From NCBI GenBank assembly GCA_964387425.1, contig CAYLXP010000005.1, positions 3,209 to 67,208 of the forward strand: a stretch of 64,000 nt of DNA, read 5' to 3'. The notes under the pieces are model-generated. The model searched no databases and had not been told where the DNA came from. It worked only from the letters and a program-made list of their open reading frames with translations. Within the stretch, counting starts at the first letter, position 1, and every line of letters starts with the position of its first letter. Positions 1-64,000 of the stretch are shown one piece after another. The position numbers and the translations under genes were made by a program. This stretch comes from an uncultured Victivallales bacterium (lineage in GTDB: Bacteria; Verrucomicrobiota; Kiritimatiellia; UBA8416).

Positions 1-1
1 C

Positions 2-2728
<2,727 letters not shown>

Positions 2729-2739
2729 GGAGTTTAACA

Positions 2740-4188
2740 ATGCGGCACAGAGAACGCGGCTTTATTGAAGTTTCCCGGCAAGATCCCGGGTATCGCCCGA
2801 AGGACGAACGCGTCAAGGATTACCGGGCTGTTGAGTTGCGGCTTTCCGACGCGGACCTGCATGAGCAGGCAGCCCGGTGTATGGATTGCGGCATACCGTT
2901 TTGCCAGAGTGCCCACTCCTCGGTGGGATGCCCGGTGGTGAACATCATTCCCGAGTTCAACGACCAGGTCTATCACGGTAAGTGGCGCGAGGCGCTTGAG
3001 TTGCTGTTGGAGGGAAGCTGCTTCCCCGAGTTCACGGGGCGGATCTGTCCGGCTCCATGCGAGGCTTCGTGCGTATGCGGGATCAACACCGATCCGGTGG
3101 CCATCCGGCAGATCGAGCTTACGATCATCGAGCATGGCTTCTCGCGCGGTTTCGTTGAACCGCAGATCCCGGAAACACGCCGGGCTGAGCGCGTCGCCAT
3201 CGTCGGTTCCGGACCGGCAGGACTGGCTGCTGCGCACAAGCTGAACCAGGCGGGATTCAACGTCGTTGTGTACGAGGCGGACCAGTATCCCGGCGGGATG
3301 CTGCGTTACGGGATTCCCGACTTCAAACTCGAGAAGTGGGTCGTCGAGCGACGGGTCGATCTGCTGGAGAAGGAGGGCGTCGTTTTCGAGACGGGCGTTG
3401 AGGTCGGCGTTGACGTTTCCGCCCACTACCTCAACAAACGTTTCGATGCCATCCTGTTGGCCGGTGGTGCGCGCGGGCCGCGTGATCTTGACGTCGAGGG
3501 ACGGGAACTGTCCGGCATCGAGTTCGCGATGGATTTTCTGACACAGCAGAACATGCGGATCGGTGGCGAGGATGTCTCGCACCTGCCGGAGATCTCTGCC
3601 GAGGGCAAGCGGGTGATCGTGATCGGTGGTGGCGATACGGGATCTGACTGTGTCGGCACGTCGATCCGCCAGGGCGCGGCCAGTGTTCAGCAGTTCGAGA
3701 TTCTGCCGAAGCCGCCGATGGAACGCCCGGAGGAGACGCCATGGCCGCTGTGGCCGAACAAGATGCGCACCTCCAGTAGCCACCTTGAAGGTTGCGAACG
3801 ACGGTGGTCGGTAACGACTAACATCTTTGTTGGCAAGGATGGTGCGGTGACCGGGTTGGAATGTGCCGAAGTGAAGTGGGTCTTTCCTGAAGGCGGCTGG
3901 CGTCCCGTGCCCGAGGCTGTCGAGGGCTCCGAGTTCACGGTGGAAGCCGATCTCGTCCTGCTGGCCATGGGCTTCGTCAGTCCCGGCCACATGCAGATCC
4001 TTGACGACTTGGGCGTCGAGCTCAATGACCGCGGTTTCGTGAGCCGGCATCCGGAGAATGCGACCAGCGTTCCCGGCGTCTTTGTCGCCGGCGACATCAC
4101 CGATGGCCCGTCACTGGTTGTCCGCGCGATGCAAGACGGCAAGCAGGCCGCCAAGGGAATTGCGGCGTTCCTTGATGGGGGTGTTTAG
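2740..4188 (+). CDS. gltD: Glutamate synthase small subunit
   Basis: RCMDCGIPFC...CP, GRICPAPCEASC, GSGPAGLAAA, IGGGDTGSDC; directly follows gltB. Confidence 0.97.
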   Translation: MRHRERGFIEVSRQDPGYRPKDERVKDYRAVELRLSDADLHEQAARCMDCGIPFCQSAHSSVGCPVVNIIPEFNDQVYHGKWREALELLLEGSCFPEFTGRICPAPCEASCVCGINTDPVAIRQIELTIIEHGFSRGFVEPQIPETRRAERVAIVGSGPAGLAAAHKLNQAGFNVVVYEADQYPGGMLRYGIPDFKLEKWVVERRVDLLEKEGVVFETGVEVGVDVSAHYLNKRFDAILLAGGARGPRDLDVEGRELSGIEFAMDFLTQQNMRIGGEDVSHLPEISAEGKRVIVIGGGDTGSDCVGTSIRQGAASVQQFEILPKPPMERPEETPWPLWPNKMRTSSSHLEGCERRWSVTTNIFVGKDGAVTGLECAEVKWVFPEGGWRPVPEAVEGSEFTVEADLVLLAMGFVSPGHMQILDDLGVELNDRGFVSRHPENATSVPGVFVAGDITDGPSLVVRAMQDGKQAAKGIAAFLDGGV

Positions 4189-4220
4189 GTTTGGCGTGTT
4201 TCCCCGCGGTTTGGACTTCC

Positions 4221-4348
4221 AGTAGCGCGGCCTTCTCCGAAGGCCAGCGCGGATGCGTGTCCGGTGATTCAGTGATCGGCAACCGCTACTGAAGAAGAAA
4301 TGACGCTTTCTACAATCTGCCCTCGGCTTCGGAGAAGCCGGGGCTACT
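4221..4348. repeat. REPIN-like element, family B copy 1 (inverted pair of GTAG-REPs)
   Basis: AGTAGCGCGGCCTTCTCCGAAGGCC ... GGCTTCGGAGAAGCCGGGGCTACT; near-identical arms at 56672-56798. Confidence 0.85.
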
Positions 4349-4472
4349 TAAGAGCGCCCACATGCTGTTTGTCCGAGTTGTCTGGCAGGTTGGTTCTGGA
4401 AGTGATATGACTTCGATGACCCCGATGGGATGAGAAGCGTTTACGTAGGCGTTGCTACTTGAGGAGACGACG

Positions 4473-6569
4473 ATGACGAGTGAAACCCGGGAAAGTCAGA
4501 TCACGGATTTGTACGGTGAGAATGCGTTTAGTCTGCGCGTCATGCGAAACTACCTTTCGGACGGCGCATTTGCCTCTTTGAGCAAGACGATCCGCACGGG
4601 CAGCGCCCTGGACGCCGGCATTGCGGACGAAGTCGCCGACGCCATGAAGACATGGGCGCTGGAGAAAGGTGCTACGCACTTCACGCACTGGTTCCAGCCG
4701 CTGACAGGCGCCACGGCCGAAAAGCACGACTCTTTCGTGGTGCCGGATGGCGAAGGCGGCGCGCTGCTGAAGTTCTCCGGAAAAGAGCTAATCCAGGGCG
4801 AACCGGACGCGTCGAGTTTTCCATCGGGCGGCCTGCGCGCCACGTTTGAAGCGCGGGGCTACACGGCGTGGGATCCCACCAGCCCGGCCTTTATCAAGGA
4901 GGGCACCAACGGTGCGACCCTCTGCATTCCGACCGTCTTCTGCGGTTACCATGGCGAAGCGCTGGACAAGAAGGCACCCCTGCTGCGTTCCATGGATGCG
5001 CTGGATGTTCAGATATGCCGGTTGGGCGAGTTCTTTGGGGTGGAGCCCAATGGCATGCGAGCCATCGCCACGCAGGGCATCGAACAGGAGTACTTCCTGA
5101 TCGATCGTAGCCTGTATGAAGAACGCCTGGATCTGATCCAGACCGGTCGCACGCTTTTCGGACGTGCGCCGGCAAAGCACCAGCAGCTTGATGACCACTA
5201 CTTCGGCGCCATCAAGAAGCGCGTGATCACGTTCATGACGGACCTGGATCGTGAGCTGTGGCGCTACGGCATTCCGGCACGCACGCGCCACAACGAGGTC
5301 TGCCCGGCGCAGTTCGAGGTCGCCCCGATGTTCGAGACCCTCAATCTTGCTGTCGACCACAATATGCTGATGATGGAGACCCTGCGCAACGTGGCCGAGG
5401 ACCATGACTTCATCTGCCTGCTGCACGAGAAACCCTATGCCCGCGTGAATGGCTCCGGCAAACACAACAACTGGTCGGTGGATGGACCCGACGGGAAGAA
5501 CTGGTTGAAGCCCGGTGACAACCCGCACGAGAACGCGAAGTTCCTGACGATTATCGTGGCGCTGATGAAGGCGGTCGATACCCATGCCGATCTGCTGCGG
5601 GCATCGGTTGCGACCGCAGGTAACGATCATCGCCTGGGGGCCAATGAAGCACCGCCGGCGATCATCTCGATCTTCCTCGGAGAACAGTTGTATGATGTCA
5701 TCGAGCAGCTCGAAAAGGGGCCGGCCACGAGCACGAAATCGGTCGATGCGTTGAAGCTCGGCGTGACGTCGCTGCCAACGCTGCCGCGTGACGCCACGGA
5801 CCGCAACCGTACCTCGCCCTTTGCCTATACCGGCAACAAGTTCGAGTTCCGTGCCGTGGGATCCGAGCAGAATTGCGCGGGTCCGAACGTGATCTTGAAC
5901 ACGATCGTGGCCGAGGCCCTGGACGAGATCTGCACGCAGCTGGATGCCGACTTGGCGGACGGCAAGGAATTCAATGAGGCCTTGCAGGCGATTCTCTCCG
6001 CGATGGTGAAGCAGCACAAGCGTATCCTGTTCAATGGAGACAACTACACGGATGAGTGGGTTGCCGAAGCTGAGCGGCGCGGTCTGCCGAATCTCAAGAA
6101 GACGCCCGAAGCGCTGAAGACGATGCTGTCCGACAGGGCCATCGCCCTGTTCGGAAAGTACAATGTTCTGTCTGAGGCCGAACTGAAATCCCGTTACGAG
6201 GTGTACAGCGAGAACTACGAGGAACAGGTGGCGATCGAGGCCCGTTGCGCCATCACGATGGCCAAGACCCTGATTGCGCCTGCTGCGTTGGAATACCAAG
6301 CAGAGCTGTCGGAGACCATTCGATCCGTTGAAGCCACCGGCATTGGCGAAGCTGAAGAACCCCGCGCCCTCCTGAAAGACATCTTCACGGAGACCAACAA
6401 ACTGCTGGCCGGCGTAAGGGCGTTGGAGGCCTGCGAGCAAGCGGGAGAACCACTCGAGACGCTTGCCGCCATGGAGTCGCTGCGCGAGGCTGCCGATGCG
6501 CTGGAAGGACTCGTGCCCGACAGCGTCTGGCCGCTACCCACCTATACCGAGATGATGTTTACGCTCTAG
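4473..6569 (+). CDS. glnA: Glutamine synthetase type III (GlnN-type)
   Basis: [73 protein letters not shown]; RBS GAGGAG at 4461-4466 before ATG 4473. Confidence 0.96.
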
Positions 6570-6610
6570 CCTGAAACTTGGCCTGTTTGCTAACGTTCTC
6601 GGCTCTCAAC

Positions 6611-6668
6611 GTAGGGCGAGCATCCTGCTCGCCAGTGGAGGAATTGACAAGCAAGATGCTTGTCCTAC
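6611..6668. repeat. Inverted GTAG-REP pair, family C
   Basis: GTAGGGCGAGCATCCTGCTCGCC ... GACAAGCAAGATGCTTGTCCTAC; related GTAGGGCGAGC on the - strand near 25247-25257. Confidence 0.7.
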
Positions 6669-6737
6669 TTTCCCTGCCTACGAACCCAAGTTTCCACCCT
6701 GAATGATCCGGCGGAGGCACGACGCCGGGGGCGGGAC

Positions 6738-6905
6738 TAGTCTGAAACTTCCTTGCCAATTTACGGGCTAAAGCCCGGACTACATACGCCCGAATCATGT
6801 AACAACCCGTTTGTAGTTCGGCCTTTAGGCCGTGAATACTGGAACGTTTCACGCGTGTATGATCTGGCGGAGGTACGACGCCGGGGGCGGAGCTGACCTG
6901 AACTT
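6738..6905 (+). repeat. Dispersed ~160-bp REPIN/MITE-like element, family D copy 1
   Basis: Contains CGGGCTAAAGCCCGGACTAC and GTAGTTCGGCCTTTAGGCCG; aligns over its full length with the reverse complement of 63391-63556. Confidence 0.85.
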
Positions 6906-6911
6906 CAAATG

Positions 6912-7006
6912 CGAACGTCCAACATCGAACACCGAACACTGAACATCGAAGTATGGCGCTTCGCTCCTTCGATGTTCAATATTGGGCGTTCAGTGTTCGA
7001 TGTTCG
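6912..7006. repeat. Inverted repeat built of tandem heptamers (AACATCG/AACGTCC/AACACTG) between convergent genes; possible bidirectional terminator
   Basis: Left arm 6912-6951 is complementary to right arm 6967-7006; second copy at 45572-45665. Confidence 0.8.
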
Positions 7007-7034
7007 GTCCAAGTTCTATACGTGATTAGTCCGA

Positions 7035-8453
7035 TCACTTCTTGGAGCCGCAGCCTTCACACCCGTCCCAGCAGTAGGTGCAGAGTTTCTCCTTGGGGAG
7101 ACCGATGGCGTCCACGAGGTCGGGGAGCTTCTGGAATTTCAGCGTTGTCAGATGCAGCCGTTTGCGGATGCTCTCAACCATCGCGGCGTACTCCGGTGAG
7201 TTGGGGTCGGCATAGGCTTCCAGGTTGGCGTTCTCATCGCCCTCGAGTTCCTTGATCGCTGTGCGGGTGGCCAGGTCGAGCTCAGACCGGGAGCGGGAGA
7301 AGTTGAGGTACTTGCAGCCGTAGACCAATGGGGGGCAGGCGGGGCGCATATGTACCTCTTCGGCACCGTATTCGAACACACGTTGCACGATGTCCTGGAG
7401 CTGCGTGCCACGCACAATGGAGTCCTCGCAGAAAAGGAGTTTCTTCCCCTTGATCAGCTCGCGGATTGGGATCAGTTTCATGCGGGCGACGAGGTTGCGA
7501 ATGCTCTGATCCTGGGGCATGAAGCTGCGCGGCCATGTCGGGGTGTACTTCACGAAAGGACGACGGTAAGGAACCTTGGCTTCGACGGCGTAGCCGATGG
7601 CATGCGCAGTGCCGGAATCCGGGATTCCGGCGGCGAGATCGATTTCGTCGTCATCATTACGGGCCAGGGCGGCTCCACAGCGGTTGCGTGCGTCTTCGCT
7701 GTTGATCCCCTCATAGCTTGAGGCGGGATAGCCGTAGTAGACCCAAAGGAATGAGCAGATCTGCATCTTGTCGCCAGGCAAGGCTTTCTGTTCGATGCCG
7801 TCGGGGGTCAGTAGAACGATTTCGGCCGGGCCGAGATCGCGTACGTATTCGTAATCCAGGTTTGGCAGGGCGCAGGTTTCAAGAGTAGCGGCAAAGGCGC
7901 CGTCCTTTTTCCCTAGAATGATGGGCGTGCGACCAAGGCGGTCGCGTGCCGCGTAGATGCCCTCGTCGGACAGGATCATGATGGAGCAGGATCCTTCGAT
8001 CTGTTCCTGGGCGTAACGCAGACCTTCGTCAAAGGTGTCGCCCTTGTTGACGAGCATTGCCACAAGTTCGGTGGGGTTGACGTCGCCATCGCTCATCTCT
8101 GCGAAGTGCACGCGGCGATGTTGGCACGCATCCGCGGCGAGCTCTTTGAGATTCTGAATCACGCCAACGGTTACGATGGCGTAGGTGCCGAGATGCGATG
8201 AGATGATCAGGGGCTGGTCATCCGTGTCGCTGATAACGCCGATGCCCATGTTGCCACTCATCTGGCTGATGTCGTCTTCGAACTTGGAGCGGAACTGGGT
8301 GTTGGTGATGTCATGAATGTAGCGGCAGAATCCGTTGCCGTTCTTGCTGGCGAGTCCCCCACGAACCGTGCCCAGGTGGGAGTGATAGTCGGTGCCGAAG
8401 AAGAGATCCGTGACACAATCCGTTTTCGATACGACTCCAAAGAAACCACCCAT
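7035..8453 (-). CDS. PurF (amidophosphoribosyltransferase) paralogue lacking the glutaminase catalytic residues
   Basis: PRPP loop FCEDSIVRGTQ, GIPDSG, and Fe-S cysteines (ICSF, YGCKY, LCTYCW) retained; N-terminus is MGGFFG instead of CG(I/V)FG. Confidence 0.9.
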   Translation of the reverse strand: MGGFFGVVSKTDCVTDLFFGTDYHSHLGTVRGGLASKNGNGFCRYIHDITNTQFRSKFEDDISQMSGNMGIGVISDTDDQPLIISSHLGTYAIVTVGVIQNLKELAADACQHRRVHFAEMSDGDVNPTELVAMLVNKGDTFDEGLRYAQEQIEGSCSIMILSDEGIYAARDRLGRTPIILGKKDGAFAATLETCALPNLDYEYVRDLGPAEIVLLTPDGIEQKALPGDKMQICSFLWVYYGYPASSYEGINSEDARNRCGAALARNDDDEIDLAAGIPDSGTAHAIGYAVEAKVPYRRPFVKYTPTWPRSFMPQDQSIRNLVARMKLIPIRELIKGKKLLFCEDSIVRGTQLQDIVQRVFEYGAEEVHMRPACPPLVYGCKYLNFSRSRSELDLATRTAIKELEGDENANLEAYADPNSPEYAAMVESIRKRLHLTTLKFQKLPDLVDAIGLPKEKLCTYCWDGCEGCGSKK

Positions 8454-8509
8454 GACGACCTCCTGTTGTGGGCTACACTGCCCGTCTATACGGTTATTTG
8501 GTTATGTTG

Positions 8510-11137
8510 TTAATCCACCTTTGCAACGAAACACTTCACTTCCTGTTCCAGTGCGTCAGCGGTTAGTAGAATCTGTTTGCCTTCGGATACGAGACTGTGG
8601 CTCGGGATGACCTTAATGGCGTCCTGCCATTTCTCTGCAGAGGGAACGAGGTCCAAGAGCGTTGAAGGCGTATTGAGAAAAAGGTCACCGTTGAGATAGC
8701 TTCCCGGTCGAGAGGGAAACAGCGCCAGGTAGAGCATGTCGACCTCAACGAGTTCATTCAGGAAATGCGTTCCGAGGGATACATCGGGAATCAGGTTCTC
8801 GTGCATAGTGACGATTTCACAGAGAATCGAGACGCCGTTGATGTCCGAGAAGTTGACGGGAATGCCCAGTGAAGGACTGCTGGTGCCCCAGCGACCCGGC
8901 CCCAGTAGTACCGTCACCCCTTCTTCGTTCTGTTCCCGAACGGCCCGGTTGACCTGGCCCAGCATGCGTGCAACCTCGTAGCGCTCGGAAACGGGAAGTG
9001 CCCCGTATACCTCGGGAACCACGTAGATGAAGGTGTCAATGGCTGTGATGCGACTCTGTCCCACGACGGCGCTATGCGCGGCAATGATCCGGTCTTCATC
9101 CTTGATCTCGACATCGGGTAGCTCAATCTCGGTCGTTCCCTGGACTTGGAGTGGTCGACATTGAACGAGGTTAATCTTGTACTCCCCCTCATCGTCGAAG
9201 TTCACCGTGAATTCGATGTCCACCGGGTAGTCATACGCTTCATGCAGGATATGCAGCATCTTCTTCATCGTTTCGATGAAACGGGTCTGCTTCAGCAGGT
9301 TGTCGAATGTCAGGAAACGTGGTGCCGCCACGGCGGGAACTCCGGGACGCCGCCGCTCGCGCAGTTGGCGCGCGACCTCGTGATCAATAGACGTCGCCAG
9401 GTCCAGCGGGAGTTTATCGCAGGTGTCGATCAGATCCTGGAAGTGCCCCGAGCTCAGGTGATTGGCTTCCAGATCGATGAAGTCAACGCGTCGTTGGGCA
9501 TACTGTTTCACTTCGTCAAAGCTGTGTTCGGGACGCCGGTCAGGGGCATTAAGGGCAATGACGCGCGTGTAGTCGTCATCGGAGCGGTCGACGGCCCGTG
9601 TGCCGAGCCCGAAGACGAGCCGGATAACGCCCGCTGCGGGATCGATGTCTTTGCTCCAGACGTACGGGTTGAATGAGAAGCCCACCCCGGCGACTGGCGG
9701 GTAGAAGTTCTTCCCGTAGGCTTTACCGGAGACGCGCATGACCAGCAGCCCCATTTGCTCATCTTTGTCGAGCATGCCGCGCCGGTCGCGATAGCGCAGC
9801 GCGCGTTCGCTCATGGAGCTGGCGTAGATGGTGCGCACGGCGGCCAGGAAGTCCTCGAGGCGCTGGTTGCGCGGTCCCTGGTTGGCGCAAAAGACGCTCT
9901 CGTACTTGCCGGCGAAGGCGTTGCCGAAGTTGTCCTCGAGCAGCGAGCTGGAACGCACGATGAACGGGGACTGGCCGAAGTAGTCGATCATCTCCTGGAA
10001 TTGACGGATCGTGCGGTCGGGGAAGGTCCCCGTGATGATCAGGCGCCGGGCCCGGGTGGCGCTTTCGTAGAAATCCTGACCGTCACGCTGCTGGCGCCGG
10101 GTCCACCAGATGCCGTTGCGCACGAGATAGGTGTAGAAAACGTCGGAGCCAATGAAGAACGAGTCGTGTTCTTCGAGCGCCTCGGCGAGGGTGTCGGATG
10201 AGCGCTTCACGATGGCCCGCGCGAGCAGCATGCCGACGGCCTTGCCTCCGATGAGTCCGGTGCCGATCATGCGGCGACGCACATCGAGGATGTCCTCGAG
10301 TGTGAGATAGCGGCGCGTGAGCCCCTGCATGGTTTCATCCCGGGTGATTACCATGGGGACGAGTCGCTCAAAGGGTTCCTGTTCGTCGGATTCCGTGCGC
10401 AGGCCGGATTGCACCTCGTCCTTGACTTCCTGGGCCTCGATGAAAGCACGTTCCCAGAAGCCGGGGCGGCGGTCGGAGTAGAGCCCGGACCATTTCGCTG
10501 ACGTCAGGATTTCGGCGATGATGACACTGTCGCTGACGGGGGCAACGTCGTCGTCCTTCCAGCGGTGCAGCATATTCATGGTGGTGGAGTAGCGGTGCTG
10601 GACCTTAAGCGGACGAACATAGAGGTCCTTGTGGTGGTAGACCTCGAGAAACAGTTGGGTGGTCTCGCTGATGGGGTCGATTGCCCGTGGCGAGTGGTGG
10701 TTTCGGTAGAGACCGAAATAGGCCAGCGTTTCGAGATCGAAGAGATAGGGGCAGGTCAGCTTGAAAAAGTTGCCGAGCATCTCGTCCGAGTACCAGCAGT
10801 CGGCCAGCTCAGAGATGCAGTCGAAGACGTAGTAAGCGCCGCGTCCGGCTTCGCCGATGGCCCGGTGTACATTGCCGATGAAGGTCTCGAATCCGTCGTC
10901 GGGGCGGAACGTGTAGGTTTGGACGTTGGCGTCTTCGGGGACGAGGGCCTGGTGATCCGCAAAGTGAAAGTAGACGACCGGTTGTGAGGTCTTCCGGGCC
11001 GCTTCAATGTAGGGGCGGACCAGTGCCTGGTAGTCCTCGATCTTGTCAATTTGCCAGACAACATTATCGCCGGGGAGAATGCCGCGCAGGATCTTGTCGA
11101 GTCCCGGTATTCCCGTCGAGAATTGATAGGCATCCAT
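8510..11137 (-). CDS. PPDK_N (ATP-grasp, PEP/pyruvate-binding family) protein with a degenerate KaiC/RecA-like N-terminal domain
   Basis: N-terminal FSTGIPGLDKILRG; PPDK_N motifs IGGKA, VRSSSLLED..FAGKYES, DIEF, LVQCRP; ATG 11137 chosen because the longer ORF start runs through the upstream terminator. Confidence 0.85.
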   Translation of the reverse strand: MDAYQFSTGIPGLDKILRGILPGDNVVWQIDKIEDYQALVRPYIEAARKTSQPVVYFHFADHQALVPEDANVQTYTFRPDDGFETFIGNVHRAIGEAGRGAYYVFDCISELADCWYSDEMLGNFFKLTCPYLFDLETLAYFGLYRNHHSPRAIDPISETTQLFLEVYHHKDLYVRPLKVQHRYSTTMNMLHRWKDDDVAPVSDSVIIAEILTSAKWSGLYSDRRPGFWERAFIEAQEVKDEVQSGLRTESDEQEPFERLVPMVITRDETMQGLTRRYLTLEDILDVRRRMIGTGLIGGKAVGMLLARAIVKRSSDTLAEALEEHDSFFIGSDVFYTYLVRNGIWWTRRQQRDGQDFYESATRARRLIITGTFPDRTIRQFQEMIDYFGQSPFIVRSSSLLEDNFGNAFAGKYESVFCANQGPRNQRLEDFLAAVRTIYASSMSERALRYRDRRGMLDKDEQMGLLVMRVSGKAYGKNFYPPVAGVGFSFNPYVWSKDIDPAAGVIRLVFGLGTRAVDRSDDDYTRVIALNAPDRRPEHSFDEVKQYAQRRVDFIDLEANHLSSGHFQDLIDTCDKLPLDLATSIDHEVARQLRERRRPGVPAVAAPRFLTFDNLLKQTRFIETMKKMLHILHEAYDYPVDIEFTVNFDDEGEYKINLVQCRPLQVQGTTEIELPDVEIKDEDRIIAAHSAVVGQSRITAIDTFIYVVPEVYGALPVSERYEVARMLGQVNRAVREQNEEGVTVLLGPGRWGTSSPSLGIPVNFSDINGVSILCEIVTMHENLIPDVSLGTHFLNELVEVDMLYLALFPSRPGSYLNGDLFLNTPSTLLDLVPSAEKWQDAIKVIPSHSLVSEGKQILLTADALEQEVKCFVAKVD

Positions 11138-11170
11138 CGGGTTAGTCTTGATGCTTGTGAGTTCGGTGAC

Positions 11171-11208
11171 AAGAAAAAAGGCGGCCCTGCCGAGTGACAG
11201 GGCCGCCT
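11171..11208 (-). terminator. Rho-independent terminator after gdhA
   Basis: On the - strand: AGGCGGCCCTG-loop-CAGGGCCGCCT followed by TTTTTCTT. Confidence 0.85.
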
Positions 11209-11246
11209 GAGTGGTCATTCATCCGCCGAGGCGGATGATTTGGCAC

Positions 11247-12733
<1,487 letters not shown>

Positions 12734-12853
12734 ATACACGGATAATGATGTTGCAGTCATGCGGGGAAGCTACTAGAATTTCCGTGATTTGTGCTGCCAA
12801 AGCAGCGGCAATCCAAAACGGCAAGCAGCCCGAACTTTTTTGGGAGAAACCCC

Positions 12854-13876
12854 ATGGCTACAAAGGTTGACCGTGTACGAAATGCCATCCTTAAGGCATT
12901 GAGCGAAGACGACGCTCCTGCCGGAGCGGCGAAACTGGCGGTGCGGCTGCGGGCGATGGGGTTGGACCCCCGTCCGCGAACGGTGCGGGCGCATCTGCTG
13001 GAGCTGGACCGCGAGGGTCTAACGGTCATGGTAAGCCGACGGCAGGGGCGACGGTTGACGGATCGGGGGCGGCGCGAGCTGACCAATGCCGATGCATTCT
13101 CGAAGCTGGGTTTCGTGGCCGCCAAGGTGGATGACCTCGGGTACCGCATGTCCTACAGCACGCGTTCGGGGCGGGGGACGGTCGTCGCCAACATGGCATT
13201 GATTCGTGACCGGGACCTTTCCCGCGCGCTTCTGAACGTGGTTCCCGCCTTCCGGGCCGGATTGTCGGTGAGTGATCAGATGGCCGTGGTGCGGGCAGGA
13301 GAGCAGATCGGGGGATTCACGGTGCCGCTGGGGTCGGTTGTCCTGGCAACGATCTGTAGTGTCACGGTCAACGGGGTGCTGTTGTCGAGTGGAATCCCGG
13401 TGACATCCCGTTTTGGCGGCCTGCTCGAAATGCGCGATGGTGCTCCGATGCGCTTCGTGGACGTCATCGAGTACCGGGGCACCACGGTGGATCCGCTGGA
13501 AGTGTTCATCGGGGCCGGCATGACGGAGGTCTCGCAGTGCGCGAAGACAGGCAGCGGGATTATCGGTGCGAGTTTTCGGGAGATTCCGGCCGGCGCAGCG
13601 GGATTGGCGCGGCGGGTACTGGCCCGCCTGCGGGAACGCGGCCTGGGCGGCGACCTGGCCTTCGGGGAGGGGAGTCTCCCACTGTTTGACATCCCGGTCA
13701 CCGAAGGCCGGACCGGGCTGATCGTCATAGGTGGTCTCAACCCGCTGGCGGTGCTGCGGGAGGCGGGCATTCCGTCCACGACGCGTTCACTCTCAGGACT
13801 GGCCGACATCTCGGCCTTCATGCCCTTTGAGGATGCCGCCATGCTCGGCAAACGCAGCTATCCGTACGTGGACTAG
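12854..13876 (+). CDS. nrpR: NrpR-family nitrogen repressor (winged HTH plus NRD/DUF128 domain)
   Basis: N-terminal wHTH (ILKAL...RTVRAHLLELDREGLT..GRRLTDRGRREL); NRD motifs GTVVAN, ATICSVTVNGVLL, SRFGGLL, YRGTTVDPLEVFI, ASFREIP, GGLNP; nitrogen-gene context. Confidence 0.88.
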   Translation: MATKVDRVRNAILKALSEDDAPAGAAKLAVRLRAMGLDPRPRTVRAHLLELDREGLTVMVSRRQGRRLTDRGRRELTNADAFSKLGFVAAKVDDLGYRMSYSTRSGRGTVVANMALIRDRDLSRALLNVVPAFRAGLSVSDQMAVVRAGEQIGGFTVPLGSVVLATICSVTVNGVLLSSGIPVTSRFGGLLEMRDGAPMRFVDVIEYRGTTVDPLEVFIGAGMTEVSQCAKTGSGIIGASFREIPAGAAGLARRVLARLRERGLGGDLAFGEGSLPLFDIPVTEGRTGLIVIGGLNPLAVLREAGIPSTTRSLSGLADISAFMPFEDAAMLGKRSYPYVD

Positions 13877-14060
13877 GAGAAAAGGCTGAAACGCTGAAAC
13901 GCTGAAAATCTGAAGTGGGAAACTGGAGATAACTGAGACGGCGTTTATCTACAATGTGTAAAGGTTTCTTGCTTTTGGGGGCATTGCAGATTGCAGCCCA
14001 TAATTGACCGTGGTAGTGTCCTATTTTACCTACACTGCCAGCGCAGGAGGACGGACTTTC

Positions 14061-15512
14061 ATGAGCGTCTGTGAGTTCCCCGAATCGGTCGTTGACGACC
14101 GCCCACACGAGTATTGCGGCGTCTTTGGTGTGTATGGTCTGCCGGAGGCGGCAGCTGCCATCTACAAGGGATTATTCAGTCTGCAGCACCGGGGCCAGGA
14201 GGGGGCCGGGATCGTCGTTGCCGACGGTCAGAAGGTCCGCTCGACCAAGGGGCAGGGGCTGGTCAGCGAGGTGTTCTCGGACCAGGACTGGTCCGGCCTT
14301 GCGGGCCACCTTGGCATTGGCCACGTACGCTATTCGACGACGGGGTCAACCCGCATCCAGAACGTGCAGCCGCTCGTGGCGGAGTGCGTTGATGGGATCT
14401 GGTCGGTTGCCCACAATGGAAACCTGGTGAACGCGGAGCGTCTCCGCCAGATGTACCAGGAGGCCGGCGCCATTTTCCAGACCAGCACGGACAGCGAGGT
14501 GCTTGTCCACCTGCTGGCGGATCCGATGTACCGGTCCCGTCCCCGCCGCGTGGCGCGGGCGTTGGCCGAGCTGCAGGGGTCGTTCTGTTTTCTGCTTATG
14601 ACTCGCAACTGCATGATGGCGGCCCGCGACCCACATGGCTTCCGTCCACTGTCGATCGGCAAGCTGGGCGATGCCTATGTCGTGGCCAGCGAAACCTGTG
14701 CACTGGACCAGGTCGGCGCCACGTTCTTGCGCGATGTGGAGCCGGGCGAGTTGCTGATCTTCGATGAAACCGGCATGCACAGCTCGATCTTCAACGAGGT
14801 GGCGGATTCCTCCGAACAGGCCCGCTGCATTTTCGAGATGGTCTACTTTGCCCGACCGGACAGCCGGGTGTTTGGTAAGAACGTGCATTCGGTTCGCGAG
14901 GCCTACGGCAAACGGTTGGCCGAAGAGCATCCGGTGGATGCCGACATCGTCATTGCGATCCCGGATAGCGGCAATTCAGCTGCGCTGGGGTACTCCGTGG
15001 GTAGCGGCCTTCCGCTTGAGCACGGCTTCATTCGTAACCACTATGTTGGGCGGACCTTCATTATGCCGGAGCAGGATGAGCGGGCAAAAGGGGTCGATAT
15101 GAAGCTGGCCGTCCTGCCGGAGGTGGTCAGGGGCAAGCGGGTTGTGGTTGTGGACGACTCAATCGTGCGCGGGACGACTGCCCGCCGGCGTGTGATTCGC
15201 CTGCGCGAGGCGGGGGCGAAAGAGGTGCATGTGCGGATTTCGTGTCCTCCGATCACAAATCCCTGTTTCTTCGGAATCGATTTTCCTACGAGCGAGGAGC
15301 TGGTAGCCGGTACGATGGATGTCGAGTCGATACGGAAGTTCATTGAGGCAGACACACTTGGGTATCTTAGCCTGGAAGGCCTCTTCTCCCCGTTTGAGAA
15401 GGCAAAAGGCTTCTGCGCGGCCTGCTTTGACGGGAAATACCCGACCGACGTCAGCGGTATTCGCGGCAAACACGCGTTGGAGCGGAGTTCAGAGCTCGAA
15501 CTGAATCTCTGA
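14061..15512 (+). CDS. purF: Amidophosphoribosyltransferase, canonical glutamine-dependent form with propeptide
   Basis: HEYCGVFG (Cys1), LQHRGQE, GHVRYST, AHNGNL, VDDSIVRGTT, Fe-S cysteines; RBS AGGAGG before ATG 14061. Confidence 0.96.
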   Translation: MSVCEFPESVVDDRPHEYCGVFGVYGLPEAAAAIYKGLFSLQHRGQEGAGIVVADGQKVRSTKGQGLVSEVFSDQDWSGLAGHLGIGHVRYSTTGSTRIQNVQPLVAECVDGIWSVAHNGNLVNAERLRQMYQEAGAIFQTSTDSEVLVHLLADPMYRSRPRRVARALAELQGSFCFLLMTRNCMMAARDPHGFRPLSIGKLGDAYVVASETCALDQVGATFLRDVEPGELLIFDETGMHSSIFNEVADSSEQARCIFEMVYFARPDSRVFGKNVHSVREAYGKRLAEEHPVDADIVIAIPDSGNSAALGYSVGSGLPLEHGFIRNHYVGRTFIMPEQDERAKGVDMKLAVLPEVVRGKRVVVVDDSIVRGTTARRRVIRLREAGAKEVHVRISCPPITNPCFFGIDFPTSEELVAGTMDVESIRKFIEADTLGYLSLEGLFSPFEKAKGFCAACFDGKYPTDVSGIRGKHALERSSELELNL

Positions 15513-15582
15513 CGTGAGACTTCCTTACCAATTTACGGGCTTAAAGCCCGAACTACAAACGCCTGCTGTATGTAGCAACCCG
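15510..15582 (+). repeat. Truncated copy of the family D element
   Basis: TGACGTGAGACTTCCTTACCAATTTACGGGCTTAAAGCCCGAACTACAAACGCC...ATGTAGCAACCCG matches the 5' half of the other two copies. Confidence 0.75.
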
Positions 15583-15661
15583 GGTGGGGCGGGCTACCAC
15601 AGGTTGTAATAGGATGGATTTGTGTATACACCGACAGCTCCATCTGCACGGTTTTACACCC

Positions 15662-15690
15662 TTGACTTGGCTAGTGCCGCTCCCTATCCT
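15662..15690 (+). promoter_or_regulatory. Sigma70-like promoter for the ispD-like operon
   Basis: TTGACT-17 bp-TATCCT. Confidence 0.65.
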
Positions 15691-15791
15691 TAGCCCGTGA
15701 GCGCAGGTTTGACCTGTCCATGTCTGGGGGCGTACACGATTCACCTCTCGTGAGTCGTCAAGGGGCTTTTGCGTTCACGTCAGGAGAATGA

Positions 15792-16469
15792 ATGAATTAC
15801 GGACTGGTTGTGGCGGCGGGAAAAGCCGGCAAAATGGGTGGAAACGTGGACCGGGCTTTTCTGAGCCTGGGACCAAGGCCGGTCTTGGCCTATTCGCTGC
15901 TTGCCTTTGAGGCTTGTGAGGATATTGATGGCGTGATCGTGGTGGTCCGCAAGGATCGCGTTGACGGCGCCGGCAGCATGGCGCAGCTCTTTGGCTGCTC
16001 CAAGGTGATGAAAGTGATTCCCGGTGCCGCTCTCCGGCAGACGTCGGTTCTTAACGGCCTCAAGGCCATGCCCGAAGACGCGAAGTTCGTCACTATCCAC
16101 GAAGCGTCCCGCCCCTGTATAACTCCCGAGATGATTTCCGAGACACTCCAGGCCGCCAAGCGTGGTGGCGCGGCGGCTGTAGCTCTCAAGATCAGTGATG
16201 CCGTCGTGCACTCCGAGCGTGGAACGACCGTGGCGAAATCGGTGGACAATTCCAAGCTCTGGTCGGTGCAGACACCGCAAAGTTTCAAGGTTGACGTTCT
16301 CAAGAGGGCTGTTAACAATCTGGCAACGAAGAAAAAGTCGGTCGTGGATGAAGCAACCGCGGTCGAGCTGCTGGGGGAATCCGTGCGCCTGGTGCCGGGA
16401 TCTCCCATGAATATTAAGATAGCGACTGCAGATGACCTGCCTCTGGCGGCGACTCTGCTTAAGCTTTAG
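15792..16469 (+). CDS. IspD/TarI-family cytidylyltransferase-like protein with a divergent active site
   Basis: AAGK..KMG, RQTSVLNGL, IHEASRP, QTPQSF, DEATAVE, NIKIATADDL. Confidence 0.8.
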   Translation: MNYGLVVAAGKAGKMGGNVDRAFLSLGPRPVLAYSLLAFEACEDIDGVIVVVRKDRVDGAGSMAQLFGCSKVMKVIPGAALRQTSVLNGLKAMPEDAKFVTIHEASRPCITPEMISETLQAAKRGGAAAVALKISDAVVHSERGTTVAKSVDNSKLWSVQTPQSFKVDVLKRAVNNLATKKKSVVDEATAVELLGESVRLVPGSPMNIKIATADDLPLAATLLKL

Positions 16470-16483
16470 AGGGTTCGCGGGCA

Positions 16484-17215
16484 ATGAAAGGCAAGAAATA
16501 CGCCATCCTGGGCGATATCCATTCGAACTGGGAGGCACTCAGCGCCGTCTTGGAGGATGCCGAGGCGAATGGTGTAAATACGTACATTTGCGTAGGGGAC
16601 ATCGTTGGCTACAACGCGAACCCGTCGGAGTGTCTCGAGAAGATCCGGGAGCTCTGCGTCGCCGTGGTGCGCGGGAACCACGATCATTACGTATCGCACG
16701 ATGAATGCCTCGAGGATTTCCATCCCCTGGCCGCAAACGTGATCGACTGGACTCGGCGTCAGCTCTCGCGCGAGCAGATCCAGTACCTGCGGAATCTGCG
16801 GCTCAGCCAGATGGTGGACGGATTCACGATCGTTCACAGCACGCTGGACATGCCCGAGAAGTGGGGCTACGTGTTGGATACGCTCGATGCCGAGGCGAAT
16901 TTCAACTACCAGACGTCATCAGTCTGCTTCCACGGCCACACCCATGTGCCGGTCGTCTTTGAGCGCCAGGGACGGGTGATTCGCAGCAGCTTTACGACGT
17001 ACCGGACGACGCTTGGGCGCAAGTGTTTCGTCAACACCGGTAGCGTTGGCCAGCCGCGCGACGGCGACCCGCGGGCGGCCTACATCATCTACGATCCGGG
17101 CCAGCGGCGCGTTGAGCTGCGCCGCGTTCCCTACGATATCGTGGCCACGCAGCGCAAGATTGCGGAGGCGGGACTCCCCGACCGCCTGGCGAAGCGCCTC
17201 GACTACGGCAAGTAA
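16484..17215 (+). CDS. Calcineurin-like metallophosphoesterase (YfcE/MJ0936 type)
   Basis: GDIHSN, GDIVGY, RGNHD, HGHTHVP, NTGSVGQPRDGDPRA. Confidence 0.92.
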   Translation: MKGKKYAILGDIHSNWEALSAVLEDAEANGVNTYICVGDIVGYNANPSECLEKIRELCVAVVRGNHDHYVSHDECLEDFHPLAANVIDWTRRQLSREQIQYLRNLRLSQMVDGFTIVHSTLDMPEKWGYVLDTLDAEANFNYQTSSVCFHGHTHVPVVFERQGRVIRSSFTTYRTTLGRKCFVNTGSVGQPRDGDPRAAYIIYDPGQRRVELRRVPYDIVATQRKIAEAGLPDRLAKRLDYGK

Positions 17216-17217
17216 TC

Positions 17218-17246
17218 TTGACTTTCCGGTGTGGGGCGGGTATAAA
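17218..17246 (+). promoter_or_regulatory. Sigma70-like promoter for ferredoxin
   Basis: TTGACT-17 bp-TATAAA. Confidence 0.65.
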
Positions 17247-17318
17247 CGCAGCTTCTGCGGATTTCAGTAGCAACTGAACCAGAAGTTTTGTGACCCAAAC
17301 ATACAGAAGGAGACAATC

Positions 17319-17489
17319 ATGGCCTACGTAATCTCTGACGAATGCACCAAGTGCGGCGCCTGTGTAGCAGCTTGCCCGTCCGAAGCGATCGCTGAAGGCG
17401 ACGACAAGTACGTGATCGATGCGGATGCCTGCGTGGACTGCGGTCTTTGCGAAGGCGAGTGCCCCGTTGAGGCTATCAGCGCCGGCTAG
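17319..17489 (+). CDS. 2[4Fe-4S] ferredoxin, 56 aa (absent from the ORF track)
   Basis: Translated by hand: MAYVISDECTKCGACVAACPSEAIAEGDDKYVIDADACVDCGLCEGECPVEAISAG; two CxxCxxCxxxCP motifs; RBS AAGGAG. Confidence 0.96.
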   Translation: MAYVISDECTKCGACVAACPSEAIAEGDDKYVIDADACVDCGLCEGECPVEAISAG

Positions 17490-17541
17490 ACTGGTCATTT
17501 ATCATTGGCCATCGGGAGATGGTCAGTGATGCGACTTATCG

Positions 17542-17581
17542 AGGGCCGCGTGGTTTGACAGAACCGCGCGGCCCTTTTCTT
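17542..17581 (+). terminator. Rho-independent terminator after ferredoxin
   Basis: AGGGCCGCGTGGTT-loop-AACCGCGCGGCCCT followed by TTTCT. Confidence 0.8.
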
Positions 17582-17600
17582 AGAAGCGCAGGTCAGCGTT

Positions 17601-18536
17601 ATGAGCTATCGGTATCTGTTTGGACCCGTCCCGTCGCGGCGATTTGGCCGTTCGTTGGGGGTTGACCTGGTTCCGGCCAAGACCTGCAGCTTTAACTGCC
17701 CCTTCTGCGAGGTAGGGGAAACCACGGTCTCCACCCTGGAACGTGCGGAATACGTGCCCACCGACGCCGTCATCGATGAGATCCGGCAGTGGCTGGAACA
17801 GGACGGAGCGGCCGATGTGATCACGCTGGCGGGCTCCGGCGAGCCGACCCTGCATTCGCGTTTCGGCGAGATCATCGATGCCATCCGCGCGAGCTGTGAG
17901 ATCCCGATTGTCCTGCTGACCAACAGTTCCATGCTGCATCTGCCCGAGGTGCAGGAGGCCGCCGCCAAGGCCAGCATTGTCAAAGGATCGCTCAGTGCCT
18001 GGGACGAGGCTTCCTTCCGTCGCGTCAACCATCCGGCTGCCGGATTGGCGCTGGCATCGATTGTTGATGGGCTGCGCGAATTCCGTGCATGCTTCTCCGG
18101 GCAGCTCTGGATCGAGGTCTTCATCATGCGCGGCGTGAATAACGATCCAGCCGGCGTGGCAAAGATCGCGGCGCTCGTAGAGACGCTTGCCCCGGATGTC
18201 GTCCAGCTCAACACCGTGGTTCGGCCACCGGCCTGCGGCTCGACAGAAGCGGTTGAGCGCGAGGCACTTGAGGCCCTTGCTCCGCTCTTCACGCCCCCGG
18301 CGGAGATCATCGCCCGATTCGAGTCCGGCCAGTCGACGGCACGCCCGTCAGACGTCACGGTTCAGCAGATTGAGGCCATGCTCGAGCGGCGCCCCTGTAC
18401 GCTCGGGGATATCGCGGGGGCTTGTGACATCGATGCCGATACGGCGCAGCGCCTGGTGCACGCGCTCGAAGCGGCGGGGACGATTCATCCCGTGGAACGC
18501 AGCGACGGGACCTACTACGCGACGGGGCAACCATGA
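17601..18536 (+). CDS. Radical SAM protein with a C-terminal HTH-like segment
   Basis: YLFGPVPSRRFGRSLGVDL, CSFNCPFC (CxxxCxxC), GSGEPTL. Confidence 0.9.
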   Translation: MSYRYLFGPVPSRRFGRSLGVDLVPAKTCSFNCPFCEVGETTVSTLERAEYVPTDAVIDEIRQWLEQDGAADVITLAGSGEPTLHSRFGEIIDAIRASCEIPIVLLTNSSMLHLPEVQEAAAKASIVKGSLSAWDEASFRRVNHPAAGLALASIVDGLREFRACFSGQLWIEVFIMRGVNNDPAGVAKIAALVETLAPDVVQLNTVVRPPACGSTEAVEREALEALAPLFTPPAEIIARFESGQSTARPSDVTVQQIEAMLERRPCTLGDIAGACDIDADTAQRLVHALEAAGTIHPVERSDGTYYATGQP

Positions 18537-19156
18537 GTGATGCTATCCTGATCTTTGATTTTGACGGAACGATCGCCGACACGCACCACTACGCCGTGCA
18601 TATCGCCAACCGGCTTGCGCCGGAGTATGGCTACAGGCAGATGGAGTGGGAGGATGTCGAACGACTGCGAGATAAGACCGCCAAGGAGATCATTGAACAC
18701 CTTGGCGTTCCCATCTTGAAGATCCCGGCCATCCTGGCGCGTGCGAAGCATGAGTTCCATAAAGGAATCGATGATGTCCACCTGATCGATGGGTTGCACG
18801 ATGTTCTGCATGAGCTACATCGCCTGGGCGTTCTGATGGGGATTGTCTCTTCCAACGCTGCGAAGAATATCGACCGCTTTCTCTCAAACCATGACCTGAA
18901 GATCTTCGACTTCCTGCATGGCACCAAGCGAGTCTGGAGCAAGCACCATTCGCTCGAGAAGCTGATTAAGCGGCGCGGTTTTGAGCGGGAACGCGTTTTC
19001 TACGTGGGAGATGAGACACGCGACATCTCGGCCGCAAAGAAGAGCGGAGTTCGCGGCGTATCCGTGACATGGGGCTACAACTCGGCCAAAGTCCTTTCCG
19101 AGCACTCTCCCGACTATCTGATTGAGACGCCTTCCGAGCTGCTGCAGTTTGCCTGA
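18533..19156 (+). CDS. HAD-family hydrolase (phosphoglycolate-phosphatase-like)
   Basis: FDFDGTIAD, SSN, YVGDETRDI, VTWGY. Confidence 0.9.
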   Translation: MSDAILIFDFDGTIADTHHYAVHIANRLAPEYGYRQMEWEDVERLRDKTAKEIIEHLGVPILKIPAILARAKHEFHKGIDDVHLIDGLHDVLHELHRLGVLMGIVSSNAAKNIDRFLSNHDLKIFDFLHGTKRVWSKHHSLEKLIKRRGFERERVFYVGDETRDISAAKKSGVRGVSVTWGYNSAKVLSEHSPDYLIETPSELLQFA

Positions 19157-19262
19157 GGGAGACGGTCAACGCCACAGAAGTACCGCTTTTGGGCTGGTTA
19201 TTGGGGGCGGGGTGCCTTAATCTTCGGGGCCATTTTACACCATTTTTCTGGAGCTATATCGC

Positions 19263-22200
19263 ATGCAGTGGATCATTAAGAAGATTTTCGGAACGAAGAA
19301 CCAGCGCGACATCAAGAAGATGCAGCCGCAGGTGGATCGCATCAACCAGCTGGAAGTCGAGTACCAGGCGCTTTCGGAGGAGCAGCTCAAAGCCAAGACG
19401 GACGAATTCCGTGCCCGCCTGAAGAACGGCGAAACCGTTGACGACATCATGTGTGAGGCATTCGCGACGGTGAAGAACGCTTGTCGCCGCCTGATGGGAA
19501 CAACGGTTGAGGTCTGCGGACACGAACTGACCTGGGAGATGGTGCCGTTCGATGTGCAGTTGATCGGTGGAATTGCGCTGCACCAGGGCAACATTGCCGA
19601 GATGCAGACGGGCGAGGGCAAGACCCTGGTTGCCACGATGCCGCTTTATCTCAATGCCCTGACCGGCAAGAACGTGCATCTCGTTACGACCAATGACTAC
19701 CTGGCCCGCCGTGATGCGCAGTGGATGGGGCACGTCTACACCTACCTCGGGCTGACCGTCGGCTGCATTCAGAACCAGATGCCACCGGCCGAACGACGGG
19801 TGGAGTACTCCAAGGACATTACCTACGGCATGAACAGCGAGTTCGGGTTCGACTACCTGCGCGACAACGGCATGGCGTATCGCCCCGAAGACCAGGTCCA
19901 GAACGAGTATCACTTCGCGATTATCGACGAAGTGGACAACATCCTGATTGACGAAGCACGGACGCCGCTGATCATTTCCGGTCCCGCGCCGACCTCCTCG
20001 CACCAGTACTATGAACTGAAGCCGAAGGTGGAGCGGCTTGTGCGTCTGCAGCACGAGCTCTGCAACAAGATGGTGAGCACCTGCCAGAAGCATCTCAAGG
20101 CCGATGAGACCGAGTCTGCCCAACTCCTGATGTACCAGGTCGGGCATGGCATGCCGAAGCACAAGCAGTTCATGCACATGATGGAAGAGCCGTCCATTCG
20201 CAAACTGCGCGAGCAGATCGAAAACCAGATGCTGACGGACGTGCGCAAAGAGGAAGCGCGGGAATTGCGTGAGGAGCTCTATTTCAACATCGACGAGCGT
20301 GGACGCGACGCCAGCCTTACTGAAAAGGGATGTGCTGCACTGAACCCGAGCGATCCGGATATGTACGAATTGCCGGACATGGTCTCGGCCATGGCTGAGC
20401 TGGATGGTGAGGAGTTGAGCGAGGAGGAGCGGGCCCGCAAACGCCAGGAGCTCCAGGAGGTGTTTGCCGATCGCAGCGAGCGAATCCACAACGTGGACCA
20501 GCTTATTCGCGCCTACTGCCTCTATGAGAAGGACGTCGAGTACGTTGTCCAGGGCAACCAGGTGATGATCGTAGACGAATTCACCGGGCGGCTCATGCCG
20601 GGGCGGCGCTGGAGCGACGGTCTGCACCAGGCGGTGGAGGCCAAGGAAGGCGTCAAGATTGAGCGTGAGACGCAGACCCTGGCCACGATTACGATTCAGA
20701 ACTACTTCCGCATGTACGACAAGCTGGCGGGAATGACTGGTACGGCCGAAACCGAAGCCGACGAGTTCCACCAGATCTACGGACTGGACGTGGTTGTGAT
20801 TCCGACGAACCGTCCGATTCGCCGCATGGACGGAAACGACGTCATCTACAAGACGCAACGCGAAAAATACAAAGCGTTGATTGATGATATCACCGAGCGC
20901 CACCGCCGTGGGCAGCCGATCCTCGTTGGTACGGTCACGGTGGATACCTCCGAGTTGATTAGCCGCATGCTGCGGCGTGCGAACATTCCGCATAGCGTGT
21001 TGAACGCGAAGAACCATGAGCGTGAGGCCGAGATTGTGACGCGTGCCGGGCAGCCCGGGGCGGTAACCATTGCTACGAACATGGCGGGTCGCGGTACGGA
21101 CATCAAATTGGGCCCGGGTGTGGTTGGTGTGCCGCGCGATGTCATCATGTCGCAGGCAGCGCTTTCCAGTAAGTACGAGGATTCGACGCTTGGAGCGTAC
21201 CTCGAAGAGCACCCATGCGGATTGCACGTGGTGGGGTCCGAACGCCACGAGGCTCGCCGGATTGACCGGCAGCTGCGCGGTCGGTGCGCCCGCCAGGGAG
21301 ATCCGGGCTCATCGAGGTTCTATATTTCACTCGAAGACGACCTGATGCGCCTGTTCGGGTCGGACCGTATCGCCAACATCATGAGCCGCCTCGGTCTGGA
21401 GGAGGGGCAGGAGCTCGAGCATAGCTGGCTCAACCGCTCGATCGAAACGGCCCAGCGCCGCGTGGAACAGCAGAACTTCTCCATCCGTAAGCGCACGCTC
21501 GAGTACGACGATGTCATGAACAAGCAGCGCGAGGTCATATATGGTTTCCGCGGCGACGTTGTCCGCTCCGATGCCGTTCGCGAGATCATTCTGGATATCA
21601 TGAATGACATGGTCTACGGGACGACCGAGACCATGCTCGAAGACATCTCCGACGCCACGCTCAAAGATTACGTCGAGTGGGTGCAGATGACGTTCCCCAT
21701 CCCGCTGCGTGCCGAGGAACTTAAGCGCATGGGGAATGCCGAGGAGATCGCCGAGGAGGTGTTCAAGCGAGTACAGCATGCCTATGAGCTGAAGGTTTCG
21801 ATGGAGAATCCCGAGGCCGTGCCGGTCATGGAGCGCCAGATTGTGCTGCAGGCAATTGACAGCCACTGGCAGGAGTACCTGCGCGCGATGGACGGTCTGC
21901 GACAGGGCGTGGGACTGCGGGCCTACGGCCAGCGTGATCCGCTGGTTGAGTACAAGCGCGAAGCCTACACGATGTTTGACCACCTCATGGGAGACATCAA
22001 AACCGACATCATGAACTCGGTCTTCCGCTCGACGACATCGGTTGACGATTTCCAGATGTTCCTGGATGCCTTGCCGCAGACGTTGATCCACGACGAAGTT
22101 TCAATGCTTGGGGCGGGCGGCGCACCGCCACCGCAACAGCCGCAGCAGCAGGCCGCGCCGCGCGGACTGCCGCCGGAGCTGGCAGGTGGTATCCTTCCGG

Positions 22201-22316
22201 GAGCCATGCCGGCGGGCGACGTGGCGGTGGCGTCCCGCGTGGATGCCAAGGTCGGTCGCAACGATCCGTGTCCCTGCGGCAGTGGCAAGAAGTACAAGAA
22301 GTGCTGCGGCAGTTAG
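19263..22316 (+). CDS. secA: Preprotein translocase ATPase SecA
   Basis: MQTGEGKT, IIDEVDNILIDEARTPLIISG, ATNMAGRGTDI, RRIDRQLRGR, C-terminal SEC-C motif GRNDPCPCGSGKKYKKCC. Confidence 0.98.
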   Translation: MQWIIKKIFGTKNQRDIKKMQPQVDRINQLEVEYQALSEEQLKAKTDEFRARLKNGETVDDIMCEAFATVKNACRRLMGTTVEVCGHELTWEMVPFDVQLIGGIALHQGNIAEMQTGEGKTLVATMPLYLNALTGKNVHLVTTNDYLARRDAQWMGHVYTYLGLTVGCIQNQMPPAERRVEYSKDITYGMNSEFGFDYLRDNGMAYRPEDQVQNEYHFAIIDEVDNILIDEARTPLIISGPAPTSSHQYYELKPKVERLVRLQHELCNKMVSTCQKHLKADETESAQLLMYQVGHGMPKHKQFMHMMEEPSIRKLREQIENQMLTDVRKEEARELREELYFNIDERGRDASLTEKGCAALNPSDPDMYELPDMVSAMAELDGEELSEEERARKRQELQEVFADRSERIHNVDQLIRAYCLYEKDVEYVVQGNQVMIVDEFTGRLMPGRRWSDGLHQAVEAKEGVKIERETQTLATITIQNYFRMYDKLAGMTGTAETEADEFHQIYGLDVVVIPTNRPIRRMDGNDVIYKTQREKYKALIDDITERHRRGQPILVGTVTVDTSELISRMLRRANIPHSVLNAKNHEREAEIVTRAGQPGAVTIATNMAGRGTDIKLGPGVVGVPRDVIMSQAALSSKYEDSTLGAYLEEHPCGLHVVGSERHEARRIDRQLRGRCARQGDPGSSRFYISLEDDLMRLFGSDRIANIMSRLGLEEGQELEHSWLNRSIETAQRRVEQQNFSIRKRTLEYDDVMNKQREVIYGFRGDVVRSDAVREIILDIMNDMVYGTTETMLEDISDATLKDYVEWVQMTFPIPLRAEELKRMGNAEEIAEEVFKRVQHAYELKVSMENPEAVPVMERQIVLQAIDSHWQEYLRAMDGLRQGVGLRAYGQRDPLVEYKREAYTMFDHLMGDIKTDIMNSVFRSTTSVDDFQMFLDALPQTLIHDEVSMLGAGGAPPPQQPQQQAAPRGLPPELAGGILPGAMPAGDVAVASRVDAKVGRNDPCPCGSGKKYKKCCGS

Positions 22317-22372
22317 TCATTGGTCACTGGTCATTGGCTCGCTTCGCTCGCGTCATTGGTCATCGATCATTA
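22315..22372 (+). repeat. Tandem heptamer repeats (GTCATTG-like)
   Basis: AGTCATTGGTCACTGGTCATTGG...CGTCATTGGTCATCGATCATT immediately after the secA stop. Confidence 0.6.
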
Positions 22373-22397
22373 GTTGAGCAGGTGTTAGGGGAATGAG

Positions 22398-24056
22398 ATG
22401 CGGCGTTTCGGTGCAGTGTTCTCACGTGCAACGGTCTTCCGTCTTCTCGCCGTTCTGATTTCCAGTTTCTTGCTGGCCTGCTCGTTTCCGCTGCCACCGG
22501 GATTGGCGTCCATGGAGGGCGCGTCCGCGGCCTGGTTGGCACTCATTCCACTCATTATCGTGGTGCGTAGCTCGCGTCCCAAGGCGGCCTTCTGGTGGGG
22601 ATGGCTGTGCGGGATGCTCTTCTGGCTGGTGTCCGCGGCGTGGATACTTGAGTTGCGGCATACGTGGGGGTTCCTGCCGGTTGTGATCCTGGCGTGGGTG
22701 GCGCTGGCTGCGTATTGCGCTCTCTACATGGGGTTGTTCTCCTCTCTGCTGGCGGGCCTGTGGCCCGGTGGCCGTCGCCGGCTTGCCCTCGTGTTGGTGA
22801 CGCCCGTTCTCTGGGTGGGGTGTGAATACCTGCGGGCAGTACTCTTCACCGGATTTCCCTGGAATCTGCTTGGGGCCAGCCAATACCGCAACATCGCAGC
22901 CATGCAGGTCGCGACATGGGGTGGGGCATACGCCGTGTCCGGGCTGATTGTTCTGCTCAATGCGGCGCTGGCGCTGACGGCCCTGCGCATCGTCAGTGAG
23001 ATCCGCCACCGCGAATCGCGTCGGCGCATCCACTACGAGCTGATGCTGGGGCTGCTTGCTATCGCGCTCTGCTGGTCGTGGGGTGTACGCACCGTGCGGC
23101 GCGGGGTTCCGGGTGGCGAAACCGAAGTGTCTGTTCGCATGGCCGCCGTGCAGCCGAACATCCCCCAGGTGCAGAAATGGTCTGAGGTGCACCGGCAGGA
23201 TGCCTATCTCGCCCTCAAGGAGCAGACGGAGCTGGCGGTGATGAGTCGTCCGGCGCTGGTGATCTGGCCGGAGACGGCGATCCCCGACTTGCTGCAGATC
23301 GATCCGCTGGCACAGCACGTTGTGTCCTCCCTGGTCACGAACGGATCCCAGTTGCTTGTGGGGTCGATGGACTATGAGCAGCCGGACGTTGACGTGCTCT
23401 ACTACAACGCGAGTTTCCTGGTGGATGAGACAAGCAGTATCGTGGGTGCTTATCGTAAGCGGCATCTTGTCCCGTTCGGCGAGTATGTTCCGTTTGAGAA
23501 CCAGGTTGCCCTGATCAAGCGCCTTGCACCGCTGGGATTCAGTTGTGTGCCGGGCGAGCCGGTTGGGCCAATGGAGTTGCGTGTGGAACACGAGGGACGT
23601 GAAACGACGGCGCCCCTTGGTGTTTTGATCTGCTTCGAAGATGTATTCCCGTACCTGGCCCGGAACGATGTGCGGGCGGGGGCACGCTTCCTCGTGAACC
23701 AGACCAACGATGCGTGGTTTGGCCCCTCGGCGGCGTCGCGCCAGCACATGGCCAATGCTGTATTTCGGGCCGTTGAGAACCGGGTTCCGCTGGTACGTTG
23801 TGCCAACACGGGGGTGACCTGCTTCATCGATCGGTTCGGCCGCATCGTCGAGCTGTTGGCGGGCGATGATGGGGATACGACCTTGAAGGGCTTCTCCGTG
23901 TCGGAGTTGCGCATTCCTCCGGCTGACATGCCGCTAACGTCCTACACGCGATTTGGCGATTGGATGTTCGCGCGTCCTTGCGCTATGGTGGTGCTCGTTC
24001 TGCTTCTGATACCGTGCATACGGAAGTGGGTTAAGAGGGAAGAAGACCATGATTGA
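22398..24056 (+). CDS. lnt: Apolipoprotein N-acyltransferase
   Basis: TGFPWNLLG, VQPNIPQ, IWPETA, KRHLVPFGEYVP, LICFED, QTNDAWF, RAVENR, NTGVT. Confidence 0.96.
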   Translation: MRRFGAVFSRATVFRLLAVLISSFLLACSFPLPPGLASMEGASAAWLALIPLIIVVRSSRPKAAFWWGWLCGMLFWLVSAAWILELRHTWGFLPVVILAWVALAAYCALYMGLFSSLLAGLWPGGRRRLALVLVTPVLWVGCEYLRAVLFTGFPWNLLGASQYRNIAAMQVATWGGAYAVSGLIVLLNAALALTALRIVSEIRHRESRRRIHYELMLGLLAIALCWSWGVRTVRRGVPGGETEVSVRMAAVQPNIPQVQKWSEVHRQDAYLALKEQTELAVMSRPALVIWPETAIPDLLQIDPLAQHVVSSLVTNGSQLLVGSMDYEQPDVDVLYYNASFLVDETSSIVGAYRKRHLVPFGEYVPFENQVALIKRLAPLGFSCVPGEPVGPMELRVEHEGRETTAPLGVLICFEDVFPYLARNDVRAGARFLVNQTNDAWFGPSAASRQHMANAVFRAVENRVPLVRCANTGVTCFIDRFGRIVELLAGDDGDTTLKGFSVSELRIPPADMPLTSYTRFGDWMFARPCAMVVLVLLLIPCIRKWVKREEDHD

Positions 24057-25177
24057 CGATATTAAGCTCCGTTTGGACAACTTGAACGCGCGCCTGGCCG
24101 AGATGCGGGGGTATCTTTGACATCGCGGCACGCGAGAAGATCGTAGCCGAGCTGGAGCAGAAGAGTAGTGCCGTCGATTTCTGGGATGACCCGAACAAGG
24201 CACGCGAGGTCATCGACAAAACGAACCAGCAGCGCGCGATTCTGAAGCCTTTCCAGGAGTTGGATTCCGTTCTCGAAGAGGCGGGGGTCATGCTGGAGCT
24301 GGCCGAACTGGAGGAGGACGAGGCCCAGAGTGGCCAGGCCCTCAAGGACATCGATGAATCCCTTGTTGCTGCGGATTCCGCGTTCGATAAGCTCGAGATC
24401 CAGTCACTGCTGAGTGGGGAACTTGATGGATCAAGCGCCTATCTCACGCTGCATGCCGGGGCCGGGGGCACGGAGTCCTGCGACTGGGCGGATATGCTCT
24501 TTCGAATGTACAGCCGTTACTGCGAGGAACACGGATTGCAGTTCGACGTGCTCGAGTGTCAGCCGGGTGATGAGGCCGGAATCAAGCGGGCGTCGATCCA
24601 GGTGTCCGGGGCATATGCCTACGGTTACCTGAAGGCCGAACGGGGCGTCCACCGTCTCGTGCGCATCAGTCCGTTCGATTCCAACAAGCGCCGGCACACC
24701 TCTTTTGCGGCGGTTGATGTTGTGGCCGAAATCTCGGATGACATCGACGTGGAGATTGCCGAGAGTGACTTGCGCGTGGATACCTACCGGGCCAGTGGCG
24801 CGGGCGGGCAGCACGTGAACACGACGGATTCGGCGGTCCGCGTCACGCACCTGCCCACGGGCATTGTTGTGGCATGCCAGGCGGAACGTTCCCAGCACAT
24901 GAACCGGGCCAAGGCCATGAAGATGTTGCGGGCCAAGGTCTACGAGATGATCCTTGACGAAAAACGCAAGGACATGGAGAAGTTCTATGGAACCAAGGGC
25001 GAGATTGCGTGGGGTAGCCAGATCCGCTCCTACGTGATGCAGCCCTACACGATGGTGAAGGATCACCGCTGTGGTGTTGAGACCTCGAATGTACAGAAGG
25101 TTCTGGATGGCGACATCCAGATGTTCATTGAGGGATGGCTGAAGAAAAAGGCTGAAACGGGAAAGTCTGAAAGCTGA
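24049..25177 (+). CDS. prfB: Peptide chain release factor 2 with programmed +1 frameshift
   Basis: ATG 24049, 23 codons to GGGGG-TAT-CTT-TGA-C (CTT 24115-24117); the +1 frame continues to 25177 and contains SPF and GGQ. Confidence 0.96.
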
Positions 25178-25282
25178 AACTAGAAGCATGACGGCGCTGT
25201 GCGCCGGCACGGCTACGGCGGAGGTGGTCCCGACGTATGTCGGGAAGCTCGCCCTACCTGATTGGATAACGAGGGAGCTGAG

Positions 25283-26167
25283 ATGGCGATTCTGAGTATG
25301 ACCGGATATGGCCGGGGTGAAGCGGCCGCTGGCGGCGTGGAGGTCGTGGTTGAGCTGAGCTCCGTGAACCGGAAGCAGTTTGATTTGCGGTTGAATCTGC
25401 CGCGCACACTGGCGGCGTTGGAGTCACAGATTTCCAAGCTCGTCAAAGCCTGTGTGTCACGCGGCTGCGTGACGGGTAGCGTGCGGGTATTGGTGACCGG
25501 TAAGGCCCGCAGTGGTGGGATCTTTGTCGACATGGATGCCGCTGCCGCCGGCATCAAGGCCCTGCGGGATGCGGCCGGGAAGCTCGGCTTGGAGGATGAC
25601 CTGACCGCCGCGGCCCTGATGCGGCTGCCGGATGTCGTCTGCTTCGAGGACGCGGCCAAGGATTCACAGAAGGTCTGGCCGGTGTTAAAGCGCGCGCTGC
25701 AGGGCGCGCTCAAGCAGCTGGTCGAGATGCGGACCGTCGAGGGCGCAGCCCTGGAGAAGGATCTGACGAAACGCTTTGCCAAGCTGGAACGCCGCGTGGG
25801 GCAGATTGAACGCCTGGCCCCGAGCGTGCCGCGCCGCTATCGTCGCGCGTTGATCGCGCGCCTGGCCGATGCGAAACTCCCGGTCACGCTCAGCGAAGAG
25901 CAGCTCGCCAAAGAGATCGCGATGTTTGCGGATCGCTGCAGCATTTCAGAAGAGCTGGTGCGGCTGCAAAGCCATTTCGAGCAGGCCCGGCAAATCATGG
26001 CACGCAAGGAGCCGACGGGACGTGCTTTCGACTTTCTATGCCAGGAGTTCCTGCGGGAGATCAACACGGTTGGCTCCAAGGCCAACGATGCGCGGCTCTC
26101 CAGGCACGTAATCGCCTTTAAAACCGAGCTGGAATGCGTTCGGGAACAGGTTCAGAACATTGAGTAG
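25283..26167 (+). CDS. yicC: YicC/YloC-family endoribonuclease
   Basis: SMTGYG, SVNRK, ISEELVRLQSH, FLCQEFLREINTVGSK, REQVQNIE. Confidence 0.93.
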   Translation: MAILSMTGYGRGEAAAGGVEVVVELSSVNRKQFDLRLNLPRTLAALESQISKLVKACVSRGCVTGSVRVLVTGKARSGGIFVDMDAAAAGIKALRDAAGKLGLEDDLTAAALMRLPDVVCFEDAAKDSQKVWPVLKRALQGALKQLVEMRTVEGAALEKDLTKRFAKLERRVGQIERLAPSVPRRYRRALIARLADAKLPVTLSEEQLAKEIAMFADRCSISEELVRLQSHFEQARQIMARKEPTGRAFDFLCQEFLREINTVGSKANDARLSRHVIAFKTELECVREQVQNIE

Positions 26168-26168
26168 T

Positions 26169-26762
26169 ATGCAACGGCCCCTGTTAATCGTGGTATCGGC
26201 GCCCTCGGGTGCCGGGAAGAGTACACTATGTGACCGGCTTCTCGCCGAGTCTCCGGATGTTGTCTACTCCGTGTCCTGCACCACGCGGCCGCCGCGCGGC
26301 GAGGAGCAGGATGGCGTGGCCTACTACTTCTTGACGCCCGAGGTGTTTGAGCAGCGCGTACGGGAGGGCGCCTTCCTGGAGCACGCAACCGTCCATGACA
26401 ATCGTTACGGTACCCTGAAGGAGACCGTGCGTTCGGCTATGGCGGCCGGCAAGAGTGTTATGATGGACATCGACGTACAAGGTGCCGCGCAGGTGCGGGA
26501 GGCGCTGGCCGGACTTCCCGACGATGACGCGATGGTACAGGGCTTCGTGGACGTGTTCATAGAGCCGCCGTCGCTCGAGGTGTTGCGGCAGCGGCTTGAA
26601 GGACGCGGTGAAGATGCGCCCGAGGTGATTGAACGGCGTCTCAACAACGCGGCGCAGGAGATGGCGTGTGCCGATGCCTACCGGCACCGTGTGATCAACG
26701 ACGACTTGGATACGGCGCTGGATGAACTGCGCGGTATCCTGGACCGGGAGGGTTCACGATGA
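26169..26762 (+). CDS. gmk: Guanylate kinase
   Basis: SAPSGAGKST, SCTTRPPRGEE, YGT, DIDVQGA, PPSLEVLRQRL. Confidence 0.96.
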   Translation: MQRPLLIVVSAPSGAGKSTLCDRLLAESPDVVYSVSCTTRPPRGEEQDGVAYYFLTPEVFEQRVREGAFLEHATVHDNRYGTLKETVRSAMAAGKSVMMDIDVQGAAQVREALAGLPDDDAMVQGFVDVFIEPPSLEVLRQRLEGRGEDAPEVIERRLNNAAQEMACADAYRHRVINDDLDTALDELRGILDREGSR

Positions 26763-27301
26763 ACGTACTGCTGGGTGTGACAGGATCGATTGCAGCCTAC
26801 AAGGCTGCCGAGCTGGTTCGGCTGCTGCAGAAGCAGGGCTGCGAGGTACAGGTGGTGATGACGCGTGCGGCGGCCGAGTTTGTCACCGAACTCACGTTCC
26901 GTTCGCTTTCGCGATACCCGGTGCACATCGAGATGTTTCCGCATACCGAAGAGTGGCGGCCGGATCACATTTCCCTCGGTGAGTGGCCGGATGTTTTCGC
27001 GGTGGCGCCCTGCACGGCAAATGTAATTGCCAAGATGGCGCATGGGATTGCGGATGACCTGTTGTCCTGTACGGCGTTGGGCATGCAGGCGCCGGTCGTT
27101 GTGGCGCCGGCCATGAACGACCGCATGTGGGCCCACCCGGCGACCCAGGCGAACGTGGCGTTGCTCAAGGAACGTGGGGTCACGTTCGTTGACGTTGGTA
27201 CCGGCGACCTGGCCTGCGGCTACCAGGCTCAGGGGCGGCTGGCAGAGCTCGACGTCATCGTGGAGACCATCATGGCGACAGCAAAGGAGCGTGAGGCATG
27301 A
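26759..27301 (+). CDS. coaC: Stand-alone phosphopantothenoylcysteine decarboxylase (flavoprotein)
   Basis: GVTGSIAAYKA, HI, APCTANVIAK, PAMNDRMW, LACG; only 180 aa, no CoaB domain. Confidence 0.85.
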   Translation: MNVLLGVTGSIAAYKAAELVRLLQKQGCEVQVVMTRAAAEFVTELTFRSLSRYPVHIEMFPHTEEWRPDHISLGEWPDVFAVAPCTANVIAKMAHGIADDLLSCTALGMQAPVVVAPAMNDRMWAHPATQANVALLKERGVTFVDVGTGDLACGYQAQGRLAELDVIVETIMATAKEREA

Positions 27302-27477
27302 GCAAGCGATTTGTGACAGGACTGATTCTGATCGGCGTCGCCATCCTGATTCTTCTGCTCAATACGAACGGCAAAGTCACCATCAACTTCGTTCTTTTTG
27401 ACATCGGTGTTCTGAAATCGATCGCGTTTCTCTTCTTCCTTGGCGTAGGCGTATTCATTGGTGCCCTGCTGCGATGA
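27298..27477 (+). CDS. Small two-TM membrane protein, LapA-like, 59 aa (absent from the ORF track)
   Basis: MSKRFVTGLILIGVAILILLLNTNGKVTINFVLFDIGVLKSIAFLFFLGVGVFIGALLR; ATGA overlaps with both neighbours. Confidence 0.8.
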   Translation: MSKRFVTGLILIGVAILILLLNTNGKVTINFVLFDIGVLKSIAFLFFLGVGVFIGALLR

Positions 27478-27836
27478 AGACCGGGCAGCTCATGCTTGGT
27501 GACGAGGTCTTTGTCCCGAACCTGTTGATTGCGGACGGTATCTGGTCGCGCATGCGGGGTCTGTTGGGGCGGTCAGGGCTTCCGGATGGAACGGGTATGC
27601 TGCTCTCTCCCTGCAACTCCATTCACACCGTTGGGATGCGGTTTGCGCTGGATGTCATCTTCCTGGATCGGGACCGGCAGGTGGTTCGTGTGGTACAATC
27701 TGTGCGGCCGAATCGATTTGCGCTGGGCGGCCGGGGAGCCAAGTCTGCTGTTGAGCTGGCGGCCGGGGCAGTTGATCTGTCGCGGATTGAGGTTGGCGTA
27801 TCTCTTTCGATGAAAGGAGCCACGAGCAATGAGTAG
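27474..27836 (+). CDS. DUF192-family protein
   Basis: RMRGLLGR, GMLL.PCNSIHTVGMRFALDVIFLD, AVELAAG. Confidence 0.88.
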   Translation: MKTGQLMLGDEVFVPNLLIADGIWSRMRGLLGRSGLPDGTGMLLSPCNSIHTVGMRFALDVIFLDRDRQVVRVVQSVRPNRFALGGRGAKSAVELAAGAVDLSRIEVGVSLSMKGATSNE

Positions 27837-28749
27837 TGATCTGAAGTCGGCTGTGACCCGGCGTGATGTTCTAAAGGCTTCGGGGGCAGCGTGCCTTGCC
27901 GGAGTTGTCCCCGTCACCGTTTGGGCCGAGCCGTCTTCTGCGGCGAACACCATTGCCCGCATTGGCCTTGTGACGGACTGCCACTATGCGGCCGTTGAAG
28001 TGCGAGGCAATCGTTTCTATCGCCAGTCGCAGGCCAAGCTGCAGGAGTGTGTGGACGCGATGAACCGTGAGGGTGTTGACGCTCTTGTGGAACTAGGGGA
28101 TTTCAAGGACCAGGATAATCCGGTAGTCGAAACGAATACGCTCGAGTATCTCAGGACGATTGAAACCGCCTTCCGGCGTTTCCACGGCCCCTGCTTCCAT
28201 GTCCTGGGCAACCACGACATGGATAGCATCTCGAAAGAGCAGTTCCAGTCGATTGCTGCAAACACGGGCATTCCTGCCGAAAAGACCTGGTACAGTTTCG
28301 ATGTTGGGGGAGTGCATGGCGTCGTACTGGATGCCAACTTCTCCGACGACGGCACCGCTCACGATCACGGCCGCTTCAAGTGGACCGAAGCGTTCATTCC
28401 GCGCGATCAGCTCGTGTGGTTGCAGGCGGACCTCAAGGCGACGAAGCTACCGGTCGTGGTGTTCGTTCATCAGCGTCTGGATGGTGATGGCAACCACTAC
28501 GTCAACAACAGCCTACAGGTACGCAGCGTTCTGGAGCGTTCCGGCAGGGTTCTCGCGGTATTCCAGGGACACGACCATCCCGGCGGGCATAGCCACATCA
28601 ACGGAATTCACTACTACACGCTGAAGGCCGTGGTCGACAACTCCGGCCCGGAGAACAGCGCCTACGCCATTGCCGAAGTGGCTGCTAACGGCGACATTGC
28701 CGTAACGGGGTACCGCAGAGCGGTGAGTATGCAGTTGGCTGAAGCATAG
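27829..28749 (+). CDS. Tat-exported metallophosphoesterase
   Basis: Twin-arginine signal TRRDVLK; DCHY, LGD, LGNHD, FVHQ, QGHDH. Confidence 0.88.
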   Translation: MSSDLKSAVTRRDVLKASGAACLAGVVPVTVWAEPSSAANTIARIGLVTDCHYAAVEVRGNRFYRQSQAKLQECVDAMNREGVDALVELGDFKDQDNPVVETNTLEYLRTIETAFRRFHGPCFHVLGNHDMDSISKEQFQSIAANTGIPAEKTWYSFDVGGVHGVVLDANFSDDGTAHDHGRFKWTEAFIPRDQLVWLQADLKATKLPVVVFVHQRLDGDGNHYVNNSLQVRSVLERSGRVLAVFQGHDHPGGHSHINGIHYYTLKAVVDNSGPENSAYAIAEVAANGDIAVTGYRRAVSMQLAEA

Positions 28750-28909
28750 TGTCGCTTGCTCACAGCCACGGCGACGATCTTCTCTCGACTTGGAGGGCAG
28801 AATCAAGCCGTCCAATACGTGTGTTGGTTGCGTTACAATCTTAGCAGTGGATTCTAATGGCAGAAACGGGATCAACTGTGTGACTCTTGCACAAAGGAGG
28901 GCTGAACTG

Positions 28910-29092
28910 ATGAGTGAAGACCAAGTTGTTCTCACCGATGTGAGGATCCCATTCGGGAGGATGGTCATGATCATCCTCAAGTTCATGCTGGCGTCCATCC
29001 CGGCCGTGTTGCTGCTCTATGCGGTCATCTTCGCGATAATGCTGATCTGTGGTGTCGGCATTGGAGGATGCGCGGCATTGCTGTCACAGTAG
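28910..29092 (+). CDS. Small membrane protein, 60 aa
   Basis: Strong RBS AAAGGAGG; VVLTDVRIPFGRMVMIILKFMLASIPA followed by a hydrophobic stretch. Confidence 0.75.
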   Translation: MSEDQVVLTDVRIPFGRMVMIILKFMLASIPAVLLLYAVIFAIMLICGVGIGGCAALLSQ

Positions 29093-29107
29093 GAAAGGAG
29101 AATCGAT

Positions 29108-29410
29108 ATGCCGGATGCCACAAACTACCTGGCGCTACTCCGTGAACGCGGTATTCTTGGCTGGAAGGCTCTTGGCCGTCAGCTCTATCGAGAAATACCC
29201 AAGGACGAGAACCATCGGCTCTCCAAGACTCAGATCGAGAGCTACCTGCAGCACTCCCTGGGACTCACCAGGGATCGAGCGGCGGAGCTCCTTCGCGCCC
29301 TGAATGACATTGGGATACTGGAAGCGGTTGAGGGGGCAGACAGAGGCGAGAAGCTCTTTGCTCTCCACAAGGAAGTGTCTGCAGAAGAAGCAACGGCGGA
29401 TAGCGAATAG
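29108..29410 (+). CDS. Hypothetical protein, possibly winged-helix
   Basis: RBS AAAGGAG; helix-turn-helix-wing-like segment LGLTRDRAAELLRALNDIGILE. Confidence 0.6.
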   Translation: MPDATNYLALLRERGILGWKALGRQLYREIPKDENHRLSKTQIESYLQHSLGLTRDRAAELLRALNDIGILEAVEGADRGEKLFALHKEVSAEEATADSE

Positions 29411-29421
29411 GAATCGAAGAG

Positions 29422-31791
29422 ATGCATCCACGTGGTTCTTGGTTTAGGAGCACGTGCATGGGACATAGCCTCGGCTTGATCGCGGCTGGTCTCATGTTAA
29501 TAGCGCTAACCGCGCGCGAAGCTGAAGCCGATGCGCCCGGGGTCACCCACCTGTCCACGGTGGCTCCCGACATCCTCGCCGTGACCATTGACCAGGGGCG
29601 CGTGGAGTATGGCCGGCAGGTCCCTTACGAGCCGCACCCGGCCGACACGGTCGACCGGACGACACACACGCATTGGGTGCGCCGCGAGGGGCAGTTCATC
29701 GGGTCACTGGTGGGCAAGCAGCAAAGGACTCTGTTTACGCCTGACCGTCTCGTGCGCGGCTCTGTCAATGCAGCGACGTTGGACGCGCTGGAGACCTACT
29801 CGGTCACATGCGGAGGGAATGCGGTCGGTATCCGCGCGGTCTGCCGCAAGACGAAGCCAACCGGCATTGCGCGCGTGGCCGAATGGAGTTTCCAAGCGCC
29901 CCTCAGGCACGTGGTGTACCTGGAGCTCGAGCGCCCGCTCGTGGCCGGAAAGCGGTGCACGGTGCGCTTCAAGAACGGACTGCCCGGCAGGGATTTCGTG
30001 TACAAACCGGCTGAGTTGCGAAGCGAGGCCGTGCATGTGAGCCATGTGGGCTTCCGTCCCGATGATCCGGCCAAAGTGGCATTTCTGTCCTGCTGGATGG
30101 GAACCGGCGGCGGCTATCCTTACCGGGAGGGGATGGCATTCCGTGTGCTGGAACACAAGAGCGGCAGGGTGGTACTCGAGGGAAGAGCGGAACTGTCCAA
30201 GGCTGCCCAAGATCGCACGGAAGACGCCTACAAGAACAACTTCAATGGAACGGACGTGTACGTCCTCGACTTTTCCGCGCTCCGCAGGCCGGGCACGTAC
30301 CGCGTGTTTGTGGATGGCGTCGGCTGCTCGTATCCGTTCGCCGTCCGGGAAGACACATGGCGCCGGGCTTTCTATGTGAGCTGCCGCGGTTTCTACCATC
30401 AGCGTAGCGGTATTGCGCTCGGACCACCGCATACGGACTTCCGGCGCCCGCGGGGCTTCCACCCGGATGACGGGGTCAAGGTATACGCCTCCACGACCGC
30501 GCTCATGGATACGAAGAACGGTTTGAGCCAGGAGGGCTCAAACTTCGGCAATCTTGTCGAAGGGCGAACCGATCGTGTTGTGCCCAACGCGTGGGGTGGC
30601 TACATGGATGCAGGGGACTGGGACCGTCGGATCCAGCACTTGGTTGTCTCGAACTACCTGCTTGAGCTCGCCCTGTTGCACGAAGGCTACTTCCGGGAGT
30701 TGAAGCTCAACATTCCGGAGTCGGGCAATGCTCTGCCGGACGTCGTGGACGAGGCGCTCTTCAACCTGGATTGCTACCGCCGTATGCAGACGAAGGACGG
30801 TGGCATACGCGGCGGTATCGAGTCGGAGGAGCATCCCCGCCAGGGGGAGGGGAGTTGGCAGGAGTCGCTGGCCATCATGGCCTATGCGCCCGGCGTATGG
30901 TCAAGCTACGTGTACGCGGGAACCGCGGCACGCGCGTCCCTCTGTCTTGAGCGATACGACAGGAAGCTCGCCGGCACCTATCGGGAAAGCGCGATACGCG
31001 CGATGGAGTGGGCGGAGCGCGAGTTGCCGGAGCGTGAGGGCAAGAGCGATCCCCATGCCGTACACGACAGTCGGAACCTGGCGTCGGCGGAGCTCTTCCG
31101 CCTGACCGGCGACAAGCGATGGCATGACGTGTTCCTGGCCACGAGCTTCCTCAAGAAGCCCGGGACGCCCCTGTACCAGTGGAACAGCCACGAACAACGT
31201 GACGCCGCTTGGGTATACGCGCGCACGCGGCAACCAGGTATGGACGAGGGTGTGCAGCGAAACTGCATCCAGGCCATCCAGGCCGAGGCCAATGACCGGG
31301 TGACATGGTGCTACAAAACCGGGTTCCGCTGGACCAAGGATCCGTGGCGCCCCCTGGGGTGGGGTGCCGCTACGTCGCCGGATACCTTGAGCCTGGTTCG
31401 AGCACATGCACTGACCGGGGACGAGAAGTACTTGAAAGCTATAGTGTTGGCGTGTGGCACGGGAACCGGAGCGAATCCGGTCAACATCTGCTACACAACG
31501 GGATTGGGGCACGACTGGCCGCGGAGCCCGCTACACGTCGATTCCCGGGTCATGCGTTGTCCGCCTCCCCCCGGGCTGACCGTGTTCGGACCCGTGGATG
31601 TGAAGCGTGAGCAGAAGCGCAAGTACTACATTCTGGAGAAGCACAACTTCTGGCATCCTTCCCCGTACCAATGGCCGTCGCTGGAGGCGTTCTGGGATGT
31701 TTTCTGGTATCCGTCCATGTGTGAGTATACCGTCCAGAGTCCAATGGCAATCACGGCCTACACTTGGGGTTACCTGGCGGCACGCAAGTGA
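29422..31791 (+). CDS. Glycoside hydrolase family 9 with N-terminal Ig-like domains, secreted (start uncertain)
   Basis: VHVSHVGF.P, FYHQRSG, WGGYMDAGDWDR (GH9 DAGD), GANP...YTTGLG, C-terminal CEYTV. Confidence 0.88.
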   Translation: MHPRGSWFRSTCMGHSLGLIAAGLMLIALTAREAEADAPGVTHLSTVAPDILAVTIDQGRVEYGRQVPYEPHPADTVDRTTHTHWVRREGQFIGSLVGKQQRTLFTPDRLVRGSVNAATLDALETYSVTCGGNAVGIRAVCRKTKPTGIARVAEWSFQAPLRHVVYLELERPLVAGKRCTVRFKNGLPGRDFVYKPAELRSEAVHVSHVGFRPDDPAKVAFLSCWMGTGGGYPYREGMAFRVLEHKSGRVVLEGRAELSKAAQDRTEDAYKNNFNGTDVYVLDFSALRRPGTYRVFVDGVGCSYPFAVREDTWRRAFYVSCRGFYHQRSGIALGPPHTDFRRPRGFHPDDGVKVYASTTALMDTKNGLSQEGSNFGNLVEGRTDRVVPNAWGGYMDAGDWDRRIQHLVVSNYLLELALLHEGYFRELKLNIPESGNALPDVVDEALFNLDCYRRMQTKDGGIRGGIESEEHPRQGEGSWQESLAIMAYAPGVWSSYVYAGTAARASLCLERYDRKLAGTYRESAIRAMEWAERELPEREGKSDPHAVHDSRNLASAELFRLTGDKRWHDVFLATSFLKKPGTPLYQWNSHEQRDAAWVYARTRQPGMDEGVQRNCIQAIQAEANDRVTWCYKTGFRWTKDPWRPLGWGAATSPDTLSLVRAHALTGDEKYLKAIVLACGTGTGANPVNICYTTGLGHDWPRSPLHVDSRVMRCPPPPGLTVFGPVDVKREQKRKYYILEKHNFWHPSPYQWPSLEAFWDVFWYPSMCEYTVQSPMAITAYTWGYLAARK

Positions 31792-31832
31792 GACCGAGCA
31801 CTTGACACGCATGGCGTCTGACGGAGGTTTGG

Positions 31833-33575
31833 ATGAAACGCAGTTTGATTCTGATGGCTGGCGTCGTGCTGGCGTCTGTGGCTATGGCCGGGCAGCAGCC
31901 CAACGTGGTTCTTATTCTGATCGACGACCTCAGCCACTATGGCATTACGGCTTACGGGGCGAACAAGATCAGTTCAACGGAGGGGTACTTCACGGACGTG
32001 GAGTTCGAGACGCCGCGCATCGACAGCCTGGCGAAGGATGGTTTGCGGTGTGATTACGCCTACGCTTACCCGCTGTGCGAACCGTCGCGCATCGCACTCA
32101 TGTCCGGCATGAACAACATCCGCAACTACCACCAGTGCAAATCGCAGCACGCCTCCGACATTACCTTTGGAGACCTGTTCCAGCGCGCGGGCTACACGAC
32201 CTGCATCGTTGGAAAATGGAAACAGACCCGCGGAACCACGGCGACTCACGGCAAGGACTACATCTGCGAATTTGGCTGGGACGAGTTTTGCTGTTTCGAC
32301 GTCGTCTACGAAGGATATCGAATGATGGATCCGGACATCGTGGAGAACGGGAAATTCATGAAGTACAAGGGCATCGATCCCAAAACCGGCCGGCGGTGCT
32401 ACGGTCCCGACATCTTCAACCGGTATGCTCTCGACTTCATCGACCGTAGCCAGGGCAGGCCCTTCTTCCTCTACTATTCCATGGTGCTGATGCACGATGA
32501 ACACACGCCAACTCCGGACACGCGGCCCGAGAGCATCTTTGATGACCACGACATCACGAAACCCAGCAAGTATGGGTTCATGAAAGGCGACGACCGGCGT
32601 TACTTCCCCGACATGCTGGCCTATACCGACAAGCTGGTTGGGAAGATCCTGGATAAGCTTGATGAGCTGGGACTGGCCGAGGATACGCTCGTGATCGTGA
32701 TGGGGGATAACGGCACGAAGGAGTCATTCTCGCACACCCTGCCGGACGGGACCGTTTTTCGGGGCGATAAGGGCAGCAACAAGGAAGGCGGGCTGCATGT
32801 GCCGCTCCTCCTGCGTTCGCCTGGAGAAATCCCTGCGCAAGCGACCTACGCGGGTATGGTCAATCTAACCGATGTTCTGCCCACGCTTTGTGAGGCCGCC
32901 GGCATTGACCACCCTAACCGGGATGCTCTGGACGGTATCAGCTTCTGGCCGCAGGCCACCGGCAAAGCTACGGGAGAACACCGCCCCCATATCTACACCT
33001 GGTACAACGGCAACAACAAATCAAGCGATCCCGATAACGTGATCGAGTATGCCTTCACCAAGGATTTCAAGCGCTACGCTCCGAGCAAACTCTATCCTGA
33101 AGGACGCTTCTTCGACCTGCGCACTGATCTGTTTGAAGAGGCCGGCGCCGAGAAGAAGAAGGTGCCAAAAGTCTGGAACAAGTGGCACTACAGCGGCCTG
33201 GACGTGAAGACGCTGACTCCCGAACAGAATCGCGCATATGCGTACCTGGGAGGCGTGCTCCGAGAGAAAACGTACGTTCCGGTCGAGCAGGTGCGGATCG
33301 TGAAAGGAGAGGCACCCCTGCGGGCCGGGGGCAGCAAGCAACTCCGTTGTCGCGTCTATCCGGAGAACGCCACGCGGCGCGGCATTGTCTGGGAGTCCGG
33401 CGCCCCGTCCATTGCTTCCGTCGACAAGTTCGGCAAGCTCACCGGCCACCGAAAAGGCACGGTCACCATCACCGCCTACTCTTGGGACGACGCGATTCCA
33501 TTGGCCGACGGCAAGAGCGCCGAATACAGAACCAACGGCATCCAACACACCGTGGAGATCTCTATCGTCGAATAG
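31833..33575 (+). CDS. Formylglycine-type sulfatase with a C-terminal Big_2 Ig-like domain
   Basis: Signal peptide, [22 protein letters not shown]; C-terminal [15 protein letters not shown]...[16 protein letters not shown]. Confidence 0.92.
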
Positions 33576-33615
33576 GGGTGTGATGCGAGCAACGGGGCGA
33601 GATTAGGGCGAGAGG

Positions 33616-35007
33616 CTAAGGTCTTTTGCGGGACTTCAGGTCTTCCTCGACCTTGTCTTTGCGCAGGGGGCGGACCGACTTGATCTCGGCGTTCATGATG
33701 GTCTTGAAGATGCCGGGGTGGGTCTCGAGTTTGACGTTCCGCTGGGCATCGACTTCGATCAGGATGCCGCGGTAAACCTCGGTCTCCGTCTTCACCTCGT
33801 AGTTTGGAATGAAGCGCCGTGGGAGGCGGTAGTGCTTGGTGAAGATCTCGTCCCGGATGATGTTGATCTCCTTCTTGGTCTCGTAGTAGCCGGGCTTGGT
33901 CAGGGTGAGCACGTGGACGCCGCAGGGAATCAGGTTCGCGGAGAAGGGCTGCGAGACGCGATCCGTGCGGTTGGTGTCGGCCGTCGTGAATCCGAGCTTC
34001 TTTCCGTCCAGCAGAATCTCCACGCCGGCGGGTTCGGTCGTGAGGGAAATGCCGCCGGCATTGCGTTGCAGGCGGAACTCTTCAACGATCTTCTGGGCGC
34101 GGCCAATCTCGACATTGCGCAGCATGATGTCATGCGCCTTCATCTCGGCGCGGACACGGTAGGTGCCGGGTTTGAGTTTCGTCATCTTGACGGGCGCCTT
34201 GCCGCGGAACTGGTTGTCGACATAGATGCGGGCGCCTTCGGGAATGGATACGATCTCAAGGTCCGAGGGGATCGCTTTGAGTACAGCGGTAATGGTCTGG
34301 TTCTCTCCCGCCGAGAGTTTGAGTGATTCGCTGTAGGGTTCAAACCCGGCGAGGCTCAGCTCAAGTGTGGCGGTTCCGGACGGGATGCGCTCGATGGTGC
34401 AGGGGGTCTCGCCGCGGGCTACTCCGTTGAGCGTAACGTCCGCGCCCGGTGGCTCGGAGTCGACCGCCAGGGCAGCCGAATCGGACGTGAGTTTAACGTC
34501 GAACTTCTGTGGGCTGCGCCCCTTGATGTTCATCTCGATCTCCTTGGAGATGAAACCGGGCTTGCTCAAGCGGGCCCGGTAGCGTCCCAGCGGGAGGTCG
34601 GTGATGAGGGTTGGTGTGGTGCCGCGGTGGGCCCCGGCGATCTCAACCTCTACATCGGCGGGGGTCGACTGAATCAGGATTAGCCCGTGAATAGGCTCCA
34701 GGCGGATCTCTTCGCTGGACCGTGATCCGGGGATGAGATCGATCGTTCGGCGGACCGGGTGATGATTGCGCTTCTCGGCCACCAACAGGTGCTTGCCGGG
34801 TGAAAGGGCGGTCACGGTGACGGGGGCCTCGCCCCTTGGCTTGCCATCGATCGTGATCGTGGCACCGGCGGGTTCGGAGATAATGTGGACCTGTGCCGGT
34901 TCACCGCGGGCTGTCGACAGGAGCATGAAGGCAACCAGGGCGGCACGTGCCGAGACGGCAACGGCCCGGATGCGGGGGCGACAGCGTTTGCGATTTCGTG
35001 TGATCAT
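33616..35007 (-). CDS. Exported multi-PEGA-domain protein
   Basis: About five repeats of (S/T)xPxGAx(I/V)x(I/L)DG..G.(T/A)P...L..G.H/Y; N-terminal signal or anchor. Confidence 0.88.
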   Translation of the reverse strand: MITRNRKRCRPRIRAVAVSARAALVAFMLLSTARGEPAQVHIISEPAGATITIDGKPRGEAPVTVTALSPGKHLLVAEKRNHHPVRRTIDLIPGSRSSEEIRLEPIHGLILIQSTPADVEVEIAGAHRGTTPTLITDLPLGRYRARLSKPGFISKEIEMNIKGRSPQKFDVKLTSDSAALAVDSEPPGADVTLNGVARGETPCTIERIPSGTATLELSLAGFEPYSESLKLSAGENQTITAVLKAIPSDLEIVSIPEGARIYVDNQFRGKAPVKMTKLKPGTYRVRAEMKAHDIMLRNVEIGRAQKIVEEFRLQRNAGGISLTTEPAGVEILLDGKKLGFTTADTNRTDRVSQPFSANLIPCGVHVLTLTKPGYYETKKEINIIRDEIFTKHYRLPRRFIPNYEVKTETEVYRGILIEVDAQRNVKLETHPGIFKTIMNAEIKSVRPLRKDKVEEDLKSRKRP

Positions 35008-36329
35008 TTCAGCGATTCCAATCGGGCATCAACTTCAACCAGTTTCTTGCGCGCTTCAATGTGGCGTGCATCTTCACGATCGGGGATCAATTCCATCAGG
35101 ATGCGCAGCTCTGCGGCCGCCGTGGCCCATTCGCGCAGGCGGATGGCGCGCTCGGCCTGGAAATTCTGTTCCTCATAGCGCTTGGTCAAGTCTTCCTGGC
35201 AGGTGGTCCGCGAGGCGAGAATGTCGGGATAGAAATCGGGCTTTTCTTCGACGGTTTCAAGATACCACTCGGATTCATCGAAGCTCTTGATGGCAGCGGA
35301 CAGGTTGCCGAGGGCAACGAGGCGCTCGGCGTAGAGCTTCTTGCCGAGCAGGTAGGCGTCGTTGGACATGGCAAGCAGCTTCTCGGTGGAGAACTGGATC
35401 GCCCAGAGCCCAAGTTCGACGCGACCGAAGTCCTCGAGCTTCTGTCGGACGACCGTGAAGACATCGGGTTCAACACGGTTGAGGACACGCGTCTGCTGCG
35501 TGTCCAAGCCAATGGTCATGGAGATGGTGCGCTGTTCCAGGGCCTTGGGGTTCACGCCCTTGTACTCCGGCTCAAGGTCAAAGAAACCGGATTCGCCCAG
35601 GTCTTCCGTCAGCCCCTCGATCAGTTCCTCACTGACTTCTTTGCTCTCGCGGACGGTGCGATTATTCTGCAGGTCATCGATCGCAATGGAGAGTACGCGT
35701 TCCGGGGAGATCGTGAGGTGATAGTGGAAGATGTTCTCGTCGGAGGCTTCAACTTTCTCATAGTCGACGCTGAGTGTGAGGTCCACCTTCGGTGGCGCGA
35801 CGGGAACCGGTGGCGGTGGCGGGGGAGTCCGGTTCATCGCTTTGTGCATGAAGATGCCGATCGTTGCGGCCACCACGATGATAAGCACGGTGATGAGCGG
35901 ACCGAGACCAATCCGGCGTTGCGCCCTTGCCGGCGCATGGCTGTCCCTGCTGAGTCCGAGGTCAACGGGGGCAACGGTGCGTGTTGCCGGCGCCTCCGGC
36001 GCCGCCGCCGGGGGGGGCGCGGCCATTCCACGCCCGTCCTGCGTTATTTGCAGAACCGTATCGCCGATCGTGATGCGATCTCCGCAGCGCAGGGGGGACT
36101 CGAACGTAGGTTCGCCGTTGAGAAGCGTTTCGTTGGCGCTGCCGAGGTCGGTAATCCAGAGCCCGTCTTCCTTGAAGAAGAGCCGGCAGTGGTGTCGGGA
36201 AAGCATGGGATCCACGAGGACGATGTCGTTCTTTGACGAGCGTCCGACGCGGGCACCTTCGGCAGGAACGGTGAAAGTCTTGCCGGTGTCCTCTCCCTGC
36301 TCGACCAGTATGTGAGTATTCTCGCTCAT
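35004..36329 (-). CDS. FHA-domain single-pass membrane protein with an extracytoplasmic TPR-like C-terminus
   Basis: FHA motifs VGRSSKNDIVL, SRHHC, DLGSANET; TM LITVLIIVVAATIGIFM; proline-rich linkers. Confidence 0.88.
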   Translation of the reverse strand: MSENTHILVEQGEDTGKTFTVPAEGARVGRSSKNDIVLVDPMLSRHHCRLFFKEDGLWITDLGSANETLLNGEPTFESPLRCGDRITIGDTVLQITQDGRGMAAPPPAAAPEAPATRTVAPVDLGLSRDSHAPARAQRRIGLGPLITVLIIVVAATIGIFMHKAMNRTPPPPPPVPVAPPKVDLTLSVDYEKVEASDENIFHYHLTISPERVLSIAIDDLQNNRTVRESKEVSEELIEGLTEDLGESGFFDLEPEYKGVNPKALEQRTISMTIGLDTQQTRVLNRVEPDVFTVVRQKLEDFGRVELGLWAIQFSTEKLLAMSNDAYLLGKKLYAERLVALGNLSAAIKSFDESEWYLETVEEKPDFYPDILASRTTCQEDLTKRYEEQNFQAERAIRLREWATAAAELRILMELIPDREDARHIEARKKLVEVDARLESLK

Positions 36330-36698
36330 ACGCGTTAAGTATACATAGCAGATGGTACACGCCGCTGCAAGTCGAGGCAATTGCGCTGTTCGCAAAGAGT
36401 TGATGGTTAGCGTGTTGCAGGAACGGAAAATGAGCGCTTACCCCACGTCAGGAGGCGTTAGGCGCTAGGCTTTAGTAGCTAGGTTGGGAAATAGAGACCT
36501 AGCTACTAGCACCTAATCACTGCTCTTTGCGCTGGGGTACAGCGCAAAGAGCCAAAAGTCACAGCGAGTTTTCCGCGTTCTTGGTGGGGACGGGCGGACG
36601 TGGTGTAGACTGAGGAAGGGGATCTGCTGACCATGAGTTAGTGCCGTCGGTGGGTTGTGTGGTGTTCTTTGAATTGGAGAGATGCCGAGACAGCAACG

Positions 36699-36850
36699 GT
36701 AGGGCTGACCGTCCCGGTCGGCCGGGATCAACGCATGAGATCGTCTCTTCTCTCTAGGCTGCCGAGCCACTGACGTTCAGGATTCGGCAACCGTCGGTGA
36801 TCATCCTGAGTCCAGTTCGTATCCCGGTCGGGCCTGAGGCCCAACCCTAC
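36699..36850. repeat. REPIN (family A): inverted pair of the RAYT-flanking REPs around a ~90-bp spacer
   Basis: GTAGGGCTGACCGTCCCGGTCGGCCGGGATCAACG ... ATCCCGGTCGGGCCTGAGGCCCAACCCTAC; same REP as at 52412-52506 and 53102-53195. Confidence 0.85.
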
Positions 36851-36931
36851 CAATAAGGAGTCTGGACAAACCGAAGCCGCAGAAGCTTCGGTGCTCTGCT
36901 GCCGGCACCCCGGTCTTACACGGTTTGTTGT

Positions 36932-39283
36932 TCAAGGAGCGAGGTCGGTGGCCGCCTCGGAGGCGGCGCTCCAGTCGAGCTCGGGGAGTTGTACGCCTGA
37001 GGTTGCGGCGTGGTCGGCTAGGAGTTCGGCAAGTCGTTCGCGTACGCGGACCATTGTGCGATACCGTACGAGTCGGCTCTGGGCCAGCACGACGACCTCA
37101 ACGGGATCGTGGCGTTTTGGCCCCAATCCCAGGAAGCCCCTGCGTGGACGTTTCAACCCCAGGGCTCGAACAAGCGTCTCCGGGTCCATGCCGCTGACGA
37201 TGGCTTCGATGGCCGTGTCATCAGTACCCGGTTCAAAACGGATGGAGCGTTGCTGGTCCAGCTCTCCGTAGGAGACGACCAACTCGCACGTCTTCTCATC
37301 GACGTCGCGCAAAGCGATGCCAACGGCTGCACGCCGGGCAAAGGCGAGAGCTTCCTCCTGCTCCGAGACGCCGGATTCACCGGAGGCATCCGAGGCAGCC
37401 TCTTCTTCCTCTTCCGGTATCTCGGCCTGCTTCTCGCGAAGGTCGGTGGGGAGTTGCTCCGTCTCAACCTCCTGGGTTGCATCGAGCGTCTGCTCCGTGG
37501 TCATGATCTGCGCCTCGACCTCCTGCTTCAGACTCTCGTAGTGCTGGCGAAGAACTCTCTCCAGCTCGGATGCGTTTGACGGGAAGAGGCTGGCATAGAC
37601 CAGGTCGCGCTTCTTCAGAAAGGCCGCATAGCGGCTGTCGACCTCTGTCCGCCATGTCTTCCTGAGCTCGGCCAACGGCACGCCCGCTTCGATAGACTGC
37701 TTAAGATCGCCTTTCCACTTGTTGGCCAGCTGGAGAATCAGGGACTTCTGCTTAGCATGGGCTTCAGCGGCAGGCGCCACGAGGGCGTTGATTCGCTCCA
37801 AGAGCTGGTCTTCAGTCTCACTCAGAATGGGGCCGTCCGGCAGGTGCGTCGCTCCCAATCCTTGCCGGTTCACCACGAAGGTGTGGGCTTTCTCCAGCGA
37901 GTCAAAAGGATGCAGCGTTTCTGTAGCCGAGAGCCAGTCCACGATCCTGTCCTCGAGGCGTTCTATATCGCTCAGTTCCAGCAGAAGCGGGGCTGACTGC
38001 TCAGATGCAATCCGGTCGCGGATCCGGTCGGCGCGCTCCGCCAGGCACGTTTCCAGCATCTTCTCAAATGCGCTGCGGCAAGCTCCATCCTTGGAGAGAT
38101 GCATGACCAGGCGCGACTGAAGCGCCTCGCGATTGGCCCCCGTGATGTTGCGCGCAGCAAGATACGCCGTGGCCAGTTGCTCGCGCGCACCATCGCGGAA
38201 AGCATCCCGCAGTGCGGCCAGGCTCTTGGCACGATCACGATGTAGTCCGATGTCTGCGCGCAGCGCGGCCTCGAGATCGCTCTCTTTCGGCCAGTCACAT
38301 CCTGTCTCCCTGGTGAAGGCGGCCAACGCCGATCTCTCCAGCGCCTTGGCCTTCTCCTGTGCGAACAGATCGACGCGTGTGAAAACACCGTAGACTCGAA
38401 CGGCTTCATCCCGGTTGGGGCGCTTGCGGCGTTTCTCGGTTTCCTGGCGGGCGGCGTCTGTGAGCCCGGGTGTGATGCGCTCGGAAGAGACTGGGGTCGC
38501 GGCCTCGGGCAGGCGGGCTGCAGTTTCCACGGCCTTGATCTGCGCTTCGTATTGGTCTCCGAGTCCACCCAGCACCTGTAGAGCCAGCTGACGCAGACGC
38601 GTAGTGACTTCATCAAAGAGAGGCAGCTTGTCCAGTCCCAGCTCGCGCTGAAGCGTTGGTTCAAGCTTCAAAATATCGCTGCGCTTCAATGCACTTCCCG
38701 GCTTTAGCTTGCCCTCTGTTGCCAGATCTTCCAGCAGCGCGTCGGCACGTTCTTGTGTGGGATAGCCGACCCGCAGCGACGTTTCTCGCAGTTGCCGCTC
38801 AACGGCTCGTTTCCGAGCCCGTCTGTAGACCGGATCAGAATGACGCTCTACGATCTGCCGGACCGAGGTCTTGTAGAAGGTGTCGGGGGGCGTGCCCAGT
38901 GCGTTAAAGAGGGCGTCGCGTGTTACCGGGAGGGGGGAGTGTCCTCTTGCCGTCGTCAGCGCCTCCTCTTCGAGAGCCGCCAACGAGCGCTGGGCGCTCT
39001 CGCTGACGAGCGCGCGGCACAGGTTGGCGCTCTGCTTCGGGGCGGCATGGTTGGCGGGAGCCCCGAGCATGGCATCGTGCAGCTCGTCCTCCATGAGGAT
39101 GGAGGATTTGCCTTCGGCATCTTCAACCAGTCCATCCCGTCCCTCCGCCAGGGCCTCGGCCGCACTCCGCAGCGCCAGGATCTGCTTGGCCCGGTCTTTG
39201 GGGGAACTCTCCGCGCTATGGGAGTGTGTCGCGATTGTAGTTAGCGAGATTGCCAGGATTGCGAGCATCGATCGTGGGGTCAT
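36932..39283 (-). CDS. Large exported helical hypothetical protein, third gene of the ZorA/MotA-like operon
   Basis: 783-aa ORF; signal peptide MTPRSMLAILAISLTTIATHSHSA; ATGA overlap with the upstream gene. Confidence 0.8.
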   Translation of the reverse strand: MTPRSMLAILAISLTTIATHSHSAESSPKDRAKQILALRSAAEALAEGRDGLVEDAEGKSSILMEDELHDAMLGAPANHAAPKQSANLCRALVSESAQRSLAALEEEALTTARGHSPLPVTRDALFNALGTPPDTFYKTSVRQIVERHSDPVYRRARKRAVERQLRETSLRVGYPTQERADALLEDLATEGKLKPGSALKRSDILKLEPTLQRELGLDKLPLFDEVTTRLRQLALQVLGGLGDQYEAQIKAVETAARLPEAATPVSSERITPGLTDAARQETEKRRKRPNRDEAVRVYGVFTRVDLFAQEKAKALERSALAAFTRETGCDWPKESDLEAALRADIGLHRDRAKSLAALRDAFRDGAREQLATAYLAARNITGANREALQSRLVMHLSKDGACRSAFEKMLETCLAERADRIRDRIASEQSAPLLLELSDIERLEDRIVDWLSATETLHPFDSLEKAHTFVVNRQGLGATHLPDGPILSETEDQLLERINALVAPAAEAHAKQKSLILQLANKWKGDLKQSIEAGVPLAELRKTWRTEVDSRYAAFLKKRDLVYASLFPSNASELERVLRQHYESLKQEVEAQIMTTEQTLDATQEVETEQLPTDLREKQAEIPEEEEEAASDASGESGVSEQEEALAFARRAAVGIALRDVDEKTCELVVSYGELDQQRSIRFEPGTDDTAIEAIVSGMDPETLVRALGLKRPRRGFLGLGPKRHDPVEVVVLAQSRLVRYRTMVRVRERLAELLADHAATSGVQLPELDWSAASEAATDLAP

Positions 39284-40017
39284 TGCGAGTCCTCCCCCTG
39301 GTTGCCGCTACCATACTCATTGCGAACGGACGGCAATAGCTGCACGCCGCGTGATTCCAGTTCGCCGCTGACCTGGACCATCTGCGTGGCCAGGTCCCTG
39401 TTCAGATGTTCATCGCCGGGGGGTAGCTCCGCCACACAGCGTCCGATGACACCCCATTGCAGATCCTCCACGTGCGTCTTCCACTGTCGGCAGCGTTGCT
39501 GAATGTGGCCGAGGGCGAATTCCAGGCGCTCTCCATCGAGTTCCATTTCGGGGTAGTGCTCGACGAGCTCCCGGTAGGAGAGCACAACGTCGCCCTCGCC
39601 GCCTTCCGGCACATACGTCAGTGCCTGCTCCAACAGGTTCGAGCTTAGTGCCGAGACGTCGGCGAGCGGTTGTGTATTGGAGCAGAGGTGCGCGAAGCGC
39701 TGGTCCTGCGGCCACGCGCCGTTCCACTGTACACGATCCAATGACGGAAACTCCTGGATTGCGGCATCCTGTTCCCATGCTCCTGTCACGGCATCGATTC
39801 GCATCAGGAGGTACTGCTTCCATAGATCCATCACACTCGGGCCCTGCTGGCTGGATGCCATCAGGAGACGTGTGGCGATGGCCAGGATCAGCACGAGGGG
39901 GAGGGATATCTGGACGAGCACATCATTGGGGCTGAGCGCGAAGACCTTCTCCGGTCGCCCCTTTGCCAGCTCCTGGATGCGCTTGATGGCCTTGCGTTCT
40001 TGAGTTGGATTAGTCAT
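39280..40017 (-). CDS. Single-TM protein with an Asp at the start of the TM (MotB/ZorB/ExbD-like anchor) and an unrecognised soluble domain
   Basis: FALSPNDVLVQISLPLVLILAIATRLLM; overlaps the stop of the upstream MotA-like gene. Confidence 0.7.
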   Translation of the reverse strand: MTNPTQERKAIKRIQELAKGRPEKVFALSPNDVLVQISLPLVLILAIATRLLMASSQQGPSVMDLWKQYLLMRIDAVTGAWEQDAAIQEFPSLDRVQWNGAWPQDQRFAHLCSNTQPLADVSALSSNLLEQALTYVPEGGEGDVVLSYRELVEHYPEMELDGERLEFALGHIQQRCRQWKTHVEDLQWGVIGRCVAELPPGDEHLNRDLATQMVQVSGELESRGVQLLPSVRNEYGSGNQGEDSQ

Positions 40018-41092
40018 GGGATGCGCGCTCCTCGGCAAACGTGGAGAAAGCCTTGCGTAGCCGCGACCGTTCCTGCTTCTGCTGCCGGTTTCCTTCGCGG
40101 GCGGTTTCCCCGAGATCCTTGAGGGCTCCGATCATGACCGACTGGCCCGCCAGCTGCTCGCCGATGGCCGCCTGGACGCGGTCACCGGCGCCAACAATCG
40201 CGGTGTTCAGCGTGTTGGTATGCGCAGCTTGCTCCGTACGCAGTCCGGAGAGTTGCGTCAGGGCGTGCTCCAGCTTCTGGTCGACTCCCTCAACGGATGT
40301 CAGCCCTTCGGCACAGCGCTCCAGCGCCGTGCACATCCTGTTGACACCCTCGACAAGTTCGGCGTTCTGGGTCTCCAGGCGCTCGAGCTGCTGTGCGACC
40401 CGCTCCAGGGGGACCGGCTCAAGGCTGCGGGTGACTTCGCGAACTGTGCGGTCCATCCGGCCAAGTCCCTCGCAGAGCCGGTCGACGGTTGCTTCGAGGT
40501 CCTCGGGGAGTTCCTCGGCGATGTCGAGCGGTAGGCTCACGCAGAATAGCCACGCGAGCGGGCGGGCGGCGATGAAGGCGCCAATCAGGCCAACCAGGGA
40601 GCTCAAGACGGCGGTTGCGGTTCCGGACAAGAGGCGCTGTACTGAGTCCTGCACGGCTTCGCCCTTGAGTCCGGTGGAAGCGAGCGCCTCGACACCGCTG
40701 CTTTGGAGCCCGATCAGTAGCCCGTAGAGTGTTCCCGTTAGCCCCAGCATAATGAGGAAGAAGGCAAAGTGCGGTGGGTAGGGACGCCAGATCAATTCCT
40801 CGTCCACGTTGGCCCAATGGCGCCCAAGCGCACGGAATCCCTGTATGGCGGGAAACACGAACATCAAGAACGGCACAAGTGTCGACACGGTGCTCAGGTC
40901 TGCGGCGCACCGCAGTCCAAGGCTGTAGATGTTCGCCGGCAGAAAACGCGGGAGGAATGAGACGTCCGCAAAGAAGAGGCGGATGGCTTCCTCCACGTTG
41001 ACGACCCAGAGCAGCAGAAAGAACAGCGACAGTGCGGTGCAGATGGTGCTGATGACAGCCAGCAGCAGAGGGAAACGTCGTTTCTCCATCAT
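40010..41092 (-). CDS. MotA/TolQ/ExbB-family ion-channel protein with a long C-terminal coiled tail (ZorA-like)
   Basis: LIMLGLTGTLYGLLIGL and LLSGTATAVLSSLVGL helices, followed by about 170 aa of amphipathic helical tail. Confidence 0.75.
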   Translation of the reverse strand: MMEKRRFPLLLAVISTICTALSLFFLLLWVVNVEEAIRLFFADVSFLPRFLPANIYSLGLRCAADLSTVSTLVPFLMFVFPAIQGFRALGRHWANVDEELIWRPYPPHFAFFLIMLGLTGTLYGLLIGLQSSGVEALASTGLKGEAVQDSVQRLLSGTATAVLSSLVGLIGAFIAARPLAWLFCVSLPLDIAEELPEDLEATVDRLCEGLGRMDRTVREVTRSLEPVPLERVAQQLERLETQNAELVEGVNRMCTALERCAEGLTSVEGVDQKLEHALTQLSGLRTEQAAHTNTLNTAIVGAGDRVQAAIGEQLAGQSVMIGALKDLGETAREGNRQQKQERSRLRKAFSTFAEERASHD

Positions 41093-41322
41093 GGTTTCAC
41101 CCTTCAGTGATTCCACCGCGTGGCCATGCAGGCTACGCAGCAGTTGTTAAGCAATGCCAGAGCATAGCTCACTGAACCACGTGCGAACAATCTTTTCAGG
41201 CGATTTGACGCCGCGGGATGGATTGCTACGAGCCAGTTCGGATTCTGCGACGGGCAACGCAGAACGCCGGCTGCATGTAGGGTTTGATTGTAATGGCTTT
41301 GTTAGGGTACAGTTTCGAGATT

Positions 41323-42132
41323 ATGAGGCGCAATATCTCGGTTGATATTCAGCTTGAGCGGCATGAAGCGAAATATGTCGTGCCATACGACGTGGCGCGG
41401 AAGGCCGTTGAGTTTGCTGCTCCATTTTGCACGCCTGATCCGCACGGCAGCGGGACACCGGCTGAATATGTGATTACGACGCTACAGCTTGATAATCACG
41501 CCTTGAGTCTGCATCGAGCCAAGGAGTGGGAGGCCTATGACCGCTTCAAGCTGAGAGTCAGGACATATGGAGATCCCGTGGGCAATGCCCCGGTGTTCAT
41601 GGAGGTGAAGCAGAAAACCGGCGCCAACATCGTAAAGAGCCGCTGCCGCGTCCCGTTTGAGATATGGGGTGAGGATCTCATCCGGAATCCCGAGCAGATC
41701 ATGGGAGAGTTTGATTCGGAGGCCGAGCGTGACGGTTTTCTCAAGTTCGTCAGGCTGACCCGTGAGATTGGGGCGGAGCCTTTCGCGCTGGTCAGGTACA
41801 CGCGCGAGTCATATTTTGGCTGGAACGATCACTATGCACGCATTAGTGTGGACCGGCGTTTGCTGTATCAGCCGACACGCTCGTGGGATGACTGGGGGCG
41901 CAGCGGAAAGTGGCGTGCGATGGATACGACGACGGCGCAGGGCAAGGGCTTTCCGTATTCCGGCGTTGTCCTCGAGTTGAAAACGCTGGGTGATGCGCCG
42001 CTCTGGATGATTGAGCTTGTGGAGTATCTTGGTCTTGAGCGAATGGGGAACTGCAAGTACTCAACAGCAGTGTGGCAGGAGCTGATGTTCCGGGGCGATG
42101 CTGATCGCCTGGATCGGTTTCAGGGAATATAG
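41323..42132 (+). CDS. VTC (polyphosphate polymerase-like, CYTH tunnel) domain protein
   Basis: RHEAKY, RFKLRVRTYG, FMEVKQK, KSR, YTRESY, RISVD, VLELK, CKY. Confidence 0.9.
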   Translation: MRRNISVDIQLERHEAKYVVPYDVARKAVEFAAPFCTPDPHGSGTPAEYVITTLQLDNHALSLHRAKEWEAYDRFKLRVRTYGDPVGNAPVFMEVKQKTGANIVKSRCRVPFEIWGEDLIRNPEQIMGEFDSEAERDGFLKFVRLTREIGAEPFALVRYTRESYFGWNDHYARISVDRRLLYQPTRSWDDWGRSGKWRAMDTTTAQGKGFPYSGVVLELKTLGDAPLWMIELVEYLGLERMGNCKYSTAVWQELMFRGDADRLDRFQGI

Positions 42133-42143
42133 GGAGTATAAGG

Positions 42144-42827
42144 ATGGAAGAGTTTGTTAGTGCGCTTGGTGCTGCCCGCATGCTCAATGCCGAGCAGATC
42201 ATCTGCTCGCTGCTGATGAGTTTCGTGCTCTGTTCGATCTATGCGTTCATCTATCGGATCACGTTCCAGGGGCTGTCCTACTCCCGGGGATTCATCCATG
42301 CCATGATCCTGGGCGGCATGATAGTGGCCATGATGATTATGGCGATCGGCAACAACCTGGCCCGGGGCCTGGGCATCCTCGGTACACTGGCCATTGTCCG
42401 TTTCCGGACGCCGATCCGGGATTCGCGCGACATGGTCTTCCTTTTCGTATGTCTCGGCACGGGCATAGCCTGCGGGGCGGGGACATACGAGGTGGCCGTG
42501 ATTGGGACCGTGATGATCTGCCTGGTCGCGTTGCTCCTCAACTACTCCCCCTATGCGTCACGCCGAAACTACGAGGGACTCCTGACATTCGTGGTGCCTG
42601 CCGAGGCGGGCGCCGACCGGGAGATTACCGACGTGATGCAGCTATGCTGTGCCGCGTTCCACATGATCGCCATGCGCGAGGCCGTGCAGGGGGATGCGGT
42701 GGAGTACTCCTACCAGGTGCGGTTGCTGGATCCTTCCTATCAGCAGGAGTTGATTGAGAAGCTGGCCGCCATCGAGGGTGTTGAAAACGCGCAGCTGATG
42801 ATGCAGCGGACAACGGTGGAGCTGTAG
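42144..42827 (+). CDS. DUF4956-family membrane protein
   Basis: IGNNLARGLGILGTLAIVRFRTPIRDSRDM, GIACGAG; C-terminal ACT-like domain. Confidence 0.9.
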   Translation: MEEFVSALGAARMLNAEQIICSLLMSFVLCSIYAFIYRITFQGLSYSRGFIHAMILGGMIVAMMIMAIGNNLARGLGILGTLAIVRFRTPIRDSRDMVFLFVCLGTGIACGAGTYEVAVIGTVMICLVALLLNYSPYASRRNYEGLLTFVVPAEAGADREITDVMQLCCAAFHMIAMREAVQGDAVEYSYQVRLLDPSYQQELIEKLAAIEGVENAQLMMQRTTVEL

Positions 42828-42828
42828 C

Positions 42829-43950
42829 ATGAGAAAATCCTATCAGCGTGCCAACATATCGAGACATCCGAGGGTCATCATGGCCCGCATAAAGCAGGGC
42901 TGGCCCGTTGTCATCTGGATCCTGGCTGCGGCGGGGGCCGCCTTTCTCTACTTCCATTCCGGCAACTTCACGAGCATGACCGGTGCCGTGGTTGCCGTTG
43001 TAGAGCCCGTTGCGCCATTGCAGACAGGGCGCCTGCTCTCCCTGGAGGTCGCCCTGGGAGACCGCGTCAAGGCGGGCGATACGATTGCTGTCATGGATGC
43101 GTCGCTGCTGGATGCGCGCCTGTCGGTCGAGGAGGCCCGCATGATTGAGGCCGAGCAGACCGTATCTGGCTTTGAGCAGGGCATGATGCGCCTGGCGCTC
43201 GATGCCGACACGGCCCGGCATCGGGCCGAGCTTGAATTGCAGAACGTCAGAATGACGTACGAAGCGCAGCAGGCTGAACTGGCCGAGCTCAAACGCGAAC
43301 TGAAGCGCCGGGAGAGTCTGCTCGCGGCGGGGCTGGATGAAGCCAGCGCGGTGGCCGAGCTGCGACCGAGGATTGCCCAGCTCAGCAAGGAGATCGAGCT
43401 GTTTCCTGCTGTTGAGGAGATTAGCCTTAAGCGCGTCGAAGGTGCGATTCGCCAGATGGACGCGTTGCGAGCGTCGCTGGAGATTGACGCCGACGCGTCC
43501 GTACTGGAGTCCATCCGGGATCGGGCCGAAGCCCAACGGGGCGTTCTACGAGCGTCCATGGAAAGACGCCTGCTGGAGAAAGACACCTATGTGCTGAAAG
43601 CCCGGCGCGATGGAATCGTCTCGCGGATCTTTGCCATGCCCGGCGATGTCATTGGGGCGGGCGATGTGATCCTGCGGTTGGTGTCAGAGACGTCCGATTC
43701 CATCGAGGGGTTCCTGCCGGAACACTACATCGCGTCCCTCCACATCGGCCAGGAGGTTAGGATCGAACGCATTTCAGGGCAGGGGACCTTCAAGGCTGCC
43801 GTAACGGCGATCGCCCCCGAGATCCAAACCTTGCCGGGGCGTGTCAGCCCGATCCGAAACCAGCCCATCCGGGGACGTCGCGTTTTGCTTTCGATTGTTG
43901 GCGAGCATCCGCTTATTCCCGGTGAGACTGTAAGGGTGTTGGCGCGATGA
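42829..43950 (+). CDS. HlyD-family periplasmic adaptor / membrane-fusion protein
   Basis: N-terminal TM, split lipoyl motifs (VALGDRVKAGD; LKARRDGIV..PGDVIGAG), long coiled coil, ends LIPGETVRV. Confidence 0.88.
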   Translation: MRKSYQRANISRHPRVIMARIKQGWPVVIWILAAAGAAFLYFHSGNFTSMTGAVVAVVEPVAPLQTGRLLSLEVALGDRVKAGDTIAVMDASLLDARLSVEEARMIEAEQTVSGFEQGMMRLALDADTARHRAELELQNVRMTYEAQQAELAELKRELKRRESLLAAGLDEASAVAELRPRIAQLSKEIELFPAVEEISLKRVEGAIRQMDALRASLEIDADASVLESIRDRAEAQRGVLRASMERRLLEKDTYVLKARRDGIVSRIFAMPGDVIGAGDVILRLVSETSDSIEGFLPEHYIASLHIGQEVRIERISGQGTFKAAVTAIAPEIQTLPGRVSPIRNQPIRGRRVLLSIVGEHPLIPGETVRVLAR

Positions 43951-43984
43951 GGCAGGGCAATCGCATTTCGGGAGGCGCTGAATC

Positions 43985-45514
43985 GTGAGTACCGTTTCTC
44001 CATCCCTGCGTTTGCTTCTGCTGGGCTGTGTGATGGCGATGCCCGCCCACGTCTTGTCTGACGACGACATCGTGGTTGCAGACGACGTGGTGACCGAACG
44101 CGTGGTTGACCTTCAGACGTTGGCCGCACTGGTGATTCAAAATGATCCTGCGCTGGAAGCGTTCCGGGGAGCGATTGCCGATGCCGATTTCAGAGTTGCG
44201 GGGGCTGCGCGTGGGCGCGATCCCGAGGTTCGTCTCCGGTATGGGGAACTGAGTGGCTGGTCGGTGCCCGGTTCATACACAGAGACCTCGAGCGAGGCGA
44301 TCAAGGAGGACGGCCTGCCGTTCGTCACGAGTATGCGGGAGACCACCACCAGGGTGACGCCTCACAGTACGGGCGAAACCGTCGAAGAGACGGTGACGGA
44401 GTGGGGGTACCCGAGAAGTGAGTCTGTTGAACAGCGCAACTACGGTCGCGACGCTTATCCGGGGCGAAGCAGCTTCTCCGTCCAACTAAGGCTCTTTCCC
44501 AGCAATCCGTTCATGGAGAAGGCCGCCCGCGACCAGCAGGTTGCGGTCCGTGATGAAGCCAAGCTGGGACTGGAGACGGAGCTGCAGCGTGCGGCACTTG
44601 CCGTGGCACGCGAGCATCGCGAGATCCAGTTCATGCTGGCCGAGCTGAAGCTGATGCGGCGCCAGGCCAAACTGCTCACCGATGACCTCAAGGGTCTATC
44701 CGAGCTGAAGGCGGCTTTTGCCATCAGCCCCGTGGACTATCACAAGCGGCGCACGGAAGCGTTGATCTACCTCTCCCGGCTGAACGAGCTCAAGGGGGCG
44801 ATTGGCGATGCATCGGCCCGGCTCAAGGCCCGGGCCACGCTTGGCGAGAGCGACCGCATTGCGTTTGCCGGCAACCTTTATCCGCCCGGTGTGAATTTCG
44901 GACTTCTTGACCAGGATCGGCTGGTCGAGTTGGCGATGAAGCGCAATCCTGACCTGGGCTCAGTACGCGTCGCCAAGTCGAGCGTGGACAGTGACATCCG
45001 TGCGCACCGGGCTGAGAGCATTCCGTGGCTATCATCGGTATCGGTCAATGTTGGTGGCGACGACTCCGATAATGGTCAGACCCGGGATGAGTGGGGCGTC
45101 TATGCCGGCGTTAACCTCCCGGTTGGCGCGTGGCTTGATGGCAAATCGCGGCAAGCGCTCGAGTCGCGACGCAAGAGTCTTGACCGGCAGGAGCTTGCGA
45201 CGCGTTTGCAGCTCGAGTTCGCCGTCCGCGGTCTCTGCCAATCCATCGTGTCGGCCCAGTCCGACTGGGATGCCTACGCTGACGGTGCGCGGGCGACTAA
45301 GAGCGGCATCACGCAGCAGATGGAGTCCATCGTGGGCAATGACCTTACGACACGACGAATGCAGTTGGGCCTGAACGAATCACTCATCGAGATCGAGGAG
45401 CAGCGCATCAGGCTGGCACACCGGTTGAGCCTGCTGCTGTTCGATCTGTGCGACACCATCGGCTGCGACCTGGACCTTGTGCTGGCGACGGGCATGGCGG
45501 GTGCTTCGGAGTAG
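43985..45514 (+). CDS. TolC-like outer-membrane efflux protein
   Basis: Signal peptide; two repeats of AL..NP.L...(D)P.V.V with VNLP strand and coiled helices; follows HlyD. Confidence 0.78.
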   Translation: MSTVSPSLRLLLLGCVMAMPAHVLSDDDIVVADDVVTERVVDLQTLAALVIQNDPALEAFRGAIADADFRVAGAARGRDPEVRLRYGELSGWSVPGSYTETSSEAIKEDGLPFVTSMRETTTRVTPHSTGETVEETVTEWGYPRSESVEQRNYGRDAYPGRSSFSVQLRLFPSNPFMEKAARDQQVAVRDEAKLGLETELQRAALAVAREHREIQFMLAELKLMRRQAKLLTDDLKGLSELKAAFAISPVDYHKRRTEALIYLSRLNELKGAIGDASARLKARATLGESDRIAFAGNLYPPGVNFGLLDQDRLVELAMKRNPDLGSVRVAKSSVDSDIRAHRAESIPWLSSVSVNVGGDDSDNGQTRDEWGVYAGVNLPVGAWLDGKSRQALESRRKSLDRQELATRLQLEFAVRGLCQSIVSAQSDWDAYADGARATKSGITQQMESIVGNDLTTRRMQLGLNESLIEIEEQRIRLAHRLSLLLFDLCDTIGCDLDLVLATGMAGASE

Positions 45515-45571
45515 TTCAATCCCTGCGGCGTGTCTTCGCCTGGCCATTCAGGGATGACACATGGGGTTGAA

Positions 45572-45665
45572 CGAACATCGAACATCGAACGTCCAACACT
45601 GAACGTCGAAGTTGGGAGTCTCTCCCTTCAATGTTCTGTGTTCAATGTTCGATGTTGGACGTTCG
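45572..45665. repeat. Heptamer inverted repeat, copy 2, between convergent genes
   Basis: CGAACATCGAACATCGAACGTCCAACACTGAACGTCGAAG ... CTTCAATGTTCTGTGTTCAATGTTCGATGTTGGACGTTCG. Confidence 0.8.
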
Positions 45666-45674
45666 GCCTAGCTA

Positions 45675-46787
45675 CTACCCCTTCAACCCCGTCATCGAGA
45701 TGCCTTCGATGAAGGTGCGCTGTGTGAAGAAGAACAGCACAATGATGGGCAGCGCGACGATGGTGCTGGCGGCCATGAGATAGTGCCATTCCGTACCCCC
45801 GGACTGGCTCTGGAAGAACTGCAGGCCGAGCGCAAGTGTGAAGTCCTGCTGGTCGGTTAGATAGATCAACGGCCCGAGGAAGTCGTTCCACGTGTACATA
45901 AACTGGAAGAGACCGACGACCATCAATGCGGGGCGGCAAAGCGGCAGCATAATCTGCCAGAAGATTCTGAATTCGCTGCACCCGTCGACGCGGGCCGCGT
46001 CGGAGAGGTCTTTCGGGATGGTCAGGAAGAACTGCCGCAAGAGAAATACATTGAATGCGCCTGCAAAAAAAGCCCCCACCCAGAGTGGCCGCAAGGTCCC
46101 GATCCATCCGAGCCAGCGAAACATGCAGTAGAGCGGGACCATGACAACGGGGAAGGGGATCATCATCGTTCCCAGTGCAAGGATGAACACCTTGTCACGG
46201 CCTTTCCACGAGACGCAGGCAAAGCCATAGGCGGCCAGGGCGCTGGAGAGTACCGTTCCCAACACGGTCAAGAAGCAGAGGATGAGTGTGTTCTTGAGAT
46301 AGACCGGGAACATCCCCATGGCTTTGACCGCGTTAACGTAGTTCTTCCAGCGGAACGCGACCTTCCGGCTGATTGCGCTGATGGGGACTGCGATGCGGCT
46401 TTCGTCTTCTTCCGTTGATATCATCGCCCATGGGGCGTCGGGCGATGCGCTGACGGACTGCAGAACGGTGACGGGTTCCCCCTGCCCGTTCTTCAGAATC
46501 AACTTCCCTTCGCGGATGCTGGACTGGGGCACAACCAGTACTCGCGACTCACCGACGCGCTGTATCACGCAGGCAGGCTCTTCAATGGTGATGCCACGCC
46601 GTATCGGCAGTTGTTCTCCGTCAACATTCGCATAGAGCTGATAAGGGACCCAGGTCGGAGGGAGTGACATTGTCTGTTCAATCGGTTTCAGCGCTGTCGA
46701 GATCATCCAGACCAGGGGGAATAGAAAAATGACTGCCCCTCCCAGCAGGGCGGCGTAGACCATGAGTCGTGCTACAAGCCGCTTCAT
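45675..46787 (-). CDS. Carbohydrate ABC transporter permease (MalG-type) with a large periplasmic insertion
   Basis: FLLRQFFLTIPKDLSDAARVDGCS (EAA loop), WNDFLGPLIY, QRTFIEGI. Confidence 0.93.
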   Translation of the reverse strand: MKRLVARLMVYAALLGGAVIFLFPLVWMISTALKPIEQTMSLPPTWVPYQLYANVDGEQLPIRRGITIEEPACVIQRVGESRVLVVPQSSIREGKLILKNGQGEPVTVLQSVSASPDAPWAMISTEEDESRIAVPISAISRKVAFRWKNYVNAVKAMGMFPVYLKNTLILCFLTVLGTVLSSALAAYGFACVSWKGRDKVFILALGTMMIPFPVVMVPLYCMFRWLGWIGTLRPLWVGAFFAGAFNVFLLRQFFLTIPKDLSDAARVDGCSEFRIFWQIMLPLCRPALMVVGLFQFMYTWNDFLGPLIYLTDQQDFTLALGLQFFQSQSGGTEWHYLMAASTIVALPIIVLFFFTQRTFIEGISMTGLKG

Positions 46788-47674
46788 GCGTCACCTCCCG
46801 CGTAGTGGACGTATCTGCGGGAAAGTCGTGTTGCCAGCAGGGTAAGCGCCATGATGAGAATGAAGAGGACCCATGCCATGGCGCAGGCATATCCCATCTG
46901 GCGGTACTCGAACGCATTCTGAAACAGGTAGACGGCATAAAACAGGGCGGAACGGTTCGGCCCACCGCCCCCCAGCATGATGTAGGGTTGGGCGAATACC
47001 TGCAGTGATCCGATGATGCCCATAATGAGGTTGAAGTAGATCACGGGGGAGATTGATGGAATGGTGATGTTCCACAGCTTTGCCCACGCCGTTGCGCCGT
47101 CTATCTCTGCCGACTCGTACAGCGTGCGGGGAACATCCTGCAGTGCCGCCAGGTAGATGACGACGGTATTGCCGATACCCCAGAGCGACATGAGCACGAG
47201 AGACGGTTTCGTCCATTTCTCGTCTGCCAGCCATTGTGGCCCCTCGATGCCGAACCAGCTCAGTGCGTGATTGATCAGGCCGTAGCTACCGTTCAGGAGC
47301 CACCACCACAGGATGGCGCTGGCGACGATGGGGACGAGTGACGGTAGGAAGAATATTGTCCGGAAGATGGAGCGTCCCTTGATTGGCTGGTTCAGCAGCA
47401 CCGCGACCAGCAAGGATACCACCATGCCGAGCGGAAGAGAGAGCGCCGCGTAGTAGAGGGTGTTAACCAGGGACTTCCAGAAGACCGAATCCGTCACCAT
47501 GTCCCGGTAGTTGAGCGTGCCGATCCAAACGGGGCTTTGTAGCACGTCATAGTCACAGAACGAGAAGTAGACGGAGGCGACCAGGGGGTAGAGAGAGAAC
47601 GCAAGGAACCCGATAATCCAGGGGCTGATGAAGGCCAGTCCGGTGCGGAGGTTGTTGCGCTCACCGCGTGTCAT
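46784..47674 (-). CDS. Carbohydrate ABC transporter permease (MalF-type)
   Basis: FISPWIIGF, FRTIFFLPS, LYESAEIDGA, GYACAMAW; ATG at 47674. Confidence 0.93.
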   Translation of the reverse strand: MTRGERNNLRTGLAFISPWIIGFLAFSLYPLVASVYFSFCDYDVLQSPVWIGTLNYRDMVTDSVFWKSLVNTLYYAALSLPLGMVVSLLVAVLLNQPIKGRSIFRTIFFLPSLVPIVASAILWWWLLNGSYGLINHALSWFGIEGPQWLADEKWTKPSLVLMSLWGIGNTVVIYLAALQDVPRTLYESAEIDGATAWAKLWNITIPSISPVIYFNLIMGIIGSLQVFAQPYIMLGGGGPNRSALFYAVYLFQNAFEYRQMGYACAMAWVLFILIMALTLLATRLSRRYVHYAGGDA

Positions 47675-49076
47675 GAGTTCTCCATTCTTCCAATCGTTTG
47701 TCCTGGACGGCATCCCAACGGCGCATGACGCGAGCGAACTTCCAGCTGACGCGTTCCTGTACATCGTCGAGAGCCTCCGCGGCGCCGGCGGATTTGGCCA
47801 GGACGCGGTCAGCCGCCACCAGGAGCTCGCTCTTGTATTCGAACCACATGGCAAGCTGCGGGGTGCGCCGTGCCTGTGGACTCTTGGCCAGCTCAATGAA
47901 GACCTCAATCGCCGGGTTGGGGTGGCGCTTCACGAAGTCATCACTGTACTCAAGCAGGGGACTGAATTTGCGCTGTCCCAAGTTCAGCTTCTCAAGTGCA
48001 GGCCGGGTGTGAACGTACTTAATGAACTCGAATGCCTCGTCCGGGTGCTTTGCGCCACGCGGAATCACAAGGACATCAGATTCCGCGATCGTAACGTTCG
48101 GATAGCGTACGGGGTCCGACGACGGAAAGGGCGCTGCATTCCACTCGAGATGTGGCGCGTACTTCTGGATGAAGTTGTTCATCCAGGTTCCTTGCAGGGT
48201 CATCGCAACGCGCCCATCCAGAAACGGGTTCTGCGGTGACGCGAAGTTCCCGGAGGCGGCCCCGAATTTCCTCAGGTTGTCCACTCCATATTTTTCGGCG
48301 TACGATCCGACCCAGCGGTAGGCGGCCTGGACTCCCGGACTACTGGCCGTGATGGTTCGTTCTCCATCCCAGAGCTCGCCCCCAAACCACCAGCACCACT
48401 GTTCCATCCACCAGCCCGGCTCCTGGGGCAGGTGTCCAATCTGGATGATGTCGAATTCCTTGCCGGCTTGTTCGGAGGGCGTCAGTTCGGGGTAGCGTAG
48501 TCGAACGCGTTTGCCGTTTCGATTGACCTCAACGACGGTGAGCTGCTCGGTAAATAGCTCCAATTCAGCGAGAGAGCTGGGAGGTCTGTCGGGATCCAGT
48601 CCGGCATCGCGAAAGAGACGTTTGTTCCAATGCAGGGCAAGTGTTGCCGGCGCTGATGGCAGCCCCCACGTGAACCCGCGATGTTGGCAGAGCTGCCATA
48701 TAACGGGGATGTAAAGGTCCCCTGTGATACCTGCAACCTTCAGGCGTCCATCGAGTGGAATGAGCGCGCCCTTTTCCGCGAAGTCCGGGATATTCTGAGA
48801 CCAGAGTCCGGCTACATCCGGAGGATTGCCGCCGGCGGCTGCGAGCAGGAGCTTCTGATCGATCAGGCCGACACTCAGCATGCGTACTTCGATGCGATCC
48901 TGGGATGCGTTGAAGTCATCGATGACGGCCTGCATGGCTTCAGCTTCAAATCCCGTCCATTTCTCCCAGTAGTGAACGATGGTGCGCCCGCCGTTCGACT
49001 CCGATGAACGGGGGGCACAGGAGATTCCACAGGCGGCGATGAGCCCGGCGACCACAACTGTTCGAATGACATGCAT
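47661..49076 (-). CDS. Carbohydrate ABC transporter substrate-binding lipoprotein
   Basis: Lipobox-like Cys, GNPPDV, LHWNKRLFRDAGLD, FLDGRVAM..GTW, HPDEAFEFIKY. Confidence 0.92.
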   Translation of the reverse strand: MHVIRTVVVAGLIAACGISCAPRSSESNGGRTIVHYWEKWTGFEAEAMQAVIDDFNASQDRIEVRMLSVGLIDQKLLLAAAGGNPPDVAGLWSQNIPDFAEKGALIPLDGRLKVAGITGDLYIPVIWQLCQHRGFTWGLPSAPATLALHWNKRLFRDAGLDPDRPPSSLAELELFTEQLTVVEVNRNGKRVRLRYPELTPSEQAGKEFDIIQIGHLPQEPGWWMEQWCWWFGGELWDGERTITASSPGVQAAYRWVGSYAEKYGVDNLRKFGAASGNFASPQNPFLDGRVAMTLQGTWMNNFIQKYAPHLEWNAAPFPSSDPVRYPNVTIAESDVLVIPRGAKHPDEAFEFIKYVHTRPALEKLNLGQRKFSPLLEYSDDFVKRHPNPAIEVFIELAKSPQARRTPQLAMWFEYKSELLVAADRVLAKSAGAAEALDDVQERVSWKFARVMRRWDAVQDKRLEEWRTHDTR

Positions 49077-49191
49077 CAGTGTTAGTGTCTATCAGGATTT
49101 CGTTCTGTTTGTCTATTGGGGGTTTGGCAGGTAGTGGCTATAGTCACTGAACACGACGATTAAGTACCCTCTATACTGACAGGGAGCTCGA

Positions 49192-52100
49192 ATGAGAACA
49201 ATGATGAGAACGGTCCTATGGGTTGCCACGATGGCGTGGCTGGTTGGAAGCGCGAATGCCGGAGTAACGGAGCTTGGCGGCGGGATTGCCGTGCAGTTGG
49301 GCTGCGGAGACGGGAAGGCCCTGGTCAAGCTGGCGTCGGACGGCAACTGCCTCGTGCACGGGCTGGACAAGGATGCCGGAACCGTGGCGAAAGCCAGGGA
49401 GTATCTCCGTTCGAAGAAGCTTTATGGTGATGTGTCGGTGGCCGTCTACGACGGCAAGACGCTTCCTTACGGCGACAATGTCGTCAACCTGATCACGGGT
49501 GACAGCCTGGGTGGGATATCGAAGCAGGAGGCCCTGCGTGTGCTCGTGCCGGGCGGCGCCATGGTTATTGACGGCAAGAAGACGGTCAAGCCTTGGCCCA
49601 AGAACATCGATGACTGGCCCCAGTATTTGAATAAGGCCGACAACAATGCGGTGGCCATGGACTCCGTGGTCGGGCCGCCACGCCGCCTGCAGTGGATGGA
49701 CAAACCAATCTGGGCTCGCTCGCACATGGCGATCTCGACTACGATTGCCTTGGTTTCGGGAAATGGCCGGTTGTTCTCCATTGAAGACACGGCTCCCACG
49801 GCAAATCCCTACCTTCCGACGGCATTCAAGATCGTTGCCCGCGATGCTTTCAACGGGCGAACGTTGTGGACGCGCGAGATCACCAACTGGGACAGCATCA
49901 CGATGTATATCAAGTGCCTGCCGGTGCAGCAGCAGCGTCGCATGGCTGTTGCCGGCGACACGCTATATTGCACGTTTGAGCTCGAGGGCGCGGTTTCTGC
50001 CATCGATGCTGCCACGGGTAAGGTGCTGAAGGTCTACAAGGGCACGGATCCCACGCAGGAGCTTGCCTATGATGATGGTATTCTCTTCCTCAACGTGGGC
50101 GAGCGCTTTCCGTCGGCGGCGTACAACATCGTGAAGACGAAGGGTAAGCCGTTCGTCGAAGGCGTGGATCCGTCACAGCCGTTCCACGGCAGCGGTTTTC
50201 GCGAGGGGTACGATCCGGAGATCCAGGACAAGGAGAACCCGGTCAGTGTGATCATGGCCGTGGACCCGAAGAGCGGAAAGACACTCTGGAAAACGGAACC
50301 GCTCAATAAGTATACGGCAGCGACCCTTTCCATCAAGAACGGCCGCGCAGTCTACCAGACCGCGGACGGCGTGTTCTGCGTCAACGCCCGCACGGGCGAA
50401 TCGCTCTGGGCCAACAAGAAGCCGATCATGAATGCGCTGGGGCACGACTCCGGAACTCCGGGCACACTGCCCAACACGATGGTGATCACGGACGACAAGG
50501 TCTTCTCCGTGGAACAGAAAACCGACAAACCCCAGAAGGCGTCCGTTCCCAAGTACACGCTGCGCACCTACTCGGTTGAAGACGGTAAGCTCCTCTGGGA
50601 GGCCCCCGTGGCGGGGAATTACGAAGCGTCGGCTGACATTTTCGTGGTGCATGGATCCCTTTGGGTCGGGGGCGGGGCGGCACCAGCCCAGTACAACATT
50701 GAAACGGGCGAAGTCATCAAGACGGTGAAGCAGAAGATGAATGGCCCCATGGGGCATGACCGTTGTTATCGGAACATGATCACGGAGCGGTACTACATCA
50801 ACAGCAAGACCGGTGGTGCCGATTTCATCAACCTGAAAACGGGAGAAGAACTTCCCCATCATTGGACGCGCGGCGGTTGCGGAATGGGTGTTTTGCCCGC
50901 CAATGGGCTTCTCTACTCCACGCCCTATTCCTGTGTGTGCAGTGTGGGGTCTATGTTCCAGGGTATGAATGCTTTTGCGCCCGTCTCCGGGCTGACCAAG
51001 TCGAATGATCCTGTTCCTGTTTCCCGTTCGGTTCGCCTGGAGAAGGGGCCGGCCTACGGAAAGGTGCGTGATGGTGCTCCGGCCGGTGTCGATGATTGGC
51101 CGGTCTATCGCTGTGACGGCGCGCGCAGCGGTATTGCCACGAGCAAGGCAAGCTCCGGCCTGAAACCCAAATGGACAGCAAAGCTAGCGACCCGTGGTAG
51201 CGCCCTGACAAGCGCGGCCGGCAAGGTGTTCGTTGCTGATATCGACACGCATACGCTGTACGCCCTGGATGGCGGCGATGGAGAGACGGTTTGGCAGTTC
51301 ACCGCTGACGGGCGAATCGATTCGCCACCTTCCTACTACAAGGGCATGGTCTTCTTCGGTTCGCGTGATGGCTGGCTGTATTGCCTGCGCGCAACAGATG
51401 GTGAGCTGGTATACCGCTTCAAGGATCTGCCTGACCGGTTGATCTGCGCTTTCGGTCAGTTCGAGTCTGCCTGGCCGGTCTCCGGCAGCGTCCTGGTGCT
51501 GGATGGCAAGATCTACTTTGCCGCGGGGCACTCCTCGTTCCTCGATGGCGGGATGTTCCTCTACTGCCTCGACCCTGCAACGGGCAAGGTGCTTAACAGC
51601 CGTGGGGTCTACGGTCCGTTCGACGAGACAACCGGATTCCCCGTGGCGGCCAAGGGTGCTGAAGCCCAGGCAGGTTTCAAAAATGGGATACTGGTGTCCC
51701 GGGGGGATGGGATTCACCTGCGTCAGAAGAGCTTCGGCGAGGACCTCTCAGATGCCTCAACAGGGCAGCCTCACATCCTCCCCATCACGGGATTCCTGGA
51801 CGCTCAGCCGCAGCACCGCACCGGTTGGATGTTGGCTTCTTCGGTTCGGTGGTGGCAGAGCGGCGTCAAGGACATCCTGGTGTCTGACGGCACGGATGCC
51901 TATGAGGTCGAAGGGTTCCCGGTCTACCACAATCACTCCTACTTCGACCCCCGGCGCAGCGGATACAAGCTGATAGCATCAACCGCCGGCGCGCCGCCAC
52001 CCGCGGAACCGGAAAAACCGAAGCGTGGAGGCAAGTCCAAGAAGAAAACCAAGAGTCGCGGCTCACAGAGGTCGGAGAAGTGGCGCACGAATATTCCCAT

Positions 52101-52368
52101 CACGGGCAAAGCCATCGGCCTGGCCGGCGATGTTCTTTTCGTGGCCGGCGAACCGATGACATTCAAGGGTGATGTGTCGCACAAGACGTACGCCGACGCC
52201 TACGCCGGGAAGCTTGGTGGGCGACTGCTGGCCGTCTCGGCGACGGATGGAAAGACACTGGCCGAGTACAAGCTCAATGCCGCTCCCGCCTGGGATGGAA
52301 TCGCCATCGCCGGCGGGCAGCTCTTCATCAGCCTCGCCGACGGTTCCGTGCAGTGTTTTGGGGAGTAG
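49192..52368 (+). CDS. Exported PQQ-like beta-propeller protein with an N-terminal methyltransferase-like domain
   Basis: Signal peptide; GGIAVQLGCGDG...LPY.DNVVN; repeated A.D..TG..LW motifs; HDRCY and RGGCG motifs. Confidence 0.85.
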   Translation: MRTMMRTVLWVATMAWLVGSANAGVTELGGGIAVQLGCGDGKALVKLASDGNCLVHGLDKDAGTVAKAREYLRSKKLYGDVSVAVYDGKTLPYGDNVVNLITGDSLGGISKQEALRVLVPGGAMVIDGKKTVKPWPKNIDDWPQYLNKADNNAVAMDSVVGPPRRLQWMDKPIWARSHMAISTTIALVSGNGRLFSIEDTAPTANPYLPTAFKIVARDAFNGRTLWTREITNWDSITMYIKCLPVQQQRRMAVAGDTLYCTFELEGAVSAIDAATGKVLKVYKGTDPTQELAYDDGILFLNVGERFPSAAYNIVKTKGKPFVEGVDPSQPFHGSGFREGYDPEIQDKENPVSVIMAVDPKSGKTLWKTEPLNKYTAATLSIKNGRAVYQTADGVFCVNARTGESLWANKKPIMNALGHDSGTPGTLPNTMVITDDKVFSVEQKTDKPQKASVPKYTLRTYSVEDGKLLWEAPVAGNYEASADIFVVHGSLWVGGGAAPAQYNIETGEVIKTVKQKMNGPMGHDRCYRNMITERYYINSKTGGADFINLKTGEELPHHWTRGGCGMGVLPANGLLYSTPYSCVCSVGSMFQGMNAFAPVSGLTKSNDPVPVSRSVRLEKGPAYGKVRDGAPAGVDDWPVYRCDGARSGIATSKASSGLKPKWTAKLATRGSALTSAAGKVFVADIDTHTLYALDGGDGETVWQFTADGRIDSPPSYYKGMVFFGSRDGWLYCLRATDGELVYRFKDLPDRLICAFGQFESAWPVSGSVLVLDGKIYFAAGHSSFLDGGMFLYCLDPATGKVLNSRGVYGPFDETTGFPVAAKGAEAQAGFKNGILVSRGDGIHLRQKSFGEDLSDASTGQPHILPITGFLDAQPQHRTGWMLASSVRWWQSGVKDILVSDGTDAYEVEGFPVYHNHSYFDPRRSGYKLIASTAGAPPPAEPEKPKRGGKSKKKTKSRGSQRSEKWRTNIPITGKAIGLAGDVLFVAGEPMTFKGDVSHKTYADAYAGKLGGRLLAVSATDGKTLAEYKLNAAPAWDGIAIAGGQLFISLADGSVQCFGE

Positions 52369-52526
52369 CTCAATGAGCGTTGATTCGTAGGGTGTCGCCC
52401 TGTGCTCAATGCCGGTCGGGCCAGAGGCCCAACCCTACCATTCGGCTGCTGAAAGGTGATTCCATAGTATGGTAGGGCTGGGCCTCCGGCCCGGCCGGGA
52501 TCAACGAGCAATCGTCCGCCTGTAGA
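52368..52526 (+). repeat. Left direct repeat flanking RAYT, containing two inverted REPs
   Basis: 52400-52526 is nearly identical to 53090-53215; weaker similarity extends to 52368/53058. Confidence 0.9.
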
Positions 52527-52585
52527 ATTCGGGTCCCCGAACGAATTGCTTGTCCATGCGCACCCGTGATGACATGGTCGGCAAC

Positions 52586-53050
52586 ATGAAAGAGAATCAA
52601 CAGCGTTCGGTTCGCAAGGTTCTTCCGCATGGCGTACCTAATGGCGTGGACACTGACCGCGCCATCTTCTCTATCACCATCAACTGCAATGAGCGTGGGC
52701 CCAATCAACTTTGTCGCGATGAAGTCGCGTCCGTCATCTTCGAGTCAGCCAAGCATTATGTGGACATGGGGAAGTGGCACCCTCGGCTGCTTCTCCTTAT
52801 GCCGGATCACATGCATATGATAACGACATTCGCTCTGCGCGAGTCCACGATGCGTAGCATCATTGAGCCATGGAAGGGGTGGTTAAAGAAGAATGCAGGG
52901 ATCACGTGGCAACGCGGGTTCTTCGATCATCGATTGCGAGATGAGCGGGAGGTGCAGGAGAAGGCTGACTACGTGCTGTTGAATCCCGTTCGTGCGGGGC
53001 TGGTTGAGACGCCGGAAGCGTGGCGATGGAAGCGAATGTCGCCGTGGTAG
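52586..53050 (+). mobile_element. REP-associated tyrosine transposase (RAYT, Y1 HUH)
   Basis: MPDHMH (HUH), [23 protein letters not shown]; flanked by GTAG REPs; exact start codon uncertain. Confidence 0.92.
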
Positions 53051-53057
53051 TTTGTGT

Positions 53058-53215
53058 GCTCAGCGAGCGCTGATTATTGGGTCGTGGTTCTGTGCTCAAT
53101 GCCGGTCGGGCCAGAGGCCCAACCCTACCATTCGACTGATGAAAGGGGGGCTCGGGTATGGTAGGGCTGGGCCTCCGGCCCGGCCGGGATCAACGAGCAA
53201 TCGTCCGCATGTAGA
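53058..53215 (+). repeat. Right direct repeat flanking RAYT, containing two inverted REPs
   Basis: CCGGTCGGGCCAGAGGCCCAACCCTAC ... GTAGGGCTGGGCCTCCGGCCCGGCCGGGATCAACG. Confidence 0.9.
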
Positions 53216-53309
53216 GCTTCGCCTCGCCGAATCCTGCCTTGTCGCCTCAACGCTCATCACGCTACTCTCACCCGGATTGATTTCAATGTGCCCAAAGAAA
53301 GGACTACCC

Positions 53310-54884
53310 ATGACCAAGCAGATCTTCGCCTTCGTCGCCGCCTCCCTGGTTGCCGCGCTCTCCTCTTCCGTTCATGCTGAAACACGTCTGCCGGCGCTCT
53401 TTGGCAGCCACATGGTGTTGCAGCGCGACATGCCTGTGAAAGTCTGGGGTTGGGATGAAGCGGGGCAGACTGTGACGGTTGAATTCGCTGGTCAGACCAA
53501 CTCGACCACTGCAAACAGTGACGGGGATTGGGTCGCCGTGCTCGATGCACTGGAGACGTCCGCCGAAGGACGAGACCTCGTCATTACCGGGTCCTCCACT
53601 CAGCGTTTCAACGATGTCCTCGTCGGCGAAGTATGGCTTTGCTCGGGGCAGTCGAACATGCAGTGGCCCGTGCAGGCATCGAATGACCCCGACCTGGAGA
53701 GCCTGACGGCCAAGTATCCCAAGATCCGCTTCATCTCCGTCCCGCAGGTCGGGACGCAGGAGTTGCAGGATGATTTCAAGGGGCAGTGGGATCTCTGTAC
53801 GCCGGAGACGGTGAAGCAGTTTTCGGCCGTGGGCTACTACTTCGGGCGTCAGCTCCACCAGACGCTCGATATTCCGATTGGTCTGATTGATAACGCCTGG
53901 GGCGGCTCTGCTGCCGAAGCGTGGGTCAGTCGTGGTGTGTTGGAAGCGGACCCGGACTACGAACGCTATATGAACGAATGGCGGGAGAAAGAGCACGGGT
54001 ACGATTTCGACAAGCAGATGGCGAACTACAAAGTGAAGCTGGAAGAGTGGAAGGCGAAAGCGGCGGCTGCGAAAACCGAAGGCAAGCGCGAGCCGAACCG
54101 GCCGCGTCCGCCGCGGGACATCATGCGTGGCCAGCACCGTCCCGGCAACCTGTATGCCGGCGTACTGCATCCCATCATCGGCTACGGCATTCGCGGCGCT
54201 ATCTGGTACCAGGGCGAAAGCAACGCTGGGCGCGCCTGGAACTACCGTAAGCTCTTCCCGCTCATGATTTCGCACTGGCGCAAGCAGTGGGGGCAGGGTG
54301 AATTCCCGTTCTACTGGGTGCAGCTTGCCGATTTCAGAGCGGAGGTGGATGCGCCGGTCGAGAGCAACTGGGCCGAGCTGCGTGAGTCGCAGACGATGAC
54401 CCAGAAACTCCCGAATACGGGCCAGGCCGTGATCACGGACCTCGGTGAAGGCTGTGACATCCACCCGAAGAACAAGCAGGACGTGGCCAAGCGCCTGGCG
54501 CGATTGGCATTGGCGAAGGACTACGGAATCAACATCGTTCACCGCAGCCCGGAGTACCGCTCCATGAAGGTGGAGGGCAATGCCATCGTCGTGACGTTTG
54601 ACCACGTTGGCGGCGGCATGGACACATTTGACGTGAACGAGCCGATTGGCTTTGCGATCTGCGGGGAAGACAAGGTGTGGCATTGGGCCAAGGCCAAGAT
54701 TCAGGGCAAGGATCGTGTGCGCGTCTGGTGTGACGATGTCGCGGCGCCGGTAGCCGTGCGCTATGCCTGGGCCGATAATCCCGTCTGCAACTTGCAGAAT
54801 AGGGAAGGGCTCCCCGCCACGTCGTTCCGTACCGACGACTTTCCGCTGACCACGAAGCCCGCCGAGTCTCCGGCTGACAAGTAG
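53310..54884 (+). CDS. Sialate O-acetylesterase-family (SASA/SGNH) carbohydrate esterase, secreted
   Basis: [41 protein letters not shown]; RBS AAAGGA before ATG 53310. Confidence 0.92.
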
Positions 54885-54886
54885 CG

Positions 54887-56725
54887 ATGAAGCACGGCTC
54901 CGGACAGTCTCAGCGGCCGAACATCGTTTTCGTCCTGACCGATGATCAGGGCTATCCGCCGATGGCGTGTCACGGGCATCCGTTCATTCAGACCCCGAAC
55001 CTGGACGCCTTCCATGGCGAGTCGGTACGCTTCGAGCAGTTTCACACTGGGACGACCTGCGCCCCCACGCGGGCGGGGCTGCTGACCGGACACTACTGCA
55101 ACTCGACCGGCGTGTGGCACACGATCGGGGGGCGATCGCTGCTTCGGCGTGATGAGTGGTCGCTAGCGTCCGCTCTCGGTGATGCGGGCTACCGAACCGG
55201 TCTTTTCGGCAAGTGGCACCTTGGGGATGAGTATCCCTACCGGCCGCAGGACCGTGGGTTCCAGGATGTGATCTGTCATGGAGGCGGTGGCATCAGTCAG
55301 CAACCCGACTACTGGGGGAATGACTACTTCGATGACACCTACAGGACTAACGGTGAGCCCAAGCCCCATGAGGGCTATTGCACGGACGTCTTCTTTCGGG
55401 AAGCCCTGGACTTCATCGAAGCCAATCGGGAGCGGCCGTTTTTCTGCTTCATCTCCACCAACGCCCCGCATAGCCCCTTTAATGTGGAGCCGCACTATCG
55501 CGACCTCTACACGGAGCACACGGAGAGCGAGAACTACGCCCGTTTCCTCGGCATGGTTACGAACATCGACGAGAACTTCGGGGCGCTGCGCGACAGACTG
55601 CGTGACCTCGACCTGGAGGACAATACGATCCTCATCTTCATGAGTGACAACGGCCAGACGCCTGTTGGCGATTCCGCAGCCAGGATGTTCAATTCAGGCA
55701 TGCGGGGCTTCAAGAGCAGTCCCTATGATGGGGGACACCGCGTGCCGTTTCTCGTGCGCTGGCCGGACGGTGGCATCTCTACCGGACGCAGCATTGAACA
55801 GCTTGCCTGTTACGTTGACTTCATGCCGACTCTGCTTGACCTCTGCGGCGTTGATGTGCCTGCCGAGCGCTCCTTCCATGGCGAGAGTCTGAGGCCACTG
55901 TTGGAAGGTCATTTTGATGAGCATTGGTCGGAGCGCGTCATCACGACCGACACGCAGCGCGTGGCCCATCCCCTGAAGTGGCGTCATAGCTGTGTGATGA
56001 AAGACGCCTGGCGCCTTGTGAACAGGAGCGAGCTTTACAACGTCCGGGAGGATCCCGGGCAGGAGACGAATGTCGCCGAGCAACATCCTGAGCTCGTCAG
56101 CGAATTGCAGCAGGCCTACGAGGAGTGGTGGACGTTATGCTCCGCGCAGGATGAGGATGAGATTCCGCTTTCGATCGGTGCGGACGCCCAGGAGGCTACG
56201 GTGCTGCGGACTCATGATCTACGTAATGAACAGGATAGTCAGGTCGTTTGGGACCAGGTGCAGGTTCGACGGGGTGATGTTGCTCATGGCTGGTGGGAGG
56301 TCATGGTGGAGACGGAAGGGGAGTACGAATTCGATCTGCGGCGCTGGCCCGACGAAGCGGGGCATCGCGTGTGCGGCGGCATCGAGGGAGATGATGTGGT
56401 CTATCGCGCCGACGGAATCGCCGCTGATGAGGTGGCCCGGTATTCCGGCGGCGTGGCCCTGGACATCGACAGCGCGGGACTGCTCGTCTCCGGTTTGCCG
56501 GAGCAGTGGGTCCCTGTAACTCCCGAGGACCGCGGTGCGGTCATCCGCATGAAGCTCCCCGCCGGTCCCTGCCGTGTGCGGGCGCAGTTCTCTTCTGCCG
56601 GTGGGTTCTACTCGTCGGCGTACTACGTCTACGTTCGACGGTTGGGTGGACTAGGCGAGTTCCGGCTCCACAGTAGCGCGGGCTTCTCCGAAGCCCAGCG
56701 CAGATGTACGCAGGACGTTCTTTGA
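54887..56725 (+). CDS. Arylsulfatase-like formylglycine sulfatase with no obvious signal peptide
   Basis: PNIVFVLTDDQG, CAPTR, GKWHLG, NAPHSP, SDNG. Confidence 0.93.
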   Translation: MKHGSGQSQRPNIVFVLTDDQGYPPMACHGHPFIQTPNLDAFHGESVRFEQFHTGTTCAPTRAGLLTGHYCNSTGVWHTIGGRSLLRRDEWSLASALGDAGYRTGLFGKWHLGDEYPYRPQDRGFQDVICHGGGGISQQPDYWGNDYFDDTYRTNGEPKPHEGYCTDVFFREALDFIEANRERPFFCFISTNAPHSPFNVEPHYRDLYTEHTESENYARFLGMVTNIDENFGALRDRLRDLDLEDNTILIFMSDNGQTPVGDSAARMFNSGMRGFKSSPYDGGHRVPFLVRWPDGGISTGRSIEQLACYVDFMPTLLDLCGVDVPAERSFHGESLRPLLEGHFDEHWSERVITTDTQRVAHPLKWRHSCVMKDAWRLVNRSELYNVREDPGQETNVAEQHPELVSELQQAYEEWWTLCSAQDEDEIPLSIGADAQEATVLRTHDLRNEQDSQVVWDQVQVRRGDVAHGWWEVMVETEGEYEFDLRRWPDEAGHRVCGGIEGDDVVYRADGIAADEVARYSGGVALDIDSAGLLVSGLPEQWVPVTPEDRGAVIRMKLPAGPCRVRAQFSSAGGFYSSAYYVYVRRLGGLGEFRLHSSAGFSEAQRRCTQDVL

Positions 56726-56798
56726 TCGGTAAGCGCAGCCGAGAATGGCTCGCCGTATCACGTGATCCGCCCTCGGCTTCGGAGAAGCCGGGGCTACT
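56672..56798. repeat. REPIN-like element, family B copy 2
   Basis: AGTAGCGCGGGCTTCTCCGAAGCCC ... GGCTTCGGAGAAGCCGGGGCTACT. Confidence 0.85.
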
Positions 56799-56816
56799 TC
56801 CCGGGTCAGGGCTCAG

Positions 56817-57848
56817 CTACTGCCTTGGCGGGACAGATGTGCCGCGGACCAGGATATCAGGCGTGATCCGTTCGTAGCGGACGCCGTTCCTCGAATCTTC
56901 GTTGACCCGATCCAGGTACATTTTGGCAGCCGTTTCGCCGATGAGATGCGGGTGCTGGTCGAACGTGGTCAATGCAACAGGGCAACTTCCGGAGGGCTCG
57001 TTTCCGAATCCGACGAGAGAAACGTTCCCGGGGATGTCGAATCCTTCCGACACGAGAAGGGATGCGACGACGCCTGCCGTCACGTCATTGTAGCAGAAGA
57101 TTGCCGTGGGAGCGTTATCCTGCTTCAGAAGCTGAAGAACCGCGCTGTCCAGGTCCGACCGGTCGACGTCGAGGGACTGCCCCCATGCATTGGCCGTCTC
57201 GCTGAGAACGTTGCGGAAGCCGGCCTCACGCAGGCGTGAGGTACTGACCCGTTCGCTGGAGCCGATGAACAGTAGCTTCTGGTGTCCGAGAGAGATCAGG
57301 TACTCTGCCGCCATTCTGCCGCCGGCCTCGTCGTCCGTTCCGACAAAGTCGGTCGCCACGTTGGACATTTCCCGGTCAAACAGGATGAGCGGGATATCCC
57401 GCTCCCAGATCTCTTCGAAATAGGACCGCTCGAAGGCTTCACTGCTTGGGCGCAGGATTACGCCATCCACGCGGCGGTCGATCAGTTGGTGGATGATCTT
57501 GCGTTCCGTGGTTTCCTCTCGCTGGTCGGCTTTGAGCGGGTTCCAGCCCAGCAGCATAATAACATCCGTGCTGAGAAAGGTGTGATGAATGCCCGTGACC
57601 ACCTGGGAGTAGAAGGGGGTGGAGACGGGAATCATGACGCCCGCGGTATGGGTCCGTCCGGTCTGCATACCGTGAACGAGGGCGTTTGGGCGGTACTTGA
57701 GGCGCTCGGCGATCTCGAAGATCTTCTCCTTTGTGCTCTCTGCGTACTTGCCGCCCTTGCGGTTGAGAATGCGCGAGACGGTGGTGAGCGTGACGCCTGC
57801 CTCCTCGGCGATCGTCTTCATAGTCACTTTTTCTCGTTGCGCAGCCAT
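56817..57848 (-). CDS. LacI-family transcriptional regulator
   Basis: TMKTIAEEAGVTLTTVSRILN, YRPN, VDGVIL, PTAIFCYND, SLVGF. Confidence 0.95.
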   Translation of the reverse strand: MAAQREKVTMKTIAEEAGVTLTTVSRILNRKGGKYAESTKEKIFEIAERLKYRPNALVHGMQTGRTHTAGVMIPVSTPFYSQVVTGIHHTFLSTDVIMLLGWNPLKADQREETTERKIIHQLIDRRVDGVILRPSSEAFERSYFEEIWERDIPLILFDREMSNVATDFVGTDDEAGGRMAAEYLISLGHQKLLFIGSSERVSTSRLREAGFRNVLSETANAWGQSLDVDRSDLDSAVLQLLKQDNAPTAIFCYNDVTAGVVASLLVSEGFDIPGNVSLVGFGNEPSGSCPVALTTFDQHPHLIGETAAKMYLDRVNEDSRNGVRYERITPDILVRGTSVPPRQ

Positions 57849-57873
57849 AGAGTCTCCTTGTGTGATGAATGAT

Positions 57874-57945
57874 AGTAGTAACAGAAAATTGCATTGTCAA
57901 CAGGGTGATTTGCCAGGAATCGAGCATTTACGCCATGTTACTACT
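57874..57945. promoter_or_regulatory. Candidate LacI operator sites in the divergent promoter
   Basis: AGTAGTAACA (57874-57883) and its exact reverse complement TGTTACTACT (57936-57945). Confidence 0.5.
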
Positions 57946-57995
57946 TGCATTTTGCGGCATTGTCTGTGATGCTTATCGGGATACGGAGATACTTG

Positions 57996-60413
57996 ATGAA
58001 GAATATGCTGCAGATGAAGACCCCATCATCCTGGTGGGGCGCCAAGTGGCGGGAAGCGCTTCCGTCAGGAAACGGAACGATCGGCGCCGCTGTCTATGGT
58101 GGCGTGCATGACGAGACCGTCTTGCTGACGCACGAGGACCTGTGGCACCGATCCCGTACGCAGGAGCTTCCGGATGTCAGCGAGCACCTCCCGGAAGTCA
58201 GGAGACTCCTGGCGGAGCAACAGGTCTACGAAGCGGATGCCCTGCTCGAGCAGGAGCTAAAAGGCCGCGGTTACCGGCCGAAGATTGGCTCGCCGCTTCC
58301 CCTGGGGGATCTCAAGATCAGAATGCCGGTGCAGGAGGGGTTCCGTCAGTATCGCCGGACGCTCAACATGGAGACCGGCGAGGTCGCCGTGACGTGGAAG
58401 GATGGGGCCTCCTCCTACAGTCGAACCCTGTTTGTCTCGCGCCCGGACAACCTCGTGGTGATGGAGATCAAATGCAGTGAGCCGTCTTTGGTTGTTGATG
58501 CGACTCTGAGGTTGCACGATGAGCGCGATAAGACCTCGGCGGTTGGCAAGGTTGCCATACTGCCCACAAACGTCGACGTGCAGTCCGATGCTTCCGGTTG
58601 GATTCGCTTTGCCGCGTGCAACGACGACGGAACTGATTTTGGTGCGGTTGCACGCGTTCTACCTTTCTCCACTTCCGGTTCGAATGCAGGACCTCCCGTG
58701 CTTGCTGCGCAGGATGGGCATATTCTCGTTAAGGACGCGGATCGCGTGTTGATTGTTATCAAGCTCTTCGTGCAGGGCAAGCGGCAGTCCGCCTGGCCTG
58801 AACTGGTGCGGCAGTTGAACAACATTGATATGGACTACGAGGCGCTGCTTCTTTCGCACGCTGTTGAACACGGTGAGCTCTTCTCACGGGTCAAACTCGA
58901 CCTGGGGGGGAAGGATGACGTTCACGCCCTCTCCAATGAGGAGCTTCTTCTGGATGCCTACCAGGGAGCGGCCTCGACGGCGTTCGTCGAGAAGATGTGG
59001 GCCTATGGGCGCTACCTGCTGATTTCAAGCTCCCGGCCAGGGGGCCAGCCCTGTCCGTTACACGGGAAATGGTGTGGGGCCTATCTCGGATTCTGGACCT
59101 TCCACATGGCAAACGAGAATCTGCAGATGATCTACTGGCAGTCCCTTTCGGGGCAGCTGGCAGAGACGATCCTGCCGGTCTTCGACTACTTCGACCGCTT
59201 GATGAACGACTTTCGGGAGAACGCCCGCAAGCTCTACGGTTGTCGGGGCATCTACGTGCCGGCCGTTTCCACCCCCGAGTCAGGGCTTCTGAAGACCACG
59301 AAGCCGCATATCATCCACTGGACCGGGGCGGCTGCATGGATTGCACAGCACTACTACGACTACTACCTCTACACGGGCGATAAGACGTTTCTGAAAGAGC
59401 GGGCTTTTCCTTTCCTGCGTGAGACCGCCCAGTTCTACGAGGATTTCTTCACGATTGGCGACGACGGATTCTACGAGAGCTCCCCATCCAACTCCCCGGA
59501 AAACACCCCGGGGAACTACTGGGATGGCGAAGACATGGGGGGCTCCATGGAGACCACCATCAACGCGACCATGGATTTTGCCCTCGCGAAGGAAGTCCTG
59601 ACGCACCTGCTCGAAGCGGCAGAAATCCTGGGAGTGAATGGAGAGCAGGCGGCGAAGTGGGAAGAGATGCGTGAGCGGATTCCGCCCTACCAGATCAACG
59701 ACGATGGGGCGATCAAGGAGTGGATGCATCCCTTCTTTGAAGACAATTACCACCATCGACATCAATCGCACATCTATCCCGTGTTCCCGGGAATCGAAGT
59801 GAGGCCCACCTCGAATCCTGTTCTGTTCTATGCCTTCAGGACCGCCATCGAGAAACGCCTCCAGATTGGAATCAGCGAGCAGACCGGATGGTCCCTGGCG
59901 CACATGGCAAACATCTGGGCACGCATGAAAGAGGGTAACCAGGCGCTCAATTGCCTGGACCTGATCTCGCGCTCCTGTATTAAGAACAACTTCTATACGA
60001 CCCACAATGACTGGCGCAACATGGGCATTGGGGTACGTTTGCCGTGGGCGCCGTTTCAGATTGACGCCAACATGGGCTGGTCGGCCGCGATCCAGGAGAT
60101 GCTCCTGTTCTCCCGGCCCGGGAAGCTCGCCGTGCTGCCGGCGCTTCCGGACCGGTGGCCGCGGGGATCCGTTAAAGGCCTTATGGCTCGCGGCGGCGTG
60201 CGGGTATCGATAGAGTGGGATATCAAGGTCGGCGAGCTCTCGGTCGAGTTGTGTTCCATAGGGAGAGCGCAGACGGTTGAGTTGGAGTTACCTTTTGGTG
60301 CGTCGCAGCGCCTCTCCATTGAACTGGAAGCTGACCAGGCAAAGCGCGTTATCATTAGCGAGACAACGACGCGCAGCCCCAAGACAGCGGCGGCACAAAC
60401 TGAGGAGACATGA
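57996..60413 (+). CDS. GH95-family glycosidase (alpha-L-fucosidase/L-galactosidase-like) with no signal peptide
   Basis: [55 protein letters not shown]. Confidence 0.92.
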
Positions 60414-62287
60414 TGCATTGGATTGACTGGTCGGTCGTGGCGGTGTTCCTGGTTTCTATGATCCTGGTGGGCGTCTACTTCAGCCGCCGGGCCGGCAAGA
60501 ACGTGGATTCCTTTTTCGTTTCAGGACGAACACTGAAGTGGTACGTCGCGGGCGCCTCCATGATTGCCACCGGGTTTGCCGCCGACACACCGCTCTGGGT
60601 TGGCGCATTGGTTCGGAAGTACGGCCTTCACGCTTGCTGGCAGTATTGGACCCCCATGCTCGGCGCCGCCTTGGCCGTGGCCCTGTTCAGTCGTATGTGG
60701 CGTCGTACCGAGCTGGTAACCGATGTCGAAATGGTTGAGCTTCGGTATGCCGGAAAGTCGGCCGGGGCGCTGCGTGGCATATCCGCATCTGTCGGGGCCT
60801 TGATCATGTGCCCCTTGATCATCGGTTGGGTGGCCAAAGCCATGGTGACTATTGCCCAGGAAGCCCTGGGTATTGGTGGTCACGAGTTCACCTTTGTGGG
60901 TATCACCGTGTCATCCGAAATGCTGGCGACACTTATCGTGATGCTCTGCGCATTGCTGATGTGTGCCTTTAGTGGTCTCTACGGCGTTGTGTACACGGAC
61001 TTCGTCCAGTTCATTATCGCGACACTCGGAGCTTTTCTCCTGGCATACCTCTCGGTGAAAGAGGTCGGCGGGCTCAAGGCCATGGTTGAGCAGCTTTCCG
61101 CCAACAAGGAGTGGTTGGGACACAGTCTGAACATGGCTCCCGAAATCACCATGAAAGTGCGTGCGGGAGGGGCGACGGGCTCCATGTCGATCTGGAATGC
61201 GATTGGTTTCTTCGGGATTCTCTGGTGGGGCAATGCCCTGTGCGGTGCCTACCAGGCCCAGCGTGTGCTGGCCTGTAAGAACACCCGCCATGCCTCCAAT
61301 GCCGTGCTCATGCACACGGTTGTCTATTTCGGGATCATCTGCTGGCCATGGATTGTCGTCGCGTTGGCTTCGCTGATCGTATTTCCGGACATGGGTGCTG
61401 CCGGCGACGATGCGGCCTATCCGCGGATGCTGCTGCATATTCTTCCCATTGGCCTGCGTGGGATCATGGTGTCCGCCCTGATTGCCGCTTTTATCTCAAC
61501 GATCAGTACACTCTTCAACTGGGGCTCCAGCTACATCGTGAATGACCTGTACCGACGCTTCCTGCATCGCGAAGCAACGGACAAGCATTACGTTCGCGTC
61601 TCACGTATCATCACCCTGATGGTGGCCATCGCCGGCGGGATCATCAGCTTCCACGCCGACAACATTCAGCAGCTGCTCTCGATCTCCTACGTCGTGGGTG
61701 GCGGCGCGATGGTCGTGGGGGCCTGCCGCTGGTTCTGGTGGCGCATCAACGCGACCGGCGAGGTTGTGGCTTTTGTTGTGAACTGGACGGTGGCCACCCT
61801 GATGCTCTTCGGGCACAAGATGTTTGGCCTGTCTGCACCGCTTCTGGACGGGGTCATGAGCGGACTACTGGGTCTCGAGGACGGCGTTAGCTTCACCAAC
61901 GACTATGACCTACTCGGTGCCCGGATGCTCTCTATGATGATTATCGGGCTGACAACCGTCGTCTCGGTGTCGCTGGCCACGCCGGCGGTGAGCAAGGAAC
62001 AGCTGAAGCAGTTTGTACTACGGACGCGCATCTTCGAGCCCGGCTGGAGAGCCATCACCCGCGAGATTCCCGGTTACATCCCCGCACAGACCGTGCGGGC
62101 TGCCTGCCTGGATTGGGGACTCGTGATCCTGACTGTCGGCAGCTTGCTTTTCGCCATGTCCAACGTCGTGCGCTACAAGCCCATCGTTTCGGTTGGGCTG
62201 TTCGCGGCGTTTGGAATCCTGCTCACCGTCGTCATCCGCCGCACCCGCCGCGAATGCCCGGTGGACGATGCGGAGAAGGAGGCGTAG
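60410..62287 (+). CDS. Sodium:solute symporter (SSS) family transporter
   Basis: [42 protein letters not shown]...AAFIST; about 14 TM segments. Confidence 0.93.
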
Positions 62288-62438
62288 CGTGAGGGGCAGG
62301 GGCGAACGTCCGACATCGAAAGAAAATGTTCGTGGGCTGACGATTCGTTTTGGAGTGCGGCGATGGAATCGCCGCTTTCTGCGAGCGCGGAGCGCGTGTC
62401 TTGCTCTCGAAACGTTCAGTTCACACTTCCGTTTTCGC

Positions 62439-63356
62439 ATGGATCACGCTCCGCTCGAATCCAAAGCGGTGACTTCGTCACCGCACTCCATACACCCTTG
62501 GGCTGTCGCCGCGTTTCTCCTCTGTGCCCTCACCACCACCGCAGCCCCCGACCCGGATGCGATGTGGACCTATAAGCGGGTTGACGGCAAAGATCTGCAG
62601 ATGGCGGTCTTCTTGCCGGACGGATATGACAGGGGTGGGGCATTCCCGACCTTCGTGGTCTACCACGGTGGTAGCTGGCGCACGGGGGAGGCCAGTTGGC
62701 ACTATCCGGACTGCGCCTACTGGCGCAGCCGCGGCATGATCGCTGTTTCCGTAGACTACCGCCTGAAAGATCGCGACAATATCCAGGTCCCGCTGGAGTG
62801 TGTCAAAGATGCCAAGTCGGCGATCCGCTACTTGCGCAAGAACGCGACGGCGCTCAAGGTGAATCCGAACAGGATCGTTGCCGCCGGCGGATCCGCGGGC
62901 GGTCAGCTTGCCGCGGCGACGGCCATGATCACCGGTGACGAGACCAACGACGATCAGTACGATCTCTCGATCTCCTGTAAGCCCAATGCCGTCATCCTCT
63001 ACAATCCCTATTTCAAGTGCGAGTCAAAGCTCTCCCCACCGGAACATGTTGTCGGCGGATTGCCCCCGGTCATCACGTTCCTGGGAGACCAGGATCCTGC
63101 CATCACTGTAGAGAGCCTCGTGGCATTCCATGAATCGCTCAAAGGGGCGGGGAATGCATCGGAGTTCTATGTCGGGAAGGACGGCAAGCACGGATTCTGC
63201 AACGGTCGTAATCCGCGGAACCCGTTCTTCTACTGGTCGCTTGAGCTGGAAGATCGATTCCTGGTGAAGCATGGAATGCTAACCGGTTCGTCAAAGGTGG
63301 AAGTGCCGGATGGTGTCAAGGTGCTGACGGAACAGGATTACGACGCGTATAGGTAG
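62439..63356 (+). CDS. Alpha/beta hydrolase (HSL-like esterase); start uncertain
   Basis: YHGGSW, DYRL, GGSAGG nucleophile elbow, GDQD, HGF. Confidence 0.88.
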   Translation: MDHAPLESKAVTSSPHSIHPWAVAAFLLCALTTTAAPDPDAMWTYKRVDGKDLQMAVFLPDGYDRGGAFPTFVVYHGGSWRTGEASWHYPDCAYWRSRGMIAVSVDYRLKDRDNIQVPLECVKDAKSAIRYLRKNATALKVNPNRIVAAGGSAGGQLAAATAMITGDETNDDQYDLSISCKPNAVILYNPYFKCESKLSPPEHVVGGLPPVITFLGDQDPAITVESLVAFHESLKGAGNASEFYVGKDGKHGFCNGRNPRNPFFYWSLELEDRFLVKHGMLTGSSKVEVPDGVKVLTEQDYDAYR

Positions 63357-63390
63357 GGTCACCGCCCCAAAGGGAGAGTTGAAAATGTTG

Positions 63391-63556
63391 CAGGCTAGTC
63401 GAGCCCCCGGCGTCGTGCCTCTGCCGGATCATACATGGATGAAACGTGCCGGTATTCACGGCCTAAAGGCCGAACTACGAACGGGTTGCTACATGAAGCC
63501 GGCGTTTGTAGTCCGGGCTTTAGCCCGCAAATTGGTAAGAGAGTTTCACGTCAGGC
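63391..63556 (-). repeat. Family D ~160-bp element, copy 2 (inverted orientation)
   Basis: Reverse complement aligns with 6738-6905; bounded by a short AGCCTG direct repeat. Confidence 0.85.
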
Positions 63557-63567
63557 TGAGAACTCTG

Positions 63568-64000
63568 ATGATCCTGGGCATGAGCGTGATAAGCCTCTGT
63601 TCCGCATCCGCCCGCCCCGCGAAACCAAACATCGTGCTCCTGCTGACCGACGACCTCGGCTGGCAGGATGTGAAGTGCTACGACATCGATGAGCCGTGTC
63701 CGATGGAGACGCCCAATATCGATGCCCTGGCCAAGCGCGGCGTTCTCTTCCGGCAGGGGTATGCCCCCGCACCCACCTGCGCGCCGACACGATGCGCTAT
63801 CTTCAGTGGCAACCACCCGGCGCGGGCCCAGAAGACGCACGTCGTCGGTGGTTCGCCCGTCACACCCTACAACAAGACGCAGCACCGCATGATGCCCCCC
63901 TGGTACAGCGGTCGCATGCCGGAGGATGAGATTACGCTGTCGAAGGTGCTCCAGAAGAACGGCTACGTAACCGGGCACTGTGGCAAATGGCACATGGCGA
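63568..64000 (+). CDS. Sulfatase, N-terminal part, runs off the window (absent from the ORF track); start uncertain
   Basis: Hand translation: MILGMSVISLCSASARPAKPNIVLLLTDDLGW...TPNIDALA...CAPTR...GKWH. Confidence 0.9.
   Translation, partial: MILGMSVISLCSASARPAKPNIVLLLTDDLGWQDVKCYDIDEPCPMETPNIDALAKRGVLFRQGYAPAPTCAPTRCAIFSGNHPARAQKTHVVGGSPVTPYNKTQHRMMPPWYSGRMPEDEITLSKVLQKNGYVTGHCGKWHMA

What the first reader, a model, noticed from the sequence alone, without database searches (positions are those of the whole stretch)
7035..8453. Glutaminase-dead PurF paralogue: candidate ammonia-only PRPP aminotransferase
Seen, by comparison with the canonical PurF at 14061: Cys1 becomes Gly (MGGFFG vs YCGVFG), QHRG becomes SHLG, GHVRYS becomes GVISDT, HNG becomes TVG and TDSE becomes NPTE. 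The PRPP loop (EDSIVRGTQ) and four Fe-S cysteines are kept. Known: Cys1, Arg26, Arg73, Tyr74, Asn101 and Asp127 (E. coli numbering) form the glutamine site, and PurF can use free NH3 when Cys1 is inactivated. Inference: a dedicated NH3-dependent purine entry enzyme in the gdhA arm, or a PRPP/nucleotide sensor. Such proteins would ordinarily be annotated simply as purF.
Basis: partly seen in the sequence, partly recalled or inferred. Interest (0 to 1): 0.78.

Follow-up and report, generated by a model that had tools for sequence, protein, structure and literature searches.

The report
Glutaminase-dead PurF, probably ammonia-dependent
This gene encodes a strongly conserved variant of the first enzyme of purine synthesis that has lost everything needed to take nitrogen from glutamine and most likely uses free ammonia instead, apparently as one member of a wider set of ammonia-using nucleotide-synthesis enzymes in anaerobic bacteria.

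Summary
ORF 7035-8453(-) encodes a 472-aa PurF paralogue, 27% identical to the canonical purF at 14061. Gly replaces Cys1, the glutamine-site residues are replaced, and the glutamine loop is 8 residues shorter. The PRPP site and four Fe-S cysteines are kept.

It belongs to a large, untested family. At least 600 genome stretches were found, 57-85% identical across many phyla, all named simply amidophosphoribosyltransferase.

New evidence:
- In 15 of 16 near-complete genomes examined it is the only PurF-family gene found, although PurD is present (16/16), as are PurM and PurH (5/5).
- The same genomes mostly lack CarA (14/16) and keep a single orphan-type CarB (15/16).
- They lack PyrG (0/5) and have GuaA without an intact glutaminase domain (5/5).
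- All carry DUF1846/PyrJ (16/16), which a 2024 preprint showed to be an ammonia-only CTP synthase.
- This genome has both the glutamine set and the ammonia set, with pyrJ next to an orphan carB.

Best reading (about 0.7): an ammonia-dependent PRPP aminotransferase. The sensor reading is not supported. No enzyme assay exists. This scan has flagged the same family on other DNA before. Novelty: a new variant of a known kind.

The parts
7035..8453 (-). Cysteine-less PurF-like gene (472 aa plus stop), the finding itself
   Evidence: ORF and translation. 27% identical to the canonical PurF. TIGR01134 score 181 bits, below the 350 cut-off. AlphaFold2 model pLDDT 91.6. Foldseek best hits are B. subtilis PurF 1ao0 and Arabidopsis 6lbp, TM 0.81-0.84.
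8459..8464 (-). Shine-Dalgarno AGGAGG, 5 nt before the ATG at 8453
   Evidence: Read directly from the sequence. Fixes the start at MGGFFG.
7764..8453 (-). N-terminal Ntn-type (former glutaminase) domain, residues 1-230. Gly replaces Cys1, the pocket is remodelled (GTDYHSHLG, GIGVISD) and the glutamine loop is 8 residues shorter.
   Evidence: Alignments. Pfam GATase_7 match at residues 74-189. Mean pairwise identity 56% in 94 family members.
7254..7763 (-). Phosphoribosyltransferase domain, residues 231-400. Motifs PDSG, RSF, K326, EDSIVRGTQ, and Fe-S cysteines C233 and C380.
   Evidence: Invariant or nearly invariant columns. Alignment to solved PurF chains. Mean pairwise identity 67%.
7035..7253 (-). 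C-terminal helical part, residues 401-472 plus the stop codon. Carries a family-specific insertion of about 31 residues and the CxxC pair C458/C461.
   Evidence: 31-residue gap in the canonical PurF in BLASTP. The insert is present in the 27-row core clade and absent from the basal short forms.
8510..11137 (-). Upstream gene on the same strand, 56 bp away. An 875-aa protein whose only Pfam domain is PPDK_N (ATP-binding). The longest ORF reaches 11218, but that extension covers the terminator hairpin.
   Evidence: Pfam. NCBIfam gives only weak PEP-synthase N-terminal matches. Start site judged.
11170..11208 (-). Terminator-like hairpin (13-bp stem, 10 G-C pairs, then a T run) right after gdhA
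   Evidence: Consensus scan and direct reading. Function not shown.
11247..12584 (-). gdhA, glutamate dehydrogenase
   Evidence: Pfam ELFV_dehydrog, E 1e-92.
12791..13876 (+). NrpR-like regulator gene, divergent from gdhA
   Evidence: Pfam NRD1_2, E 5e-73, plus a winged helix. No NCBIfam match.
14061..15512 (+). Canonical glutamine-dependent purF, with Cys after a propeptide
   Evidence: TIGR01134 score 522 bits, over the cut-off. N-terminus reads ...EYCGVFG.
4452..6569 (+). Type III glutamine synthetase, convergent with the PurF-like gene
   Evidence: Pfam GSIII_N, Gln-synt_C and Gln-synt_C-ter.
2..4188 (+). gltB (3' part, 2-2728) and gltD (2740-4188), glutamate synthase. Together with the genes above they form a nitrogen-assimilation island.
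   Evidence: Pfam. Own-genome search.

Best explanation
The gene encodes a working PRPP aminotransferase that makes 5-phosphoribosylamine from PRPP and free ammonia, not from glutamine.

Shown:
- The PurF fold, the PRPP-binding and flexible-loop motifs and the four Fe-S cysteines are kept under strong selection.
- The N-terminal nucleophile, the glutamine-binding residues and 8 residues of the glutamine loop are gone.

Inferred:
- Ammonia reaches the PRPP site through or past the remodelled former glutamine pocket and attacks C1 of PRPP, as it does in canonical PurF when Cys1 is inactivated.

In this genome the protein is a second, glutamine-independent entry into purine synthesis beside the canonical purF. 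It lies in a nitrogen-assimilation island and belongs functionally with an ammonia-only CTP synthase gene (pyrJ) and an orphan carB elsewhere in the genome. In some related lineages this ammonia set appears to have replaced the glutamine set altogether.
For: 1. Sole PurF. I chose 16 genomes (93-100% complete, 11 genera) in which this protein was the best TIGR01134 hit.
- All 16 have PurD over its cut-off. PurM and a split PurH were found in 5 of 5.
- No hit reaches the purF cut-off in any of them.
- The weaker secondary hits checked were AsnB in 4 of 5. Only G248 had a long Cys-bearing PurF.
- Using that long type as a query found nothing in the other 15.
- All 20 fetched genes in this score range are MGGF[FC]G family members, 51-63% identical to the window's protein.

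2. Active-site conservation. PDSG, R309-S310, K326, D344-S345, V347-R348-G349-T350-Q351, C233, C380, C458 and C461 are invariant or at least 90% conserved in 26 diverse members. The model has pLDDT 91.6 and TM 0.81-0.84 to solved PurF structures.

3. The same 16 genomes have lost other glutaminase parts.
- CarA was found in 2 of 16.
- An orphan-type CarB (60-70% identical to this genome's orphan CarB) is present in 15 of 16, and a canonical-type CarB only in the two that have CarA.
- Class-I GATase hits number 0-3, against 4-7 in G000 and five comparison genomes.
- PyrG was found in 0 of 5 even at E <= 1.
- GuaA lacks an intact GATase domain in 5 of 5.
- DUF1846/PyrJ is present in 16 of 16 and in 0 of 12 comparison genomes.
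- Purified PyrJ makes CTP with ammonia but not with glutamine (bioRxiv 10.1101/2024.09.24.614635, section 7 read in full).

4. Phyletic profile in 41 relatives. PurF-like against PyrJ gives 19 both, 6 and 3 single, 13 neither.

5. Neighbourhood in 97 loci.
- An orphan CarB with no CarA within 5 kb lies nearby in 8 loci.
- Further neighbours: GDH 5, GS 4, GSIII 4, PyrJ 3, GuaA 4 (2 without GATase).
- One Thermoguttaceae locus reads GATase-less GuaA, CarB, PurF-like, AsnA.

6. Precedent. E. coli PurF with Cys1 replaced still uses ammonia, as stated in PMC3261824 (passages read).
Against: - No member of the family has been assayed, and no paper on it was found.
- The N-terminal domain is not decaying. 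It has 56% mean pairwise identity, and a new conserved set (D22, Y23, S25, R31, H47, R55, F58, S75, D76) sits at or near the old glutamine pocket. That is more conservation than a mere scaffold seems to need and could mean another ligand or chemistry.
- The glutamine loop and the Tyr74 equivalent help close the canonical active site (recalled knowledge), and both are lost.
- In my loci the gene is never next to PurD or PurM: 0 of 97 and 0 of 14. 71 of 97 loci show none of the nitrogen genes I searched for.
- In G248 the long PurF, CarA, a PyrG-like GATase and the canonical CarB lie on one contig. Their joint absence elsewhere could therefore be one deletion, or one unassembled region, rather than several independent losses.
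- Most of the genomes are metagenome bins, and kin are not independent.
- PurF-like against orphan CarB in relatives is only weakly associated (19/6/7/9, p 0.05).
Confidence: 0.7

Rival explanations
1. The remodelled N-terminal domain binds or processes a nitrogen donor or other ligand that is neither glutamine nor free ammonia. The enzyme then makes phosphoribosylamine, or another N-ribosyl product, by new chemistry, or the pocket is an allosteric site that reads nitrogen status.
For: The old glutamine pocket is replaced by a new, strongly conserved residue set rather than by drift. Y23, H26, S75, Q80-P81, N101, N126 and E129 are at least 90% conserved in 26 members. In 94 closer members, 102 positions are at least 97% conserved, including D22, R31, H47, R55 and D76. 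The gene is often adjacent to CarB (8 of 97 loci).
Against: There is no nucleophile at the N-terminus: Gly in 90 of 94 close members and G/S/A/T/D/K across the wider family. No donor-specific partner gene is conserved nearby. The co-occurring enzymes (PyrJ, AsnA, GATase-less GuaA, CarB without CarA) all point to free ammonia. The selection of the 94 sequences required part of the motif, which inflates the conservation of D22 and Y23.
Confidence: 0.13
2. It still works as an amidotransferase but receives ammonia from a separate glutaminase subunit encoded elsewhere.
For: Split amidotransferases exist in other pathways (recalled knowledge). The N-domain surface is conserved.
Against: No conserved neighbour of that kind turned up in 80 loci, in 97 loci, or in 14 loci from genomes where it is the only PurF. 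Those genomes have very few class-I GATase domains, from 0 to 3, and G047 has none at E <= 1e-8.
Confidence: 0.06
3. It is a catalytically idle pseudoenzyme: a PRPP or nucleotide sensor, or a regulatory partner of canonical PurF or of nitrogen-assimilation enzymes.
For: It coexists with a canonical PurF in this genome and in 4 of 5 named genomes tested. Here it lies among regulatory and nitrogen-assimilation genes: NrpR-like, GS, GDH and GOGAT.
Against: It is the only PurF-family gene found in 15 near-complete genomes that encode PurD. The catalytic PRPP-loop and flexible-loop residues are invariant. Identity of 57-85% across phyla is typical of a housekeeping enzyme.
Confidence: 0.05
4. The apparent 'sole PurF' genomes are an assembly artefact. 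A single pyrG-carB-carA-purF region is systematically missing from the bins, so the protein's role in purine synthesis is not established by them.
For: In G248 these genes sit on one contig. In this genome pyrG-carB-carA are adjacent. Most of the genomes are metagenome bins.
Against: The pattern recurs in 14 of 16 genomes from several families at 93-100% completeness, including a 10-contig assembly. The same genomes carry replacements: PyrJ in 16 of 16, orphan CarB in 15 of 16, and truncated GuaA in 5 of 5. The preprint reports that about 31% of pyrJ genomes lack pyrG, among them cultured species.
Confidence: 0.06

Closest known systems
Bacillus subtilis-type [4Fe-4S] glutamine PRPP amidotransferase, PurF (EC 2.4.2.14; PDB 1ao0, 1gph; Arabidopsis 6lbp; TIGR01134)
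   Same: The two-domain fold is the same over the full length (Foldseek TM 0.81-0.84). Sequence match E 1e-42 to 3e-44. PRPP loop, PDSG motif, flexible-loop Arg and Lys, and four cysteines at the cluster positions are kept.
   Different: No N-terminal Cys, and the glutamine-site residues are replaced. The glutamine loop is 8 residues shorter, GTT becomes GTQ, and about 31 residues are inserted before the CxxC pair. The TIGR01134 score is 181, below the 350 cut-off.
PurF' of Crenarchaeota (Brown et al. 2011, PMC3261824; passages read)
   Same: A second PurF-like protein that lacks the N-terminal cysteine (Ala or Val there). Its authors proposed it as a possible ammonia-dependent PRPP aminotransferase and left it untested.
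   Different: Those genes lie beside purF and other purine genes. This one lies in a nitrogen island and was never next to PurD or PurM in my loci. Whether the two groups form one clade was not tested, because no crenarchaeal sequence was in hand and the paper's additional files were not seen.
PyrJ (DUF1846), ammonia-only CTP synthase of Streptococcus pneumoniae (bioRxiv 10.1101/2024.09.24.614635)
   Same: The same logic: a glutamine-independent enzyme that backs up or replaces a glutamine amidotransferase step of nucleotide synthesis. It co-occurs with the PurF-like gene and is adjacent to it in 3 of 97 loci.
   Different: It is an unrelated fold and reaction. PyrJ is a non-homologous replacement of PyrG, whereas this protein is a PurF homologue with a dead glutaminase half. 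PyrJ has been assayed and this protein has not.
AsnA versus AsnB, and NH3-dependent versus glutamine-dependent NAD synthetase (textbook pairs, recalled)
   Same: Ammonia-only and glutamine-using enzymes for the same step coexist in bacteria. AsnA lies directly after the PurF-like gene in one locus.
   Different: These are different reactions. For the PurF step no natural ammonia-only enzyme has been demonstrated.

Membership tests
Glutamine PRPP amidotransferase PurF (TIGR01134, EC 2.4.2.14) | N-terminal cysteine nucleophile (Cys1 after Met or propeptide removal) | tested here: not met
   The protein starts Met-Gly-Gly. An SD-supported start and upstream stop codons exclude an earlier Cys. The position is G/S/A/T/D/K in the family.
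Glutamine PRPP amidotransferase PurF (TIGR01134, EC 2.4.2.14) | Glutamine-binding and oxyanion residues (E. coli Arg26, Arg73, Tyr74, Asn101, Asp127; numbering recalled) and an intact glutamine loop | tested here: not met
   These positions are Leu, Ser, Asp and Val, with no conserved Asp, and the loop has an 8-residue deletion.
Glutamine PRPP amidotransferase PurF (TIGR01134, EC 2.4.2.14) | Score over the curated equivalog cut-off | tested here: not met
   181.2 bits against a cut-off of 350. The canonical copy in the same window scores 522.5.
Glutamine PRPP amidotransferase PurF (TIGR01134, EC 2.4.2.14) | Ntn-hydrolase domain plus type-I phosphoribosyltransferase domain fold | tested here: met
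   Model pLDDT 91.6. Foldseek TM 0.81-0.84 to 1ao0, 6lbp, 1gph and E. coli PurF.
Glutamine PRPP amidotransferase PurF (TIGR01134, EC 2.4.2.14) | PRPP-binding loop and catalytic flexible loop | tested here: met
   EDSIVRGTQ, PDSG, RSF...R...K are aligned and invariant or nearly so.
Glutamine PRPP amidotransferase PurF (TIGR01134, EC 2.4.2.14) | Four cysteine ligands of the [4Fe-4S] cluster (B. subtilis type) | tested here: met
   C233, C380, C458 and C461 align with the canonical cysteines. Cluster binding itself was not tested.
Glutamine PRPP amidotransferase PurF (TIGR01134, EC 2.4.2.14) | Catalyses phosphoribosylamine formation | not testable with these tools
   Indirect evidence only: it is the sole PurF-family gene in 15 of 16 PurD-encoding genomes.
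Cysteine-less PurF-like clade (unnamed, uncharacterised) | M-[small]-G N-terminus, GTDYHSHLG, GIGVISD plus the 8-residue deletion, DSIVRGTQ, and an insertion of about 31 residues before the CxxC pair | tested here: met
   All are present in the window's protein and conserved in alignments A1 and A2. It sits inside the 27-row core clade (SH-aLRT 99; quick tree only).
Crenarchaeal PurF' (Brown et al. 2011) | Clusters with the crenarchaeal Cys-less PurF paralogues in a tree | not tested
   No crenarchaeal PurF' sequence was fetched. The paper's additional files were not seen.

The most novel reading that the evidence does not exclude
The PurF-like protein is the purine arm of a coherent ammonia-only nucleotide-synthesis regime. 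Together with PyrJ (CTP), an orphan CarB working without CarA (carbamoyl phosphate) and GATase-less GuaA (GMP), it lets energy-limited anaerobes bypass glutamine as the nitrogen carrier. Organisms like this one switch between the glutamine set and the ammonia set according to nitrogen status, and several lineages have discarded the glutamine set entirely. The remodelled, newly conserved acidic and aromatic pocket in the dead glutaminase domain would then be a dedicated ammonium capture site rather than a relic.
Probability: 0.45. Interest if true: 0.85.

Novelty: new variant of a known kind. Interest (0 to 1): 0.7.

Why it matters
Textbooks give glutamine as the nitrogen donor for the committed step of purine synthesis. 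If this family uses ammonia, that step is glutamine-independent in a very large number of anaerobes. Record titles name Kiritimatiellae, Lentisphaerae, Planctomycetota, Acidobacteriota, Gemmatimonadota, Desulfobacterales, Clostridia including Lachnospiraceae and Ruminococcus, Bacteroidales, Spirochaetes and Asgard archaea.

- Every such gene is currently annotated as ordinary purF, so metabolic models and nitrogen budgets for these organisms assign the wrong substrate.
- Together with PyrJ, the orphan CarB and the truncated GuaA, the finding points to a whole ammonia-based mode of nucleotide synthesis, which would save the ATP spent on making glutamine.
- The claim can be tested directly with a standard coupled assay and a purF complementation test.

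Tried and rejected
- **NrpR operator.** The recalled consensus GGAA-N6-TTCC gives 4 matches in the window against 0.9 expected (2 of 100 shuffles reach 4). The one near gdhA (12521-12534) lies inside the gdhA coding sequence, so I do not take it as an operator.
- **One gdhA operon.** The terminator-like hairpin right after gdhA argues against a single transcript. The overall terminator count in the region was not above shuffles (8 against 8.9).
- **Expression.** No RNA holder was listed for 7035-11300, so no reads were laid.
- **Purine-operon context.** This lead came from earlier scan notes. PurD and PurM queries found nothing in the 97 loci or in the 14 loci of sole-PurF-like genomes. Those notes concern other lineages, and my loci were the 80 most similar plus relatives.
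- **Conserved partner gene.** Unbiased clustering of all ORFs within 5 kb in 80 loci gave CarB as the commonest real neighbour, in 9 loci, and nothing else in more than 8.
- **PPDK_N protein as partner.** It is adjacent only in this genus and a close relative (2 of 97 loci). In a Desulfobacteraceae locus a receiver-PPDK_N protein lies before GDH, so it looks linked to GDH rather than to the PurF-like gene.
- **First, naive ORF caller.** It mis-called strands in these G+C-rich loci and was replaced.
- **Cluster names.** Names for distant representatives gave nothing beyond 'amidophosphoribosyltransferase'.
- **Tree.** The careful search did not finish in 288 s, so only the quick tree is reported.
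- **Literature.** Searches found no paper on this bacterial family. The library lacks most subscription journals, and supplements were closed.
Full report
**The observation**

ORF 7035-8453 on the minus strand encodes 472 residues beginning MGGFFG. An AGGAGG sits 5 nt before the ATG, and stop codons lie just upstream, so no earlier start could supply a cysteine. The protein is a full-length homologue of the canonical PurF at 14061-15512 (27% identity, E 3e-37). It fails the curated purF model with 181 bits against a cut-off of 350, where the canonical copy scores 522. Pfam sees only the class-II amidotransferase domain.

- Gly stands where Cys1 should be.
- SHLG replaces QHRG.
- GIGVISD replaces GIGHVRYS, followed by an 8-residue deletion of the glutamine loop.
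- TVG replaces HNG.

TDSE to NPTE depends on the aligner. MAFFT gives it, while BLASTP pairs TDSE with SDGD. No Asp is conserved there in the family in either case. EDSIVRGTQ and four cysteines (C233, C380, C458, C461) align with the canonical PRPP loop and cluster cysteines. An AlphaFold2 model built on 26 sequences has mean pLDDT 91.6. It superposes on B. subtilis, Arabidopsis and E. coli PurF at TM 0.81-0.84 over both domains.

**The family**

The word-indexed search returned 8000 scored relatives, which is its cap. The best 120 are 72-100% identical and, where named, are called amidophosphoribosyltransferase. The exhaustive search of 50% representatives gave 8430 proteins at E <= 0.001 and 864 at E <= 1e-30. 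All 600 were confirmed by tblastn. The 80 kept are 57-85% identical and come from many phyla by their record titles.

In 26 diverse full-length members the invariant or at least 90% conserved columns fall into two groups:
- The PRPP-site motifs: P278-D279-S280-G281, R309-S310, R319, K326, D344-S345, V347 to Q351, and the cysteines.
- A new N-domain set: G3, G6, Y23, H26, G33, F54, F58, S75, Q80-P81, N101, N126, E129.

The residue at the Cys1 position is G, S, A, T, D or K. It is G in 90 and S in 4 of 94 closer members. Those 94, out of 118 loci tried, were picked with a pattern that demands part of the N-terminal motif. In them the N-domain is 56% and the transferase domain 67% identical on average, so the N-domain is constrained and not decaying.

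A quick maximum-likelihood tree (the careful search did not finish) puts the family and some shorter relatives in one clade apart from canonical PurFs (SH-aLRT 99, 33 rows). A core clade carrying the insertion of about 31 residues has support 99 (27 rows). Two Cys-bearing sequences fall among the unresolved basal forms.

**Local context**

The window holds a nitrogen-assimilation island:
- Plus strand: gltB (3' part), gltD and a type III glutamine synthetase.
- Minus strand: the PurF-like gene, a PPDK_N-domain protein and gdhA.
- Then a divergent NrpR-like regulator, followed by the canonical purF.

A 13-bp G+C-rich hairpin with a T run lies directly after the gdhA stop, inside the longest ORF of the PPDK_N gene. 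That gene therefore probably starts at 11137, and gdhA is probably a separate transcript. The genome has exactly two PurF-family genes.

**Wider context**

I examined 97 loci, 17 from relatives and 80 from the species collection. Within 5 kb I found:

| Neighbour | Loci |
|---|---|
| Orphan-type CarB, no CarA within 5 kb | 8 |
| GDH | 5 |
| GS | 4 |
| GSIII | 4 |
| NrpR-like | 3 |
| DUF1846 | 3 |
| Canonical PurF | 3 |
| GuaA (2 of them without a GATase domain) | 4 |
| AsnA | 1 |
| None of these | 71 |

Unbiased clustering of all ORFs in the 80 loci also gave CarB as the commonest true neighbour, in 9 loci and mostly 5-60 bp away on the same strand. One Thermoguttaceae locus reads GATase-less GuaA, CarB, PurF-like, AsnA. 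A Desulfobacteraceae locus reads receiver-PPDK_N, GDH, a small ORF, PurF-like, CarB, GS, and a sigma-54 activator. PurD and PurM were never adjacent.

**The decisive comparison**

In a sample of 301 genomes of the phylum, at least 90% complete, only 71 have a hit over the purF cut-off. Many have a best hit of about 160-210 bits. All 20 such hits that I fetched are family members with the MGGF[FC]G start.

I then took 16 such genomes, 93-100% complete and from 11 genera:
- PurD is over its cut-off in 16 of 16. PurM and a split PurH are present in 5 of 5.
- No purF-level hit occurs in any.
- Of 5 secondary hits inspected, 4 are AsnB and one (G248) is a 668-aa Cys-bearing long PurF. That long type was not found in the other 15.
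- No neighbour is shared across genera in 14 of these loci, so no candidate glutaminase partner emerges.

**The same genomes lack other glutaminase parts**

- CarA was found in 2 of 16, G248 and G090.
- A single orphan-type CarB is present in 15 of 16. A canonical-type CarB occurs only in those two.
- Class-I GATase hits number 0-3, against 4-7 in G000 and five comparison genomes. G248 has 6.
- PyrG's synthetase domain was found in 0 of 5, even at E <= 1.
- GuaA is 310-458 aa with no intact GATase domain in 5 of 5. One keeps a sub-threshold relic.
- GS and GDH are present in 5 of 5.
- DUF1846 is present in 16 of 16, in this genome and in G035, and in none of 12 comparison genomes.

I classified 80 same-class genomes by hand from the best E-values and then counted those without CarA:

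| Class | Genomes | CarA not found |
|---|---|---|
| PurF-like is the best hit | 31 | 10 |
| Canonical PurF present | 33 | 2 |
| Other | 16 | 1 |

Within the 31, CarA is missing in 9 of the 11 genomes that have a single PurF-family hit, and in 1 of the 20 that have two or more.

**The anchor from the literature**

DUF1846 is PyrJ. In Streptococcus pneumoniae it is synthetically lethal with pyrG. The purified protein converts UTP to CTP with ammonia but not with glutamine. About 31% of pyrJ genomes lack pyrG (bioRxiv 10.1101/2024.09.24.614635; section 7 read in full and a discussion passage). That paper does not mention purF.

This explains the missing PyrG biologically. It also makes the parallel loss of CarA, canonical CarB, GuaA's GATase domain and Cys-PurF read as one strategy.

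In this genome the canonical pyrG-carB-carA cluster lies on contig C7. A DUF1846 gene followed 19 bp later by an orphan CarB lies on C59 (1334 bits on the carB model; 52% identical to the canonical copy). Only one CarA exists. By coordinates, pyrJ and the orphan carB are neighbours in at least 12 of the 41 relatives.

Phyletic tallies in those 41 relatives, which are my own, with Fisher tests:

| Pair | Both | First only | Second only | Neither | p |
|---|---|---|---|---|---|
| PurF-like and PyrJ | 19 | 6 | 3 | 13 | 5e-4 |
| PyrJ and orphan CarB | 20 | 2 | 6 | 13 | 2e-4 |
| PurF-like and orphan CarB | 19 | 6 | 7 | 9 | 0.05 |

Kin are not independent, so these p-values overstate the association.

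**Reading**

The best explanation is an ammonia-dependent PRPP aminotransferase. Three things are shown: the fold, the loss of all glutaminase determinants, and the conservation of the transferase site. The distribution as sole PurF, and the company of ammonia-using or glutaminase-less enzymes, are also shown. The reaction itself and the path of ammonia are inferred.

The main reservation is the newly conserved pocket in the dead domain, which may have a function of its own, such as ammonium capture, another donor, or regulation. A second reservation is that the glutamine-type genes lie together on one contig in G248. Their joint absence elsewhere may therefore be a single event, or in bins a single unassembled region. 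The replacements present in the same genomes argue for real loss.

**Known relatives and novelty**

The concept has precedents:
- Cys1 mutants of E. coli PurF still use ammonia.
- Crenarchaeal PurF' was proposed, untested, as ammonia-dependent (PMC3261824, passages read).

Six searches of the paper library found nothing on this bacterial family. The library lacks most subscription journals, and supplements were closed.

Earlier reports of this scan reached the same reading for the same family on other DNA. They are not independent evidence. Their lead that the gene occupies the purF slot of purine operons was not seen in my loci.

I rate it a new variant of a known kind, with interest 0.7.

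Noticed in passing
G000 contig C59:1-4285 (locus L111), outside the window: A DUF1846/PyrJ gene, cut by the contig end, is followed 19 bp later by a second CarB of 1066 aa with no CarA beside it. The genome has only one CarA, next to pyrG-carB on contig C7. By coordinates, pyrJ and this orphan-type carB are neighbours in at least 12 of 41 related genomes. This suggests an ammonia-dependent carbamoyl-phosphate synthetase that works without a small subunit.
   Followed up: partly
window 8510-11218 (-): A gene of 875-902 aa whose only Pfam domain is PPDK_N (ATP-binding part of PEP-utilising enzymes), with about 290 unassigned N-terminal residues and no swivel or PEP-binding domain. A relative with a receiver domain lies directly before GDH in a Desulfobacteraceae locus (L053:3517-6486). 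It may be a regulator linked to GDH. Function unknown.
   Followed up: partly
L152-L156 (GuaA genes of G059, G056, G054, G047, G043): GMP synthase genes of 310-458 aa lack an intact glutaminase domain. In G054 a sub-threshold remnant of the first 74 GATase positions remains, which looks like domain decay caught in progress.
   Followed up: partly
L135:576-2420 (G056) and L136:167-1774 (G043): AsnB-type asparagine synthase homologues in two of the genomes with only the PurF-like gene begin MSGIAG / MSGIAV, that is, with Ser where the class-II amidotransferase Cys1 should be. The two from G059 and G047 begin MCAI / MCGI.
   Followed up: no
G248 contig C171:1672-10151: The canonical-type carB (with one in-frame TAG), a PyrG-like GATase frame, carA and a 668-aa long-type Cys-bearing purF lie together on one contig. 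The glutamine-dependent set can therefore be lost or gained as a block.
   Followed up: partly
G000 contig C5:3-1139, upstream of the window: A second type III glutamine synthetase copy, 82% identical over residues 325-703 to the one at window 4452-6569, lies at the contig start before gltB.
   Followed up: no
window 11170-11232 (-): Two consecutive hairpins follow the gdhA stop. The second has a 13-bp stem and a T run, and the longest ORF call of the next gene runs through it. This is an example of an over-extended start.
   Followed up: yes
table (phylum sample): 16 genomes of one genus-level group (g86, 98-100% complete), apart from one from another group (G179), show no TIGR01134 hit at E <= 1e-20. 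Many others have best hits of only about 1e-28 to 1e-34. What serves as PurF in those lineages was not examined.
   Followed up: no

Follow-up and report, generated by a model that had tools for sequence, protein, structure and literature searches.

The yeast VTC complex (Vtc4/Vtc3/Vtc1) is the closest described polyphosphate (polyP) machinery; in Vtc4 the triphosphate is bound by K200, R264, R266, K281, R361, K458, S457 and Y359 and Mn by E426, K458 distinguishes active Vtc4 from inactive Vtc2/3, and the channel mouth bears positively charged rings (bioRxiv 10.1101/2023.01.27.525886). VTC, DUF4956 and CotH genes have been described as an accessory trio of Gram-positive Pel loci (bioRxiv 10.1101/768473), as in SIR_1592-1594 of Streptococcus intermedius, where deletion of the DUF4956-like and CotH genes reduced Pel-dependent aggregation (PMC12345266). 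The S. intermedius homologue is said there to combine an MgtC-type membrane domain with an ACT domain, and MgtC is linked to phosphate regulation and presented as regulating phosphate and ATP-synthase functions (PMC12345266). In our literature search we found no published description of a VTC-DUF4956-HlyD-OEP operon, and activity was reported for no bacterial VTC-domain protein. Here we analyzed such an operon, four genes on one contig of a marine bacterium of the PVC group, within a stretch of 64,000 nucleotides (the window):

41323..42132 (+), VTC-domain protein, 269 aa, PF09359; cytoplasmic triphosphate-tunnel enzyme, Vtc4-like, candidate polyP polymerase
42144..42827 (+), DUF4956 protein, 227 aa, PF16316; candidate conduit or anchor
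42829..43950 (+), HlyD/EmrA-type periplasmic adaptor, 373 aa, HlyD_3; one N-terminal membrane helix
43985..45514 (+), TolC-like outer-membrane factor (OEP), 509 aa, OEP PF02321

The four open reading frames fill positions 41323-45514 of the + strand with intergenic gaps of 11, 1 and 34 bp, reproducing the positions and tight spacing given in a first-pass annotation of this DNA. A TTG at 41284, upstream of the VTC start, is also open, and the alignments of relatives begin at the ATG at 41323. The annotation had also named DUF4956 as the sole polytopic membrane protein of the operon, in agreement with a structure model showing five helices, and had seen no ABC, RND or MFS transporter among the four genes, which Pfam searches bore out. 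Genes of an ABC sugar importer, coding for one binding protein and two BPD_transp_1 permeases, follow shortly 3' of the operon on the other strand (45675-49076); this set was found beside the operon in none of 12 relatives' loci. The genome, 88.8% complete in 209 contigs, contains one VTC gene, one DUF4956 gene and eight CotH frames.

The VTC protein matched PF09359 at 6.1e-25 (88.6 bits against a curated cut-off of 23), and its model (pLDDT 91.4) was closest among solved structures to polymer-bound yeast Vtc4 (3g3q_A, E 7.7e-14), while the best non-VTC tunnel enzyme reached 8.2e-7. The profile of the protein also matched Vtc4, at 1.8e-9. In the alignment, R13, K17, R78, R80, K96 and K105 correspond to Vtc4 R196, K200, R264, R266, K281 and K294, and Y159, R161, R173, E218 and K220 to Y359, R361, R373, E426 and K428; all 11 residues are invariant among 76 sequences with identity down to 42%. 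Vtc4 K458 can be paired with the invariant K245 solely on the basis of spacing, and a profile search with the C-terminal part matched no solved chain. Pfam scanning of the protein revealed neither an SPX domain nor any of the membrane helices that build the yeast channel. Tunnel enzymes comprise triphosphatases and cyclases too, and one invariant residue, E15, has T198 as its Vtc4 counterpart. Since E15 sits where we take the CYTH ExExK motif to have its second Glu, hydrolysis by the VTC protein is possible. The VTC protein lies closer to Vtc4, an active polymerase, than to any other tunnel enzyme, and the substrate-binding residues of Vtc4 are conserved in it.

The DUF4956 protein matched PF16316 at 3.3e-11 (43.6 bits against a cut-off of 30.6) and, under the respective cut-offs, Pfam MgtC at 8.6e-5 and NCBIfam MgtC/SapB at 2.7e-5 across residues 67-217; Pfam gave no DUF202 match. 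A model of middling confidence (pLDDT 75.1, pTM 0.54) predicts membrane helices at residues 16-40, 48-68, 71-85, 94-112 and 115-134, followed by a beta-alpha-beta-beta-alpha-beta unit at 143-223 with weak fold matches to ACT domains (best E 2.2e-3). DUF4956 is the best conserved of the four genes (identity 48-90%, 78 sequences), forming a distinct, tightly conserved 227-aa subfamily with the C-terminal end RTTVEL. Its Arg-rich loop (R86, R88, R92 and R95) is invariant and, from the model helices and the positive-inside rule, would face the cytoplasm. The likeness to MgtC, described as a regulator and not a channel (PMC12345266), counts against a conduit role.

The adaptor, composed of a lipoyl domain, a long hairpin, a beta-barrel and one N-terminal membrane helix, matched Pfam HlyD_3 at 1e-12 (49.2 bits against a cut-off of 22.2), with further matches to HlyD_D23 and Biotin_lipoyl_2, and reached 2.5e-15 for EmrA/EmrK and 1.6e-11 for type I HlyD in NCBIfam, both under the subfamily cut-offs. 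Two of only 10 residues invariant among 23 sequences, W25 and W30, lie at the start of its membrane helix. The OEP matched PF02321 in two stretches at 4.8e-12 (46.5 bits against a cut-off of 22) and the NCBIfam TolC family at 1.8e-4, under the cut-off; its N-terminus is signal-peptide-like and contains LLGC.

VTC and DUF4956 genes were present together in all 12 order-level loci and the adaptor in 11 of them; the gene 3' of the adaptor was an OEP in 9/9 order-level relatives scanned with Pfam and, by tblastn at 54% identity, in two more. We further surveyed the best 80 of 134 DUF4956 relatives in the PVC group with local profiles, a set that includes the 12 order-level loci again and in which related genomes are not independent, so that the locus counts suggest more separate events than there were. 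Among these best 80 loci, VTC adjoined DUF4956 in 79, the adaptor was adjacent in 73 and the OEP was adjacent on the same strand in 59, upholding the four-gene linkage. The order VTC-DUF4956-HlyD-OEP occurred in 55 loci and HlyD-OEP-VTC-DUF4956, with all four genes kept, in three, one further locus being cut in the same order. Seven of the 80 lacked the adaptor; three of these stop at a contig edge and only four have at least 6 kb on both sides, leaving four loci with ample flanks and no HlyD/OEP, and eight loci with room 3' of the adaptor had no adjacent OEP. In the reverse test, the adaptor profile matched 15 of 200 other genomes of the phylum, and VTC was contained in all 14 genomes with an adaptor at E 1e-33 or better. 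Thirteen of the 16 adaptor places fetched abut DUF4956 and VTC, and two are lone HlyD+OEP pairs. The orthologous adaptor is absent from 17 of the 31 VTC-positive phylum genomes, and the duct is therefore dispensable in some diderm carriers; the loci of these genomes show VTC, mostly with DUF4956, and CotH was confirmed adjacent in seven. In one relative (G180), a Porin_O_P phosphate-selective porin gene lies directly 3' of VTC-DUF4956. With 11 of 12 order-level loci and most of the best 80 (of 134) PVC loci, the arrangement is far beyond chance.

No ABC, MFS or RND gene recurred among 471 neighboring ORFs of the best 80 of 134 loci. The largest neighbor family, found in 10 of these 80 loci, had no Pfam match in 3/3 members scanned, and the second, in seven, consists of giant CotH proteins. 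Among the 109 ORFs directly next to the loci, no Pfam family occurred in more than five and no transporter family in two or more. In two genomes (G032 and G194), the orthologous HlyD-OEP pair is on a different contig from VTC-DUF4956, and no transporter gene is adjacent to the lone HlyD-OEP pairs of G032, G102 and G194. The weakest adaptor-profile match, a non-orthologous adaptor, adjoins ABC_tran and ABC2_membrane genes, which indicates that a canonical partner gene would not have escaped detection. The neighbors of the operon and of the split pairs thus support the view that this HlyD/OEP pair lacks an accompanying canonical transporter.

The first-pass annotation correctly reported CotH as missing from the window, but it treated the family as absent; no CotH gene lies on the operon contig, and all eight matches, frames of 1769-2802 aa, are on other contigs of the genome. 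At least six of the eight have signal-peptide-like starts; all four frames scanned contain LTD, in some cases together with Calx-beta, Laminin_G_3 or Big_7 modules. A C-terminal domain common to seven of the eight ends about 25 open frames genome-wide, mostly non-CotH. When cotH was included in the conservation survey, as the annotation had proposed, the order sample of 41 genomes gave 14 with VTC and CotH, one with VTC only, one with CotH only and 25 with neither; the phylum sample of 200 gave 31, 0, 12 and 157, respectively. CotH thus accompanies VTC in 14/15 and 31/31 VTC-positive genomes, and VTC presence closely tracks CotH presence, a finding new in the present analysis. The 12 CotH-positive phylum genomes without VTC count against a supply of CotH proteins by the operon. 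With this tracking and the eight giant genes, the supply of extracytoplasmic CotH proteins becomes the more likely purpose, in place of polyP secretion alone.

We give even chances to a model in which the operon is a polymerase-coupled trans-envelope exporter that supplies extracytoplasmic CotH proteins with polyP or a related phosphate product. The four proteins would form one envelope-spanning export apparatus, in which the cytoplasmic VTC protein, acting at the inner membrane together with DUF4956, would polymerize the gamma-phosphate of ATP into polyP or make a closely related phosphate product. DUF4956, with its five helices, Arg-rich cytoplasmic loop and ACT-like cytoplasmic domain, would occupy the place of an ABC, MFS or RND transporter, and the HlyD/EmrA-type adaptor and TolC-like channel would take the product through the periplasm and outer membrane. 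The giant CotH-domain proteins exported from the cytoplasm might use it, for instance as a phosphoryl donor in the absence of ATP. The earlier proposal that VTC and DUF4956 replace the transporter is partly supported, its tested genomic predictions on the linkage, the transporter absence and the Vtc4-like enzyme all being borne out; we infer the polyP synthesis, the passage through DUF4956, the assembly of the four proteins and the use of the product by CotH.

The conserved linkage and the missing canonical transporter fit equally well with a tripartite exporter powered by a novel motor, in which the VTC protein would only hydrolyze ATP or triphosphate and the energy would be used via DUF4956 to export a small molecule, glycan or other cargo instead of polyP. 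Many fold-matched tunnel enzymes are indeed hydrolases (for example ygiF, AtTTM3 and thiamine triphosphatase), and Vtc4 has Thr in place of the invariant E15; however, fold and profile are far nearer to Vtc4 than to hydrolases (7.7e-14 versus 8.2e-7 or weaker), every mapped polymerase ligand is invariant, we know of no tunnel enzyme that serves as a transport motor, and the phosphate-selective porin family gene paired with VTC-DUF4956 in G180 points to a phosphate cargo, so we regard such a motor as unlikely, though worth some weight. Rather less probable is that VTC and DUF4956 together have an MgtC-like sensing or regulatory role in phosphate metabolism and control a duct whose cargo comes from elsewhere. 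The MgtC matches that suggest it lie under curated cut-offs, and although the ACT-like domain is of a small-ligand-binding kind and the S. intermedius homologue has been described in MgtC-type and ACT terms (PMC12345266), regulation leaves the transporter-less adaptor and OEP unexplained, in the operon and in lone pairs alike, and the invariance of the VTC active site down to 42% identity argues for catalysis.

Adaptors and outer-membrane factors may be shared or encoded away from their pumps, and some loci have an adaptor without an adjacent OEP; the pair could thus partner a distant canonical ABC, MFS or RND transporter and sit by VTC-DUF4956 only for co-regulation, with the transporter perhaps unseen in an incomplete genome of many contigs. 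We consider this improbable, given an adaptor adjacent in 73 of the best 80 (of 134) loci and linkage kept in three reordered ones, 13/16 phylum adaptor places abutting DUF4956 and VTC, VTC in 14/14 genomes with the orthologous adaptor, lone pairs without a transporter neighbor, and the ABC partner detected beside a non-orthologous adaptor. CotH proteins might themselves be the cargo of a type-I-like system with VTC and DUF4956 in place of the ABC component: they co-occur with VTC, they resemble many type I substrates in their giant size and abundant repeats, and giant CotH genes abut the operon in 7 of the best 80 (of 134) loci. Their signal-peptide-like starts and common C-terminal domain suggest instead Sec export plus a separate sorting route, and VTC-DUF4956-CotH trios occur without a nearby adaptor or OEP, and in Gram-positives, making CotH secretion by the operon very improbable.

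Compared with known systems, the proposed polymerase-coupled exporter shares with the yeast VTC complex the catalytic tunnel fold, the counterparts of K200, R264, R266, K281, Y359, R361 and E426, a cytoplasmic enzyme encoded together with a membrane partner, and an Arg-rich DUF4956 loop that recalls the charged rings at the channel mouth. It differs in lacking the SPX domain and the fused three-helix membrane domain, in a partner without a DUF202 match, in its bacterial inner membrane, in the added adaptor and outer-membrane channel, and in E15 in place of T198. As in the Gram-positive Pel-locus trio, so far as the sources describe it, VTC and DUF4956 stand side by side with a tie to CotH, here genome-wide, and the trio itself is present in some relatives; in contrast, the CotH genes of this genome are non-adjacent, giant and eight in number, the operon also has an HlyD-type adaptor and a TolC-like OEP, and DUF4956 belongs to the separate RTTVEL-ending subfamily. 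DUF4956 has a layout similar to that of the MgtC/SapB family, some five membrane helices and then an ACT-like domain in the cytoplasm, and matches the family profiles weakly over the full length, although its scores fall under curated cut-offs; we know of no MgtC encoded next to an adaptor or a polymerase. Synthase-dependent secretion of cellulose, alginate or Pel offers a working analogy, made without a claim of homology, in which a polymerase on the cytoplasmic face, a membrane conduit and an outer-membrane exit would be driven by polymerization; here, however, the polymer would be inorganic, and the components in the periplasm and outer membrane are those of an efflux pump and not a TPR scaffold plus porin. 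Like HlyBD-TolC, EmrAB-TolC and MacAB-TolC, the operon encodes a lipoyl/hairpin/beta-barrel adaptor, with an N-terminal helix as in EmrA and HlyD, next to a TolC-family outer-membrane factor, but in place of an ABC, MFS, RND or PET-class transporter it has a tunnel enzyme together with an MgtC-like protein of five helices.

The operon consists of four tightly spaced genes on the plus strand, with intergenic gaps of 11 bp (VTC to DUF4956), 1 bp and 34 bp. The ATG at 41323 is the likely start of the VTC gene because the sequences of relatives align from it.

Genes of the operon and its surroundings (window coordinates; Pfam score against cut-off)
36932-41116, minus strand: three genes (783, 252 and 368 aa) that lie upstream of the operon and diverge from it, without Pfam match
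41323-42132, plus strand: VTC, PF09359, 88.6 bits against 23
42144-42827, plus strand: DUF4956, PF16316, 43.6 bits against 30.6
42829-43950, plus strand: HlyD-type adaptor, HlyD_3, 49.2 bits against 22.2
43985-45514, plus strand: TolC-like outer-membrane channel (OEP), OEP, 46.5 bits against 22
45675-49076, minus strand: ABC sugar-importer set (SBP_bac_1 solute-binding protein and two BPD_transp_1 permeases), downstream of and convergent with the operon

In NCBIfam, the adaptor matched EmrA/EmrK and type I HlyD, the OEP matched TolC and DUF4956 matched MgtC/SapB, all below threshold, and promoter and terminator scans of 40900-45800 found sites no more numerous than in shuffles. The 5.0-Mb genome assembly has 209 contigs and a completeness of 88.8%; sequencing runs of DNA that match the organism, and may be its source, are labelled marine or seawater metagenome in two studies. 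None of the six neighbouring genes, three upstream and three in the importer set, recurs beside the operon at 12 relatives' loci. The three upstream divergent genes were ruled out as parts of the system, having neither a Pfam match nor a counterpart at those loci; the 368-aa gene shows weak ZorA-like NCBIfam matches (best 1.4e-4, far under the cut-off). Downstream of the importer set lies a 1058-aa open reading frame on the plus strand (49192-52368).

The first-pass annotation had proposed VTC-DUF4956-HlyD-OEP as an operon whose conservation should be surveyed together with cotH, and the survey showed that the linkage is kept. VTC matches were found in 15 of the 41 order-level genomes, including the window's own, and 12 strong places other than the window were fetched. 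All 12 loci contained VTC and DUF4956 and 11 contained the adaptor, while the gene after the adaptor was an OEP in 9 of the 9 relatives scanned with Pfam and in 2 more by tblastn. For a wider survey within the PVC group, we searched one genome per species with an alignment of DUF4956 and kept the best 80 of 134 relatives, the nearest being metagenome-assembled genomes of Kiritimatiellia, Victivallales, Lentisphaerae and Verrucomicrobiota; 12 of the 80 loci are the same places as the order-level set. The loci were typed with local profiles built from that set, the relatives' gene calls being open reading frame picks plus those profiles.

Gene arrangements at the 80 PVC loci (best 80 of 134 relatives)
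VTC-DUF4956-HlyD-OEP: 55
HlyD-OEP-VTC-DUF4956: 3
OEP-VTC-DUF4956, where the contig ends: 1
VTC-DUF4956-HlyD: 13
VTC-DUF4956-HlyD with an OEP-like gene upstream on the opposite strand: 2
VTC-DUF4956 alone: 5
DUF4956 alone on a short contig: 1

VTC thus adjoins DUF4956 in 79 of these 80 loci, and the adaptor is adjacent in 73. Three of the seven loci without the adaptor lie at a contig edge, and only four (L049, L051, L063 and L064) have at least 6 kb on both sides. In 13 loci the adaptor is the last gene of the set: the contig gives out in 5, and the other 8 continue far enough but show no OEP by profile, though weak OEPs could have escaped it. The linkage is kept despite drift down to 48% identity for DUF4956, 42% for VTC and 27% for the adaptor. 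In the reverse test, the adaptor profile matched 15 of 200 phylum genomes; all 14 genomes with an adaptor at E 1e-33 or better were VTC-positive, and 13 of the 16 fetched adaptor places abut DUF4956 and VTC. Two of the 16 are lone HlyD+OEP pairs, one a second copy (G102) and the other in a genome with its VTC-DUF4956 on another contig (G194). A further genome, G032, is split: VTC-DUF4956 and a giant CotH gene lie on one contig, and the orthologous adaptor (E 5.2e-82) and OEP on another, flanked by a fucosidase and a ceramidase-like gene. We are confident that the four genes form one functional unit.

The VTC protein covers positions 1-231 of the 235 in the PF09359 profile. Its model (pLDDT 91.4, pTM 0.88) has a closed beta-barrel tunnel fold, the best solved match of which is Vtc4 (3g3q_A, E 7.7e-14, TM 0.67); the top ten structural matches listed are all VTC chains, and the best other tunnel enzyme reached 8.2e-7. 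A profile of 76 VTC sequences matched yeast Vtc4 chains at 1.8e-9; its matches to the inactive subunits were weaker (Vtc2 9e-5, Vtc3 1e-3 to 2e-3). A single-sequence VTC search of solved structures returned chance-level rows only. We then paired the conserved residues with those of Vtc4.

Residues of the VTC protein and their Vtc4 counterparts (numbering of chain 8i6v_E; all eleven VTC-side residues are invariant in 76 sequences)
R13: R196
K17: K200
R78: R264
R80: R266
K96: K281
K105: K294
Y159: Y359
R161: R361
R173: R373
E218: E426
K220: K428

Passages of a preprint (bioRxiv 10.1101/2023.01.27.525886) name K200, R264, R266, K281, R361, K458, S457 and Y359 as triphosphate ligands of Vtc4 and E426 as its Mn ligand, and give K458 as the single difference of Vtc4 from inactive Vtc2/Vtc3. 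K200, R264, R266, K281, Y359, R361 and E426 all have invariant counterparts in the VTC protein. The alignments end at Vtc4 residue 447-450, and K458 may correspond, by spacing alone, to an invariant C244-K245: K245 stands 27 residues past E218, and K458 32 past E426, or 28 without a 4-residue Vtc4 insert. A C-terminal VTC profile aimed at K458 matched no solved chain. Searches for longer proteins in which VTC or DUF4956 is fused to other domains found none at E 0.001 or better, which is weak evidence that such fusions are absent.

Of the four genes, DUF4956 varies least among relatives, its product being 227 aa long in nearly all of them; the nearest atlas clusters of this protein all carry PF16316 and include Calditrichota and Chloroflexota. 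Residues G69 to D96 (window numbering) form an invariant stretch rich in Gly and Arg, and the C-terminus in the order-level set is RTTVEL. The model (pLDDT 75.1, pTM 0.54) comprises five long helices and, at the C-terminus, a beta-alpha-beta-beta-alpha-beta unit that weakly matches ACT domains (best E 2.2e-3, TM to target 0.6-0.7); this part alone was matched by Foldseek, which returned nothing at E 0.001 or better. Against solved structures, a single DUF4956 sequence gave chance-level matches only and a profile did no better. From the model helices and the positive-inside rule, we infer a periplasmic N-terminus, with the ACT-like domain and the loop that contains R86, R88, R92 and R95 on the cytoplasmic side. 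A cytoplasmic mouth rich in arginine would be a fitting entrance for a polyanion, by analogy with the yeast VTC channel as described in passages of the same preprint (bioRxiv 10.1101/2023.01.27.525886). The likeness of DUF4956 to MgtC/SapB is limited to layout, with 23.3 bits against 31.4 for Pfam MgtC (PF02308) and 23.9 against 214 for NCBIfam PRK09977. That layout is shared by the Streptococcus intermedius homologue SIR_1592, for which part of a published report gives four MgtC-type membrane segments and an intracellular ACT domain (PMC12345266). A complex prediction for VTC and DUF4956 from paired alignments of 75 rows each scored 0.01, the mark being 0.32, a result that bears on binding in neither direction.

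In the adaptor, a basic N-terminal tail and one membrane helix accompany lipoyl and barrel parts and a hairpin region of ~145 residues. EmrA and HlyD, whose pumps lack large periplasmic domains, are built in the same way. The best NCBIfam subfamily of the adaptor was EmrA/EmrK, at 56.2 bits against 390.8, and no subfamily cut-off was reached. Only 10 of its residues are invariant, and two of them, W25 and W30, stand where the membrane helix begins, a pattern suggesting a conserved contact inside the membrane. The OEP begins with a signal-peptide-like sequence that contains LLGC.

As noted in the first-pass annotation, the window contains no CotH gene; all eight CotH open frames of the genome are on other contigs. 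These frames are 1769-2802 aa long, against one VTC and one DUF4956 in the same genome, and at least six of them have signal-peptide-like starts. Four were scanned, and all carry LTD, some also Calx-beta, Laminin_G_3, Big_7 or CHB_HEX_C modules. At the C-terminus, seven have in common a domain of ~70 aa whose end is often a FYR[IL]-like motif; the frame on contig C79 aligns with it poorly. A profile of this domain matched 25 open frames of the genome, mostly at the very end, on contigs including C55, C66, C113, C129, C39, C32 and C128; 8 are the CotH frames from which it was built, and some of the frames lack CotH. The domain has the look of a tag for sorting or anchoring.

Co-occurrence of VTC and CotH by genome
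41 order-level genomes: both 14; VTC only 1 (G018, 84% complete); CotH only 1 (G022); neither 25
200 phylum genomes: both 31; VTC only 0; CotH only 12; neither 157

CotH is therefore present in 14 of the 15 VTC-positive genomes of the order sample and in 31 of 31 in the phylum sample, counts in which kin are not independent, though VTC and CotH are both patchy across many families. A giant-protein family neighbours the cluster in 7 of the 80 PVC loci, and the three members scanned carry LTD, CotH and Fn3_assoc. Among the 17 VTC-positive phylum genomes without an orthologous adaptor, most show VTC beside DUF4956, and CotH adjacency was confirmed in the loci of 7 (20 neighbouring proteins scanned). 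The trio of VTC, DUF4956 and CotH also occurs in two order-level relatives (G012 and G038). The operon is probably tied to CotH.

Several observations accompany these surveys. CotH is strongly expanded in three order-level relatives (G031, G023 and G040), which have 28, 14 and 11 CotH matches, nearly all in frames of 1400-3700 aa, and one VTC match each. In G180, a Porin_O_P gene (L148:8508-9719) directly follows VTC-DUF4956, and a 1317-aa CotH protein is encoded divergently upstream; a member of this phosphate-selective porin family at 1 of 18 such loci is a lead only. In G075 (L149:7596-10462), a distant DUF4956 precedes a HlyD-family gene, itself distant (local profile 4e-14, Pfam HlyD_3 6.8e-8), and a gene for a YwiC-like membrane protein; no OEP adjoins them. 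This locus may represent an independent, second association of an adaptor with DUF4956. In 10 of the 80 loci (L063:4672-6108, L047:4034-5467, L107:4273-5688 and seven more), including both L063 and L064, which lack adaptor and OEP, the gene immediately upstream of VTC, on its strand, belongs to a family of ~475 aa. We considered this family as an alternative outer-membrane part and ruled this out: it lacks a signal peptide and any Pfam match, its N-terminal region is Arg-rich and of low complexity, and it carries a Cys2-His2-like motif; this very basic cytoplasmic protein might bind the polymer of the putative polyP polymerase. PPK1 (PF02503) had no match in the window's own genome at 88.8% completeness, and PPK2 was found at three places, comprising one gene and one frame with two PPK2 domains.

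We propose, at about even confidence, that the operon is the form which the widespread VTC-DUF4956-CotH module has taken in the two-membrane cells of the PVC group. The putative VTC polymerase would make polyP, or a related phosphate product, at the inner face of the inner membrane; DUF4956 would pass the product through that membrane, the adaptor and OEP would carry it past the periplasm and the outer membrane, and the giant exported CotH proteins would use it. A stronger form, which we put forward only tentatively, is a new class of trans-envelope machine with polymerisation as its motor, in which energy-rich polyP made from ATP by the Vtc4-like enzyme would be pushed via an oligomeric DUF4956 pore into a HlyD-TolC duct, and the giant CotH proteins at the cell surface would use polyP instead of ATP.

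Other readings differ in what they make of the VTC protein and of the exporter parts. A hydrolytic VTC serving as motor for another cargo seems unlikely to us. E15 of the VTC protein is invariant where Vtc4 has Thr, at what we take to be the second Glu of the CYTH ExExK motif, and the SPX domain and C-terminal membrane helices of eukaryotic VTC subunits are absent from the 269-aa protein, whose sole Pfam match is VTC. Both differences count against simply equating it with Vtc4; it belongs to the domain family but does not have the architecture of the eukaryotic subunits. That VTC-DUF4956 is a regulatory pair we consider improbable. A distant canonical transporter as partner of adaptor and OEP is very improbable. 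The absence of an ABC, RND or MFS transporter reported from the first inspection held up: Pfam found no inner-membrane transporter of the ABC, MFS, RND or PET class in the operon, and no transporter recurs among the 471 neighbouring open reading frames of the 80 loci (at least 100 aa, clustered), whose largest family occurs at 10 loci and second largest, the giant proteins, at 7. We also scanned the nearest frame on each side with Pfam (109 of 130, 21 longer than 700 aa being left out). Among the 25 families listed, out of 93, the commonest was NTP_transferase (5 of 109), and no transporter family occurred in two or more frames. The lone HlyD+OEP pairs of G102 and G194 likewise have no transporter neighbour. 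The weakest adaptor match (G142) adjoins ABC_tran and ABC2_membrane genes; therefore, a canonical partner is visible to this method where it exists. Secretion of the CotH proteins themselves, which co-occur with VTC and mostly have signal-peptide-like starts, appears the least probable reading.

The proposed product-export route would make three questions testable: whether any polyphosphate polymerase of the VTC type exists in bacteria, by what means secreted kinases of the CotH family could act in an ATP-free compartment, and what DUF4956 does, a family found beside VTC and CotH in many phyla and seldom named in the literature searched. If it is true, an adaptor and TolC-like channel would be served by a component that is not ABC, MFS or RND, widening the rules for tripartite exporters, and polyP release or surface-matrix phosphorylation by marine PVC bacteria would bear on phosphorus cycling. 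If the polymerase-driven machine is true, CotH proteins would be polyP-dependent extracellular kinases or polyP transferases.

Supplementary operon tables aside, we found no description in the literature searched of the four-gene system, nor of 'VTC domain' together with 'HlyD'. The trio is known, from part of a preprint, as accessory genes of Gram-positive Pel loci (bioRxiv 10.1101/768473), and the relevant portion of the S. intermedius report states that deleting the DUF4956-like and CotH genes lowered Pel-dependent aggregation, its authors leaving the mechanism open (PMC12345266). The window shares with this VTC-DUF4956-CotH module the adjacency of VTC and DUF4956 and the presence of CotH in the genome, but not CotH adjacency. 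With tripartite efflux and type I systems it shares the HlyD/MFP adaptor and the TolC/OEP factor, while the inner-membrane transporter class is missing nearby. We place the operon close to two kinds of known system, the tripartite exporters and the VTC polymerase-translocases.
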